A stretch of 64,000 bases of DNA from Cyanidioschyzon merolae (lineage: Eukaryota), in the NCBI GenBank assembly GCA_000091205.1, contig AP006490.2; one strand, given 5' to 3'. The position numbers and the translations under genes were made by a program. Below the pieces are notes generated by a model that worked only from the letters and a program-made list of their open reading frames with translations, did no database searches and was not told the DNA's origin. Numbering within the stretch: the stretch's first letter is position 1; every line of letters begins with the position of its first letter. Below, piece after piece: positions 1-64,000 of this stretch.

Positions 1-1856
1 CTCGCACTTTGTGACATCTAGGCCTGTATCGGGCAGCGCGACTTATTTTGCAAACGTTCAAGGTAGATGAAGTGAAAGACTTGGTCGTGGGGATGCATTC
101 CGGGCCGAAAGCGCGAAACTGCCGGTGCGGTATCCCAAAGTCGTGAGGAAGGAGCCAAACCCCTGAACGTAAACCAGAGGGAGCTATCCAGCATTTGCAT
201 TGCCCGGTATGATCGCGAGTTGGGCATCACGGATGCGCGAAGGCATAGCAAGGAGTGGAATGATGGCATCAGGGCCTCGTTCGTATGCTCTGAGCACCGT
301 ATCGAGCTAAGAGGTACGCTGTGTACGATTCATTCAGTGGGCACAAGGCATGTCCATGGCTCATGTGGACGAACTTTGGTTGAAGCATATAGGACGGCGC
401 TGGGGTCACCAACGCTTGCGGTTGGACAGAGACAGGAGGCACGCACTCGCGCCCTTCTTCGATGAGCTGGAAACCGACTTGACCGATACCTGGCGTTGTT
501 TCGTGAGAGCGCATAGCGCTGGACGGGCTGTAGCGTGCAAACGCTGCACTCCTGGTTTCATCGACGAGGTCCTCTAACGAGTGCAGGAATCAATTCTATT
601 CGATGCCCATCGATGTGTTCACGACGACGCGTATGCGTTAAGAGTCCGAATGCAGGCTGAAACCGCAATACTAGAATAGCACGAAACACAGCCGGATGCG
701 TTGGATGGTGCGTGATACACGCAGCAAATTTCTGATGGAGAGGCAGTCGCAGATGAGCCGCTTGCCACGGTGTGATGCCGCAAACCACCACGCGTACAAG
801 CACTATCTGCATCCAGACTCGAGCGCCGCGATCAACATCCGGAATTGTCTCGAGCCTCGGCAGCGTCCAATGACTTGGCGAATTTTCGAGCGAATCGTTT
901 CGTGCTCACCGTTGGCACTATGCTGAGACGCCGCGGATCGTAGAAGAAAAGATTAGTCATCAAGAAAGGCAGGCTTCGATTCTCGCCCACAGCTCGACAA
1001 TGCCATGGTACCGTCCAGCGATCCAGCAATGCTCGAGCGCCGCCCATATGTACACGAACCTCAAGGGCAAGTGGTGAAAAACAGCAGTGTCCTGGCATTC
1101 GAAATTAGTCAGTATACGCGGATCCTCTGGGATGATATTACCTGTGTTGACGATAATGCTGGATGAAAAACGAGTGCACCAGCGAGAGAGAACGATCATC
1201 ATGCATACGCACGGAAACGCAGTACCGCAAGGCACAGCGCTTTTCTACCGACGTGTCGTCGATCACGGGTAGACCTTGACCTAGCCAACGGGTGCTAGCG
1301 TTGCCTCCAGTCCAACCAATTCGTCACCGAAAATACCGGGACTTGGCCTCGTGCAAGCACTGAGAGTCACTTGGGGCTAGCATTGACCGCGAGCATGTTC
1401 ACGACCATACCGCATTCCTAGAGTGAACGATGCCTGCTTGAATGATCTGTTCTCTAAAATCTACCTCCCTTGTACTCCATCAACGAAACTGGTCCCTACT
1501 TCTGTATGTGTTCTTCTCTGTCAATCTTCGACTCGTATCCAGCTGCTGACATGAATGCAGTTGCGAACACAGGCAGAGTGCATGCGACCCAAGCCCGCTC
1601 GCTGCCGCATGCTCGTTCGCTTCGTCATCATCATCATCAGCGACATCGACATCAGCCTCTTGACACGACCTACAGGCTTCTACACTGAACCTGGTGCCGT
1701 TGTTGCACGGTGCTGGCCTAGTGGTGTTCCCGAGTATATCGGGGCGTGCTTGCATTAGTACCTTTTTAACTGCGCACAAGCCCGTGAGAGGCCCGGCGCT
1801 GTCGCCATAGACGCACGACACCTGAAACGTCCAGTCGAGAGCACGTCGTGTGACAA

Positions 1857-4619
1857 GTGCTCAGAGCGCTGCTCGCGAGGTTGATGTTTGGTCTTGACCT
1901 GGCCAATGTCTCCTCTTTGTGTTGCTCAGCTTCGATCAGTGCATGGATGATGCTTTTCGTTCGAGTCATGCGTATGGTGTATTGTATGCTAGCCGCGCAA
2001 CGACACGCTCCCTCAACAGGAGCCCAAGCAGGAAACATATGCAAGAAGTCAACGCGTTCCGTTCGACTGCTGCTACTACTGCTGCTCTGTTCTAGTCTGA
2101 TGGACCCACAAAGCGCTCCCGGCCACGGAACAGTGGTCAACAACGGTCTGTACCTGTTTAGAGAGGCTTATACACCGACTCCGCACGACTCACCCGAGTT
2201 TCCGAACGCAACGCTGCCGTCGGCATGGAAGCGCTTCAACTACCATACCTATAGCAGCATGGTGATCACGCTAGCACGCTTAGCGTATTCATATCCTGCT
2301 TTTGCTCGTCTGTACACGACACAGGCAGCATTTGGACTACCAGCAGCTGGCGAATCATGTTCTATCGACACGCACCAACCCATGAGCCAAGAGGCGTTAA
2401 CGGGACTCGACCAGAAGCAGCGCCTCGCTGTAAAGCGCCTCATCGAAGAGCTTCGCACCCAGGATGGTCTGTCACGCAACGCTTGCCGTGTATGGGTACT
2501 CGAGATCGCCGACAGGTCTTCGGTTGCCCAGGGATCCGTCGGAAGCGTGCTGGATCCTCCAGCGATTCTCATTTCTGGTGCATTGCACGGTGATGAGCGC
2601 ATTGGCCCGACTGCGGTTACAGAGCTTGCACGCGTGCTCCTCGAAGCAAGCCGGCTGCCTGCGGGTTCAGTGGACACTCATCGTTGGCGCGCCTCAGCTG
2701 CCGAAGAAGCCGACGGATCCATTTTCGGTAGCACTGCGGGTTCGCTGTCCTCGTGGCTGCGTTTCCTGGTCGGACACCGACGTATCACCATTGTGCCTGC
2801 AGCCAATGCGATAGGGTTCGCGCTCGGCGAACGCACCGAACTGGGTGTCGATCCAAATCGGGACTTTCCCTGGAATCAGCCATACGGGGCGTCATGTTTG
2901 GAAAGCGTTGCCGCTCGCTCCATTCATGAACTCGTTTTAGCAAATACTTACCAAATGATGCTGACGTTTCACGGTGGAACAACGGTAATTGGTTACGAAT
3001 GGGGCGACCTGACGCATTGCCCTGAGCAGCAGTATTGCCGTCGCAACTCGCCAGCCCCAGATATAATTGCCATGCAAACGATTGCTTACGCTTTGCGATT
3101 GCATGCGGGGAACGGGACGCGTTATGGGGCGCGACCCTTTGACATCGGGACAATGGGCGATACCGTTTATCCGGTGGCAGGTGGAATGGAGGACTGGGCG
3201 TACGGCGCATCGGCCCCGGTGCAGACGTCACTTGTCTCGATTTGTAACGCGAGCCGATACGGCGGCTATGCACCCGTTAAAGTGCAGGCAGTGCGGCAGC
3301 TCCCCGTAGCGCGCATGATTGCCCTGCTCATCGAAACCGCTGATGATAAGCAACCTTCTGTGGAGACATTGGGCGTTCGACCGTTGGGCGCTGCCGGCAA
3401 TGCCCCCTGGCAGGCCGACGTTCGACTCATCACCGAAACGCCAACAGTGTCCGCGGATGGCTCGGAGTCAGATTCTGAACTGGTTGTCGAAGGGCACGTG
3501 TGGCGGAACTTGCGCCTCGCACTCCAGGCTATCGATATCCTGCAACCGTATGCGGCATTCACACGGTATCCCGGCGATGGACGAACGCAAGCAGCGGACA
3601 ACGCGACGGCCGCATCAATAGTCTGTTGGCGGGTCGGTGGAGCATACCACGTTGCTGAGACGCAGTTGCAAGGATGGTACGACTCTGGGGCTGCAGCGAG
3701 GATACGGCAGAATCAGGACAGTGCCCCGGACTTTGTGAGCGAGGCCTTCATAGACGCGTCTCCCGATCCGGTACCTTTCTTTCCAGCTGTTCGACTAGGA
3801 CAGGGTACCCGCTGGTCTCCTGATAATCATGGAGGTCGCGAGTTTTGTGTGAACCTCCAGCAGCAGCAGCAGCAGCAGCAGCAACCGTTCACCGGAGCAA
3901 AGCGTCCGCCACGGGGCTCCAGCATCCTGCTGCGCGTGCGCTTCCAGGCCGACGTCGACTGGGGTCGCTTACCGCCGAGTACGCTCGGAGCGCAGCCACC
4001 AAACACCAGGCCCTGGAGTTTTCTCGCCCAAAGTCGTGTGGAGTACAACTCTAACTCCACTAAATTTGCTGACGAGCGTCCGTCCACGTCCGAAGAAGAC
4101 GGTGTCGCTCGGGGCACAAACTGGTTCTCACGTGGACTCCACTGCCGAGCGTCTGAGGTGAGCACAGGGCATCAGCCGCAAGTCTGGACCTGCGTGCACA
4201 GTGAAGTCGCTAGAGGAACCGAATTAGGCGAGTCAGGGGCCATGTCCGGCTGGAGCAAGCTTTTGTTGGCGATCTCCGTCTTCCTCCTGGCGCCAGGGTC
4301 GTTTCCGCTGCTCCTGTTTCTCAGCTTTCTACTTTGGCGTCTGGTGCGAGGCCAGTCTGTGCATCCCGCTGAGGTATGGTTTGAGGCACGTCAACGAATG
4401 GAGATGTGGATGCAGGGACTAAGGGCGTTGGGACGGGCGCGAGGCCCAAGTGGAACTCGAGTTTCTGGGTCGTTTGCGCGTTCCACTGACCTCGACGACA
4501 CGAAACGCCGTATGCTTTCGCCGACAGCCAGCAGCGCCGCCGCAGCCGAGCGAGACGCTAGCAGCAGTGCACATGACCTGGACTTGGAGGCGAGCACGCG
4601 GCGCCCAGACAGGCCCTGA
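1857..4619 (+). CDS. Secreted M14 zinc carboxypeptidase. The catalytic domain is in the first ~480 aa. It is fused in the same ORF to a ~440-aa low-complexity C-terminal extension containing a Q9 tract and a hydrophobic TM-like segment. The true start is probably the ATG near 1986, which precedes a signal-peptide-like 'RSVRLLLLLLLCSSL'.
   Basis: M14 motifs read directly in the translation: zinc-ligand 'LHGDERIG' (HxxE), 'GVDPNRDFPW' (cf. GVDLNRNF), 'FHGGTTVIGYEWGD' (second His region), 'GGMEDWAY', 'LLIETADDK' (catalytic Glu region). The N-terminal 'YHTYSSMVITLARLAYSYPAFARLYT' is typical of the family. The C-terminal half has no recognisable domain. Confidence 0.7.
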   Translation: MLRALLARLMFGLDLANVSSLCCSASISAWMMLFVRVMRMVYCMLAAQRHAPSTGAQAGNICKKSTRSVRLLLLLLLCSSLMDPQSAPGHGTVVNNGLYLFREAYTPTPHDSPEFPNATLPSAWKRFNYHTYSSMVITLARLAYSYPAFARLYTTQAAFGLPAAGESCSIDTHQPMSQEALTGLDQKQRLAVKRLIEELRTQDGLSRNACRVWVLEIADRSSVAQGSVGSVLDPPAILISGALHGDERIGPTAVTELARVLLEASRLPAGSVDTHRWRASAAEEADGSIFGSTAGSLSSWLRFLVGHRRITIVPAANAIGFALGERTELGVDPNRDFPWNQPYGASCLESVAARSIHELVLANTYQMMLTFHGGTTVIGYEWGDLTHCPEQQYCRRNSPAPDIIAMQTIAYALRLHAGNGTRYGARPFDIGTMGDTVYPVAGGMEDWAYGASAPVQTSLVSICNASRYGGYAPVKVQAVRQLPVARMIALLIETADDKQPSVETLGVRPLGAAGNAPWQADVRLITETPTVSADGSESDSELVVEGHVWRNLRLALQAIDILQPYAAFTRYPGDGRTQAADNATAASIVCWRVGGAYHVAETQLQGWYDSGAAARIRQNQDSAPDFVSEAFIDASPDPVPFFPAVRLGQGTRWSPDNHGGREFCVNLQQQQQQQQQPFTGAKRPPRGSSILLRVRFQADVDWGRLPPSTLGAQPPNTRPWSFLAQSRVEYNSNSTKFADERPSTSEEDGVARGTNWFSRGLHCRASEVSTGHQPQVWTCVHSEVARGTELGESGAMSGWSKLLLAISVFLLAPGSFPLLLFLSFLLWRLVRGQSVHPAEVWFEARQRMEMWMQGLRALGRARGPSGTRVSGSFARSTDLDDTKRRMLSPTASSAAAAERDASSSAHDLDLEASTRRPDRP
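3858..3884 (+). repeat. (CAG)8-CAA microsatellite encoding a Q9 tract inside the carboxypeptidase ORF.
   Basis: Direct reading 'cagcagcagcagcagcagcagcagcaa'. The antisense frame gives poly-Cys, which is an artefact. Confidence 0.9.
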
Positions 4620-7109
4620 AATGCGTCCAATTGTATGCACTGCATTGCTTGTATTTATCGTCACATAACGTGACGAGTTACGCAGGAGTTTTCGCCACGT
4701 GTACCCGGGTATGTTTGGGCCGGATACCCGGAGACCGCACTTTGCTTGTATTTCACGGTATATATTGAAAGATGGAGGGCGATGCGCGGAGCGCTCCCGG
4801 AGTCGTAACTACATTCATTTCGCGGACTTGTTGTTGGTGTCATGAAACCGCTTCAGGTCAGTTGCCGCATGCCTGCGGACGACGTGTCGCTCGGGTGGTT
4901 GCCCGAGTAGCGCCGCGATACGCCCGCTCCTGGTGCGCATCGCCAGTGGAGGCGTTTCCATTTGGGTTGTACTCCTGCTCGAGTGATCCACGGCGATGAC
5001 AGGTATCCAAAGTGCTCACGTAAGAGTGACTTGCATGGATGAATGATGATGGTGAAGTGCTGCGATGCGTCGGAAGCACCGTTGTCCGTCTGAATCGTGT
5101 GCGCTGCTTTCGTTCTGGCTGGAGCGGAATGATCTATTTCGGGAAGGAATACGCGCAGTATCGCTGGGGCCGCTGCAGACCTCGCTTCGATAGATGCTGG
5201 CGCGTTACTTGCGTTTTCTTGTACGACATACCCGAGAATACTTTCGATGCTGCAACGTCGAAGACGTAGAAATGCTGCAGCAACTATTCGTGTTGCTGTT
5301 GCTGTGTAGGCGTCTTTGTGTACAGCCAGGCTTGTGCGCCCGTGTTCGTCATCGTCGATCGAGGCATGTACACAACCATTCTTTTGGACCAAACGCTCCA
5401 CTTATGTGACGGGTACCGATCCGAGCAAGGATTCCTGGAAGCATGTGCGTGCATACGCGGGCTCTCTTCCGGTCTCGTGACCAGACGGTCGTCCAGTGGG
5501 ATGCTGGTACCGCAATCAGCGCCGCAGTGCTTGCGAGCGGCTCGCATGCATCCAAACTCGTTCGCCGTTCACGATATCATGCCATGGTGCGATGGAAATT
5601 AATTCTTCATCGTCTTCAATACGGCTAGGAATTAAGCTGGGGTACGGATACGCTGCTGGCGAGCGCGTTTCAGCGGACGTTTGGCTCACACGCTGACGCT
5701 GCTCATTCAACGGTACATGTGCCCGACGCGCCTGCACTCGCGACAGCGGCGCGCTGTAGCGAGCGGCTTGCCACGAGATGCCAAGTCGCGCACAGCAGTA
5801 GAACGCTGACGTGCTGCAACGACTCGTAGACGCTGGGCCCGCGCATTCGCCCTGCACCGTCGTACCAGAGCAGGCGCAGGGACGCGTCCGGATGCAGGGT
5901 GTTGAACGTACGAGCGTTTTCCAAAAATATACAGAAATGTTCCGTTTGTGCTAGATGAACAAGGAATACCAGGCGTGTACTGTCGCCCGATCGGTGCTTG
6001 CGAGCCACATCCAGTAGGGAAAAAATGTACATAAATGTGCTGTATTGTCTAGACACCCTGATGACACTTGGCATGCCCGCTGCCTCGTTGCCATTTGGAC
6101 CGGGAAGCGCGGAACGGCGGGCGCGCAGACACCATGCCTTGCCCGCCTGGCATCAGCGCTAGCAGCGCAGGTGCGGGTGACGTCTTTGAACTCGAGTATG
6201 GTCTGCCGCCGCTTTCTGCAATCGAATGCATTTTCGCATTGTATACCATTAGATCGAAATGAGCATGCCGTGTACCGAACAGAACGTAGACATGTTGCCT
6301 GCAGAAAATGTTCTGCAATGAACAGTGCAACGAGGACTGCATTCTTCACTCTATTCAGTCGTACTGCAGTGCTCTGATGGTTGAGGAATATTGAAAGAAA
6401 GAAGGATATGCGCTCCGTGCCAAAAAAGATAGGCTTAAAGACTGATTGCGTTCAATCGTGGAACAACGATGCGTTCATCAACTTATGGAACGCAAAATCG
6501 ACGATAGCAACGGCAACGAGTGTCTCCGGTTCTGATCAGATTGTCCATGTTCTATTAAAAACACTGGAACACAGTCCCAAAAATACTTCTGTTTCACGCA
6601 CGGGCATCTTCCACCAAAGTCGTGACGATAGCGTTCCTGGAACGTTACGATCGGTATGAAGCGCAAGGACGTAGGGTTATGTTTTCAGTCGGTGAGACTC
6701 GCTTCGGACGAACCGTTCGGAGCGTATACGGGAATTTGCGGAGCACGGAGCCCGTTCTATGCACGATCGAGCTCGAAGAGAAGGCTCATACATCAGCACT
6801 CACTCTCTCGAATCAATGAAGGATTTTGCCGGACGTCTGACGACCTTGCTCTACTGGACAACGTCGCATTTCACCATTTCCCTTCGCTTTGGAGCTTTTT
6901 GCCGATGCAGTCGGGGTAGAGCTGCTTTTCATTTATGTGCACGCTTCGTGGTCGAACCGCATCAAATGAGTTGTTTCTGTCATGAAACGTAATGATCGCT
7001 TCACTGGTCGAATCCCTGGACCATTCAGTATAGCGTGAAACACTGGGACACTAGTCGTCATTCCTGCGCAAGTCCGTCTCCGCCGGGAAGGACCTCACCA
7101 AGGTCCATA

Positions 7110-7585
7110 AAGAAGTGCGTTCACTATGAAGAAATAAGAAATCCAAGGGGTGAGCTGGGGTGCAAAGTCCTGCAGGTCGAGATGGCTAAAAAGCAGCGGA
7201 GCCCTGATGATATATAGAAAAGTATGGAGCGCTGAGAGAAGAGGAAACGAAGGGATGGCGCAAGTTCGAGGACTACTCGCACTGGCGGGTTTAAGCGGCG
7301 AGGGCAATAAACACGTGGAGTTCGTGAACCGAGACTTGAAAGCTGCTATCAATATCAGGAGATGCACGGTGCTGGAATGGAGACCTCCGGAGCTAACACG
7401 ATCCATCTCTGTAGGACAAACTTTTAAGGTGGAATTATACGATAATGTGTTGAAATCAGTTGTAGGCGGCCGGTCCAAGACGACGGAAACACGTCTGTAC
7501 GTCAGTCGGAGACGTTTTGTCTAGGGCGCTGGTCGCCTGCTACTGTACACCGTTGGCGTCGTTCGACTTTAGAACGGCGTTTGTC
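7110..7585 (+). mobile_element. Family-I Fanzor/TnpB-like element, 3' fragment (copy A). It covers the zinc-finger-like region, the RuvC-III motif and the conserved 3' terminal block, and is degenerate.
   Basis: The translation 'RGELGCKVLQVEMAKKQRSPDDI ... AQVRGLLALAGLSGEGNKHVEFVNRDLKAAINIRRCTVLEWRPPELTRS...VVGGRSKTTETRLYVSRRRFV*' matches copies B and C. It ends in the shared block 'ctagggcg...ctactgtacaccgttggcgtcgttcgact'. Stops and frameshifts are present. Confidence 0.6.
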
Positions 7586-8178
7586 GTTCGTGTGCAGTCG
7601 TCGATGTACGGGTTAGGCTCTCGAAACTAATCGTATAGAGTAGACCTGAATACAGTACGCGCTTTTGTCAAGTGCCTCGATCGTGCCAGGCGAGATGCAA
7701 GGCTCAAACCTCATGGCAGACATGGACGCTACCTGTGTGCACTGCCTCTGCCAAGATCGCCGGATCCGGAGGACGAAGCAGGCACCATAACTTGGACAAC
7801 GACAGCAGCATGGAATTGAATTGAACTGCCAGCAGTTCCAGAACATAACACGGGATAGAAGCAAAATTCAGGTCAGTTCCTTAATCCGGCGTCCGTGCGG
7901 CATGCATAAGAAGCATAGGGATGAAACGTATATCCGTGTTCAGGAACACCACCGTACGTTGTTTGGTTACGATCAATAAAACTAACGAAATTCCTAATGA
8001 GTAGAGCGATGCACACCTCATCCGCACGAGCGTAGGATACTACGATGGCTACGCTTTTGATTGAAGCGTCGAGAGGAATCGTGTCAGGCGCCTGCATCCC
8101 CTTGTATGTCAGGGCGGTACTGCGATGGGCGGGAGCGTCGGCACCAGCGACATAGCCTATAACAGGAGATCGTTCTGC

Positions 8179-10975
8179 GTGAGTTTCCGATCTAGGACAC
8201 TTGCTTTCCGCTGCAGCGCGATGCGAACACGCATGTGCCAATGCGGGGTGTCGGACACGTGTCCTTCATCGATCGGTGAGGCGTCTCGCGCGGTGCACGC
8301 ATCGCGCTCGGTGAGTGCACCTCGTAGATCGGGCAGTCAACTGACACGATGCGCATGCCGCCGTTGAAGAGTAACGCGATTGGGATCAGTAGCGTGTAGC
8401 TGTAACGTAAAAGCTGGATTTCAGGTGAGGTCTTAGCCAAGTACAGTCTTTCAGTTCATTTTTGTTTCAGCCCTCAAACAAGTGTATTCAAGTGTTTTTT
8501 TCGCAGTGTATAACAGAAGCGTTCAAAGAGCGTTCTTGTTCAAAAAAACTAAAAAAGGAAAGATATGAAAAAGCAAGTCGACGATCCTGGAGGCACAGGG
8601 TCGCCGGCTGCCAGAAAAAAAAACAAAAATCAGTACCGAGTCCAGAGGAAAAGGAGGAGAAGAGGAAGGACCGAAATGGGGAGGTCCTACGTCGAAGGCG
8701 ACAAGAAAGACGACTTTACGACCAGATGGTGGATAAAAGCTGTCTTCTTAAACATATCTATGATCCCTACAGGGAAAAGTTGCGAGACGCTATCAAAGAA
8801 CGTGTTGCGTCATACTCGAAGAGTATTGTCAAGGCGTCATCAGGACTAGTGCATTTGGCGAGGGAGATGTATCGCGACGTGGCGCACATGGAAACGGTCG
8901 AGATTCCGGACGAGTTTTTCGACAAGACCTGTATTCGTCACCTGATGGTTGGTAGCGAGGAAGCGCGGAGGGAAAATATGCTATTGCATGCCCTGCACGA
9001 AAACATCGCGGAATTCTGCTTCGAGGGTACCCCATTCAGGGGTGACCCGGATATTTACACATACGGGGCGATGAAGTACCTCACGAACCTGAAGAACCTT
9101 TTGACAATGAACCTGGACCGTTTCGTAGTACGCGCCGTATTTTTGTGCTCTACCCGCGCGTCTCTCGCAACGGGATATGGACAATTTCAATGCCATCACG
9201 AAAGATCGTAAGCATGAATATGAGGTCGAATTTGTCGACAAGAAGCCGTCACGCAGGAGAGCAAATGATGATTCCGTCATCCGTTTGGTCATACAAGAGC
9301 ACCGTGCGGTACTGGGGTTGGCGAATCCAACAGAAAGGATATCAGAGTTAAAAAACGATAAGGAAAGATACGATCGCCTCATTCTGCGGTATTTAGTGCT
9401 TCTAGACCTAGAACTTGAATGCAAGGCAGAGATGAAGCTGAGTGGGGAAAAATGAAGAGTGGGAGAGACGGAAGGCTTTCCTTATGGGTAAGCGCTTCAA
9501 CGTCGTACCAGTGTGCAACATCAAGTCGCATTTTGTGACCGTCGACTCCATAGTCCTTTACAGCATCATGATGGAGATCAGTCCGGAGTTGAATGTTAGC
9601 AGGGAGGAGTTCACCGGCGAAAACCGGGAGACGTACTGGAAGAGCATCTTCGATTTCAAACGTCTCAAAGTAAGCAAACAAAAGGTATTCACTGGGATGA
9701 TCGAAACCGATGGAGTAGCCATGTGTGTACACTCTCGGCGGTTGAAGAAAGATCGTCCTGGCCCGCCTTTGGCTTCGCCCGTGACGAAGGATGAAGAAAA
9801 CAAAGAGGAGGATCCTGCGATGTAGGAGGTAGTGGGCAACAACGTTGCCGTTGACGTGACGAAGTATGAAGATGAGAAGGAGGCGGAACCTGCGACGCAG
9901 GAGGTGGAGGATAACGACCTTGTCGTTGCCGCGGCGAAGTATGAAGATAAGAAGGAGGCGGATCCTGTGATGCAGGAGGTGGAGGATGACGACTTTGCCG
10001 TTGGCGCGGACCCCGGAAACACAAATATCATCACCATCGCAGCACCGAAGCGTGCGGAAGATGGTACTGGCGGCAACTTACGCCAGAAAGACATGTGACT
10101 TTTGAGGTTCTCGAGCGCGAAATACTATCGAGAATCGGGAATAATGAATGCGAGGAAACAATTCGAGATATGGTATGCAGGAGTGAAAGCGCATTTGAAG
10201 CGATCAGCCAGGTGACGAGCCGTGGAACGAACTTTGAAGCTTTTCGGATATTCGTGAAAGTTCGTGTTGCCCATTTGGAGGCGCTGTGGAAAGAGTATAT
10301 AAAGCCCAGATGGGCTCGTTTGCGTATGAATCTGTACTGTGGTAAGCAGCGTGCGTTCGCGAACTTTTTCAATCATTTGAGCACCCTGAAAGAGGACAAG
10401 ACTCAAAGGCTCGAAGTAGCGTATGGGGAGGGGCGCTGGCTCACCCAAAAAGGGTACACACCAGTTCCAACGACAAGAACTTACTAGGAGTGCGCAAGGC
10501 GTTTCGTTACGGTACCGATCGATGAGTTTCGAACATCGTACACACACCACGAGCTGGGGTGTACACTTCAGTGGGTCGAGATGGAAAAGTGTCAGCGGAG
10601 CTCTGAAAATACAAAAAAGTACGGACCGCTGACGGAAGAGCAAATGGAAAGGAGGGCGAAAGTTCGAGGGCTACTCGCATTAGTAAGTACAGTCAGTGGC
10701 AAGAAACGTATCGAGTTTGTGAATCGTGACTTTACCGCAGCTATCAACAGAACGAGATGTGCGGTGATGGAAGGTAGACCGCCAGACTAGACAAGAGAGA
10801 ACTTTGTTGGACAACCTCTCAAAGTGGAATCATATGAGACAAACTTGAAACAAGTAGTAGGTGGCCCGTCGAAACAGACTGGCACGCGTCTGCACTTCAG
10901 TTGGAGCCGTTTTGACTAGGGCGGGTCACTCGCCACTACTGTATACGGTCGGCGTCGTTCGACTTGCGAACGGCA
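8179..10975 (+). mobile_element. Family-I Fanzor/TnpB-like element, full-length but degenerate (copy B). It has a ~385-bp 5' leader, a ~2.35-kb nuclease ORF broken into at least six frames, and a conserved ~60-bp 3' terminal block. The right end lies ~63 bp upstream of the VAMP7-like ATG.
   Basis: Nucleotide and protein collinearity with the inverted copy at 45852-48498 over the whole length, including the non-coding leader (8179-8565 vs revcomp 48115-48498). Boundaries are set where similarity to the other copies stops: 'cgtgagtttcc...' on the left and '...gtcgttcgact' on the right. Confidence 0.7.
8565..10917 (+). pseudogene. Fanzor/TnpB-like RNA-guided endonuclease pseudogene (copy B). It starts 'MKKQVDDPGGTGSPAARKKNKNQYRVQRKRRRRG...' with an NLS-like basic cluster and is interrupted by several frameshifts and stops.
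   Basis: The segments collinear with TnpB are a RuvC-I-like '[24 protein letters not shown]' (cf. 'GIDLGxxxxaTxS'), a RuvC-II region '...RLEVAYGEGRW...', a 'PIDEFRTSYTHHELGC' block (cf. 'VdpaYTSQtCsxCG') and RuvC-III 'KRIEFVNRDFTAAINRTRC' (cf. 'DRDxNAAxNI'). Confidence 0.65.
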
Positions 10976-10990
10976 TTCTCTAGCGGTGCC
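10880..10990 (+). ncRNA. Candidate omega-RNA / right-end scaffold of family I. It spans the 3' end of the nuclease ORF plus the conserved terminal block. This is hypothetical.
   Basis: The ~60 bp immediately after the stop codon is conserved in all three copies: 'ctagggcgNNNNNNNcactactgta(c/t)acggtcgg(c/g)gtcgttcgact'. In TnpB/Fanzor systems the guide RNA is encoded at exactly this position. No expression data are available. Confidence 0.2.
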
Positions 10991-11037
10991 AGCTTTTAAA
11001 CGCGCTCGAGTCGAACGGAAACTCGATTTGAGAAACC

Positions 11038-11799
11038 ATGGGAGACGCTGGTGCGCCCACTTCGAGTGACAACGTTCCGAACCTGCTGTACTGCGCTATT
11101 TGTCGTTGGGAAGACCGTGTGGTCCTTGCTCGGTACGCTGCGCCCCGGGCAGGAGTCGCACTCGCTGAAACCGGTGCGAGCACCGCCGCCTTCGCGGAGA
11201 CCCTAAGACGCATTCTCCAGTCGAAAAAGATAGCCGAGCACAAGCGCTTAACCATTGAAGAAAAACAACTGGGAATGATCCACTACGACAACGACGGTAC
11301 CTGCATGTACGTGGTATTCTGTCGCGCGTCGTACCCGCAGCGCCTTGCGTTCCAGTTCCTGAACGAGCTGCGGTCGGAGTTCTTGCGCACAGTCGGTAGT
11401 CGCCCTGAAGACGTCGCTTCTGCGACCGAGAATAGCTTGACGAAGCTGTGTCGGCCGTTGATGAGCGAGCTCTGTACCCTGTACGATACGCCTTCGGGAC
11501 TGGATAAGATGTCGCGGATTCGCATGCAGGTCGAGGAGGTCAAGGGCCACATGCAGGACAACATCCACCAAGTTATGAAAAACACCGACGACTTGGAGCA
11601 GCTACAGACGCAGTCGGAGGGTCTGCGCGGGGAGGCAAGTGCTTTCCATCGTTCAGCTGGCACCGTGGAACGCAAGTACTGGTGGAAGAACGCTCGGATG
11701 ATCTGCGTTCTCGTCGTGCTCGTGATACTCATCATTATCGCCATCATCGTTCCGATTATTGTGACACGAAATAACAACAGCAGCAGCTCCTCTGGTTGA
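11038..11799 (+). CDS. Longin-domain R-SNARE (VAMP7/synaptobrevin-like) with a C-terminal transmembrane anchor.
   Basis: N-terminal longin-like region ('LLYCAICRWEDRVVLARY...'). SNARE motif with the central Arg ('RIRMQVEEVKGHMQDNIHQVMKNTDDLEQLQTQSEGLRGEASAFHRSAGTVERKYWWKN'), followed by a hydrophobic TM ('MICVLVVLVILIIIAIIVPIIV'). Confidence 0.8.
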   Translation: MGDAGAPTSSDNVPNLLYCAICRWEDRVVLARYAAPRAGVALAETGASTAAFAETLRRILQSKKIAEHKRLTIEEKQLGMIHYDNDGTCMYVVFCRASYPQRLAFQFLNELRSEFLRTVGSRPEDVASATENSLTKLCRPLMSELCTLYDTPSGLDKMSRIRMQVEEVKGHMQDNIHQVMKNTDDLEQLQTQSEGLRGEASAFHRSAGTVERKYWWKNARMICVLVVLVILIIIAIIVPIIVTRNNNSSSSSG

Positions 11800-12551
11800 G
11801 GGTTTGACGAGTCTGGCGCCGAACGCATTCGCGAAGCAGTGCGCTGGAAGGCGAGTAGCTGCCGCCTTGGTCCAAGGACCTGTTGCCTATTTATCGTCGT
11901 CGACGGCGGACGCGTTGTCGCAACGAGTGAGCGCGTTGGGGCGCTGCATACAGGTTCACAGCCTCTGACACAAGGCCGTGGACGATGCCATAGCGCGTGG
12001 GGCTCTCGGGGAACGCGCGCGTTCGCCCACCTTGAAAAGCGGGGTTCGGACGGTGCACGATGCACGATCCCGTGTTCGGGCATCAAGCGCCAAAGACATG
12101 AATGCACCACATGAGAATGCTCAAGAACGAGTTTATTGTCGAGGGGGAGATTCTATGGGCGCTTGCGCAGCTTTGCAGCGACAGAGCCGCCGAAAACCCG
12201 ACCGCAACGGGACGCCATAAAGGCAATGGTCTTAACGGGGATGCCAGTGCCAAAAAATGCACTCCTGCCCTGTATCGTAGACGACGAAACAGTGGCAGGA
12301 CAGCGCTTCGCGGCGCGCGAAAAATCCATGGATTCTGCGTCCCGTCTGTTCGAAAGAATGGTGTGCTTGCGTTTCACGCGGCACTACAGCGTTCACATCG
12401 ATGCAAGGCGTATTCAAAGCGCAGTAGACAAAGGCGTCAACAACGGCGTTTCGAGTGAATGCAGGGGAATCGATGCATGCATACGCGCCTTCATACCTCT
12501 GAGCGTATCCAGGACAGTCACAAGCGCTCTCATGTGGTCAGAGCCACGTGC

Positions 12552-13337
12552 TCAGCGCATCGACGCCGTCAGCTGCCCCCAGGTATCATTGATTCGGAGC
12601 ACGGTCCACATGCCGAGCTCCGCAGCCGAGGTTAACGCGCCCTGTTGTGCGGCTGGCTCCAACCAGAGCTCTACCAGCGCTCCATTATCCACTTGAATCT
12701 GGCCGGTTAGATGCGGAGAAGCGTCGAGCACACTTCGGATCAGACACTTGCAAACGTATCCATGTGTAAACACAAGCACGATCACGTCAGTCTGTTCATT
12801 TTCCTCGAGTTCCAGTGACAATAGCGACAGCACCCGCTGGCTCATCCTTGACACCGCTCGCAGCACGCGTCGTTCGACATCCGCCTGCGCTTCGCCTCCG
12901 GGTGCTCGGAACTCGTACGGGTTCCGCGCCATAGCCTGGAGCGTCTCCGGTGTGTGGACCTCGCTACGCAACGCGTCTTCCCATAGACCTTGGTATACCT
13001 CGGCGAGGTCGTCAACCGGCTCCAGCTTCACCGGCTGTGCCACCTGCTCCAGCACCAGTGCTGCCGTCTGACGGGCACGCAGCAGCGGCGACGTAAACGC
13101 CACCGGAGCAAGCACCCGCCGACGACCTGCATCACCCGAAACTCCACCTGCATCACCACCGTCGACCCGCAGAACCTGTTCCAGGCGTATGGCGACCGCC
13201 TCCCCGACAACGCGTGCCTGGCGTTCCCCGCGTTCCGTTAACCGCGCCGCTTCAGAACGTCCCGCGATGCGCCAGCGCTCCACAACATTCGCCTCTGACT
13301 CCGCGTGGCGAATAAAAAACCACCGAATCCTGACCAT
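12552..13337 (-). CDS. Histidine phosphatase superfamily protein (phosphoglycerate mutase-like).
   Basis: 'FIRHAESEAN' (RHG-type catalytic motif with the catalytic His), 'LLRARQTA', and a downstream His in 'FTHGYV'. Confidence 0.6.
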   Translation of the reverse strand: MVRIRWFFIRHAESEANVVERWRIAGRSEAARLTERGERQARVVGEAVAIRLEQVLRVDGGDAGGVSGDAGRRRVLAPVAFTSPLLRARQTAALVLEQVAQPVKLEPVDDLAEVYQGLWEDALRSEVHTPETLQAMARNPYEFRAPGGEAQADVERRVLRAVSRMSQRVLSLLSLELEENEQTDVIVLVFTHGYVCKCLIRSVLDASPHLTGQIQVDNGALVELWLEPAAQQGALTSAAELGMWTVLRINDTWGQLTASMR

Positions 13338-13547
13338 GTATCCTTAGGACTCACCCAAATACACTCCAACATGCATCACACAAACGCATCCTACCATAAA
13401 AAGCTGCATGAAGCGCCCCACTAGAGAAACATCCCGCTGTGTACCAGCAGCACCGCATCGATGGTGCACGCGGCATCGAGTTGCGCGCCTGGCGGGGATC
13501 GCCACAGCGCCGCCTCCAGCCGCCGCGTCGACGCCGGACACGGCAGG

Positions 13548-13672
13548 CAGGTATACAGGGATACAGGTATTCAGGGATACAGGTATTCAGGGATACAGGT
13601 ATTCAGGGATACAGGTATTCAGGGATACAGGTATTCAGGGATACAGGTATTCAGGTATACAGGTATACAGGT
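13548..13672. repeat. 16-bp minisatellite (GGATACAGGTATTCAG) x~6.5, with degenerate flanking units. It sits in the ~350-bp divergent intergenic region between the PGM-like and RanBP1-like genes.
   Basis: Direct reading of 'cagggatacaggtattcagggatacaggtattcag...'. Confidence 0.9.
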
Positions 13673-13686
13673 AGGTAGATAGATAC

Positions 13687-14559
13687 GTGTGTTCCTCAGT
13701 TTCAAGGACGGCTGCTGCACAGCGCTTTTGGACCGCGATCAGAGCAGCTGGCTCTAACATGAGCGATCAAACTAGACAATTCTCGGAGAAAGAACAGGAG
13801 AGCGCACAACCTCGCAAGGAGGAAGCAGTGCGTTCATCGTCACCGGAGCAAGCATCGCGAACACCTCCTGCGCCTACCGGGTTTCGTTTCGTCGTACCTA
13901 CCACTGCCACTGCTACTGGTGGTGATGCTGGTCAAGGTAGTGATCGTGAAGCGAATCAGAGCGCTGCACCGGTGAAAGCTCCCCAGGTCGTTTTTGGCGG
14001 TGTCACCGAAAGCGTCGACCAGGACGTTGGTGCCGCTGATGACGACGGTGCAGCGGAGACGCTCGGCGAGGAGGACGCCTCGACTGCCGACTGGAAGCCC
14101 CTGGTGCAGCTTGACTTGGTTCAGATTAAGAGCGGCGAAGAGGACGAGGATGTCGTAGCAAAGTATCGAGCAAAGTTGTACCGCTTTGATAAGAGCATGC
14201 GAGAGTGGAAGGAGCGCGGCACCGGCGAGATCAAGTTTCTCAAGCACCGGGTCAGTGGACGCATCCGCCTGCTGATGCGACGCCAACAGACGCTGAAGAT
14301 TTGCGCCAACCACTACCTTTTACCAGAAATGCGACTGGAAGAGAATATGGGCTCAGATCGATCCTGGGTATGGACGGCCGTCGACTACGCGGACGAGGAA
14401 CGCGACGAGGCGGTTCTAGCGATTCGCTTTAAGGACTCGGAAACGGCAAAGCGGTTCTACGATACCTTCGAGGAGCTTCGCAAAGAGATGCAAAGTTTGC
14501 TTGTATCCGGCAAGTCGGCGACAGAACAATCGCGCCAAGGTGAGCAGACGGCAATCTGA
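13687..14559 (+). CDS. Ran-binding protein 1 (RanBD-containing, RanBP1-like). The ORF start is probably downstream of the listed one.
   Basis: RanBD core 'EEDEDVVAKYRAKLYRFDKSMREWKERGTGEIKFLKHRVSGRIRLLMRRQQTLKICANHYLLPEMRLEENMGSDRSWVWTAVDYADEE...AIRFKDSETAKRFYDTFEE' matches the RanBP1 consensus (WKERG[TV]GD[VL]K[LI]L.H, KICANH, [AS]IRF). Confidence 0.8.
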   Translation: MCSSVSRTAAAQRFWTAIRAAGSNMSDQTRQFSEKEQESAQPRKEEAVRSSSPEQASRTPPAPTGFRFVVPTTATATGGDAGQGSDREANQSAAPVKAPQVVFGGVTESVDQDVGAADDDGAAETLGEEDASTADWKPLVQLDLVQIKSGEEDEDVVAKYRAKLYRFDKSMREWKERGTGEIKFLKHRVSGRIRLLMRRQQTLKICANHYLLPEMRLEENMGSDRSWVWTAVDYADEERDEAVLAIRFKDSETAKRFYDTFEELRKEMQSLLVSGKSATEQSRQGEQTAI

Positions 14560-14892
14560 AGACGAGCTCCCCCAGCGGCGTCTCGGCGAGGGTGGCAGCG
14601 ATGGGGCCTCAGTGCGTTGCAACCAAGGACGCTGGAGAGCGCGCGGCGAAGCACGCGGCTTGGCGGCACGCTAGTCTGCCGTAGACTCCCCAGACGCAGC
14701 ATCTGCGGAGCGTACTGTATTCTGGATTCTTGGCGTGGTATGCGTTGGGCGGGGCTCGACGTGCCGGTACGCTCTCGCTGCCGTCCTGTGGAGTCCAGCA
14801 GCGCCGCATTCATCCGCGACCTAAACACACGAGACGGCTTGACGCGTGACGCTCGCGAATGCGGGGCACCAGTTTTCCGCGAAATCTTTCAC

Positions 14893-14930
14893 GTTCTTGT
14901 GTATGTATGTGCGTATGTGTGTGTGTGTGT
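14893..14930. repeat. Imperfect (TG)n / GTATGT microsatellite downstream of the RanBP1-like gene.
   Basis: 'gtatgtatgtgcgtatgtgtgtgtgtgtgtgc'. Confidence 0.6.
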
Positions 14931-15266
14931 GCTGGACGGCACGGCGCTGCGTCGATGCGTACCGGTGTGTGCCGCAGGCCGACGCTCCAGTAGCGTATCG
15001 CATGGTGCAGCTGCTGTGCTCGCTGGAACAGCCTCGTTCAATACGCAGCAACCGCATGTATATGTCTGTATCCGCATGAAACGCTCGACTATATACCGCA
15101 GACGAGAGATGACGCGCTCGTCAGCGGGAAACGCTGCAGCACTCAGAGCGCATTCGGCTTTGATGGCGGCGAGGCGTCTCGTCGTTACCGAGCGGGCGCC
15201 AACGAGCACCTGCATCCATACCCGAGTAACCAGCGCTGTCGACTGGTGACATCCCGTCGCTCCAGC

Positions 15267-18200
15267 TTAGTAAAGATACCGTTGTTGCTGTTTCGCTCCG
15301 GCACGGGAAAGCCGTTCCAGTTCCCTTTCGACAGACTCGAGCTCAGAACACAGCTGCAGCATAGGACGTGCTCGTTCCGCTTTGCTGGCCGTAGCCGTCA
15401 ACGACTGCCGACTTGTGAAGCGACTCCGAAGGACACGCAGCGTTGCCACGAGTGCCGGGGTAAGCGCCACCAGTGCTTGCCAATCGGTAGAGGCACGTGC
15501 AAGCGTTGCATAGCCCGTCACAGACGCATCCAGTTGTAGACTGTGATCGAGGGTGGTATCCGCGAGCGCCATCCAGCGCTGCACCATGCCCAGAAGCGAG
15601 CGTGCCCACCAGTGTTGCGCAGCGAGGCTGAGCCACCACGGCCCCAGGCCCGGAGGGAGCGCGTGTGTGACCACCACTGGCAAAGGGCCATGGTGTTCAT
15701 AGAACGCTTCCGGATCCTGGAGCATCTCTCGGTAGATATGCACGAGGTCCGTGCGCGGAACTCCGATCACCTCGACTAGAGTTGGTTGTAACCAGTTCAA
15801 CGAGAACGCCTCCAGGGACCAAGCAGTCACAATTTCATCATCATCATCATCATCATTATCGTCATCGTCATCGTCATGATCTGTTGTGCAAGTCGGGTTC
15901 ACGGTTTCCGGCGCACGCGCGAGTTCAGCTTGAGAGAACGCAAGCATTTCCAGCGAAGCAACCAACCACTCCAACGGGAACGCTATCGGCGATGGATAGA
16001 ATACTTTTGCCAGGGCAGTGAAGCGCTGCTGGAGCGTCTCTGGGGTCGGCCGCAGGCTTTCCGCTTGTAGCGACGTATCGAGCGTGCTTTGGGTGGCCTT
16101 AGTTGCGCGTTGCCGAACGACGCCTGCGGATAGCGCCAGCTCCCTTGCTATGATATTATTCCAGAGACGTCGAGAGAGCTCCGGATCCTGGTGTCCAGCC
16201 CAACGCAGAATATCCAACTCTGTTTCCCAGAGTGCATACGGACGCGCAATCTCGACGTAGAGGGTGTTGGGGTCCAGCAGGCCGGCTGCTGCCTGGTCAG
16301 CCCCGCCGCTGATGCCCTCTAGGCGCTGCTCCAGTTCGGAACGCTCGGGTCCTGATAAGACGACGCGACGCACTTCATCAAGCGCTCGTTGTTGGATATG
16401 GGCCACCTCCAAAGCGTCCTGGAGCTCGGGAACAAGGGCGAGCGCTCTTCCGTCGCCGAGACTCGCTCCAGCGCGTGCAAAGTGCAGCGCACGGATGAGT
16501 AGCGCTATCCTTTCATGAATGGGTAACAAGCGCGTCCTCCGCGGCGATAGCACGTCCCCGTTTCGCAAGGTCGCTCGTCGTCGTCGCGGCTGCTGAACCA
16601 GTGGCGTCAGGTCCTCGGTCGCTACCTCTGATGTCCCTGGATGCCTGTTGGGAGCAGTCGGCACACCAGCAAGATCCGCAAGAATCATCGCCGCTTCGAC
16701 AAAGCGCTCTTGCTGCGCATAGAGCTTCCACGCTAAATCGATATCTTCGTGGAGCAGGAACCATTCAAGCCGTTGGAGTGCCTTGGTGAGCTGCGCATTT
16801 TTGCGGAAGCTTTCCTCTGACATGTTGCCGAAGTTGATGTCCGGCTGCTTTGCGAGCTGCGGCAGTTGCAGCAAGAGCGCTGACCCTGCAGGTCCCATTC
16901 GTAACAGAAAACGAAACAATTGATCCAGTTGAGTGGTCTCGTCTGTGGCGAGCGCTTCCACTAGACAACGCCGCTGAAGCGTTTCCCGGTCCGCACCAGT
17001 CCCCAGTGATGATGATTCCGTGCTCGATAGGTTCATGGCCGCTTCCAGCGTCTGAAGTACGAGCTGCTGATCGCCCGCGAGTCGAGCTAGCGCCACCAGC
17101 TCTGCGAAAGCGCCAGCTGCCTTGAACTCGGTTACCAGTGGAGGACTCAGGGTCAGGTGCGCAGCCACCGGACGCAGCCACTGCATGGTCTGCTCGATTT
17201 CGCGCTTCCGCAGGTGTCGCAGTGCCCGATACACAGCTACCTGCGTCTCGCCGAAGAATACTGGACATCGCGCAGTGAGCGTTTCCAGAAGGGATTCCAT
17301 CGAGTCACTGTCTTCTGGGGCGTACGACTCCAACACCTTGAAGATGATGCTCGTCATGAGCTCGGCTTCCGCAGGGCGGGTTACCAAGTCTTCGAAACGC
17401 AATTGGCGAAGGCGGGCCTGATCAGTGGGCTCCAGAGACGCCACCAGGCGAGGCAGATGGGTGCTCTCCGCTAGAGTCCGCACAAGTTCCAAAGCCTGTG
17501 CACTCCTCTCCGCCAATCCAAGCAAGGAGGCAATAGATTCCAATTCAAGACGCCGAGCTTGATGGAGTGCGCTGTTCGAATGCCTCAGAGTGGCTTTGCC
17601 AGCGATCAGGTCCGGGTGCCAGGCGCTGGCGCTCCAGGCGCTGCCAAGGGTGTCGGGCGCTGTTGACCGTGCCCCAGTTGTTGGCGGTAGCATGCCCGGT
17701 GCAAGCGATATCCTCGTTGTTGTTCTTGTTGTCGAAGTGTCACCGATCCGTTCTTGAGTGTCACCGTACGAGGGACGCTCCCGGCGTGCCGCTTGTTCGA
17801 GCTCGGCTCCAAATAGGCGGTACAAGACGCGCTCGAAGGCGCGAAGCTCAGCATGCGTCGACAAGAGTACCACGAACGAGAAGCGCAAGCGCGCGAGCTT
17901 ATCACCAGTCGTGACGGGCTCCGACCAAACCGGCTGAAGGATTCGCGCTAGCAGCAGCACCACTCCATCGTGACGTCCCGAGTACCGCAGAGGTGCCTCC
18001 GGCAGACTCACGGAGCCCACGGAGAAACCGTCGGCAGTTGTCTGCCACGACGACATCGACCTGTCCGCTCGCATCGTGGTGTTCACAGCACCTGCTGCCG
18101 GAGCATCGCGCTGTCGCGCTTCCTCGACCTGACTCAGTGCGCTGTCTGCCGGAAGCGCTGCGGTGCTAGCGAGCAGCTGCGGTTCGCCTCCGAATGCGAG

Positions 18201-20117
18201 GCATGCTCGAAACGCTTTGTCGACGAGACCGATGGCGCCGCTGGGGCGTTGCTCTGCCTGCAGCGCCAGCTCCAGGCACCAGGAACAGGCTTGTGCTGCA
18301 CCGTAGCGTCGGAAAAAATCCAAAACCTCCGCATCTTGTGGACTCGCCCCCAGCAGCGTACGTAGCGTATCTAAGGGTCGTACTGGACACAGCAGGACCA
18401 GTGAGGCTTGCGTCAAACAGAGCCAACCACGGGAAACATCCTCACGGGTCAGCAGACCCGCAGGTTCGCGCTCATCCAGGTGTCCACCAGCCGATACGCC
18501 TAGATCCCCAAAGAGGGGCGCTTCAGCCAACGCGTACGCTTTGCCGCTTATCTGCAGACCGCTGACGCTCTCAAAGATGCGACTTTGGGAAACGGCGGCA
18601 GCGGAAGCTATCCCAAAACTCCTACGCTCTGCGGATGGAGCTGTTGCCGTGCGACTCATGAAAAGACTGCTCTCGGGATCCTGACGAGGAAGGAACTCCA
18701 GAGGTGGCGGCTCGGCGCCAACCGCTAGCAGCTGGTCCTGATCGTCAGCAGCCAGGAACTGCCCCTTGCACCAGAACGCCAGGTATATCGAGGCGCTTAG
18801 GTTTGATACGATTGGACTCCTGTAGCCAATAACGCGCAAGCACGCAGGATGCTCGCCCCCGACTCGACCTAGCAGGGACGGCGCGCTCGCTCCAGCGGCC
18901 TTCGTATCATTCGTCCAGCGAGTAGAAGGCCTGCGGACCGATGCCTCACCGGCAGTCGTGCAAAGCAGCCGCTCTCCCGCAGTGGAAACGACGAGCAGAT
19001 GAACGCGACGTGAGTATCGAAGAGGAACGGCGTGCAGGCTCAGTGCTCGCGCTTGTGTGCTTACCATTCGTCTCTGAAGTTCACTTGCCGCGTCGAGCGA
19101 GCCAAGCAGCCGTAATACTCCCGCATCAAACCAGGAGCGCTTGCTGGATACCAATTCCGTGTCGCACTCGGAACAAGTGCGCTCCAGCCGGTACGCACTG
19201 ACTATTCCGCGCTGCGACAGCGTATACAGAAGCCCCCGAGAATCATCTACCACCAGGTCAATGAGCGGGTCATCTGCATGGAATAGGCGGCGCAGGAAAG
19301 CTGGTACGAGCGCGGCAGCGGCAGCACCAGCAAATCCTCGGGAGCGATTCACTCGCCGTGCTTTGGGTACGTTTCCGAACCAGGACTGTGGCTCGTAGAC
19401 GAGCTCGTGAAGACTTCCATCGCGTCCGGCCATAAATATGCGCCCAGTGTGGTGACTGACCTCGATCTTCAGCATAACGACCCCATCGGTGGGCACCGAC
19501 AGGCCCGTCGGGACCAGCGTCACCGAGTCCGATCCCCGGGAGCCTCTGGAGCGCGCTCGACTGTTTGGCGAGCGCACAATACCCAACAAAACGACCTGCA
19601 GTGCCGTTGCTATCACCAAAAGGTACTCGATTTCGTCAATAAACACACCGGGTCGCGGTGTTGCTAGCGCGACGCAGCTAATAACTTGGTCCAGTTCCTC
19701 GTACACGGCAAAGTCGCTGCCTTCGACATAGTCCCACAAGAACAAACGATGATCAATGGAGATCCACGCTCTTCCTATCTGGGGCAAGAGGCCCATAAAC
19801 GACTTGCTCTCCAGGTATTGGTACTGCGCCAGGAGCGCTGCTGGAAGCGGTACCGTGCGCTTGGCCAAAAACTGAGACTGTGACGGCGGGTAACGGATGT
19901 AGTCCGGTTCTGCAGTTTCCCATGATCGCCGCACGGATAGCCACTGCTCATCCAAGTCGATCGCGAGTTCCAGGTCGGCAGCAGCTGCCTCGAGAGCGGC
20001 CAGGTTGTGCCCTTTGGCAGTGCGGCTGATGGACGCGTCCGCTGTCGACGGTTTGGATTCGAGTGCGCTCAGACCACTTTGAGTGCGCAGGTCGAATCGA
20101 CTCTCACTCGAATCCAT
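15267..20117 (-). CDS. Nucleoporin Nup155/Nup170/Nup157 family, 1616 aa, single exon.
   Basis: The N-terminal beta-propeller signature of this family is 'LPQIGRAWISIDHRLFLWDYVEGSDFAVYEELDQVISCVALATPRPGVFIDEIEYLLVIATALQVVLLGI'. It is followed by a large alpha-solenoid-sized C-terminal region and an acidic run 'DHDDDDDDNDDDDDDE'. Confidence 0.7.
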   Translation of the reverse strand: MDSSESRFDLRTQSGLSALESKPSTADASISRTAKGHNLAALEAAAADLELAIDLDEQWLSVRRSWETAEPDYIRYPPSQSQFLAKRTVPLPAALLAQYQYLESKSFMGLLPQIGRAWISIDHRLFLWDYVEGSDFAVYEELDQVISCVALATPRPGVFIDEIEYLLVIATALQVVLLGIVRSPNSRARSRGSRGSDSVTLVPTGLSVPTDGVVMLKIEVSHHTGRIFMAGRDGSLHELVYEPQSWFGNVPKARRVNRSRGFAGAAAAALVPAFLRRLFHADDPLIDLVVDDSRGLLYTLSQRGIVSAYRLERTCSECDTELVSSKRSWFDAGVLRLLGSLDAASELQRRMVSTQARALSLHAVPLRYSRRVHLLVVSTAGERLLCTTAGEASVRRPSTRWTNDTKAAGASAPSLLGRVGGEHPACLRVIGYRSPIVSNLSASIYLAFWCKGQFLAADDQDQLLAVGAEPPPLEFLPRQDPESSLFMSRTATAPSAERRSFGIASAAAVSQSRIFESVSGLQISGKAYALAEAPLFGDLGVSAGGHLDEREPAGLLTREDVSRGWLCLTQASLVLLCPVRPLDTLRTLLGASPQDAEVLDFFRRYGAAQACSWCLELALQAEQRPSGAIGLVDKAFRACLAFGGEPQLLASTAALPADSALSQVEEARQRDAPAAGAVNTTMRADRSMSSWQTTADGFSVGSVSLPEAPLRYSGRHDGVVLLLARILQPVWSEPVTTGDKLARLRFSFVVLLSTHAELRAFERVLYRLFGAELEQAARRERPSYGDTQERIGDTSTTRTTTRISLAPGMLPPTTGARSTAPDTLGSAWSASAWHPDLIAGKATLRHSNSALHQARRLELESIASLLGLAERSAQALELVRTLAESTHLPRLVASLEPTDQARLRQLRFEDLVTRPAEAELMTSIIFKVLESYAPEDSDSMESLLETLTARCPVFFGETQVAVYRALRHLRKREIEQTMQWLRPVAAHLTLSPPLVTEFKAAGAFAELVALARLAGDQQLVLQTLEAAMNLSSTESSSLGTGADRETLQRRCLVEALATDETTQLDQLFRFLLRMGPAGSALLLQLPQLAKQPDINFGNMSEESFRKNAQLTKALQRLEWFLLHEDIDLAWKLYAQQERFVEAAMILADLAGVPTAPNRHPGTSEVATEDLTPLVQQPRRRRATLRNGDVLSPRRTRLLPIHERIALLIRALHFARAGASLGDGRALALVPELQDALEVAHIQQRALDEVRRVVLSGPERSELEQRLEGISGGADQAAAGLLDPNTLYVEIARPYALWETELDILRWAGHQDPELSRRLWNNIIARELALSAGVVRQRATKATQSTLDTSLQAESLRPTPETLQQRFTALAKVFYPSPIAFPLEWLVASLEMLAFSQAELARAPETVNPTCTTDHDDDDDDNDDDDDDEIVTAWSLEAFSLNWLQPTLVEVIGVPRTDLVHIYREMLQDPEAFYEHHGPLPVVVTHALPPGLGPWWLSLAAQHWWARSLLGMVQRWMALADTTLDHSLQLDASVTGYATLARASTDWQALVALTPALVATLRVLRSRFTSRQSLTATASKAERARPMLQLCSELESVERELERLSRAGAKQQQRYLY

Positions 20118-20559
20118 TAGGGTGCCGATCCTCTTGGTCTTTGGAGCTTGCGCGTGCCGTCAGGGTGCAGGTCGCCGCTCGCGAGTTGCGTTCCGGTACG
20201 CAGCGCAGCGTCGCTCCCTGCCAGGGACGAGTGCAAGTGAGACGCCTCGAGGGAACGTCGCGAACGCCCGAGTCGGTACGCTGTGACGGTTCCTGTTGAA
20301 AGATGCGAGACCGCTGCGATTGATGAGCAAGCACAAGCGAAGCAGCCAAGAGAAGAGCGCTGTAACGCGGGTCGGAAGACGTCTCTTGAAACACGACATC
20401 GCCCTGGGGCCGCTGAGCGCTCGACGCGTTTCAGACGAACATCGGGCGATGAACTGGTCGCTCGATACCTGCTGGGGGATGTATTTTTCTCGAACTGTTT
20501 TTTTAAATGTATCGTGTCGATCGTAGACGAGCGGTAATAAGGGCTTACGGGTTCGTAAG

Positions 20560-21700
20560 TGGTTTTAGGATTGTGGGTCGTGTTGCACAAGTGGCTGCTT
20601 CGACGCTTTGCTGCTCGATTTCGTTAAGGGAATCAAGATGATTCGCGATGCTTTTGTAAACCAGATTCCTAGAATACTCGATTGCTTGATGCAATTCGTA
20701 TGTTCAAGTCTCCACTCTTGTCCTTTGCTTACATTTCGCATGATGAAATCACGCTTTTTTCAAGTTTTCCTATTTCTTTTTTCGAAGCAACTGGAGAGCG
20801 CAGCAATACTTTCCACTGGATTGACGAGGAAAACAAGTCGACGTTGTCAACGAACGACTTGTTCACGAGCTCGTGTGTCCAGTGTCTGCAGAACGATTCA
20901 CGTCCCATAATCGGTTCGGTTCGAAATACGCACCTTAGGTTCTTTGTGGCCGTCTGGGAAGCGGCATTCGACACCAGCTTGGTATATCTGTTCAGAGACA
21001 CTCCATGCGGTTCCCGCCTCTTCTTTTCACATGGAAAAGGGTATTGGACACGGACTCCAGTCACTTCAGCGATCGCTTTCCGCGGAGCGCATGTCTCTGC
21101 TTTCAAGGAAGCGAGCTTGGACAGATCGAAATTTCTCGGCCTGTTCTCTAGTCTTTAGTTCTGCTTTTATTTGTTTCATCCTGGAAAGCATTGCGTCGCA
21201 CAGATCCTCCACCGAAAGCAAGCGTATGTGCTTGCAGATGCAGCATACTCGCCAGGTGTATCGCCACAAAGACGCCCGTACCCTTGGGTACCGCACTGGG
21301 CACGTAAACGATGGATAGGTACGTCTGGACCTGTCAAGGACGTGTACCGAGCGACGGCGCTAGCCCTCTGGTGCCACACGGCATCTCCTGAAACAGAAGG
21401 CACAGTGAACTTGCGGGAACACCTGACCACATGGAAGCGTTGCTGCTACGAAAGCCGCACCGAGGCCAGATACGAACACAATGAGAATGGCGAGCGAGTC
21501 GTCATTGCAACGACCGTCGGTGCATGAAATGCGTCGACAACAACCGGGAGCAGCGATATCGAGACTTGAATGCGGCCATCAGCATCCTTCAACTACGAAA
21601 AACGGATCTGGAAGCAGAGGTGAGACGGTGTTAATGACATCGGGAGATCAGAAAGGAGCAGAGAAAGCAGTCGCGGAAAAAGTCCACAAGAACTAGTGCT
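20560..21700 (+). mobile_element. Family-II composite element, copy a. It carries degenerate coding segments (seg A, seg B) and a TnpB/Fanzor-like C-terminal remnant. It lies in the intergenic region between the Nup155-like and USP-like genes.
   Basis: Seg A 'VKGIKMIRDAFVNQIP' (~20650) is similar to 'VPGIRVIRDALEQAFV' in copy b. Seg B 'DTPCGSRLFFSHGKGYWTRT' (~21020) is similar to 'SSDFCLRCLHGEGSWTYS'. The micro-ORF ~21485-21633 is 'EWRASRHCNDRRCMKCVDNNREQRYRDLNAAISILQLRKTDLEAEVRRC'. Its composition is AT-richer than the flanking genes. Confidence 0.5.
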
Positions 21701-22819
21701 GACGCTCTGGTTACCAGACGCATCCCACTTTATGCTTGCATGGGTGCAATTACTTACAGGTTTTGCGGTAGAGTCGCTGGACAAAGCGTTGCTGGATCGA
21801 GCGAGTACGCATCGCTACGTGGAAACCCCCAGACTGCTTTTGATGAAGTGTTCAGAATTTGGTCAGGGAAATGAAGTCTTCTCTCCCAATAGAGGCAGTG
21901 TTTGCGCTTTTGTTACCTTGCAACGAGCCGCGTCTTTGCTATGTTGTGAGAAAACAGCCAAGAATGCTATGGTCCAAGACACGACGCATGCGACAGTTCT
22001 GGGTTCCACGGAGCTCGGCCCTTGAAACACGATGAAATGGACCTCAAGCTTCGACGTATACCCCGCAGTCTTTACCTGAATCAAAGTGTGTTTCAGGAAC
22101 GCCATCATTCACAGCGAATAGCCTGAAGGCAGCGCTCATGGTTTCTCGTCTTCCTCAAGTGAGAAACAGGGTGAAGAAAGCGACACCCATGGACCGTACG
22201 CCAGAATCCGTTCCCTTGCGCTGCTCTCTCTCTCTCGCGCGCCCTGCTGGTGAAGGTGTGCGCAAAGCCTCAGCCGAGTTCCGCAAAACTTTGGTAGCTG
22301 GCGGGGAACCGCGTTCTTTGGCCCTGCATACCGAGAGCGGATCTACAGCGTAACGCCATGGGAGCGTCACAAGCACCCGTCGCACTGCACTTGATCGGAT
22401 GTTGAAGCACCGGTGTGATGACCACCACCAGCAGTCTCACGGGATACAGTGCTTGAATGACTCATGATTTCCCCAGTAAGCGACTATTCGCAGTGCCCAT
22501 ACGCTCCCGTCTCTCAAGTCGTGATCCAAAAAAAGCGTCGCACCGCAGCGTGCTCGCAGACGCTCGGAAACGCCAGTGATGATACCACGTTTCTGAGACA
22601 GGTTTGCAGCACCCGGCCCTGTTGCCAACGATAAAACCGCAAGCCTCTGTTGAGGCTGCACGACCTGACGCGAATGCGCCTGGAGCAGCGCAGGAACACG
22701 CCACGAATGTGCTTGTCCCGGGCATCCTCCAGTCCAGTAATCCTGCGTCTCCTGCATGGATCCGAGGAATTCCATCAATAGGTCGATGCGAATCCCTTAT
22801 CCACCTGATTTGTTGGACT

Positions 22820-25800
22820 TTAGCGTACCCATAGACATTCGGGACGAACCTCATAGAAAAGGACGTAGGCATCCTTGCTGGTGATCCGTGCATTGGACGC
22901 GTCCGGTTCCGTGTCCTCGCAAACCGTTCTACATTCCACGGAAACTGACTCGTCATCGAACACGAACCACTCTGGATATCGACCGTGCCGCACATGTGCG
23001 ATGTAATGGCCTTGGTCGATAGATCCGATGTGACTTACGTACCCGATCAAGTCGTAGAGAATTCGTGGCCCAGAATCCTGCAGTTCGTGGTGCATACAAC
23101 GGTGCGGATGCTGTGCTGCCATCGCTTCCGAGCCAACACCGTTCCTTCGCCGCACGGACGCACTCATAAAAGGGGTCATGTCGAGCCCTCGTACCGGGAA
23201 AATAACATCGACATCGAGTTTGCTCGGCGTTACCTGGCTACCGCTACCACTCTGTTTGAAGCGCTTCAGATGGAAACAGATGACAGGTGGAAGCTGTTTC
23301 AGTGAGAGCTGCTTCGTGCGAATAGGTGGCACGTCACCAGCAGACCGGGCCTCTTCCTCACACGAACAGGATGAGGTTGCACCAATCGCATCCAGCGGCT
23401 CCTCCTGAGTAAATCGCTGCAAACAACCTGTGAGCGTATTCGGCAGCGATCGTGCCGCTGACGATGTTGTTGTCGCTGTTGCTGCTGTTGCAGCCGCACT
23501 GCCTGCATGCTCGTCTTCGGGACGAATGAGGTCCAGAGAGATGTCCAAAAACTCCTCGTAACGCTGTGAAGATGTCAAACATTTTGTACAGCAAATCTCA
23601 CTTTGAATGAGACCCGCAAAGGTTCGATGCGCCAGGCACGAACAACGCAGCGACAGTTGCGCTGCTACCGACTGCAAGGCCAACTGCTCCTCGGAAGCGC
23701 TCTCTACGAATCGCCGTTGAAGCTGGAGGCGACGTTCCCCATCGTCGAGCGTAGGCGTCCAGTGCGCATGCATGAGGTTCAGAGCCGACAGCAGGTACTC
23801 GTGAGCGTCATGCTGAGCGTACGTAGCGAGCGGCTCCATAAACTTCCAGGTAACATCGAGGAGCTTCTGCGGCACGAGCACTGGCACTTTTAACGGATAG
23901 CGCACGTATTGCGCTTTCTGGAAGTGCTCTGGCATGGGCTCTCGGTCCGTTTGTTTGTCCGATAGGAGCGCTCCCTTGGTAGCGCTGGTACTATGCGTTC
24001 GGGCAGCGCTTGATTTCTGATCGTTTGGGCGCGTTCGCTCCCGGCGCTTTCGTTTTCCAGAGCCGCGCAGCCTATCATCGGCTTCAGTAGTAACATCTGA
24101 TAGGGTATCCTTCTTTTCCAAAGCAGACATGCGCTCCGTTCCACGACGACGTCTCCCTTGGAGCGGCTTCGACTGGTTCAGAAGCGCGATTTCGTGTGGA
24201 CGTGCTGCTTCAGCAGACGGCGTTCGAGCATGTCGCGCTGCTCGTATGGATCCCGACATAGACGACGAGGACGACGACAACGACAGCGCTAACGAAGACG
24301 ACTCGGATGTGGAGGAAGATGAGGCATGCGCTGTGCCCGGCCTGCCGCTATCCACAAACTCCTTGGCAGCGCTTGAGGCACTACGAACAGACCCAGACGC
24401 GCCAGTATGCAGATTTGACAGCTGCGTCTCTCTGTCCGATAGCGCCGCTTCTGCGACAGGTCGCCAGTAGCCATGCGACTGTGCCTGGCTCAGAGACGCC
24501 AGGTACGACTGCGTCATCAGTGCATCTAATGCACAATTGAAGCAGGTCCGCTCCGGGTCCTGGCTCTGAGCCAAAGCCTCAACACGGCGCAGACAAAACG
24601 ACTGATGAAGATCTCCAAGAAAAAAGTTGCGCACCGGGCATAAACGCATGAAAACCTGGAGCACAGCAGACATGTAACAAGTGTTGCCGAGGTTGGTGAG
24701 GCCCACCACACCACCATACCGGCATCGTGCCGTTCCAGTGCACGTCGATAGTCCCGAATGCGCACAACTCGTTTCTGACGCGTCTCGGACTCGCGTCGCT
24801 ACGGAAGCATTCGCAACGTTTCCGCCGGTCGCCATCGTCTGGTGTTCCTGATCCATTCTCCGAGGCGGTAATCGCGAATCATGACGGTACGCGTGCGCCA
24901 TCGATGCCATCCAGTCATCTCGGAACTCATCATTGTCTTCGCACTCGTTGTAGGCCCAGTCGGTGAAATGTGCAATGGCGTGTTTCTCGCGCCAGCTGAG
25001 TACCCACGAAGGTTCGCTTGGCCTTGCCGCAAAGAAAAGCAGCTGGAGTTTGCGTTCTTTGCGCCACAGATCCCGATGCCGCCGTGCCAGCACGCGGTTT
25101 TGTGACTGCTGACAGGTACCTGGTAGTCGCTCTGCGATGCCGTCTGCTCGAATCGAGGCATCGACCGCGAGGCCGCCTTCCAGCGTCGAAAGCGGCACGT
25201 TCGGAAGAGCCTGCATGGACCCGCTGAACCGCAACAGCATAGAACGAGCAAGTGAACGAGCCTGTTCCCTCCAGATCGCTCCTTCGATCAACGGGTCTGG
25301 CACGACTCGATGCAATGCAACGATTTCGGCTGATCGGCTGTGAGTCACCGCTTTGGTGTCTCGATCATCGTGGGGGCCGCTGCTCACGGATGACTTTGCT
25401 TTCTTTCGTTTTGGCATTTGGGAGGCACCTGTCGATTCTAGCGTCTCCATGGTTACATGATCATCGTCGGATGCTGTATGATCTCCACCTGATCCTCGTC
25501 GACGGAGTGCCTGAATGATCGGCATTGCGTCGTAGATGGCGAACGAGCCGTCCAGGCGCATCCAGAATCGAAACACACCTCCCGAGTTCATGTTGAACTG
25601 GACAATATGTTGCGCACAAGAGATGATCACGCGATGCAGGCAAAAGTATAGATCATCATAGGGCCGACTGCACGTCACATCGAAACAGTGCAGCTGGGGT
25701 ACGGCCGGCGAGTGCCCCGGACGCCCAAAGACCGTTGACCACGTGTGCAAGAAACGCGCAATGACCCGTACCGCAGTTATTCCATTCGTTTGTCCGGGGT

Positions 25801-26122
25801 TCTTGTTACTCAAATCCAAAGCCTGGAACTTGAAAAGCTGCATAGCTCGGTCCTCATCGCGCAAGGGTTGCCGCTGCAGCAGATTCCAGAGCGCTACACA
25901 GAGCGCACTTTGCGAAGCAGTAGCAGAAGTGGTCAAGGTTTCCACTGCTGACTCTTCCGGTTCTGATACTGGCGGATACAACTCTGAGCAGTCTGCAGCG
26001 TTGAAGCGGACGGATTCAGAGTCCTTGTTCCAGACTTGCGGGCGTGCCTGGCTCGGTACCCCAGTATTCGCTGCCCGATTCGATGCCGTCGTCGGCGCCA
26101 CTGGTGTCGCCGCAGCATCCAT
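22820..26122 (-). CDS. Ubiquitin carboxyl-terminal hydrolase (USP/UBP, peptidase C19), 1100 aa.
   Basis: Cys box 'GLTNLGNTCYMSAVLQVF' and His box 'YDLIGYVSHIGSIDQGHYIAHVRHG...WFVFDDESV', with long low-complexity insertions between them. Confidence 0.85.
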   Translation of the reverse strand: MDAAATPVAPTTASNRAANTGVPSQARPQVWNKDSESVRFNAADCSELYPPVSEPEESAVETLTTSATASQSALCVALWNLLQRQPLRDEDRAMQLFKFQALDLSNKNPGQTNGITAVRVIARFLHTWSTVFGRPGHSPAVPQLHCFDVTCSRPYDDLYFCLHRVIISCAQHIVQFNMNSGGVFRFWMRLDGSFAIYDAMPIIQALRRRGSGGDHTASDDDHVTMETLESTGASQMPKRKKAKSSVSSGPHDDRDTKAVTHSRSAEIVALHRVVPDPLIEGAIWREQARSLARSMLLRFSGSMQALPNVPLSTLEGGLAVDASIRADGIAERLPGTCQQSQNRVLARRHRDLWRKERKLQLLFFAARPSEPSWVLSWREKHAIAHFTDWAYNECEDNDEFRDDWMASMAHAYRHDSRLPPRRMDQEHQTMATGGNVANASVATRVRDASETSCAHSGLSTCTGTARCRYGGVVGLTNLGNTCYMSAVLQVFMRLCPVRNFFLGDLHQSFCLRRVEALAQSQDPERTCFNCALDALMTQSYLASLSQAQSHGYWRPVAEAALSDRETQLSNLHTGASGSVRSASSAAKEFVDSGRPGTAHASSSSTSESSSLALSLSSSSSSMSGSIRAARHARTPSAEAARPHEIALLNQSKPLQGRRRRGTERMSALEKKDTLSDVTTEADDRLRGSGKRKRRERTRPNDQKSSAARTHSTSATKGALLSDKQTDREPMPEHFQKAQYVRYPLKVPVLVPQKLLDVTWKFMEPLATYAQHDAHEYLLSALNLMHAHWTPTLDDGERRLQLQRRFVESASEEQLALQSVAAQLSLRCSCLAHRTFAGLIQSEICCTKCLTSSQRYEEFLDISLDLIRPEDEHAGSAAATAATATTTSSAARSLPNTLTGCLQRFTQEEPLDAIGATSSCSCEEEARSAGDVPPIRTKQLSLKQLPPVICFHLKRFKQSGSGSQVTPSKLDVDVIFPVRGLDMTPFMSASVRRRNGVGSEAMAAQHPHRCMHHELQDSGPRILYDLIGYVSHIGSIDQGHYIAHVRHGRYPEWFVFDDESVSVECRTVCEDTEPDASNARITSKDAYVLFYEVRPECLWVR

Positions 26123-26307
26123 CCCAGAAGTGATGCTTCCCCACTTCGCTGGTTAGTTGACCCAGTACTCCAACTTTGCGCCCAACTTGTGATTCTTGGG
26201 ACGTTTCTGAGCGCCGTCACCGCACGTGTTCTGCGGCTTCGTAGCACGTGTTTTCGGCTACCGGACAAGCATTGATGCCTCTTGGCGTTCGCGCGGCAAC
26301 GGGGCGA

Positions 26308-26530
26308 TCACCAGCAGCTGTGCAGGGCTACATCCACAGATACGACTCTATGGGCTGTATAAGGTGTTGCTATCTAGCGAGATGTATGCTTTCAATGAAA
26401 TTACCAGCAGCTGTGCAGGGCTACATCCACAGATACGACTCTACGGCCTGTATAAGGTGTTGCTATCTAGCGAGATGTATGCTTTCAATGAAATTACCAG
26501 CAGCTGTGCAGGGCTACATCCACGAGTCCT
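26308..26530. repeat. 93-bp tandem repeat, ~2.4 units, ~190 bp upstream of the USP gene start.
   Basis: The unit 'accagcagctgtgcagggctacatccacagatacgactcta(t/c)gg(g/c)ctgtataaggtgttgctatctagcgagatgtatgctttcaatgaaatt' is repeated at ~26310, ~26403 and ~26496 (partial). The overlapping ORFs show a repeating 31-aa string. Confidence 0.85.
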
Positions 26531-27984
26531 TCGCAAGAGACGTGCTCCTAGCAATGGATGGGGCAGCGATACATTCCATGTCGAACGGTACAATCTGGGG
26601 TCAGTGGATACAAGCCATTGTACAGGATTACTGAAACCTGCATTGAGCCGCATTCATTAAGGCATTGAGGAGAGTTCAGAAGATCCGTTAAAGCGGTGGA
26701 GATAAACTTACCGCCAAAAGAACCTGAAAGCGCACAGCATATGGCAGTGGAAAGCGCTCTGGTGAATGCTGCAATCCTCCGAGTGGCTGAGCAGCGCCCG
26801 CATTGCTGGAGTTTTATCGAGTCAGCACCAAAGCGATGGAACTCCGGAAAGCTCCATCTACCGTATGACAAACTTCATACGTCGATGCTCAAAAATTCAA
26901 CCGTATGCGACGATCTGCACCATGCAACCCCAGCGGCTCCAGCATTAGCCGAGCATGACCATCATCCATGGTAGCTTCAGATGCTAATGGATCTCTTTCG
27001 GGTGCTGGCATATTTTAAATGCGGATCTACAGAGTGTAGCGTGACATGGCCTTGCGAGATACAGGATAGCGCGAGAGCATCTCGCCAAGTGCGCATCACA
27101 GGATGCTGGCCTGGAAACGGTACCCGCCGCGTTCGTCGACGAGACCCGTTCGATGCCTCAGTGCGTAAAGAGTCTGGCGAGCGGTTCATTCTGAGCAGCA
27201 GAAAAGGTCTTGAATTTGTGCAGCAGCAGCAGCAGCAGCGTTACCAAGAACTGCTGCAAGCGGGTCGAACGGTACACCGGTGCAACAAAGAAAGCAGGTG
27301 CGTTGCATACGGGCATTTGCCTTGCCGCGTGTACCTAGAGTCCACCACATACAACGAGCGTCATCGTCATGGATTGCCATTCGCCGACCAAAAAAAGTCG
27401 CAGATGCATCGTCCAACCATGACACTGGGACGTCTCAGACTACAGCGAGCGATGATGATGGACGCCTCTCTGTGTCCAGTCATACATTGAATCGTAATTG
27501 CCCGATAAATCACGCCGAACGGCGTGCTATGTGGCATGAATCGCGGCATGTCGTCCGCTTTTCTTGCACATGTCGTGGCGAATGGCTATTTATGATCATT
27601 TTTATCTGAACTCGGAGGAGCACGACGTATCTCGATACTGCAATCGTGTCTGTGGCCAACGCGAACGGCATCAATGGTAGATGCTCCCGCAGTGATTTTG
27701 AAACCCATCGAGGTCCTTGAAGAGTGCTGGATTCCTATGTATCATTCATAAAATTCTAATCACTGCCGCTTGTGTTCGGGTCACGACTACCAAGTTGAGC
27801 TGCGCGAGCCATTCAGCGTACTCTGACGACAGACGAAGACTCCTCTCCCGGGAGCAAAAACAAGTCTCGTTCGTTCGATCTTCAGCACTCTGCAGTGTAA
27901 CCGAATCAGCAACAGGCGCCCCGAAACGAGCGCTCTATCTGCATCGCGCCTCTACGAGCCGGACAATGCTGCTAAGACCCCGGA

Positions 27985-28737
27985 TCACTGGACGCTACAA
28001 CACGCGTCTTTGCGTTGGTCATGCGGTTCGTGTTTCGCTACCCGACGTGACTCATTCCCGGAGTCCGTCGGACGGTGCCCTGCACTCGCGTGCGGCGAAC
28101 GTTTCGGCAGCTCGGTTGCCTTCGGTCCGGCTTGGTCGCTCTTGGGCCGCTCCCGCCGCGCCTTCAGACCCGCCAGAATAGCTGCGTCAAAGACGGCCTT
28201 GAGTCCGACCTGCGTCAGGGCGGAACACTCGAGATACTGGATCGCGCCGATCTCAGTGGCTAGGCGTCGACCCATGTCCGCCGTGATTGCGGTTTCCCCT
28301 CGTGCTTCCAGCTCTTTCACCACCGGATAGCTTTCTCTTAGATCGAGTTTCGTGCCCACTAGAATGATGGGCGTCTCAGGGTTCGAGGCACGCAGATCAG
28401 GGACCCACTTCACGGCCACGTTCTCGAAACTCGCGGGCGCTACCAGCGAGAACGCCAGGATGAAAACGTCAGCGTTCCAGTACGAGAGCGCTCGCAGCCT
28501 CTTATAGTCTTCTTGACCAGCTGTATCCCACAGCTCAATAGGTACCTCTTGCCCGTTACAGAGCACCACGGCGCTATAGTTATCGAAGATTGTCGGCACG
28601 TAGTCTGTCGGGAACTGGTTGCTCGTATAGCTCATCAACATGCATGTTTTTCCAACGCTTCCATCACCTACGACCACGACTTTAATGGCAGAGTCGTCTG
28701 CATCAAACGTCTCTGGAGGAAGGTGTACTCCGTGCAT
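27985..28737 (-). CDS. Rho-family small GTPase (Rac/Cdc42/Rho-like). It has a short N-terminal extension and a long basic C-terminal tail ending in a CaaX-like 'CSVQ'.
   Basis: '[40 protein letters not shown]...[66 protein letters not shown]...[19 protein letters not shown]' matches the G1-G5 boxes and the Rho-specific regions. Confidence 0.85.
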
Positions 28738-29029
28738 GGTCGCCAGCAGACAGCCGCACCAAAGTACACGGCCTCGGAATAGCGCTCACCCCCGAGTGAT
28801 AGGACTGGTGGAATTCGCGCGATTGCTCCCGCGCTCGCCGCGACATCGACGCGCGTGGACACGCCACCCGGGGGTCCAGGGACGGTCGATAGTAGCGCCT
28901 TGTCGTTTTTTTCTTATCGTTACACCGGGGTTAGGTGAGCATGGGACATTGAACAGCTCGCTCTATTTATGTGTTGAGCATGTTTCTCCCACCTTTTTAT
29001 TAGGTACACGGCGTTGACACTCGAAGTGG

Positions 29030-30240
29030 ATCAATTAGGGTGTGAGGAATCGTAGGTAGATATGGGATTCCTGGTCGTATGTTCGGAATGGCTCCGTCGA
29101 CGCTTTGCAGCTGGAACTCGCGACGTTCCTGGAATCCGGGTGATTCGCGACGCACTCGAACAAGCATTCGTAAAAAAACCGATATCATTATCAGATTCGT
29201 ATTTGCGGGCCTCTACTGTTCTGCTCTCCTTACGTATTGCATGCTGCAATTACGAATCCGCCAAGTTGTCGATCTCTGTGTGTCAAGGTAACTTGTGGGG
29301 GCAGCAGTTCGCACTGCTGATCCAACGAGACAAAGCTAGGCGTCTTGTTTGGCGGCTTGTCCACAAGCACAGATCGAACGTTCTCTGAACTTGACACATC
29401 AAGGAATCGTTATCGTTCGCAAGGCAAATCCTCCTCGCCTAGCGAACATCAACGAAACAGTATTCGACGTGGGCACGATACCTCTGAAAGGATATGTTTC
29501 GAGTGACTTCTGTCTCCGCTGTTTGCATGGAGAAGGGTCCTGGACGTATAGTTGAGTTATCGCGTGAATCGCTTCCAGTGCGGAGTCTGTCAACGCTGTG
29601 AACGCAGAAAGCGTGCAGGGTTCACAGCGTCTCGACTTGCTCTAGTACCTGAATCGTTCATCTGGGTCTTGTTTCATCATGGGAACCAACGCGTTCCACA
29701 AATCCTCTATCGAAAAGGAAGGCTTGCACTTGCATGTGCAGCACGCAGCGTACTTGCCGAGGTGATCGTCCAGAAAAAGCCCTTAATCATTGGACACGGC
29801 ATCGGGCACTGAAACGCATGAGAGCATCGAGGGTAGCCCTCTGTACCCGTCAAGGGCATATACCGAGCGATGAAGCGAGCGTACACGCTCCACTGGTCAA
29901 CGCCTGGAATAGCAGGCGGCCTTATGGGAGTATGGGGAAATCTGACGCGAATGAAGTGTCAGCACTGAGCACAGCGCACCGAGACAGTGTTTGAAAAAGA
30001 TGCAAATGGCAAGCGAGGCGTAGATCGCCATCACCGCCAGTGCATGAAATGCGTCGACAACGACAGGAAACTGCAAAATTGGGACTTGCACGCCAAAACC
30101 AATATCCTTCAACTGCTGGCAAAGGAGCTGGAGCGACCGGAGAGACCGGCATTTTGAACGCCAGAGATAAGCGTGTTGGGAATGAAGCAATGGCAGGAAA
30201 AATCCGCAATTCCTGTCGTTGATGACAATATGGCGAAATC
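29030..30240 (+). mobile_element. Family-II composite element, copy b. It has seg A, seg B and the TnpB/Fanzor-like C-terminal remnant, and lies between the Rho GTPase gene and the next plus-strand gene.
   Basis: Seg A 'FLVVCSEWLRRRFAAGTRDVPGIRVIRDALEQAFVKKPISL' (~29062-29200). Seg B 'GTIPLKGYVSSDFCLRCLHGEGSWTYS' (~29470-29555). Remnant ORF ~29969-30157 '...NGKRGVDRHHRQCMKCVDNDRKLQNWDLHAKTNILQLLAKELERPERPAF'. Nucleotide similarity to copy a extends over ~1.1 kb. Confidence 0.5.
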
Positions 30241-30585
30241 CAGACGGTAACGTCTACGCCTAGTTTGGCTCAGTGGGTCTGTTCCATTTTATTCTGACCT
30301 GGGTAGTGTAGTCCATCGTTGTTTCATAGGCCGCATGGGCAAAGCGTCACCTCATGCGGCTCGCCATGCGTTTCTCGTTCGACTGGCGCTTGAATCTCGC
30401 ACCAACATCAAACGTCCAGAAATTGTATGGTGCGCTCAATTTCCTACCATCTCAGACTTGAGTTCACTTCGAACATAATCAAACGCTGAAGCAGCACTGA
30501 AGCTGAATCCTCTATTCTCGGAGCTTTTCACTATGCTAAACTGACTTGGGACCCGTCGGCAAAGTTTTGAAATAGTAGCGACAGC

Positions 30586-32847
30586 ATGTTTCGCTCCCCA
30601 AGCGAGTCGTTGCGGAGAGTTCTGCGCTCTCCGGCGAAAGCTGTTGCACGACTCGGGCGCAAGGGCTCCAAGCACATCGTCTATTTCCGGATCCACCGGC
30701 TTGTTCAGGAAGAGGAGGCTTACAAGTCCGCGCTTGCAGGTGTCGTAGACCAAACAGACGGTCGCGATCCGGACCAGACACGGGCTTCGGCGTTGAAAGC
30801 TCGTTCACTGCGTGTGTGTATTCAGTTTCTGGACGATCGGGCGGGATCTGTTCTTCAAACGTCTTCGACAACGAACGGAGTCTGGGAGGAAACTCTGGAA
30901 TCGAATGTTACACTTTATCCACTGGCCAACGAGAAACGCTTTGAACCGCTCGTTGCTCAGGTGAAGTTGTACGATGTACAGCGGGACCAGCCCATAGGCG
31001 TTGGCGAAGTGGATGTAGCCCAGTTTGCGCCAGCGTGCGTAAACCGCAACACTGGGGACGGTGCCGAAGCACCAGCGGCACACCGTTTTCATCGGCGCAC
31101 GGGGAGCACGGACTTTGGAGAATGCCTTCTGGAGCTCAGGTCCTCAACTAGCGAGAGCAGAAACACACCAAAGTCGAATCGAATCCGAGCGGTGCTCCTC
31201 ATTAGCATCAGCATTGACCAGCCGCATACGTTCACCGATGTGTCTGCGTCGATCGGATCCCGTGACAGCGCGAGCCAGGCTTCTTCAACAGAGTCCAGTG
31301 CAAGCGTACCCGATCTAATGAGCGCCAATCGAAACAGCATGCCAGAGCCGTTCAAAGGAAACCGCCCAAGGGCGACTCACGGCACGCGAACGGTGGCTGC
31401 AGGCGGATACCAGGGAGCACCGCTGACCTCATCGACAGCGCAGGCGTCGCTGACGGCTTTGCGAGCGTCGACCATGGCTCGCGAACGAATCCATTCAGCT
31501 CAGAATGAGGGAGGCAGCGAGGATTTTGCGAAGAAGACGAGCGCTGGGGGCCAGGCGTCGACGGCAGCGTCACCGCATGCCCAGAGCTTGCATCCCGCGG
31601 CTTCGATGCCGTCCAGTGTGACATCGCTACTGCAGGATCGGGACCGAGGACCCAACAGCGGTACGGCGGAACGAATACCGCAGCCTGATGAAGCATCTCT
31701 ATGGAAGAGAGAACGTGATCGGTTCGCAAAACAACTTTTGCTGCAGGCGGAAACGTTTCAGGAGGAAATTCGCGAGCTTTCCGCGACCAACAGTGCATTG
31801 CGTGTTCAGTTGGCGGCGCTGTGTCGCGAACGCGAGGCGCAGCAGCTATTCAGCGTCCCTGCTGAGAGGCGCCAGAGCGCGCGTACGCACCCAGGCGACC
31901 ATGGCCTACCGCTCGCAACTACTGGACTCGCTTTAGCACGCAGCACTGCAAAGGAGGATATCGGTGCTGAGCTGGACCCTGTTCCGGTCGACTGGGATCG
32001 AGAGCGGCTCGCTCGCGAATGGCAGATAGCGCGCGCCGGCCTGCGAGCGGCGGTCGCCCAGGCACGTCTGGAGGTCGAGGCTGCGCTGCGCGATGCTGCC
32101 TCGAGATCCATTGCGAGTTTGCGGTACTTTACCCACTGGCATCGTCAGCGTGAGGATGAAGCACTCGCTCCTCACCATGATCTTGCAGCGATGATGACCT
32201 CACGGGATGCTTCGAAGGAAACTAGCGCCGAACTCGATCCGAGCTCGACTGCAGGTCGTTCTGCTCCAGAAGAGACGGCGCTCGTTCGGGAACTCGAGCA
32301 GCAATTGATCGCGACGAAACTGGCACATGCCGAATCCGAGGACAAACTCGAGGAGCTTCGACGTGCGCTTCGAGAGATGCAAGGTCGTTTGCTTCGCGAG
32401 CAGCAGCGGACCGTACAGCTCGCGCAAGAGCTTTCGCAACTCCACGGGCAGCAGGTTGTCACGGCAACGCCAGCGGCAACAGCAGCAGTAGCGGATGCGC
32501 TACATCATCGCACGACGGGTAGTACGCAAAGCAACGCTGCCGAACTGGTTTCAGGCGCATCAGAAAGTAGACTGTGGAGGCGGTTCTCTGCATTAGATGA
32601 GACGCGCACCATCGACACGACTGCCGCGCGAGAGCAGCACGCTCATAGAGAAGGTGCCAATGAAGCTACTGATGCTGCTGCTCGCCGTCGCGCGTTCTCT
32701 GTATCGAACGACGCGTCGCTAGCGAGCGGCGCTGGCGACGTATCAGCCACTCAACGACGCTCTGTAGAGCATGCGCGTTCTCGGCGTTTTTTCTGGAATC
32801 GACGTCATCGAGCGAACAGCCACACAGAGCCTTCTTCATATGGGTAA
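30586..32847 (+). CDS. Hypothetical coiled-coil protein with a possible N-terminal NT-C2 (EEIG1/EHBP1-type) domain. The rest is Ala/Arg/Glu/Leu-rich coiled coil and low complexity.
   Basis: The N-terminal ~200 aa ('SKHIVYFRIHRLVQ...LRVCIQFLDDRAGSVLQ...VKLYDVQRDQPIGVGEVDVAQFA...IRAVLLISISID') has the alternating beta-strand pattern of NT-C2 domains. The assignment is weak. The long ORF and codon usage support a real gene. Confidence 0.35.
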   Translation: MFRSPSESLRRVLRSPAKAVARLGRKGSKHIVYFRIHRLVQEEEAYKSALAGVVDQTDGRDPDQTRASALKARSLRVCIQFLDDRAGSVLQTSSTTNGVWEETLESNVTLYPLANEKRFEPLVAQVKLYDVQRDQPIGVGEVDVAQFAPACVNRNTGDGAEAPAAHRFHRRTGSTDFGECLLELRSSTSESRNTPKSNRIRAVLLISISIDQPHTFTDVSASIGSRDSASQASSTESSASVPDLMSANRNSMPEPFKGNRPRATHGTRTVAAGGYQGAPLTSSTAQASLTALRASTMARERIHSAQNEGGSEDFAKKTSAGGQASTAASPHAQSLHPAASMPSSVTSLLQDRDRGPNSGTAERIPQPDEASLWKRERDRFAKQLLLQAETFQEEIRELSATNSALRVQLAALCREREAQQLFSVPAERRQSARTHPGDHGLPLATTGLALARSTAKEDIGAELDPVPVDWDRERLAREWQIARAGLRAAVAQARLEVEAALRDAASRSIASLRYFTHWHRQREDEALAPHHDLAAMMTSRDASKETSAELDPSSTAGRSAPEETALVRELEQQLIATKLAHAESEDKLEELRRALREMQGRLLREQQRTVQLAQELSQLHGQQVVTATPAATAAVADALHHRTTGSTQSNAAELVSGASESRLWRRFSALDETRTIDTTAAREQHAHREGANEATDAAARRRAFSVSNDASLASGAGDVSATQRRSVEHARSRRFFWNRRHRANSHTEPSSYG

Positions 32848-33794
32848 AAAGGAAACGCGCATCGTGCAGTTCCGGATGAGATTGGCAAGCCGCCCCCGCA
32901 CCTGGACGCGTAACGTACGTGGTGCCGCTGCCGCCGCCGCAACAGCAGCAGCGAGCATGCCCTGAATACGCTACGCATCGCTCCGAATCAGAAAAAGAAC
33001 AGAAATGGACCACGAATTACCGGTTAGAGAATCGTATCTTTCCTGCTATACGGTTCGCGTTGACCGGTTATTCGAAATTTTACGTTCTAGGCGGAATGCT
33101 CCGCTAGCAGGACGAGTCTGCCAGGATAATGTTTCGTGCTCCCGCCAGCGACAGGTGATGTAGCGAGACATGAACAACTCGTCCGCAACGCTCTTTATTC
33201 TGCGACTAGGGACAGTTAAGGTGCGTATGGGCGCCGCCCATGTTGCAATTATCTCCTAGCATATCGCTTCGCGCTGCCTGCAGCAGCGCGTCTGCCTGCA
33301 CAGCTTGCAGGCTCCGAAAATGATAAAGAATCCCGACTCCGTATCAGGTGAAGCGTTCCTCGATCCGACGCTCTCATTGGTATGGCAAAGCCGCTCTGTC
33401 TCTGTGCTGCATCCGTGCCAGAGGCATTGGCGCTATTGCTGGTGCTCAAAACAGGTACTCTGCGCAAGACGGAACGCACGGAACGACCATTATCTCTGAG
33501 GGGCATTGTGCATACTGGAACTCGGACGTAGTGCTACGCATGACAGACGCTTTCACCAGCACCGATATCCATCACGTAACCTGGAGCTCCTTACACAAAT
33601 ATATCAACGTTCTGTCGATCGAAATCGATATTCTCTCAGTATCTCCGAGAGGATGGATGGGTAATGGACCTTGAACATACCGCGAAGCATGACAGGCGCT
33701 TTCACGGACACCGATACTCATCACGGAACCTCGAGTTCCAAATCCAAATATATCAACGTTCTTTCATGTAAGAAACAGGATCGCCCCCGAATCG

Positions 33795-35342
33795 ATGATG
33801 ATAATGATGATGATGACGTGCAGCCCGCCGCCGCCGCCGCCGAAGATCTCTGCACCCAGATGCCGTAGGGCAGCTGCCTGGAGGCAAAGATTTCAAATGC
33901 CCAGGAGCCTGTTCTGGAGGCCGTCGTGCCTGTTAACGCCGCTTCCTGGACGGTGTTCCGCGGTGACCCTAGCATCCAAGTTGGGAACACCAGCAATGCA
34001 ATGGGGAAAGTTCATAGATGCGTTCGGGAAACCGATTGAGAGAACTTCGGCGAAAGCAGTTGTTGAGGAGCCGTTTTCCACGGCGAGGCGCAGTGCAACC
34101 GTAGCGGCTGAGGCGAGTCCAGAGGCAGCGGGCCGTGGAGGAGCTTTCGACGAAGCCCTGAAACTTGTTCAGGACCTCGAAGACCAGAACGAGTGTTTCG
34201 ATGGCTCCAAAGTTGAGCAACTGTGGTTTTTGCTGCGTACAGGCATACTGGATAGGTGTAAATACGCACTAGATTCGGAGACGTCCTCGAGCTGTGGCGG
34301 GCTCAACGCCTCGGGACAGTGCCCGTATTGCCAAAGCCTTGACGCTATCCGGCCAGACTGGGAGAGGTTTTCAGCTTTGTTTCGTCAACTTTCGTTTGGA
34401 AGCAGTGCTGGAAGGTGCACAAATGACACTGCGTCACCGATGAGTGTCACGAGTTGCCGTGCACCGTCGAACATGCAACAGGTGCTTCGTGATTCAAACG
34501 ATGTTCACGACGCAAGCACCGAACTACAAGAACGACTCGAAAGTTTGTTGCTATATCGCGACGTTTTTCTCGCCCACGCAACGCAGGTCGTTCGCGCCCG
34601 CCTTGAAGAGCGGGCGGCATTGCAAGAGGCGATCGCTGGCAAACGCGACCTCATCACAAAGTTGCGGAAGCGAATTGCTGAGATCCAGCGATTGGGTTTG
34701 CCTCGGGAACCGCAAGTTCCTCTGACAATGCCAAAAAACGAGGGCACGCCTCGCGATGCGCATGAAGCGACTGCCTCGCCTGTCGCACTAGACGAGTCCA
34801 TCGACGACGCAGGCGTTGCCGGGAACAAGTCCCCAGCAATCGGTACAGGACCTCTGCCGATGATGCATAACGAGCTGACACTTTCAAATGATGATGCCCT
34901 GTCGTCCGGAGCGTTCTCGTTATCTTCAGCTCGTTCGGGTTTTGTGAGCGAACATGTGCGGGTCGCGAAAACGACCCACGGCGACAAGGTGTCTTCAGTG
35001 GCAGAAATCACGGCGTTGAACAATCTCGCGAACGTTGCTCTACAGCGCCTGCTGGGCTCCGAATCCCCGAGCGCCGCCCCGACTGCGGTGGTATGCGGAA
35101 CCTCACCGCATGCATTCAACGCAGTCAGCGCGGATGTGTTACCAGTGCGGAATGTGCTCAGGGCATTCACCCGACACCCCGAAGGCGTACCCATCTCCGA
35201 GCTGCCAGCAATGATGCTCCGAGAGACCGGCGATCCCGTGGTAGCAAATGAGATCGTGGAGTCGCTTTTGAACGCTTGCGTCCTGGAATACGATGAAAAC
35301 TACACCAGCGTACGACTTTTTTCTGAATTTCATCTGGGGTAG
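33795..35342 (+). CDS. Hypothetical protein. The start is probably near 33998 ('MQWGKFIDAFGKPIE...'). It has a central coiled-coil-like segment and no recognised domain.
   Basis: A 515-aa ORF with host-like codon usage. The listed N-terminal poly-M/poly-P start is implausible. Confidence 0.3.
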   Translation: MMIMMMMTCSPPPPPPKISAPRCRRAAAWRQRFQMPRSLFWRPSCLLTPLPGRCSAVTLASKLGTPAMQWGKFIDAFGKPIERTSAKAVVEEPFSTARRSATVAAEASPEAAGRGGAFDEALKLVQDLEDQNECFDGSKVEQLWFLLRTGILDRCKYALDSETSSSCGGLNASGQCPYCQSLDAIRPDWERFSALFRQLSFGSSAGRCTNDTASPMSVTSCRAPSNMQQVLRDSNDVHDASTELQERLESLLLYRDVFLAHATQVVRARLEERAALQEAIAGKRDLITKLRKRIAEIQRLGLPREPQVPLTMPKNEGTPRDAHEATASPVALDESIDDAGVAGNKSPAIGTGPLPMMHNELTLSNDDALSSGAFSLSSARSGFVSEHVRVAKTTHGDKVSSVAEITALNNLANVALQRLLGSESPSAAPTAVVCGTSPHAFNAVSADVLPVRNVLRAFTRHPEGVPISELPAMMLRETGDPVVANEIVESLLNACVLEYDENYTSVRLFSEFHLG

Positions 35343-36113
35343 TATGCGGACACCCAGGCTCCCCGGTTATTCCCGAACCGATTTGTTTACGAGATAGGAT
35401 CGATGTATCGATCCAGGGATCCCCCGATGCGCGTTGGTGATCGGCTGCCAGCGAAGCGATCACCGATCTGTTCCAGAGCTCTCGGAATGATGCCTTGCCT
35501 CGTGCGGCCGACCTCCCGGGGAAGAGCTTGTTTCACGCGCACCCATACCCACGGACGACTTCTCCAATGTCAAAGACAGGCCTGAGCTAGATTCACAACT
35601 CAAGTGTGGTGTTCGATTGGCATTCGCGATCACCTGCAGCGTTGGAGAGGTGCGCTCGCCCAGGACATATCGCCCGTTTTGCGTGCAAGTATCGATTAGC
35701 TGGGAACTGCTCCTGCAGAACGCGGAAAACGGCCGCCAGTAACGCATTTATTTGTTGCAAATTCCGCTTGTTCAGAGACTCATTCGGGACTATGCTCCGA
35801 ATCCCTTGTATCCAGGACGAATTCGGTGGCTGTATCTACTTACAAGATTCACTCTAGAAATCGCTGAAACGTGCGCAAGAATGACGCTGCCCGACACGCA
35901 AGTCGAGCGCAAGGCGAGCATTCTTCCGTAGACAAGCAGCAACGCCCGGCATCCGTCGCGCGCGTTACCACAGCATCCGATAAGCAGGTCAGTTGCTACG
36001 CGAGCATTTCGTCATTGGCGTGCAGTATCCACCTGCAAGCGTCAAGCGGATAGCGAAGCGTCATGTTGGGGATCCGCATAGCGACGATACCACACTGCTT
36101 GCTTCTGGTTTCT

Positions 36114-37475
36114 TCAGATTTGCAGGAAAGGATGTTCCAGCACTTGCACCGCTGCTGGACGACGAGCTTCGCAGTAGTCCAGAAGCCTCTGAACCAGATC
36201 GATGGCCTGTTCTATCACGTCCTGATCCACGTCGTTGTTCCAGCATCGATGAATTCGAGCAGCTATGTTATCAGAGCCGTGGGGAGACGACACGCTCTCG
36301 GTATGCGATGCTGGTGCAAGCGGCTGCTGCTTGAAGCACTCTGGCGGATTCCCCAGCAGGTCGAACACCGTCTTCAGCGATCGTAATTCACTCATCGCCG
36401 TGCCAGTGCCGCAATCGAATACCGGCTCACCGGCCTGGCGAAATAGCAGCTCGAGAAGCACACATCCAGCTGCCCAAATGTCACTCGACGGGAGCCGCCG
36501 CGTCTCCCCGAAATAGAGCTCCGGTGATCGCATTGGCGCATAAGTCAAGGTCGGTGACGAGGCCCCATCTGCGTCAGTGTTCGCACTGCATCTGCGCAGC
36601 AACGAATAGTCGCAGAGGAAAAAAGTCTCCGCTTGGGGTAGGCGACCAGCTTGGAGCGACAAGCCAAGCGCTTCCGGATCCACCCGCGACAACACGTGAT
36701 CCAGTCGAATGTCACGATGGACGAATCCATGCGCGTGCAGATGTGCCAGTGCGCTGAACAGTGCCCGACACACCACCCGAATGAGCCGCAGCCATAGCGA
36801 ATCTGATACAAGATTCTGATCTCTTTGGAAGAGATGAGCAAGTGGATAGCCCCGCTCCATAACGAGTGCCAAATCCGGCTCGACGCCTTCAGATCCCAAT
36901 CCAGCTTCATTCGCTTCTTCTGGGAAACTCCATGGCAACCAAGCAATGCATTGCACCAGATTTGGATGCGGTGGTATCTGCGAGACGAGTTCTCGCTCCC
37001 GTTCAGCATAGTCGATTGGCGCCGCGTTGGATGACGGTGCATTCCATAAACGCCAACGTTCCAGTTCATGGTTACGCGCAAAAGGATAACGGTGCAGTCG
37101 TTTTATAACGAACTGGCTGTCGGAAGCTCTCGAGACAGCCAACCAGACTTCACCATAACTCCCTTGACCTAGCAACTCGACGAGCTTAAACGTAGCAGGC
37201 GAAGCGAACGGCACGTCCAGGCTGGAGGCACGCGGCGTTGCCGGCAGTGATCCGGGTTGCACGGCCTCTTCGGAAGGATGCTCCTCCGCATGTCTTTCCG
37301 CAAACATGGTTTCTGAATCATATTCATTGCAATCGGTAAACTCTTGGCCTCCTTTGCTTGCCATGACACCAGTGTCGGGCTGTGCATGAAGGTTTCTTCC
37401 GCGGAGAAGACGCCTGCTCGCCCCAGCTCTTGTTCCGCAGCGCTCAAAGTCCAGCAAACCGCGCCTTTGTGTCAA
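36114..37475 (-). CDS. Protein kinase-like protein (divergent Ser/Thr kinase, possibly a pseudokinase).
   Basis: Gly-rich loop 'LLGQGSYGEV', VAIK-like 'FVIKRL', catalytic loop 'HRDIRLDHVL' (the usual HRDLKPEN has K->R and N->H here), DFG position 'LCDYS', and APE-like 'SPELYFG...DIWAAGCVLLELLF'. Confidence 0.6.
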   Translation of the reverse strand: MTQRRGLLDFERCGTRAGASRRLLRGRNLHAQPDTGVMASKGGQEFTDCNEYDSETMFAERHAEEHPSEEAVQPGSLPATPRASSLDVPFASPATFKLVELLGQGSYGEVWLAVSRASDSQFVIKRLHRYPFARNHELERWRLWNAPSSNAAPIDYAERERELVSQIPPHPNLVQCIAWLPWSFPEEANEAGLGSEGVEPDLALVMERGYPLAHLFQRDQNLVSDSLWLRLIRVVCRALFSALAHLHAHGFVHRDIRLDHVLSRVDPEALGLSLQAGRLPQAETFFLCDYSLLRRCSANTDADGASSPTLTYAPMRSPELYFGETRRLPSSDIWAAGCVLLELLFRQAGEPVFDCGTGTAMSELRSLKTVFDLLGNPPECFKQQPLAPASHTESVSSPHGSDNIAARIHRCWNNDVDQDVIEQAIDLVQRLLDYCEARRPAAVQVLEHPFLQI

Positions 37476-37689
37476 AGCGCTTCTCTATCCTAGAAGTAAG
37501 GACCCCGCTTCGCGATGTTGAACGTCATCAAGGCTCACTCCGTCTTCCGTAACGCTGCAGCGCCGTGTCGCAGCGGCACGGCAGTTGCCAACCCGTCCGC
37601 TGCCGTGCGGAACGCGTCGGCGTTGATCCTCCGCTCAATAGCATCGTACCTGTTCAGGAAACGAACGAACGCTACATACCAGGTCAGCG

Positions 37690-39030
37690 GTGCGCTCAGA
37701 ACACGTCGAGTGGGGCGAGTTTGCAATCAAGAACAAGGCTCTCGCTGTTCGTAAAAGTGCTTTTTTACCACCGGCACAGTGCATTAGACCGCTCATGTTC
37801 GCTCTTGTACCCGAGTGGGCGACGCGGAGCCGTTTACGCTTCTGTGGCTGGGTTTCGAGACCAAAACGTAAACCATTCGACGCCCAAGTTCATATAGAAA
37901 GGATCAGAAGTACCACAATATCCCCTACGCGTACTGTACGACGTCGACAGATACAGAGGGTTTCGCTTCGAGCGCTCGCTGGTCGAAACCAACCATCAAA
38001 AGACGCGCCTTCTGCGGAAACTGGAGGCGTCTTACCGCTGGCGACCAGTGCCGTGTCGGACATCTGGGAACTTGACTTTTACTCGCGTCCAGTTGTTGGT
38101 GCGGATGGCAAACGTTTATGGGAGCTCGTTGTTTGCGACCGGGATGGGAGCTTTGTGCACGTCGAGGCTTTCCCCAACAACATGGTCAACTCACGTGAAC
38201 TAGCGCGTGCCGTGAAAACACTTATCGAAGAGTCGAGCGTCAGACCACGAATCATCCGATTCTTCCGAGCTCAGATGCGTAACATGATTCAGATCGCCAT
38301 GCAGAATATCTCTGGGGTCGAGACGCGACCAAGCCGCCGAACGTATGCGCTCTTTCTAGCCCTCGCGTACCGCGAACGGAACGTATACCCGCGCTTACCA
38401 GGTTATGAAGGTAAGTCGATTGGAATCGGTAATCGCAGTGGTACACGGGGTGCGGAGCTCTCGCTCGCTGAGAGCATTGGGAATATGCTGAAAACGCCGG
38501 TGGATCTGAAGGTGGCGGCACGCTTGCCCGATGAGCTCCAGGGGGATCGTTTCGCTTTCGTAACCATCCTCCTGAGGGATGTGACGCAGATGAATGCAGC
38601 CGGCTTTGGTGAACTATGTCCAGTGTCTCTATCTGCTGAAAGCATGAACTTGGATATCCAGATGCGGACGTCTGGCAATGCGGGGTCAACGCAGAGCGCT
38701 GCCCTGGACCTGGGAGCCCCGAGCCCGGAAACACTGGTTCCTGGGGTGGTGATTTACAGTCGTCGGGCACTGCCGCTCGCAGCGTGGTTTAGTGGTACGG
38801 AACTTGCCTACATCATTGCAGATGAGCAGCAAAAAGAGATATATCTAGAGTGCGGCCTCGACGCGGCGTATCTCTTTGCCCGAATCCAGCCGAGTCTCGA
38901 GGCAGAAGCGCGGGCGTTTAACGAGGCGAAGAAAGCTGCTCGCGGTTTGCATTTCCTGGCGATCCAAGAGAAACCCGATGATGAGGATGTGTGTGGATTT
39001 TGGCTGCTGCGTGATGTAGCCTATCTCTAG
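37690..39030 (+). CDS. Tab2/ATAB2-like (DUF1092) putative organellar RNA-binding protein. It has an S/T/R-rich N-terminal extension resembling a transit peptide, and the true start is probably near 37795.
   Basis: 'DIWELDFYSRPVVGADGKRLWELVVCDRDG' matches my recollection of the Tab2-family N-terminal signature (WELDFYSRP...KK.WELL.CD). The C-terminal '...DDEDVCGFWLLRDVAYL' also resembles the family. This rests on recalled motifs, not a search. Confidence 0.4.
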   Translation: MRSEHVEWGEFAIKNKALAVRKSAFLPPAQCIRPLMFALVPEWATRSRLRFCGWVSRPKRKPFDAQVHIERIRSTTISPTRTVRRRQIQRVSLRALAGRNQPSKDAPSAETGGVLPLATSAVSDIWELDFYSRPVVGADGKRLWELVVCDRDGSFVHVEAFPNNMVNSRELARAVKTLIEESSVRPRIIRFFRAQMRNMIQIAMQNISGVETRPSRRTYALFLALAYRERNVYPRLPGYEGKSIGIGNRSGTRGAELSLAESIGNMLKTPVDLKVAARLPDELQGDRFAFVTILLRDVTQMNAAGFGELCPVSLSAESMNLDIQMRTSGNAGSTQSAALDLGAPSPETLVPGVVIYSRRALPLAAWFSGTELAYIIADEQQKEIYLECGLDAAYLFARIQPSLEAEARAFNEAKKAARGLHFLAIQEKPDDEDVCGFWLLRDVAYL

Positions 39031-39899
39031 TGCCGGACGGGGGCTGTTTTTTGTTCCACCCGTGGACACCAGGAATAGATTCCGCAACAGGTTGCGCTTG
39101 CGATAGCGCGGAGGCATTCGATAGCTTTATCTCGTGACGCTGATTCAAACAGTGGTTTCGGGGGCGGGACAACAAAGTCGTATGGGTGCGCCTGAAGCGT
39201 ACCCAGGGTTTCCCCGGGTACGCTTCACGAATTGGCGCTTCTGTAGCCGGTGGTTGCACTCGGAGCTAGCCAAAGTCGCGGACAAGGGTGCGTTCCCGAA
39301 AAACCAGCGATCGCCATTGTCGATGAATCCGCGGGCATATTACCGAGAACAAAACCTCGACGATGCAGAGGTGCTCCTTCTATGGGTATAGAAAAAGTGT
39401 CGTCCGGTGATAGATGTTCCATGCATTCGACTTGCATTCTGGCCTCTGTCGTTGCAATGAGACGGAAAACACTGGTTGTCCGAGCAGCGGCGCTACCCTG
39501 CCAGGATTTCCATGTAAAGCCTGACTGTGGTTCCGAATTCAGGGAATACTGCAGAAACAAGGATCATCGCCTTTGGTCTCATCCCACGATTGGCAATCGC
39601 TTGTTTCCCCGAAACCGAAGACATGCTGTTTGCAAGCCAGAACCCTCGGGTAAATGTCCATGGTCGTGGCAAGCCTGGCGGCAAAGGTGCTGAGGCAGGC
39701 ATCCCTTGAAGCAAGGCCCTTGTAAGCATCGTGATGCAGCATGCTTGACGCCTCTGTTTGTCGTCAAGGTCGGTTCCGTCGGAAACGTTTGGTGCGTCCA
39801 CGTGCGAGGGCACGACATCCGTGTCGGATTCAGGTGGGAAACTGAACTACTGGCTCTGTTCCAGCACTTTGATTTCTTTCGAACTTTATGATAGATGCA

Positions 39900-40450
39900 T
39901 AGTCTTGGCATTTGCAGTTCAGTGGCAGACGCTCACAGATTCATTCGTTTTTTACGGAATTTCGGTCGTCACTTTGGCGTGGTTTCTGCGACGGTTCGCT
40001 GCTGCAATTCGATACGTCACAGGAATCAAGGTGATTCGCAACGCCGTCGAACAAGCGTTCATAGCGTAACCGGTATCATTATAGAACCCATGTGTGCGAG
40101 GCCCCACGCTTCTATGTTGCTAATGTATAGGTTGCTAAAAAAAGCGCATTCATCGAACTCTTAATCTTCTTGTTTGAAGGAAGTTCATGAACCGAGTAAT
40201 TCGCGCGGCTTCATTGACGTGGACAGATGCTCGGTGTGGTCCAGTGACAATTCCTTCACCAGCTCTTACAGAAAGTTCACTGAAGTTAACATTCCGACTG
40301 AAGGATTTTCTTCAAAGGACGAATCCGCTGGAATTTTATGGCCATCGAAGAAACGGCATTCAATACCAGCGTGATACCTCTTACAGGATATGCTCGTGAA
40401 GGCTCCTGCCTCCCCTGTGTCCCTGGACAAGGGTCTCGAACTTGATTCAT
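39900..40450 (+). mobile_element. Family-II element, copy c (seg A and seg B are clear; the 3' part is degenerate), in the intergenic region downstream of the Tab2-like gene.
   Basis: 'WFLRRFAAAIRYVTGIKVIRNAVEQAFIA*PVSL' (~39985-40085) and 'GYAREGSCLPCVPGQGSRT' (~40390-40445) align to copy b at both the nucleotide and protein level. The segment ~40590-40720 ('ACACSGEHANQC...RIQVSILDQ') is only weakly similar to the zinc-finger/RuvC-III remnant. Confidence 0.4.
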
Positions 40451-42853
40451 CGCAGCGAGCGTTTCCAAGGGAAAGCGCGTCACCGCTTTGCCAGACGGTA
40501 GATGAGACGGACTGAAAATGGCCGACTTGTTCTCCAGTCTTGATTTCCCTTCCTGTTCTCATTTCGTCACCGATTACATCGCGTTCTGCTGTACCCTTAT
40601 CGAACGGAACAACGCGCGCTTGCGCGTGCAGCGGTGAGCACGCTAACCAGTGTCATCGCCCAGATGAAGTACGTGGTCCCCGGGGTACGGCAACGGGTGC
40701 GGAAACCGAACAACGCATTCAGGTCAGTATCCTGGACCAAAAAAGGAAGTGTAGCAAGGTTTGAAGCGTGCATTTACACCCGAAATGTCGGGCCTCCAAC
40801 CAGGTGGTGTTCTGAGCTTACGGAAGCATCTGACCACAGCCATGTGTTACCCTTACAAAATGCGCTTCGTGACTGTTTACAAAGGAGATGCATCGGCAAA
40901 CGAAGTGTAGATGCAGCTTTTGCATCCGCATCGGACCCATGGTCGAGCGTTGGAATCGTCGAAATCGACATTTATCGCTGTGATCAACGTCTTACGACAA
41001 CTGATAACATCGCTGGGGATGCCTACGAAATTGAGGTATTCAAAGCCCGACACAAGAGACAAAATGGAAGCAGTCGCAGCAAATCCCGCAAAGGCTAGTT
41101 ATTCATTGCAATCGGATGTGATCCAGGCCTTAGAGAGGACGCCTGCGTCACAGGACCCATCCTGTTTTCTTCTGACACGAATGTTGGCAAGCGTTAATTC
41201 ATACGAGCAGCGCTCCCGCGGATTATTGGATCCAGCACATCCCGTTGGCTGCTCGTTTGTGTATCTGGCACAAGGGCATGTGTCGAAAGCGTTGGTCGCG
41301 CGAGGGACTCAACTTGCGTGCTTCCGACTGAAACCAGGGGCGGCAGCCGTACCGAAATGCAGCCTCTCTTCTCAGACGGGCGGTTGGTTGTGCATTTGCG
41401 CACGACGATGCACTCGTGGGCGTCTGGGCCGAATCCAGCACGCTTCGTGGGGCGACGAATTCCTTCTGGCTACCGCGGCATCGCTCTAAAGCTTTGGAAA
41501 AGTAGCATTGCTGACTCTGTTATATGGTCATGCATGAACACTTGCAGCTTCGGCACTAGGTTGAGGACTCCAATTGCGGTATGACTTGCATTGTGAACTC
41601 CGCTGGACCTTGAAGAGCTTTATGTTGCATAAATCGTCTTATATCCAGGGACAGATGCGCGCCGATCCAGTCGATGACCTCTCGTACAGCTCCCTCCTTT
41701 CAAGCAGATTGCACCGGGATCTGGGGGCAACGTCCGGATAGATTTGGAGGAACCGTCCTCGTTCCTCGCGCTGCCCAAAACATCGACCGAACCGTCAAGT
41801 CTCTGCTCACAGAGGAATACCGGTCTTCAGATGGTGAAAAGCGGAAGCGGAACCATGCGTACCCCGACGGCCGGCTTCGGGTGCGTACCAGTGGGAGTCC
41901 GCCTCGTTCCATCGATCCGACGTCGTGATCTGGTGCTCTATACAACAACCAAACTGATCTGCTCCAAGTGTGTCCGCATAGAATCAGTTGTGTCTCGGTG
42001 AACAGAACACGTTTGCTTCAGCACTTTGTTTCCATTGTGCGGTACGGTGTCGACGCGAATACGCCACCAGTCTCTGCACAAGGAGCGCCAATCCTGCCAC
42101 GCAGTAGGAAACGCATGCCAGGCATCGCAGCAAAGCCGGCGCATGCGTATCATTTTCTGTTGGACGGCACCCGCGGATCCAGGTTGTCGAGCGCACAGTG
42201 ACTGGGCATCTTGCCAACTGGGCCGTTCATTCTGCACAAGTTTTCTACGAGGCCGCATCTCGTTCGAGACGGATTTCAGCCCGGCATTGCTGCTTCTTCT
42301 CGACAGAATGAAGCTCGGTGTACCACACCGCTGTTCCACGTCGTTGCCCAGACGGTACCTCCATGGTTGCCGCGATTCTTCGACGAGTTATCGTCCAGCT
42401 GTGGGTTCCGCGAAAAGCGCACGCCAGAAACTAGTCCTCTTCGCGCTATGCGTTCTGATGCATAGCATGCAACCAGTTACGGCTTCCGCATTCAAAGTTT
42501 CCCGTTCATTCCGAGGATCTCGTACAATCACAGTACCGCTCAGCCGATGGAAGCACACGAAGAAGCTTCTGCATGGTGCACCCATGCAGAGGCAGTCCGG
42601 ATGAGGAACTCAGCGAGTTTCGGGATCCTACACCGTGTGCTTGTGACGGCATCATGTCAGGTGGCGCGCTGTTGGCGCTGCCGCCCATTCACCAGAAAAC
42701 GAATGGCCAGCATGGAACGGATTTCGACGCACGGGCTGTAGACGATCTGTTGCCATAGATGCGCTAATGTTAGTACTGTTTCCGTAAAAGCGCTGTTAGA
42801 GACTGGTTACCCTTCGTAGAGGAGCAAGACGCTGCGAGGCTTTGGGCTGACTT

Positions 42854-43897
42854 ATGGCTCATGTCTCTGAAGGGTCTTTCGATGCGGACCAGATTAACCA
42901 GATACGGCTCTCGGTGAGTCGCCCCACGAGCAGCGAGTGGAGTCAGGTGCACCTGCTCCGCGAGCGCTTAGAGCGAGCCAGCCTGCTCGTAGATCCGGTC
43001 ATACGGCGTTGGGCGACTGATCGATGTCTACGTCGTTATCTGAGAGCGCGAAGTCACAACTTAGATCGCGCTCTTGACATGATTCGCCGGTCTATTCAGT
43101 GGCGACTGGAGTACCACCCGGAGCAGCGGTTTTGTCGAGCGTGCAAGGCGAACCCGCGCTCGCACACGTATCGTCGGGTAGGTCGCACGTTGACGGGACA
43201 ACCCGTGATGTTCTCGACCTTTGTCGGCGTCGAGAACTATGATCCAGCGGATAACATTGAGCACCTCTCCTCTGGAATTGAGCACGCAGTTGGTGTCAAC
43301 GCAAGATGGCCCGATCTAGACCCTTTCCCCGAAACCTATGTATGGGTTTTGGATTTCGCTGGCTTTCATGCAAGACACTTGAGTCCCGGAGTTGGGCGAG
43401 CGAGTTTGGCACTGTTCAGTGATCACTATCCTGAGCGGTTGCAGCTCGCAATAATTCATGATGCTCCGGCGATTTTTCGCGGACTTTGGTTCGCATTGAA
43501 ACCATTTATCGATCGGCAAACATGCAAAAAAATCCTTTTCATCCGACGAGCACATGCTGCAAAGTTGTTCGAGAGAATCTTTCCGCCAGAGCTCTGTGAA
43601 TGGCTCGAGAAAGAGCTGCGCGAGGTTCGCGACAAACGTGTCGCCCGTGAGAAGCAGTGGTGGCGTGAATGGTGTCCTGCCTGGGACGACGACAAGAAAC
43701 CGCTCTCGGAGCTTTTCCCAGGAGTGGTTATACCTGAAAAGGGCCCTCTCGAAGGCAACTCGCGTTGCACGCAGTGGATCCGCATGGGCGCCGTCGACGA
43801 TGCGATGGAAGTCAGCAAGAATTCCGATGAAACATTCTATGATGCAATGGAAAACGACTTTGGGTCTAGTACGTTCGCGAGGCATCACGCGGCTTGA
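42854..43897 (+). CDS. Sec14-like / CRAL-TRIO domain lipid-transfer protein.
   Basis: CRAL-TRIO N-terminal 'LRRYLRARSHNLDRALDMIRRSIQWR' and the lipid-binding domain 'VWVLDFAGFHARHLSPGVGRASLALFSDHYPERLQLAIIHDAPAIFRGLWFALKPFIDRQTCKKILFI'. Confidence 0.75.
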   Translation: MAHVSEGSFDADQINQIRLSVSRPTSSEWSQVHLLRERLERASLLVDPVIRRWATDRCLRRYLRARSHNLDRALDMIRRSIQWRLEYHPEQRFCRACKANPRSHTYRRVGRTLTGQPVMFSTFVGVENYDPADNIEHLSSGIEHAVGVNARWPDLDPFPETYVWVLDFAGFHARHLSPGVGRASLALFSDHYPERLQLAIIHDAPAIFRGLWFALKPFIDRQTCKKILFIRRAHAAKLFERIFPPELCEWLEKELREVRDKRVAREKQWWREWCPAWDDDKKPLSELFPGVVIPEKGPLEGNSRCTQWIRMGAVDDAMEVSKNSDETFYDAMENDFGSSTFARHHAA

Positions 43898-45241
43898 CGG
43901 TTCCGTACGAGTTCCTGTTCTAGAATGGGTACTTGCTTTGGCCTTGGAAGGTTGTCCGCGAATCACTGCGTGTGGAATGGAATCTCGAAACCGCAGGAAG
44001 CCCGACGCATGAGCCCGCGCGATGGGATACTGGACGCCGTATCGAGGATGAATGCCCTTACGGAATCCCGCGTTTTAATCGGAAACCTCTCTTCTGTGAA
44101 TTAAGTCGAATGAGTGAAATACGTGAACGAAAAAGAGCATTCGATTTGCAAAGGATACGTGCAACGTTCCCCGAAAGCCGACGACTGGAGGTCGCTCGTG
44201 GGAGGGTGCTCGTCCGCCTCGACAGGACGATGCGCATCAGCGGTGCTAGTGAGGCTCTCCATTCGTGTGCGAGCGTTCTTTCTCGCGATACGACGCTGCG
44301 CTGTGGAAGGATGCCCCGTCAGAGTGCGCATCTACTCGAGGGCAGGCCACGGAATACAGCACCTCACGAGCAAAGACACGGACTCGCGCTAACGAGTCCA
44401 AATAAAACTCGCTTCGTGCAAATATCACGAATTGGCAACTGTTTTGGAGGCATGACGATGCACGAAGTGGATCTATCTATCGCTGAACCACAGGATTCTC
44501 TGATACTTTAAATGAGGGCGGAAGCAGTGCGGTTTGACGGTCTCGTAAGCGAACTCCTCTAGCTCTGGTCAACTGGCAACTCGTAAACTGTTCGCATACA
44601 CATGCGTCCCTGTAAGTCATGGACTTTACATCCTGACGCAACCTATACGTTTTATGCGTCAACATAGGAGCAGTCCTCATACCGGTAATGATACCTATTC
44701 TAGGATGCTTCTGCAGCTTCAGTCGGCGCTCGAACAAGGCCGGGTACGAGAAAACGCGGATATCGTTCGAGGCGACGCATTCTACTGCAAGATGCTCGAT
44801 GCATGTGCACTGGGCGTTCTTGGTTCGCTCGGAAACGTATCGAAAAGCCTTGCTCTGCGAATTATCTCGCGACGGTGAGAACACCATCATCAGATCGACA
44901 TCGATCCTGCTAAATGATTTCCCAGCGGAATGCTCGCTCGGAGACCGCTGCTGGTTTCGAGCGTAACCGTTCAATGTTTGAGCACGGACCCAGAGAAAGG
45001 GTTTACAGGACGCTGACACGATAGTCTAGAGAGCTACGTCGCCGAGCGATGGAGCACCCAGCGGGGCGTCTTCATTCGTTCTCATGAAAATCTCATAGAG
45101 GACTAGCGACTTTTGCAGTGTGTGCAACCCATGCATGCGTCAGTACCCTCATTTGCAACCAGAAACGAATCGTTCATCGAGCACCAGTCTATGTGGGATG
45201 CGATCGCCTCTAGTGACGAGAAGGGATCAACCACTCTCTGC

Positions 45242-45688
45242 TCAGGGACCAGCGCGGCCAAGCTTTTCCTTGAGCACTCGCAAAAGTGGCTCAGCCTTGT
45301 CCGGCTCCAGTCGGGGCCCGCCACCGGGATGGCGGATCAAACCATCACCAGGTTTGCGCGGAATAATATGGATGTGCACGTGCGGCACAACCTGGCCGGC
45401 CTCCCGTCCGTTATTTACCAGTAGGTTGTATGAGGGTGCACCCACCGCCGCTTTGATCGCTTTTCCTAAGAGAGGCACTCGCGCGAAAACCGCGGACACC
45501 TCCTCGGGAGGCATCGTCTCGAGCACCTCGTGATGCGACCGCGGTACCAGTAACGTATGCCCCGAAGTTGCTGGAAACAGATCGAGAAACGCAGTACAAT
45601 TCTCGTCACTGAAAACCTTGTAGCATGGAAGCTCACCACTAATGATTTTACAAAAGATGCAGTCTTGTGCTGGGTCTGACGAGGCCAT
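45242..45688 (-). CDS. HIT-family hydrolase (Hint-like histidine triad protein). The likely start is 'MASSDPAQDCIFCK...' near 45688; the listed ORF extends upstream into the adjacent repeat end.
   Basis: 'CIFCKIISGELPCYKVFSDENCTAFLDLFPATSGHTLLVPRSHH' and the histidine triad 'HVHIHIIPR'. Confidence 0.8.
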   Translation of the reverse strand: MASSDPAQDCIFCKIISGELPCYKVFSDENCTAFLDLFPATSGHTLLVPRSHHEVLETMPPEEVSAVFARVPLLGKAIKAAVGAPSYNLLVNNGREAGQVVPHVHIHIIPRKPGDGLIRHPGGGPRLEPDKAEPLLRVLKEKLGRAGP

Positions 45689-45851
45689 CCTCAGCGAGCG
45701 TCGTGAACTTGGCTCCGGAGTACCACAGCGCACCGGCCGCCTGCAAGTGAAAAGATATTGCTTCCGTGCGCACCTGCTCGCCAACTTCCCGATAGCGAGA
45801 CTTGACGCGGTCCAAGCGGGTAGTGCGCTCCTCTGCAGCGAAACAAACATA

Positions 45852-48498
45852 GAACCACAGTCGAACGACCCCGACCGTGTACAGTAGTGACAAACACGCC
45901 CTAGACAAGAAGTCGCGAACTGGCGTACAGACGCCTCCCCGTCTGTTTGGACCGGCCCCCTACTACTGCTTCCATTTTTTTCTCATATAGTTCGACTTTG
46001 AGAGGTTGTCCAACAAAGTCCTCTCTTGTCAGCTCTGGATGTCTCTGCTCCAGCACCGCACATTTCCTTATATCGATAGCGGCATTAAAATCTCGATTTA
46101 CAAACTCCATCCGTTTCTTGCTATCATTCGTTGTACTAACCAGCGCAAGTAGCCCTCGCACTTTCGCTCTCCTTCCCATTCGCTCTTCCTTCAGCGCACC
46201 CTACTTTGCTATGTCCTCAGGGCTCCGCTGGCACTTTTCCATCTCGACCCTCTGAAGTGTACAACCCAGCTCGTGGTGTGTATACGATGTTCGAAATTCA
46301 TCTATCGGCATTGTACCAAAACGCCATGCGCACTCCTTATACGTTCTCGTCGTTGGAGCTGGCGTAGTTCCTTTTTGGGTCTTCCATCGCCCTGCTCCGT
46401 ACGCTACTACGAGCCATTGACTCTCATCCTCCTTCATGGCGCTCAACTTATTGAAAAAGTTGGCGAACGCCCGCTGCTTCCCACCGTACAGATTCATTTG
46501 CAGACGAGCCCACCGGGGCTTGGTATACTTCCCCCACAGTGCATCCCAACGAGCAACGCGAACTTCCATGACTTTCCGAAAAGCTGTAAAGTCCGCCCCG
46601 CGACTCGTCACCTCGCTCAAAGCTTCCAGGTGATCCTTCATTCCTGCATTCCATGTCTCGATTTTTTCCTCGCATTGATTATAAAGGATTCTCGGTAATG
46701 TCTCTATCTTTAGAACTGAAAAAGACACATGTCTTTCTGACGTAAGTTGCCGTCAGTACCATCTTCCGCACGCTTCGGTGCTGTGATGGTTATGATATTT
46801 GTGTTTCCGGGGTCTGCGTCAACGATAAACTCGTAATCCTCTACCTCTTGCGTCGCAGGATCCTCCTCTTTCTCATCTTCATGCTTCGCCGAAGGCAAAG
46901 CCGAGGGCGGAACATGGCGATCCGCCTTCAGCCGCCCATAGTGTACACACAAGGCTACTCCATCGGTTTCGATCATCCTAACGAAGAACATCTGCTTGCT
47001 CACTTTCAGAAGTTTGAAACTGAAGATGTTCTTCCAGTACGTCTCCCGATTTTCGCCGGTGAACTCCTCCCTGCTAACATTGAACTCCGGACTGATCTCC
47101 ACCATGATGCCATAGAGGACTCTGGAGTCGATAGTCACAAAATGCGACTTGATATTGCACATTGGAAACATGTTGCAGCGCTTTCCCATTAGGAAAGCCT
47201 TCCGTCTCTCCCACTCTTCATTTTTTCCTCACTCAGCTTCACCTCTGCCTTGCGTTCGAGCTGTCGGTCCAGAAACACGAAATAGAGCAGGATGACTTGA
47301 TACCATCTTTTTTCATCAATTTTCAACTCTGATACCTTGTCTGTTGGATTCGGTAGCCCCAGTACCGCACGATGCTCTTGTATAACCGCACGGATCGCGG
47401 AAGCTTCATTCGTACTCCCTTTTGACGCCTTCTTGTCGACGAATTCGACCTCATCTTCATGCTTGCGATCGTACGTGATGCCATTGATAATCGCCCATTT
47501 TCCACTGCGAGAGATGCCCGGGTAGAGTGCAAACACGGCGTGTAACATGAAACGTTCGAGGTTCACTGTCAAATGGTTCTTCAGGTTTGTGATGTACTTC
47601 ATCGCCCCATAGCGGTAAATATCCCGGTCACCCCTGTATCGAGTACTCTCGAACCTGTAAAAGGGATGTGTTTCGTGCAAGGCATGCACTAGCATATCTT
47701 CCCTCCGCGTTTCTTCTCTACAAAGCATCGGGTGACGAATACAGGTCTTGTCGAAAAACTCGTCTGGAATCTCGACTGGTTTGACGTCCGTCACTTCGCG
47801 ATACATTTCCCTCGCCAAATGCATCAGTCCTGACGACGCCTTGAAAATACTCTCGGAGTACGAGTCGACACGTTTTTTGATAGCGTCTCGCAACTTTTCC
47901 CTGTAGGGATCCTTGATATGTTTGAGAAGACAGGTTTTCACCACCATCTTGTGGTACGGTCGTCTTTCTTGCAGCCTTCGACGTAGGGCCTCCCAATTTC
48001 GGTCCTTCTTCTTCTCCTCCTTTTCCTCTGGACTCGGCACTGTTTTTTTTTCTGCCAGCCGGTTACCCTGGGCCTCCAGGATCGTCGACTTGGATTTTCA
48101 TATCTTTCCTTTTTTTCGTTTTTTTGAACAAGAACGCTCTTTGAACGCTTCTGTTATATACTGCGAAAAATCAATCGAATATTTTTACTTGAGGTTTGAA
48201 GCACAATCGAACTGAAAGACTGTACGTTGCTATGACCTGAGCAAAAATACAACTTTTACAGTAGATCTACACGCTAGAGATCAGGATCACGTTTCGCTTC
48301 CATGACGGAATACGCGTCTTGTCTCATGCCTGCCCGATCTACGAGGTGCGCTCGCTGAGCGCGTTGCGCGCACCGCGCGAGACGCCTCACCGATCGATGA
48401 AGGACACGTGTCCGACGTCGCTTCGGCACATTCGTGTTCGCATCGCGCTGCAGCGGAAATCAGCTGTCTTAGATTGGAAACTCACGTATCTAGCGCCG
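45852..48498 (-). mobile_element. Family-I Fanzor/TnpB-like element, inverted copy C, the most intact copy. It sits between the HIT gene (~160 bp from the element's 3' end) and the C2H2 zinc-finger gene (~285 bp from its 5' end).
   Basis: Collinear with copy B over its whole length on the minus strand. It ends in the shared 3' block (revcomp of 45852-45913 = 'ctagggcgtgtttgtcactactgtacacggtcggggtcgttcgact') and starts with 'cgtgagtttcc' (revcomp at ~48498). Confidence 0.7.
45901..48200 (-). pseudogene. Fanzor/TnpB-like RNA-guided endonuclease, nearly intact (~740 aa). It is split into four ORFs (47189..48040, 46710..47189, 46201..46728, 45901..46179) by two single-nt homopolymer frameshifts and one in-frame TAG. 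There is an additional A9-run frameshift between the ATG 'MKIQVDDPGG' and the main frame.
   Basis: RuvC-I '[24 protein letters not shown]', RuvC-II region 'QWLVVAYGAGRW', 'MPIDEFRTSYTHHELGCTLQRVEMEKCQRS' (zinc-finger position), and RuvC-III 'KKRMEFVNRDFNAAIDIRKCAVLE'. The frame breaks are at 'gaggaaaaaatgaag' (A6, where A7 would be continuous) and 'atgtgtctttttcag' (T5, where T6 would be continuous). The TAG aligns to TAC (Tyr) in copy B. Confidence 0.65.
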
Positions 48499-48781
48499 AT
48501 TCGCGCGTAGCGCGCCGTTGAGCTCGCACCGGCGGCCGTCGTCGCCGCCGCCGGCCGCCGGTGCCGGCCGCCGTAAAGCGCCTCTGCGCGCCAACGATTC
48601 GCGTATCGCCAGGACGTATCGTTGTGGCTTGTCTGCGGTCGGTTGCAGTTCGTACTGTGGTGGCGCAAACGTCGTCGGAAGTGTCTTTGGAGCTGAGTTT
48701 GTTGTGCGCGCGGCGAGCTCACAGTTCCCGCAGCAAAAAGTTACTCTTGCCGGTTAGTAACAGTTTTCCGACGTCGTCTTC

Positions 48782-50689
48782 TTGAGACCTTTTCCGATGC
48801 AGGAACGGAATAGGGAGAGCGCAAAGGAGCAGTCAGCTGGCGAACCAGCACAGCAGGTGGACATGTGGGCGTCACTGATGGGATCCAGCCCGATTCTTAA
48901 ACTCGAAAAATTGAACAACGTCATGATGGAGGTTCCTCCTTGCGTCGGCTCGCTAGGAATTGAGCGTTGGTACGGACAGGACGCGCGCTACTCGAAGGAC
49001 GCTAGTGCAGGCGTCGGTGCGAACGAAGAGCAGGCGCCCGACACAAGCCGAGACTGCTCGTTTGATGAGACACTTTCCGTGTCCAGTAGCTCGACAAGCG
49101 CAGTGACAGGCGCACCCACTCTGAATACTGATAACAGAGTAGACGCACCGTTTGTCCCTGGAACAACGGCAGGCACGAGCGCGCTCCGGTTTGTGTGCCC
49201 GCGTTGCGAGCGCTCTTTCTCGTCCGCATCACACTTGCGTCGGCACACTCGCGACGTACACCAGAACGTGAGAAAGCACGGCTGTGATTTGTGCGGCATG
49301 GCCTTCAAACGACGACAACACTTGACTTCGCACTATGAGGCGTGTGCCCGCCGGTTGAGGTATCCGATGCGGCCGGATCAAAATGCATGTTTGGTAGGGA
49401 CACACCCGTCGCATGCACCGGCTGGGGTCATACAGGAGCATGGGCCCCAGCATGACGTCGCTTGCAGGACATCTGATGTGATGTTGACTGATGCGGAACG
49501 GTTCCTACCGCCGCTGAATCCAGTTGACAGTGCCCATCGACGATGTGTTCGAGGGCCAGCGGCAGCCGCTGCCGCCCCTGTGGCCTCGGAACGTCGCAGC
49601 CGTTTGCAGAAACGCGAGAAGGCGCATAGTTGTAGTGATCTGCTGCTACTCGATCAGGCGGAGCGCAATGCCGCGAAACTGTATGCGGAGTCCCGACCCC
49701 CTGCGGATTGGTTCTCAGAACTTCATAGTTCATCGCTGGCCTCGAGCGCGGCCTCAAATGAAACCGTTCTGATGGGTGAAGTCGAGTGTACCGGCGGCAA
49801 ACGCGGTAAGGGACTAGAATCTTGCTACGGCGTGCCGGGCTCCACCCTCGAGGATCGGCTAAGCTTCTTTACGAATAATTCTTCCGGGACAGGCTCGTAT
49901 CCAGACTGGCTGGCAGGATTCCGAGATGCCTCCAGTGAGGTAATGCGCGCTCGCAGTGCCTCGGATCCGAGCACCTGCATGCCGCCTCAGGATGCCCGTC
50001 GAGCAGTGACGCTGTCGCAGGCAGCACCTCATGCACAAGGCGCTGCTCTCGACACTACACTTCGAGCATCAAGGTCAGATTCCCGAGAATCCGCTGATCC
50101 GGAAATGTTGCGGATCCTGGATTCTTATGCCCGATATGTTTGTATATCGAAACTTTTTGAAGATACCGTGACCAAGTTGCGTGGCACTGATACCGGATCG
50201 GACGCAAAGTCGACAGCGGCGGCATCATCTGCAGCGAAGATGCAGCCTCCGATGCTGGATGAGCTGTACGCTATCATCTCGGAGGGTTCGCATCTGGCCC
50301 CTGATTCGGCAAGTTGTCCACATCATCAGAGCATGCCCGTGAGCTCGACCGCACCAACTGGTGCCACCACCAATGCGGCAGCTCCAAAACGGGGCGAATC
50401 GCTTCATGCTGACGCTTTAATGGCACCTGCACCACTCCCCACCAACCTCTACACCCATATTCCATCGGACACCTGTGGTGATGAGCGCTGCTGGCGAGAT
50501 GAATCGATGCGATTTCATGTTGGTGAACGCTCAGGGCGCTCGAGACCTTATCGTGAATGCCCCCAGGGCGTATCGGCAATGAACAGTGCGGGCTCAAGTG
50601 GTCGCAGCAGAGCGCCTTCTGCCATGAAGAATCGAGGGCCACCCCAGACTGGAGCATCTGGAGACGAATCCGGGTCCGGAGGGCTTTGA
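48782..50689 (+). CDS. C2H2 zinc-finger protein (two tandem C2H2 fingers near aa 140-190); the rest is low complexity.
   Basis: 'FVCPRCERSFSSASHLRRHTRDVHQNVRKHGCDLCGMAFKRRQHLTSHYEAC' is two C-x2-C...H-x3-5-H units. Confidence 0.55.
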   Translation: MRPFPMQERNRESAKEQSAGEPAQQVDMWASLMGSSPILKLEKLNNVMMEVPPCVGSLGIERWYGQDARYSKDASAGVGANEEQAPDTSRDCSFDETLSVSSSSTSAVTGAPTLNTDNRVDAPFVPGTTAGTSALRFVCPRCERSFSSASHLRRHTRDVHQNVRKHGCDLCGMAFKRRQHLTSHYEACARRLRYPMRPDQNACLVGTHPSHAPAGVIQEHGPQHDVACRTSDVMLTDAERFLPPLNPVDSAHRRCVRGPAAAAAAPVASERRSRLQKREKAHSCSDLLLLDQAERNAAKLYAESRPPADWFSELHSSSLASSAASNETVLMGEVECTGGKRGKGLESCYGVPGSTLEDRLSFFTNNSSGTGSYPDWLAGFRDASSEVMRARSASDPSTCMPPQDARRAVTLSQAAPHAQGAALDTTLRASRSDSRESADPEMLRILDSYARYVCISKLFEDTVTKLRGTDTGSDAKSTAAASSAAKMQPPMLDELYAIISEGSHLAPDSASCPHHQSMPVSSTAPTGATTNAAAPKRGESLHADALMAPAPLPTNLYTHIPSDTCGDERCWRDESMRFHVGERSGRSRPYRECPQGVSAMNSAGSSGRSRAPSAMKNRGPPQTGASGDESGSGGL

Positions 50690-51019
50690 ATAGAACAAGT
50701 GAAGTCTACGACAAGGAACATTATTATTTGGCGCGCAGCATTCCTGGCGCCCACATGTGCTCAATTTACGTGCGTACGCACTTGCCAGTGTGCAGGCGTA
50801 TGCGTCCATCATACCATTGCGTGCGGAAGCGCTACTTGGCAGCCTTGAATGCAACCTAAAATTCCTCCGATGGGCTGGCATGTTTGCTCACGCTCTATCC
50901 GTAGTAGATTCGATTCGAACGCGGGCCCGCACGCATTGTTGCTGCCTGTCGATTTTCTCCCCGAACTTTTCTTAAATGGTCAGCCTCGACATTTGAAGAG
51001 CAGCAAGAAAGGCACACGG

Positions 51020-52060
51020 ATTCATTCGTACACTTAGGATTTGTGATCGTGTTTTTGGAGTGGCTCGTTCGATTGAATACTGCTGGAATTCGGTACGCTA
51101 CCGGAATCGATGGTAGTCGCACCAGACTCGAACAAGGGTCCGTAAAATAACCGATATTACCATTGGATTCCCATGTTCTCGAGTGTGTTGTTCTTTTCTC
51201 CTTGCGTGTCGCATACCCGAGTCACGCATTTATCAAGTTTTTGATTTTTACGTTTTACGGCAACTCGGGCACGCAGTCACTCGCGCTACTGGAATGACGA
51301 GGAAATCAACGCAAATGCGCTCCTTGACGACGTGTACACCAGCCCATATCGAAAGATCACTATATTCATCGCACCGAGCAATGCATTCCGTTCAAATCGA
51401 AAATGCTCCTTTTCTTTATGGCATTCGACCAAACGCGATCCGAAGGCAGCGCGACACGTACGACCAGATATGCGCTCAGAGGTTCCAGATTCTTCGATTT
51501 CCATGGAAAGGCTCTTGGATTCGCACTTTAGTCATCGTTGCAACCGTTCCGAGTCGGAGGTGCGTCGCTTCTTTGCATCAAGGGAACGTTAACGGATCCA
51601 TGTTTTTCGAGTTACGCTCCCGTCTGGATTTCCGTTCGTTGGACCTGTTTCATCATGGACAACATCGCATTTAGCATATCCTCTTCTGCTCGTTGCCCCG
51701 TTCGTTCATGAGTGCGGCTCAAGTTACTGGCGAAAGGCACATTGCTCGTCTCGTGCGTCTCGTGCCCTTGATCAGCGCCTCTTTTGCTTCGATGCTCCTA
51801 CTGTCGCTTCGATGAATCCAGGATGCCTCGGCGTGGGCGCCCGCTCTCCCCCGTTGCGATCAAACAAGACATGCCCAATTCGAGGCAATGGTACAGACTA
51901 TCTGGAGATGCGTTAGGAAAATGTGGAAATATCTCTTCTTCGTGGGATACGAAACAGCTTGCGAGAAGCAGAAGCACCATCGTTTCCGTGGGCGACGTCT
52001 TCGCAAGCGGCAAGTCCATCTTCACCTCGGCGCCTCCGTCTACGGTCGATATTTAACGCA
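51020..52060 (+). mobile_element. Family-II element, copy d (seg A, seg B, and a degenerate zinc-finger-like remnant), in the intergenic region upstream of the GCN1-like gene.
   Basis: 'GFVIVFLEWLVRLNTAGIRYATGIDGSRTRLEQGSVK*PILPL' (~51045-51170) and 'DQICAQRFQILRFPWKGSWIRT' (~51460-51530) align to copies a-c. ORF 51784..52056 'MLRCSYCRFDESR...GKCGNISSSWD' weakly parallels the 'RCCYESRTEAR...RCMKCVDNN' region of copy a. Confidence 0.4.
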
Positions 52061-53981
52061 TACTTGTCATGCTCACCCTACCCTCCGTGCTGAAAGGGTT
52101 CCTACGACGCGCCGCTCGTGAAGAGCTCCCTGACGCCATAGCAGATGATGACCGAGTCGTTGACCGCTCTACTCTACGTCATCAATTCCTACAAGCATCT
52201 GTGGATTCTAGCGCTGGCATAGTACAGGTTCGCAAAGTTTTTCTGGCCAAGTACTTGTCTGCGTCGTCCAGGCTGCACTGAGCCGCCAAGAGTACGAGGT
52301 CCTCGACACTCGCAAAGCCGTTAACCAGAGAACCCGAGGTGCGCGCGATGTCGACGAAAGCACGGAGCAGATGCTTCGTATCCGACAAGTGCTCGAGCCG
52401 GGCAAGCGCATAAACTGCCTTCGGTGGCAATAACGCTTCAACGAAGCTCCCCATTTTTCCAGCGCGCACGACAGCCTCGAATTACGCGGACTAGATATTG
52501 AAGTGAGAGCATTGCTGGAGCGTGTTGCAAACAAGTACGTGTTCTCGGACGCGGGCAATGTGTTCCGGCAAAAGCGAGTACATCCCGAATCATTCGTTCA
52601 TGATCGCAGTGCCGGATAGTGGCTATGATTAGAGCTCCTCGTTCGAGGGCGCACCCACGAGATGAGGTTCTCGCTGGAAGTCGTCTCGTCTGAAAGTGGC
52701 GACGTTGTCCAGGAGCGACGCGTACAAATCTTTCGAAACGCTCCATGATATCTATGCTGCCCGTACCCCATTGTTTCCCTGGTATATACCTGGTGTGACT
52801 AGGCCGTGCCTCCGTTGACAAACAAGCGATACATAGCTTTTTATTATAGCTTGTTCGTCTCTTTTCTTCATGCATGCAGCACCATTTTTGACGCGAAAAT
52901 TCCATGACTTGCACAAAACAGGTGCCGACGAACCAGGCGGCCTCTGTCGCGGCGCCAAAAACAACGAGCACCAGTTCATCTCGCGGACGATCCGAGTTAC
53001 CGAAACGTTCCCATTTGCTCTGCATCCGTTCTTCATGCCGCGAAACTGTTCTAAATCAAATGGATTCATGGAGAATAAGTTGGATTGCTTAAGCTGAAGC
53101 TTGTTGTTTTTTTGGTATTTCTCGAACAAAAGAAGATGCTTCATCTTCAACATGTCATAAAGCATGTACTCGGCGGAAAATCCAGACTAGAGACGACGTC
53201 GAGAAAATTCGATCTGTGCACACTTCTGTTGCCCAAAGTACTGACGAACGCTGGTCTGGGAGCGATTGCTGCGATGATGCGGGTTCTCAGTCCCATTTCC
53301 ATCCAAACAGAAAAGACGAACGCCTCTGGCAGCATGTCCCTTGTGAGGTGCCACGCTGCTGTTGTGGAATGCCATTTCGTGGATGGACGCAAGACTAAAG
53401 GCATTTGTCTTTCAACTTAATCTATGATCCTTCATGAGAAGATCAGTGACCCTGCGGCATGAGCTTGTGAGCAAGTCGTACAGGGATAATGTCGAGTTTT
53501 TCTCGCCGTCAATTCAGCGGCGCCAATTGCTAAGTCGTCGAGTTGTCTCGAAACAGAGAGGGTTGAAAGTTTGACAAACGCGTGATTTGGCCATGCTAAA
53601 TGTAAGAAATGGAGAAGAGAATAGGCCAGCATGAATGCATTGGATCATGATACCAGTTATTTTACGTATACTTGATCGTGCGCGTTGCGAACCATCTTGT
53701 TGATGGTAACGTAACGAATGCCATCATCAAAGAGTCGAAGAAGCCACTCCATAGACACGCCCGAGAATCCTAAAACCAAATGTGAGCCTCCAGCCTATAC
53801 TGTTGTTCTTCGCATGTCGAGGCTGCACATTCAGATCAACGTTCAGAAACATATCGAAAGGCACGCGCAGAGTAACCAGTCAAGTTTTCGGTATCAAGTC
53901 TGACACAGGTGTCGCTCGCGAGCGGCCGACACTGTGCAGCCGGCGTCCGCCACGCTGGTTTAGCGTCGCTCTTCCCGCGAC

Positions 53982-56900
53982 TTGGTCAGAATCTCTGCGG
54001 GAGACGACTGGGATCCACGAGAAGCAGACGGACTCGAAGTCTTTATCCATATGGGGGCTAGCTGGGAGGATACGCCAGCTGCGTCTAGAATAGAATCAAA
54101 CTTTCACGAGTGGATCGAGTTACAGTACGCCGCTGCTGGTTCGACAGAAGCGGCAGCGCCAGCGCGGCAAACCATCGAAGCCTTGGTTCGTAGCGCTATC
54201 TCTTTAGATGGGTTGCACGCTCGACATCCGAGCAGCACTCGATCTAAACTATTTTATGCTTGGATAACGGATCGCTTGGCACGTGCGCTTGCTGCTGCCT
54301 GGCAGCGCTCGTCCACGGAAAGCACTGCGGGGCTAGCAGTGTTGCCTACGACGTTTCGTGAAGCTCGTTCGCGATTTCCAAGTAGCGATGCTTTCATTGA
54401 GACTTGCTTACTTGTCTCACAAGCTGTGCTTCGTTTGAGTTGCGCTCAACCCGATCTCCCTGGATCGGAGCTGTTGGCCGGAGAGCGGGGCGCGTCTTTG
54501 GCACTGCTAGCCCAGACCGTCCTTGACGAGCTCTTCAGCTTGAAGTTTGAACAGTGCGGATGGCTTCGCTGGAGGCGTTTGCTTCAAAAAAATCGCTGGT
54601 GGATTCTTTTGTTCTTATCCAAAAGTGAAGCTTCCGTTCTACAACAATTTGGTGAAGCTGTAACGCGGGCACTCAAACGCACTCCTGGACAGTCATGGGG
54701 CGCGCTGACGCTTCTGCTGCGCACACTGCTTCCGAGTCGTTCACGGACATGCACCAAGATGACGCAGACGGATTGTCGTGCTCGTGCTGGACGCATAGCT
54801 CCGGGCTCGATTGCCGCGCTCCAGCAGCTGTTGGAATACCATGTGCTACCCGTGCTGCCGAGGGCATTGTGTAGCGAGTCGCTGGCTGTGCAACGCGCCG
54901 CGGTGCGGGTTGTGCGGCTGAGCACCACAATTGCTGCCCATAGCGGCGCCGGTGCCGAGAGCAAACCGTTCACGTGGCATGCCGTGCTGTTGGAGCAGCT
55001 CCAATCCACGCACGGGGCTCGCGCACAGCCCGTGATTTGTGCGCTGCGAGCGCTCACGCTCGCAAACTCCGCTGGTACAGATGCCGGTTTGGCAGCGACG
55101 TGTGCCGCCGACGCGATGAACGCACTGCTTGGTTGGCTCGCCGCTGAGACGGATCCACCAACGCGCGTTGTTGCTGTTCGTTGCCTCGCATCCTATGTCG
55201 CTGTGGCATCTTCGCGGGCCCTGATCGATGCTGCACAACGACGCAAGCTCGAGCATGCCTACAGCGATGCATTCGGCATGAGGCAACAGCTGGACAGTGC
55301 CCCTGAGTTTCCGACGGCTCCCTACATTGCCGCCGAACTGCTCGCATGGGCACGTATGGATCTCGATCTTCGTCATAGGCGCCTGCGTTCGACAAACGCC
55401 TCAGAGAGCCCAACCACAAGGCCAAAAGAGAGACGTACCGCCGCAACTGGAGCGGTTGCAGCTCCATGCTCAGAAGAACACAAGGAACGAACAAGAAAAC
55501 TTCAGAAGCAGCCTTTACTAGCCGTATGTGCATATGCGAGCAGCATCGAGTCCGAAGCGGATCGCCTAACCGTGATCGAGCCTACCGAGCTCGCTGAAAT
55601 GCTAACGCTGTTGCAGCATGTGCAACGAACGCTAGCGCCGGATGATGGCATGGCGATCTTGACTGGCGGCAGCCGGATCGGCGCAGCGGCACTCGCAACG
55701 TGTCCAGTGGATGCGTGCGATGCGTGCGATGTTGCACGCACATGCGTGATCGCTGCACGCATGTTGTATCGGTGGTGCGTGCGTAGCGTCACGACGCCTG
55801 CGTTGCTGCAAGCGTTTGCGAACGTTTGGTTGGCGTTCTCAACACTAGACCTGCGCGTCTTTACGCCCAAAAACGTGACGGCGGATACACATGCTGCGCC
55901 TGTGGAAAACTCGAAGGAGAACTGGTTGCATGTGCGGGAAGTTGCTAGACTCGCTCGGTTGGAGTTGAGAGCCACAGATCGCGTCGACGTTGCTGAAGCG
56001 CTGTGGTCAGCATTGCGTTCAAAGTTTGTTCCCAGCTTGCTGGATCGTCTCGAACAGATCTGCATTGCTGTCCCGCGGTACGCAGAGTACACGAATGCCG
56101 CGGGTGTCTCGTATTGGCCCGTATACTCGACACGCCGGGGCTGGCTACGGGGGTTTCGGAAGCGTTTCGCGGCACTGATTGCTTCGATGCCCCTTGATGT
56201 ACAGTCGCCAAACGCTATAGCTAGTGCACTGATGTTCATGGTGCACCCTTTGGCGACGAGGCAAGCACGACGTCGCTACGAGGCTTTCACACAGTGGCAC
56301 ATGCCAGAGGCGCCGCTCTCTACGCTGCTTCGGGAGATGAGTAGCGTTGCCGACACGCTGGGCCGCGCTCCTCACACTGCTATTGCCGAGTTCTCAATTG
56401 ATGCCCTCGGTTTATTGCGTGCATCGATACGAACCTGGGGCTGGCTCTTGATTGAAATCGGACTGAAGCACTTTCCCGATTTGTATAGTCTCTCAACGAA
56501 TGTGTTCGAGACGTTCGTGTTGCCAGCGCTGACGGAAATCTGGCGCGAATCATGGACAGCTGACGACTTGCGGCTGGTGCACGACGCGATGCCGTCACCG
56601 CCACAGCCGCCACAGGAACCTGTTCGCAAACCGCCACGAGATCGCAATCCTGCTGATGGAATTTCAAGCAATCGCACGAAGCAGGAGCAACAAGCTGAGC
56701 GTGATCGCTACCAGACCGCAATGATTCGCTATGAAGAGCTATTAAGCATTTATCGCGAGAAGGAGCGTCGACGCGAGCATCTGTTGCAGCAGCAGCGCGC
56801 GTTGCATGACGCTTTAGCAGGAATCTGGGCCGGATGGTGCGAAATGCTGACAACGCTCCGTTTATCAGAGTTCGGCTCTGAGCTCTGCGATCTGTTCTTG

Positions 56901-59900
56901 CTTTCGATGGAGGTACTGCATCGCGTCACGAAGCACCTTGATAGGAATCGGGCTCGGGAGGTTTGGATGGCGCTGCTCCGGTCGGTGCAGCGCTTGGTGC
57001 ATTCCAGTCCGATGGCAGCCGAGGACAGTGCGCAGAACGCTCGGCAGCGAATGCTGGCCGCAGTGCTCAGCGTACCGCTTCACGCGGACGCCGTGGTAGA
57101 ACATCACGCGCTCAGTGGTGGCATCCCTGCGTTGCCTCGATACCCGTTGGATTTCATCCGTGGAGCGCTCCCGATTGTTCTCGCGTCGATGCAGAGCACT
57201 TTGCGCACAACCGAAAACCAAGTCCTCACGCTCGCTCCCTGGTTGTTCCTGGCGGAGAGCATCGCACTCGAGCCGCGAACTAGCCGCGCAGCGCTACCTG
57301 TCCTCCTGCCTCTCTACAAATTGGTGACCGACGAGATCGATCACGGGCCGATGAACGATCTGTTGGTCTCGTGCGTATGGCGATCTTTCGGGCTCACTGT
57401 TCTGCTCTGCTTCCTGACCGGGCAATGCGGCCTCGAATCAGTGGAAACAGAGACCAGAGAGGATCTCGAAAGCATGCTCTGGAAGCAGAGTCGATGCTGG
57501 CGTCGAGCGATGCGCTCTGACAGGGCCTCTGCAGAAGAGCGGTGTGCGGCATCACCGAGAACCGCGTTTGAACCGCTCCCGCCAGAGATCGAGAGCCGGC
57601 TTCTCGCGGAACTCCGCGGCCTGCCGGGGCCTGCGGGAGCCTCACCTCCCAGTGATGATGATGATGATGATGATCCGATTGCGGCAGCGGAGACATCCGC
57701 TAGCTTTTGCCGCTGGCGCGATGTCCTGTGTCGGGCGCTGCCGTTTCCCTGGTCGAGTCAAGGGCTACTCATTCATCGCTCGATTCTGGAGCTTTTGCCT
57801 GGAGTCCTCGGCACGAACGCCTCCGTTCGTTCCGTATGCGTGTTCTTGGCAGAGCAAATTCCCGCAGAGTGGCGACGGCACAGTCTCGCCTGGAGGCTCA
57901 CGCTGACGCTCGCGAGTCACGATCGCGTCCAGGAGGTAGCTTGGAAAGCGCAGCAGCTTCTCGAGCAACCTATTCACGACGTCAGTATGCTGGCGCCATG
58001 GCTGGAGCATCCTCACGCGTTCCTTCGACAGGCAGCCGCCGATGGCATCGCGGATAGCGTGGTACGCGCTGCCGACCCGCTTGCACTATTGCGTCAGTGG
58101 CTCCCTGTATGGTTTGCGCGTTTTCCCAAGCCAGTATCCATCGACCCGAGAGCGTCACCTGGTGCTCCGCGGAAACGCCCCGAGCAGGTCATGCACGCAT
58201 CAGAGCAGTTCTTTGGCGAAGGTTTGTCGCAGGTGCTTATCGCTCTGGCTACGCGAGACGAACGTCCCGTCAGTGCGGACCTACTGCCCATGATATTCAC
58301 GTTTCTCTGTGCTCGCGGTTGGCTGCATCTAGCAGCCTCTGTACGTCAGCGTCTGCGACAAGCTGCGATTTGTTTCATTGAGCAGCACGGATCCGTCGCT
58401 GTGCACACGTTACTGGCTTTCCTCAGCAGCGCTCTGGAAAATCCTCCAGCAGATCTCGAAATTACCCTGCAAGATCTGCGACAAGAAAACATTGTGATCG
58501 CTCTAGGCATGCTGGCGCTCCATATTCCGTCCCACGAGCCAGCGCTTTTGGGAGACGTCGGTGCTCGGCTCGCGCGCGTGGCATTGGCGACGCCCGCCGC
58601 AGACGTCCAGCAGGCAGCTGCGGATGTGCTCGCGCGACTGATTCCCAAATGGATGATCATCGATGATGCGACAGTGCGCGAGCGTATTGAAAGCTGGTTT
58701 GAGTGTGCTCTGAGCTCAGGGAGCTACGGCGAACGCCGGGGTGCTGCACTGCTCTGGGCGGCTGCGCAGAGCGCAACCACTGGAGCAGCAGCACCAGCAG
58801 CAACGTCCTGGAGCGGCTCTCTGCCAGCACAACGGATCCGCAGGATTCTTGCTGATCGCGATGCTCCTCTGGAGGCACGTCTGGGGGCGCTGACGCTGCT
58901 GGAAGCGCTCGCGATGCGCCTGGAATCCGCATACGAACCCATCGGTGTGGAGATGTTACCGCTGCTGTTGCAGGCTTCGGGTGATACCATGACGAGCGTG
59001 CGTCAAGCCAGCGCTGACGCATCCCGCGCATTCATGCGCCATCTGAGTAAGGCACGAATGTCGGCGGTGCTCGATTCACTCATTGGACAACTTGATCAGA
59101 CTGGTGCTGCATGGCGAACCCGCATGGCCGCTCTCGACATGCTCGGCAGCATGGCGGACATGGGTCCCGAGCAACTCTCCCAGGCACTCCCGGAAATCGT
59201 GCCTCGTCTGGTGACAGCACTCACTGATGTACATCCGCGAGTGCAGGAAACCGCTTCGCTAGCGCTTTCTCGCATGGCTGAATTGGCGATGCAGGTCCCA
59301 GCAGAGGAACTCGAAACTGAGAATGACAACGCGAAGCTGCAGCAGGCACTTGCTCGTTCCTTGTCAAAGCGTCTCGTGCAAGCATTGAGTCACCCTGAAC
59401 AGTACCTGCTCCCCGTGCTTCACGAGTTGCGGCGAGAGCTGCAACGGACCCTCATGCTGAGCGGCATTCGTGGCGGAGGTTCAAGTGCTTCCGTCCTACT
59501 TTTGGATGCACTGCTGCTGCCGCTACTCCGCCGGGCGCTCTCACATCGCCAACTCTCGGTACGCGAGGGCGGCCTTGATGTGCTCCTCGAGCGTATGCGG
59601 ACCAGTGATCGGTGCGCAGGCTATCGAGGCAGCAAGGCATACGATGCACTGTCATTTTCGTGGACACTAGCGCAGCTCGAGCAGGATGTTGTGTCGGTGA
59701 TCTTACGAGACCCGTCACCAGAGCAGAGGCACAGGGCAGCCCTGGCTCTCCGCGAGCTCATGCGTCCGCTTTCGTCTGCCGCAGACGCTACGCCTTGGCA
59801 GCGAGCGACCAGGGATTGCGCTGCGCTGGACGCAGTGGCCGGCGATGTCAGCGAGCGTGCGAGCACCACATGCGACACCGCGGAGCGTTCTGGGGTGCTC

Positions 59901-62900
59901 GTCTCCGCTCGGGATTCGACGGGTCGGATCGCGTCGCCGCCTGACCCTGGTGTATTTCTAGCAAGTCTCTGGGATCGACTCGTTGCGGAGCTATTCTCGG
60001 AACGCAATGCGTTTACGGAGCGAAGCGGTGCTGCTGAGGCCCTGGCAAGTCTCGCCAGTCTCTGGTGGCGAGGCACAGGAAACGAAGTGCGCACAGGGAC
60101 TGTTGCTGATGAGCAAACGCCAGTACCGCCCCCGCAAGCCGGTCATGTGGCAGCGCGACACGGTGAGCGTCAGCGCTACGAAGCATTTTTGAGGCCGCTT
60201 GTTTGGGATGCACTCGAATCCGGTGCTCCTTCGGGCAGTTCGTCGAGTATCCGACGCGAGAGTGCGCTGTTGTTCGTTGGCGCTTTGGCGCGTCACGGCA
60301 TTCCGGAACACACTTCGCTCTGGCGAGCTGTTCTCGGCTCTCTGCACGATGCCCAGGAGCCTGTGCGACAAGCGGCGCTCAGTGCAGGCGCGGCACTGAT
60401 TCACGCAGCACTGCAGGAGACTGCACGTTCAGAAGCGACCGGGTACAGTGCTCGGGAGCTGCCGTCGCCGGGGACGTCCTCGCACGATGCGCAGCAGATC
60501 GCTCGTCGCGGAACGCACGGGTTGGAGCACTGGTTCGAGGCTCCCTGCTGGCAAGCACTGGAGCAAGGTCTCCTCGCAAGTCACTGGCGGGAACGATGGG
60601 CATGCCTGGAACTCGGCGACCAAGCCGGTCGTTGTACCGAGCTGCTTGTCACAGGTGACGTCATCGCGCAGGCACCAGCAACGTTGCTTGTGGCGGGCGT
60701 GCAGGCGGGTACTTCGGACGCCGCCCTCTCCATCAGCGTTTCGCAAGCGAATGGCGTTACGACGAAAGCGCGCATCCCGAGCCAAGAACCCGGTACCGCA
60801 TTCGCAGACATCGGCGACTTGGTGTTCAGGTCCCGACCCGGGTTCGTCGCTCGCCTCTACATCCTGCGCTTTGATCCGAGCACCACTGTGCAGAGCCGCG
60901 CAAACGCACTCTGGAAGAAATGGGTACTGAACCCGGCGCGCATGCTACATGCGCTTGCATCCTCGATACTGGACATTGCGCTGGTGGGTTTCCAATCCGC
61001 TTCGCGCAGCAGTACTGCGGTCACGGGTGACGAAGATTTGATGCAGGCGCTGCAAGGCGCGCTCGCGGATCTCTGCGGCAAACTCGGCACGAATGTGACC
61101 GCTCGTGCACTGGACGCGCTACAGCATCTGATTATCGATGATGGCAGCAGAGAGGGCACTGTCGGTGCTACGGCTGCAGCGCATGCGCTTGTCCAGATCG
61201 TTGAGGCGCTGCCCTATACCGTGCGCGAGCAGCTGGGTGATCCGCATCTGCTCCAAGTTGCGCGCCATTGCCTGGAGCAGGACTCGGAGGCATTCGAGCC
61301 GGTTCGGCAGGCGGGCGGAACGCTTTTATCGCTGCTGGTACCTGTCGTCGGCGAGCGACGCGTGCTGGATCATTTGGTGTTGCCGCTGTGGGAGCGCTTT
61401 GAGCGCGCAACGCCGATCGGGGCCACTGCTGCCGTCGCGCATTGCAACGTGACACAAAGTAGCGCATCGACTACCACGAGCGTGCCGCCTCTCGGTGATG
61501 CCGCTCGCGGTCTGGTGCAGGCGCTGAGCCTTGCGGGTCTGGGCGTGCGGCTGCAGACGCTCCTTGTGCCCCGTTGGCTTGACGCCGGGCGTTGGGATGC
61601 ACTCGCTGCGCTGATCGCTCTGTTGGACACGGCACTCGCTCCAAACCTGATTCCGGTTGCGCTGAGTCGCCTCTTTGAAACCCCAAGCGCAGCGCAACGG
61701 GACCTCGTCTCAGACGAGACGATTTCGACAGTGTTCGGCTCCGAGGCGTCGACGAAAGCGGCAGAGGCTCTGGCGCGATACATGCCAACCGCCGTGGTTA
61801 CATTCGCACAGGACGAGTTGGCGTCTGCAGACGTCACCAGACGACGCCGAGCGATAACCCTGCTGCGGTTCATTTTCGTCGACAATCCCGTGGACGCGCT
61901 CAGTAGCCAGCGCTTGATCGAGTCGACAAGTCAGACGCGCATCAGCGACATATTTGCGCGACTCGTTCGCGCACTGGCCGACACGGACGACTTTATTGTC
62001 CAGCAAGCTGCCCAGGTATTCCAGTATAGCGTCGCACGAGTCGCTCCGGGGGCGCGCGTCGCAGCAGTCGCACCGGTGCGCGAAGCGCTGCGCGCACTAG
62101 GCGGCGGCACTGGAGAGCCCGGCGCTGGTACCCCGGTTCGTGGACTCTGCTTGGAGCCGTACAACGTGCTCGGCATTTCGCCTGTGCTGAGTTTATACCA
62201 GCACGCGCTGAGCGACCCAGAGACGCGACCGGAAACCCAGGAGCAGGCGGCACTGGGCATTGCCGAGTTGGTTCAGCAGGTGCCGCCGGCCGTCGCGCAG
62301 CCGCATGCGCTGCGCCTCATGGGACTTGCGATCCGCCTGTTATCGGACCGACAGACGCACTGGCCAGTGACGGTGGCACTGTTGAAAGCGCTCACGGCGT
62401 TTTGGGTGCAGGCAGCGAGAAGCGCTCGAGCGTTGGCCCCCGCGCTCCAAAGTGTTCTGCTGCGATACTTGCGCGACTCGCAACGCATGGTGCGACACGC
62501 CAGCGCCGAGGCGTTCGTTTGGTTGGTACTCGAGCATCCGCGCCCCGAGACAGCGCTCTCGGAACTAGCACGACTCGCCCAGAGTCAGGACGTGAATGCA
62601 ACCCAGCGTTTGGTGGCGATGGAGTGCCTCGCCAAGCTGCTGCGTGTCGCTGCAGAACGACGCAGCCGCGCACCATCACATCGTGATCCGGTTGAGCAGT
62701 CGCCGATCGCGACGCCACTCGAACAAGTGCTCAGGTCCTCGGGTGTGTGGCCGCAGCGCTTGCAGGAGACCGTGCGTGCCGCACTGGGGTCGGCGCTGGA
62801 CGCGGAGCGCCTCTGTGCTGCCCAGTTACTGGCGGCCGTGCATCGGTACTGGTTCGAGGATGTCGAGGTGCGGCACCAGTGTGTTCAGATGGCTGTGACG

Positions 62901-63488
62901 CTGGACACTGGTCGAGAGCAATCCAAGAGTGCCGTCGCCTGCCAGCATGGCCAGCTACTTGCGCTGCAGACAATGCTTGCCGACGGGGATCTAGCCTGGA
63001 GTCCCAAGCAATTGGCAGATATCGACGCACAGGCACGACGTTATCTAACCAGTGAGGCAGCACCGCTGCGCAAAGCAGCGATCCAGGTCATTGCCGCACT
63101 TGCGCTGCATACAGAAGAGAGCACCCAACATCAACAGTGGACGCGTCTGGTGGTAGAGCGTCTCCATGAAGACACGTTTTCGGAGGTGCGCGAAGCAGCA
63201 CTCCAGGCGCTTGGTACTGTTGGAACGCTGGACACGGTATTGCCGCTGTTGCTGCAATGGTCGTATAGGCGCAGTGGAGAACGCGCACCCTCGCTTCGCA
63301 CTGCCGCCATTGAGGCGCTCCAACAACGACTCGTCGACGACTTGATGGCCGCAGTGCGCTGGGATGTGCTGCGTCAGGCGCAGCAGCTCATTAGGGGGAG
63401 CGGTGAACCCGATGCAAGCTCCCAGAGTGATTGGCTGGAGCGACTCGCGCTCAACACGGTGGCAAGCAAGAGCCTCACGAATCGCTAA
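53982..63488 (+). CDS. GCN1-like translational activator (giant HEAT/ARM-repeat protein with an eEF3-like HEAT region), 3168 aa in a single uninterrupted ORF.
   Basis: 'AAWRTRMAALDMLGSMADMGPEQLSQALPEIVPRLVTALTDVHPRVQETASLALSRMAEL' closely parallels the GCN1 eEF3-like segment as I recall it ('...[48 protein letters not shown]...'). The rest is repetitive HEAT-like helices, with an acidic 'SDDDDDDPIAA' tract. Confidence 0.6.
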   Translation: MVRISAGDDWDPREADGLEVFIHMGASWEDTPAASRIESNFHEWIELQYAAAGSTEAAAPARQTIEALVRSAISLDGLHARHPSSTRSKLFYAWITDRLARALAAAWQRSSTESTAGLAVLPTTFREARSRFPSSDAFIETCLLVSQAVLRLSCAQPDLPGSELLAGERGASLALLAQTVLDELFSLKFEQCGWLRWRRLLQKNRWWILLFLSKSEASVLQQFGEAVTRALKRTPGQSWGALTLLLRTLLPSRSRTCTKMTQTDCRARAGRIAPGSIAALQQLLEYHVLPVLPRALCSESLAVQRAAVRVVRLSTTIAAHSGAGAESKPFTWHAVLLEQLQSTHGARAQPVICALRALTLANSAGTDAGLAATCAADAMNALLGWLAAETDPPTRVVAVRCLASYVAVASSRALIDAAQRRKLEHAYSDAFGMRQQLDSAPEFPTAPYIAAELLAWARMDLDLRHRRLRSTNASESPTTRPKERRTAATGAVAAPCSEEHKERTRKLQKQPLLAVCAYASSIESEADRLTVIEPTELAEMLTLLQHVQRTLAPDDGMAILTGGSRIGAAALATCPVDACDACDVARTCVIAARMLYRWCVRSVTTPALLQAFANVWLAFSTLDLRVFTPKNVTADTHAAPVENSKENWLHVREVARLARLELRATDRVDVAEALWSALRSKFVPSLLDRLEQICIAVPRYAEYTNAAGVSYWPVYSTRRGWLRGFRKRFAALIASMPLDVQSPNAIASALMFMVHPLATRQARRRYEAFTQWHMPEAPLSTLLREMSSVADTLGRAPHTAIAEFSIDALGLLRASIRTWGWLLIEIGLKHFPDLYSLSTNVFETFVLPALTEIWRESWTADDLRLVHDAMPSPPQPPQEPVRKPPRDRNPADGISSNRTKQEQQAERDRYQTAMIRYEELLSIYREKERRREHLLQQQRALHDALAGIWAGWCEMLTTLRLSEFGSELCDLFLLSMEVLHRVTKHLDRNRAREVWMALLRSVQRLVHSSPMAAEDSAQNARQRMLAAVLSVPLHADAVVEHHALSGGIPALPRYPLDFIRGALPIVLASMQSTLRTTENQVLTLAPWLFLAESIALEPRTSRAALPVLLPLYKLVTDEIDHGPMNDLLVSCVWRSFGLTVLLCFLTGQCGLESVETETREDLESMLWKQSRCWRRAMRSDRASAEERCAASPRTAFEPLPPEIESRLLAELRGLPGPAGASPPSDDDDDDDPIAAAETSASFCRWRDVLCRALPFPWSSQGLLIHRSILELLPGVLGTNASVRSVCVFLAEQIPAEWRRHSLAWRLTLTLASHDRVQEVAWKAQQLLEQPIHDVSMLAPWLEHPHAFLRQAAADGIADSVVRAADPLALLRQWLPVWFARFPKPVSIDPRASPGAPRKRPEQVMHASEQFFGEGLSQVLIALATRDERPVSADLLPMIFTFLCARGWLHLAASVRQRLRQAAICFIEQHGSVAVHTLLAFLSSALENPPADLEITLQDLRQENIVIALGMLALHIPSHEPALLGDVGARLARVALATPAADVQQAAADVLARLIPKWMIIDDATVRERIESWFECALSSGSYGERRGAALLWAAAQSATTGAAAPAATSWSGSLPAQRIRRILADRDAPLEARLGALTLLEALAMRLESAYEPIGVEMLPLLLQASGDTMTSVRQASADASRAFMRHLSKARMSAVLDSLIGQLDQTGAAWRTRMAALDMLGSMADMGPEQLSQALPEIVPRLVTALTDVHPRVQETASLALSRMAELAMQVPAEELETENDNAKLQQALARSLSKRLVQALSHPEQYLLPVLHELRRELQRTLMLSGIRGGGSSASVLLLDALLLPLLRRALSHRQLSVREGGLDVLLERMRTSDRCAGYRGSKAYDALSFSWTLAQLEQDVVSVILRDPSPEQRHRAALALRELMRPLSSAADATPWQRATRDCAALDAVAGDVSERASTTCDTAERSGVLVSARDSTGRIASPPDPGVFLASLWDRLVAELFSERNAFTERSGAAEALASLASLWWRGTGNEVRTGTVADEQTPVPPPQAGHVAARHGERQRYEAFLRPLVWDALESGAPSGSSSSIRRESALLFVGALARHGIPEHTSLWRAVLGSLHDAQEPVRQAALSAGAALIHAALQETARSEATGYSARELPSPGTSSHDAQQIARRGTHGLEHWFEAPCWQALEQGLLASHWRERWACLELGDQAGRCTELLVTGDVIAQAPATLLVAGVQAGTSDAALSISVSQANGVTTKARIPSQEPGTAFADIGDLVFRSRPGFVARLYILRFDPSTTVQSRANALWKKWVLNPARMLHALASSILDIALVGFQSASRSSTAVTGDEDLMQALQGALADLCGKLGTNVTARALDALQHLIIDDGSREGTVGATAAAHALVQIVEALPYTVREQLGDPHLLQVARHCLEQDSEAFEPVRQAGGTLLSLLVPVVGERRVLDHLVLPLWERFERATPIGATAAVAHCNVTQSSASTTTSVPPLGDAARGLVQALSLAGLGVRLQTLLVPRWLDAGRWDALAALIALLDTALAPNLIPVALSRLFETPSAAQRDLVSDETISTVFGSEASTKAAEALARYMPTAVVTFAQDELASADVTRRRRAITLLRFIFVDNPVDALSSQRLIESTSQTRISDIFARLVRALADTDDFIVQQAAQVFQYSVARVAPGARVAAVAPVREALRALGGGTGEPGAGTPVRGLCLEPYNVLGISPVLSLYQHALSDPETRPETQEQAALGIAELVQQVPPAVAQPHALRLMGLAIRLLSDRQTHWPVTVALLKALTAFWVQAARSARALAPALQSVLLRYLRDSQRMVRHASAEAFVWLVLEHPRPETALSELARLAQSQDVNATQRLVAMECLAKLLRVAAERRSRAPSHRDPVEQSPIATPLEQVLRSSGVWPQRLQETVRAALGSALDAERLCAAQLLAAVHRYWFEDVEVRHQCVQMAVTLDTGREQSKSAVACQHGQLLALQTMLADGDLAWSPKQLADIDAQARRYLTSEAAPLRKAAIQVIAALALHTEESTQHQQWTRLVVERLHEDTFSEVREAALQALGTVGTLDTVLPLLLQWSYRRSGERAPSLRTAAIEALQQRLVDDLMAAVRWDVLRQAQQLIRGSGEPDASSQSDWLERLALNTVASKSLTNR

Positions 63489-63861
63489 CCTCGCGCATGT
63501 TCGCTGCTGTATTCATTTGTCGAGCATTTTGGTGAACGAGACGATGATGCGGTATTCGCATACTTGGGCAAATGCTAGCGTTGAGGCGCGCGCCGCATTC
63601 CCGAACGAACACACTGGCGTCCTCAGGTATTCTCGATCATCGTCAGGTCGTGCGTTCCAAACGGGCGCTGCGCCTGGAAGGAGCACCCGCGTTCACGCCT
63701 GGAGTATTCATGCGGACGCAACGCGGAGACGGAACGGCTTTGCCTTGTCCGTGTGGGCGTCCAGAGCATGGCCGCCGTTGATGCGGCGCGCACCTGCGCT
63801 TCTGCTGCTTGTGGAAAGCATGCACGCCCTGCATGGATTCGCGGTCGATGCGTAACGTGCC

Positions 63862-64000
63862 TGCACTCACGAGGCACTCCAGGCGTCCTCATCGTCGTCG
63901 TCGTCGTTGTCGTCGTCTTCGAGCGCTGATTCATCCGATGTGATGGCACTCTGGGGCGCGTTTTCCTCATCATCGGACTCGTCATCGATTTCGGTATCTT
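63862..64000 (-). CDS. 3' end (acidic C-terminal tail) of a minus-strand gene that continues beyond the window edge; partial.
   Basis: The minus-strand frame reads '...DTEIDDESDDEENAPQSAITSDESALEDDDNDDDDDEDAWSAS*' with a stop at ~63862. It is open to the window end and too short in the window to identify. Confidence 0.25.

Follow-up and report, generated by a model that had tools for sequence, protein, structure and literature searches.

Closest described systems and the copies in the window

The best-described relatives of the elements considered here come from Cyanidioschyzon merolae itself, where the Fanzor1 family CMe-1A comprises ~150 copies with ~80% identity to a consensus of ~3 kb; some intact genomic copies are on record, and the family has long endured without a transposase of its own (Bao & Jurka 2013, Mob DNA 4:12, PMC3627910). 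The genome of C. merolae 10D, obtained by whole-genome shotgun sequencing with BAC/PCR finishing in 2004-2007, holds a 3.2-kb repeat in 253 copies, the ORFs of which are all truncated and related to WSV486 of WSSV (Nozaki 2007, PMC1955436). This interspersed repeat with its WSV486-like truncated ORF is the same family as CMe-1A. A structurally characterised counterpart is the Fanzor1 protein of Spizellomyces punctatus (SpuFz; PDB 8GKH, 9CEZ), an RNA-guided DNA endonuclease.

The stretch of DNA analysed here (64,000 nt, hereafter the window) belongs to chromosome 8 of C. merolae 10D, its ORFs being identical to 10D proteins (BAM79839-BAM79849) in 6/6 cases compared. As judged from blastn self-comparison, it carries two decayed copies of the element (B and C) and one 3' fragment (A). 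Copy C (45859..48486, minus strand, ~2.63 kb) is a pseudogene with homologues at 64-78% amino acid identity and lies between a C2H2 zinc-finger gene on one side and a HIT-family gene on the other. Copy B (8178..10964, plus strand) is ~80-83% identical to copy C, the copies being 2.6-2.8 kb long, and fragment A (7152..7581, plus strand), ~72% identical to B and C, is truncated at its 5' side and keeps no more than the final ~124 codons with the 3' end.

These copies match CMe-1A in organism, length (~2.6-3.2 kb), an inter-copy divergence put at ~80%, lack of terminal inverted repeats, ORFs that are for the most part truncated, a protein of TnpB/Fanzor type and multicopy occurrence. Nothing substantive differs. 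We found no fully intact copy among 71 family loci from metagenomes of C. merolae-like algae, with eukaryotic genes on their flanks, whereas Bao & Jurka (2013) record some. The three window copies, the 71 metagenomic loci and the literature together describe a multicopy eukaryotic transposable element, as a Fanzor1 family should be, and we assign the window copies to CMe-1A on the strength of matching descriptions and a predicted fold rather than of direct alignment to the Repbase consensus. The least damaged copy (locus L001, protein P0001) has its N-terminal A-tract in the -1 state and loses ~40 C-terminal residues to a premature TAA.

Pfam and NCBIfam scans of ORF fragments, the repaired protein and homologues returned no significant family, a HMMER profile search of PDB sequences returned no significant match, and a precomputed DUF8286 was the sole family label met. 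Recognition of the relationship to Fanzor required structure prediction together with Foldseek. The AlphaFold2 model of P0001 (pLDDT 80.8, pTM 0.77) had SpuFz, PpFz and GtFz, all Fanzor1, as its top seven PDB matches (E 1e-16 to 1e-13, TM up to 0.70), followed at E > 1e-3 by Cas12 and Fanzor2; the overall fold predicted for this family member is that of Fanzor1. The full-length fold is shared with SpuFz (E 1e-16, TM 0.69-0.70 normalised to target) at a sequence identity of only 14%. Unlike in SpuFz, 25-aa tandem repeats form an insertion in the family that is disordered (residues 380-470, pLDDT < 50), and whereas SpuFz is an RNA-guided nuclease, the window copies are pseudogenes. Residues D484 (DPGxxN), E644/E656 (KEC / DEFRTS) and D725 (RDxNAA) are nearly invariant among 49 homologues and are encoded in copy C; judging by motif resemblance, DPGxxN, DEFRTS and RDxNAA lie where a split RuvC domain would have its catalytic residues (putative RuvC I-III).

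Lesions of copies C and B

A sequence-only reading of the window had proposed that a Fanzor-like ORF is broken in copy C at three homopolymers, each repairable by one added base, that copy B breaks at the same runs, and that the cause is either homopolymer undercalling in an uncorrected long-read consensus or, failing that, genuine slippage or a programmed frameshift. The homopolymers that it named all exist, but the reading is right only in part.

At the N terminus, the conserved family start codon (ATG, 48099..48101, minus strand; MK[KI]Q[VI]DDPGG...), which most of the 48 family copies have, had been taken as opening a readable frame, but the peptide quoted for it masked with two dots an in-frame TAA at codon 13 (48063..48065, minus strand; TCG, Ser, in the family), which also occurs in locus L078 and in all contigs of the copy-C locus. 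The first frameshift coincides with the A9 tract (48043..48051, minus strand), which is 5 nt short of the in-frame family consensus A7-C-A6. The suggested lengthening to A10 leaves 'VPSPEEK' out of the ATG frame, and the two are brought together only by A8 or A11 (-1 or +2).

The second frameshift (-1) was correctly attributed to an A6 run, which sits at 47221..47226 (minus strand), the ~47189 given for it being an ORF boundary ~35 nt off. Here A7 does rejoin the frame after '...KLSEEK', and homologues such as P0007 are uninterrupted at this point.

The T5 run (46719..46723, minus strand), held to be the third break, is not a lesion: it reflects a G-to-T substitution in a T4 run, without an indel, and 0 of 28 independent family copies have an indel there. 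Extension to T6 does connect two ORFs in a mechanical sense, but the peptide so obtained, 'SVLKIETLPRI...', has no homology to the family. The homologous frame instead runs on as 'DMCLFQF*R*RHYRESFIINARKK', through a TAA (46710-46712, minus strand; family TCG) and a TAG (46704-46706, minus strand; family GCG) within 'RFSRARY', and shifts 19 codons further on at another A6 run (46662..46667, minus strand), the true third frameshift (-1; family 'AGGAAGAAAATC', RKKI). Family comparison adds a TAG at 46201..46203 (minus strand; family TAC, Tyr, in 'AKYGPL') that had gone unreported. Applied jointly, the three proposed +1 repairs leave the translation broken, and even after repair of all three true frameshifts four nonsense codons remain in copy C, so the intact ~740-aa ORF that had been envisaged is not hidden there; no intact Fanzor gene is concealed in the window.

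Copy B has accumulated five frameshifts (three in runs, two outside) and four stop codons, all given on the plus strand. The frameshifts are a +2 in an A9-C-A5 tract (8615-8629), a +2 in a T-run (9140-9144), a -1 outside runs (~9186), a -2 in an A5 run (9448-9452) and a -1 by deletion of 1 nt outside any run (~10196); the stops are TAG 9823-9825, TGA 10096-10098, TAG 10485-10487 and TAG 10788-10790. The claim of a break shared with copy C thus holds at the A5 run, which corresponds to site 2 (the second frameshift of copy C), although the repair needed is +2 and not +1. It does not hold at the T4 run (10100-10103), where there is no indel; copy B has instead the TGA nonsense codon at 10096-10098 and the frameshift at ~10196.

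Run lengths in independent assemblies

The three true frameshifts of copy C all lie on A-runs of 6-9 bases, which is the pattern that long-read homopolymer undercalling would produce, and under that explanation the ~740-aa protein of copy C would in truth be intact and further gene models would have the same fault. We give this explanation practically no chance. It is refuted by a Sanger-era reference built by shotgun sequencing and BAC/PCR finishing, by the need for -1 or +2 rather than +1 at the A9 tract, and by the four nonsense codons that outlast frameshift repair. Moreover, the lesions recur in metagenome contigs of independent origin, from three sources or more, representing strains that are ~99% identical. 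For copy B, every lesion site is identical in 3/3 independent contigs (L002-L004). The copy-C locus was retrieved through exact look-ups of a 159-aa fragment and of the CRAL-TRIO gene (those of a 283-aa fragment and of the HIT ORF, 202 aa long, found no match). Two further projects supplied 12 independent metagenome contigs of this locus, which have its site-2 A6 and all its stop codons, the TAA at codon 13 among them. Contig names beginning with 'k141_' suggest that these are, as we presume, MEGAHIT assemblies.

At the copy-C locus, the A6 run at 47221-47226 has one length across all independent assemblies, the A9 tract at 48043-48051 shows an A9/A7 polymorphism between strains that is linked to nearby SNPs, and the A6 run at 46662-46667 shows an A6/A5 polymorphism linked to a SNP at 46484. 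As for the suspicion that other gene models carry the same artefact, the 10 runs of 6+ bases in host ORFs show no frame break, and host ORFs of the window differ from independent assemblies by 0 indels over ~22 kb. Where run lengths differ, the window has the longer run in 5/6 cases, not the shorter one. The lesions thus resemble nanopore/PacBio consensus errors in falling in A/T runs, and differ from them in recurring in independent assemblies and a Sanger-era reference, in being absent from host genes, in being accompanied by nonsense substitutions and in length differences that run the wrong way for undercalling. The reference sequence is trustworthy here, and there is no need to correct homopolymers in the gene models nearby.

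Probable slippage, possible inheritance and the N-terminal A-tract

We therefore read copies B and C as old, non-functional CMe-1A copies that are decaying neutrally, with genuine slippage (probability roughly 0.92); genuine slippage in decaying copies is in itself already known. With selection gone from both copies, ordinary mutations have piled up, slipped-strand indels gathering in mononucleotide runs, mostly the A-runs of a Lys/Glu-rich coding sequence, and indels outside runs and nonsense substitutions appearing beside them. The run lengths in the window are those of the genome itself, and frameshifts in the similar runs of host genes are purged by selection. The lesions, their recurrence in independent assemblies, their enrichment at runs and the differences in run length between strains are observed; we infer replication slippage as the molecular cause, and likewise the origin of each lesion, be it at this locus or in a defective source copy.

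The concentration on runs exceeds chance. In copy C, 3/3 true frameshifts fall on runs of 6+ bases, whereas 1.2% of junctions touch such a run (~2e-6). Family-wide, in 28 independent copies, 29/63 distinct frameshifting indels (46%) touch a run of 5+ bases against 3.0% expected, and 15/63 touch a run of 6+ bases against 1.2% expected, the run statistic scored on a copy's own sequence being slightly inflated by runs formed through loss of an interrupting base. A 75-nt tandem-repeat region was left out of the indel statistics, because the column-majority DNA consensus lost frame there and gave a false stop. Slippage, which the sequence-only reading had offered as the inactivating mechanism, is thus supported, but as one among several types of lesion.

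Site 2 is a clean natural case of run-length-dependent slippage: an indel never accompanies the interrupted A-run and often accompanies the uninterrupted one. The 14 copies with an interrupted GAGACAAAT have no indel, while copies with an uninterrupted A-run have A7, A6 or A5. Since the family consensus is itself interrupted at sites 2 (A3-C-A3) and 3 (A2-G-A4; the third frameshift), the A6 at each could have resulted from loss of the interrupting base instead of having brought that loss about. An in-frame A7 intermediate is present for site 2 (L041), and none was sampled for site 3.

Some of the breaks, notably the site-2 A6, might instead have come from a defective source copy mobilised in trans and so record the history of the family rather than local decay. 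At site 2, four different loci (copy C, L039, L058 and L066) are short by 1 nt in the same way, an A6-C-A6 state of the N-terminal tract is common to several loci, and a long-persisting family without its own transposase would suit such a history (Bao & Jurka 2013, PMC3627910). Against this, copies B and C share none of their stop codons (four each), their run lengths are unlike at both shared sites, and recurrent slippage at a hotspot accounts for the shared states equally well. Inheritance of this kind seems to us possible but rather unlikely.

The N-terminal tract, a Lys-coding A-tract ~18 codons into the ORF, is hypervariable. In 22/48 family copies (tract A7-C-A6, 'RKKQKT') the conserved ATG and the main ORF share one frame, with 20/48 copies in the -1 state and 6/48 in the +1 state; divergent copies with an interrupted tract are all in frame. 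A programmed -1 frameshift at this tract, prompted by the likeness between L001 and copy B, was considered and dropped after the 48 copies had been tabulated. It would have the ATG out of frame by design, with a zero-frame A_AAA_AAC driving -1 ribosomal frameshifting or transcriptional slippage. In the least damaged copy and in copy B the main ORF does lie at -1 to the conserved ATG, with the heptamer in phase and no stop before the main ORF, and the -1 state is commoner than +1. The two copies resemble in this the -1 frameshifting of bacterial IS1 and IS3 transposases (A6C/A6G motifs), which likewise have the downstream ORF in -1; unlike in IS1 and IS3, this is a eukaryotic family in which the arrangement lacks conservation and the tract amounts to a hypervariable microsatellite.

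We consider such recoding very improbable. Nearly half of the copies (22/48) are in frame, and the ancestral state needs no recoding because the divergent interrupted-tract copies are all in frame; tract length varies freely, even among strains at a single locus, and deletion bias or shared descent can account for the excess of -1 over +1. Copy C is in the +1 state with a TAA upstream of the tract, copies B and C with their four stop codons each are not otherwise open, and homologues stay in one frame at both site 2 and site 3, which speaks against a programmed frameshift there as well.

Neutral decay with slippage remains our reading of copies B and C. For the family, it is a long shot that the tract acts as a slippage-driven on/off switch, or as a -1 ribosomal or transcriptional slippage site through which copies like L001/P0001 yield some full-length nuclease; were this so, it might help to account for the lasting coding capacity of an old family. 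Those seeking an active Fanzor1 in Cyanidiophyceae for genome editing should expect mostly dead copies and check the 5' A-tract first, which in CMe-1A is a hypervariable hotspot even among strains that are ~99% identical.

Identity of the element and its copies

Comparison of the window with itself delimits copy C (45859-48486, minus strand), copy B (8178-10964, plus strand), which is 80-83% identical to copy C and has one extra 75-nt tandem unit, and fragment A (7152-7581, oriented as copy B), a 5'-truncated third copy comprising the last ~124 codons and the 3' end at ~72% identity, ~600 bp upstream of copy B. In metagenomes, the conceptual translation of copy C matches proteins up to 752 aa long (64-78% identity) and a more distant clade (~30%); sequence-profile libraries recognized neither the copy C protein nor these homologues. 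P0001, the 752-aa protein of metagenomic locus L001, was modelled with confidence by AlphaFold2 from 49 homologues (pLDDT 80.8, pTM 0.77), and its seven best PDB matches were all solved Fanzor1 structures (SpuFz, PpFz, GtFz; E 1e-16 to 1e-13, TM up to 0.70). Together with the Fanzor1 family CMe-1A of the literature, this bears out the label 'Fanzor-like' given from sequence alone, and shows the element in the window to be a Fanzor1-type transposon copy.

The element and its truncated ORFs are already in the literature. CMe-1A was described with ~150 copies, without inverted repeats and with ~80% identity to a consensus of ~3 kb (Bao & Jurka 2013, PMC3627910); an earlier count gave 253 copies of a 3.2-kb repeat, the ORF of 'all' of them being truncated and related to WSV486 of white spot syndrome virus (Nozaki 2007, PMC1955436).

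L001 (JGI 3300050362, contig Ga0504780_000149, 3937-6259) is the least damaged copy sampled: with its A6-C-A6 tract the ATG is at -1, out of frame, and a stop codon created by a CAA-to-TAA change costs it ~40 residues at the C-terminus. Not one of the 71 metagenomic loci held a fully intact copy. Inside the ORF lies a 75-nt (25-aa) tandem repeat (copy B 9780-10009, copy C ~46855-46895, L001 5146-5409), whose number differs among copies by multiples of 75 nt, so that the frame is kept; in the P0001 model this region (residues 380-470) has pLDDT < 50 and is thus predicted to be disordered, and it directly precedes the DPGNTN motif. Upstream of the ATG, ~385 nt of non-coding sequence are conserved (copy C 48102-48486, copy B 8178-8564, also L001), and Bao & Jurka (PMC3627910) report 95% identity between the 5'-terminal 635 bp of CMe-1A and TE-N2_CMe, a distinct element with ~70 copies. 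Similarity between copies stops only ~42 nt past the stop codon, so that an omega-RNA outside the ORF would have little space on the 3' side.

Lesions of copies C and B

Copies C and B were aligned with the nearly intact L001 and 28 independent family copies. On the minus strand, copy C carries a TAA at codon 13 (48063-48065), an A9 tract (48043-48051, site 1) 5 nt short of the in-frame family consensus A7-C-A6, an A6 run with a 1-nt deficit (47221-47226, site 2), two stops (TAA, 46710-46712; TAG, 46704-46706), a second A6 run with a 1-nt deficit (46662-46667, site 3) and a TAG (46201-46203). The sequence-only reading had tied the frame breaks to runs of A9, A6 and T5 (46719-46723). All three runs are present and frameshifts are truly tied to runs, but one break was missited, another misrepaired and four stops were overlooked, so that the observation is confirmed in part. 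Its one-base addition at the A6 of site 2 is right; homologues read this stretch in a single frame. At site 1, the proposed A10 yields 'RKKKQCRV...', and '...TVPSPEEK' is reached only with A8 or A11. At T5 the two ORFs are joined only by chance: none of the family copies carries an indel at this run, and past it the homologous frame of copy C continues 'DMCLFQF*R*RHYRESFIINARKK', matching the family's 'DMRLLRFSRARYYRESGIMNARKK', and shifts only at the second A6. With all three additions combined the translation is still broken, and homology-guided repair yields a frame of 733 codons that is interrupted by four stops; copy C thus hides no intact protein of ~740 aa.

Copy B, on the plus strand, is shifted at an A9-C-A5 tract (8615-8629, +2), a T-run (9140-9144, +2), ~9186 (-1), an A5 run (9448-9452, -2) and ~10196 (-1), and has stops at 9823-9825 (TAG), 10096-10098 (TGA), 10485-10487 (TAG) and 10788-10790 (TAG). 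It is indeed broken at the same A-run as copy C, although the run differs in length and the frame needs +2, whereas the T4 run near 10100, a second supposed break, has no indel, only the TGA just upstream. The two copies have no stop codon in common, and their run lengths are unequal at both shared hotspots.

Independent assemblies and the quality of the sequence

Systematic undercalling of homopolymers in a long-read consensus, hiding an intact gene, was the explanation first preferred; it is refuted by the four stops left in repaired copy C and by the following lines of evidence. For six host ORFs of the window the translation equals a C. merolae 10D protein at every residue (BAM79839-BAM79849; CMH185C, CMH186C and neighbours), and the record with these proteins is 739,753 bp long, exactly as given for chromosome 8 by Nozaki et al. 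2007 (PMC1955436, Table 1). The genome was assembled from whole-genome shotgun, with gaps and chromosome ends closed by PCR and BAC subcloning (PMC1955436). Judged by its publication date the 10D sequence is Sanger-era data, and the premise of an uncorrected nanopore/PacBio consensus is therefore inapplicable. Counted over all host ORFs (33,672 nt), there are 33 five-base, 8 six-base and 2 seven-base runs, none with a frame break; host ORFs of 3168, 1616 and 1100 aa are open throughout.

Exact-protein look-ups led to the copy B and copy C loci in independent metagenome assemblies of strains ~98-99% identical, overlapping the window over about 22 kb (8037-14839 and 36841-52195). Across this overlap host ORFs showed zero indel differences, and where homopolymer lengths differed the window's run was the longer in 5/6 cases, a direction opposite to undercalling. 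All nine copy B lesions were identical to the window in three contigs (JGI 3300005573, JGI 3300005861, ENA ERZ27249350), length differences being confined to a T7/T6 run and one 3-nt insertion in the 5' non-coding part. For copy C, found in eleven JGI Ga05047xx contigs and one 3300005573 contig, the A6 of site 2 and the stop codons were as in the window in 12/12. The A9 tract was polymorphic between assemblies (A9 in some, A7 in others), and the second A6 was A6 in most contigs and A5 in three; both variants are perfectly linked to nearby SNPs and are therefore real haplotypes, not noise. These comparisons show that the lesions are genuine and older than the split of ~1%-diverged strains, and that run length remains in flux in natural populations.

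More broadly, environmental metagenomes from several projects (L002-L018) contain C. merolae-like genomes that share synteny and 98-99% identity with strain 10D and have the transposon copies at identical loci; the insertions are therefore older than the divergence of those populations. Short tandem repeats, intergenic or genic, also occur in the window (13548-13660, 26307-26523, 33488-33765): an ~8-nt CAGGTATA-type array of polymorphic length between assemblies, a direct repeat at 93-nt offset (97.6% identity) and one at ~150-nt offset (76%).

Homopolymer runs, decay and the N-terminal tract

In copy C, 3/3 frameshifts fall on runs of at least 6 bases, which only 1.2% of family-copy junctions touch. 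Among 63 distinct frameshifting indels in the 28 independent copies (75-nt repeat region left out), 29 (46%, where 3.0% is expected) touch runs of at least 5 bases in the copy's own sequence, and 15 (24%, where 1.2% is expected) touch runs of at least 6. The association is thus real, with about 15-fold enrichment at mononucleotide runs. Site 2 provides an internal control: 14 copies with an interrupted GAGACAAAT have no indel there, and those with an uninterrupted A-run have A7 (in frame), A6 or A5. Sites 2 and 3 call for some caution, since losing the one interrupting base would by itself leave A6: the deletion may in part have produced the run instead of following from it.

The fallback reading, genuine slippage, is supported as part of ordinary pseudogene decay, to which nonsense substitutions and indels outside runs are shown to contribute equally. 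Run-associated indels would arise by slipped-strand mispairing in replication and be kept in copies under no selection, equivalent events in host genes being purged. Some lesions may instead go back to source copies that were defective to begin with: the A6 of site 2 is common to four loci.

Programmed frameshifting at the N-terminal A-tract, the A-rich lysine-coding run ~18 codons into the ORF, would fit L001 and copy B, in which the main ORF is in the -1 frame relative to the conserved, zero-frame ATG, with an A_AAA_AAC heptamer in phase between the two. It is not supported, however: the ATG is in frame in 22/48 copies (A7-C-A6, 'MKKQVDDPGGPGSPAARKKQKTVPSPEEK'; -1 in 20, +1 in 6), as it is in all divergent copies with a G- or C-interrupted tract, so the ancestral gene needs no recoding, and at site 3, as at site 2, homologues keep a single frame. 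Across the copies compared, the tract acts like a hypervariable microsatellite whose state sets the frame of the ATG; that slippage there has some role in expression is very improbable. Its variants (window 48043-48051 and 8615-8629; L019-L089) include A6-C-A6, A7-C-A6, A8-C-A6, A9-C-A6, A7 alone and A9 alone, and it differs even between assemblies of a single locus, e.g. L020/L024, L021/L076, L055/L057 and copy C of the window/L078.
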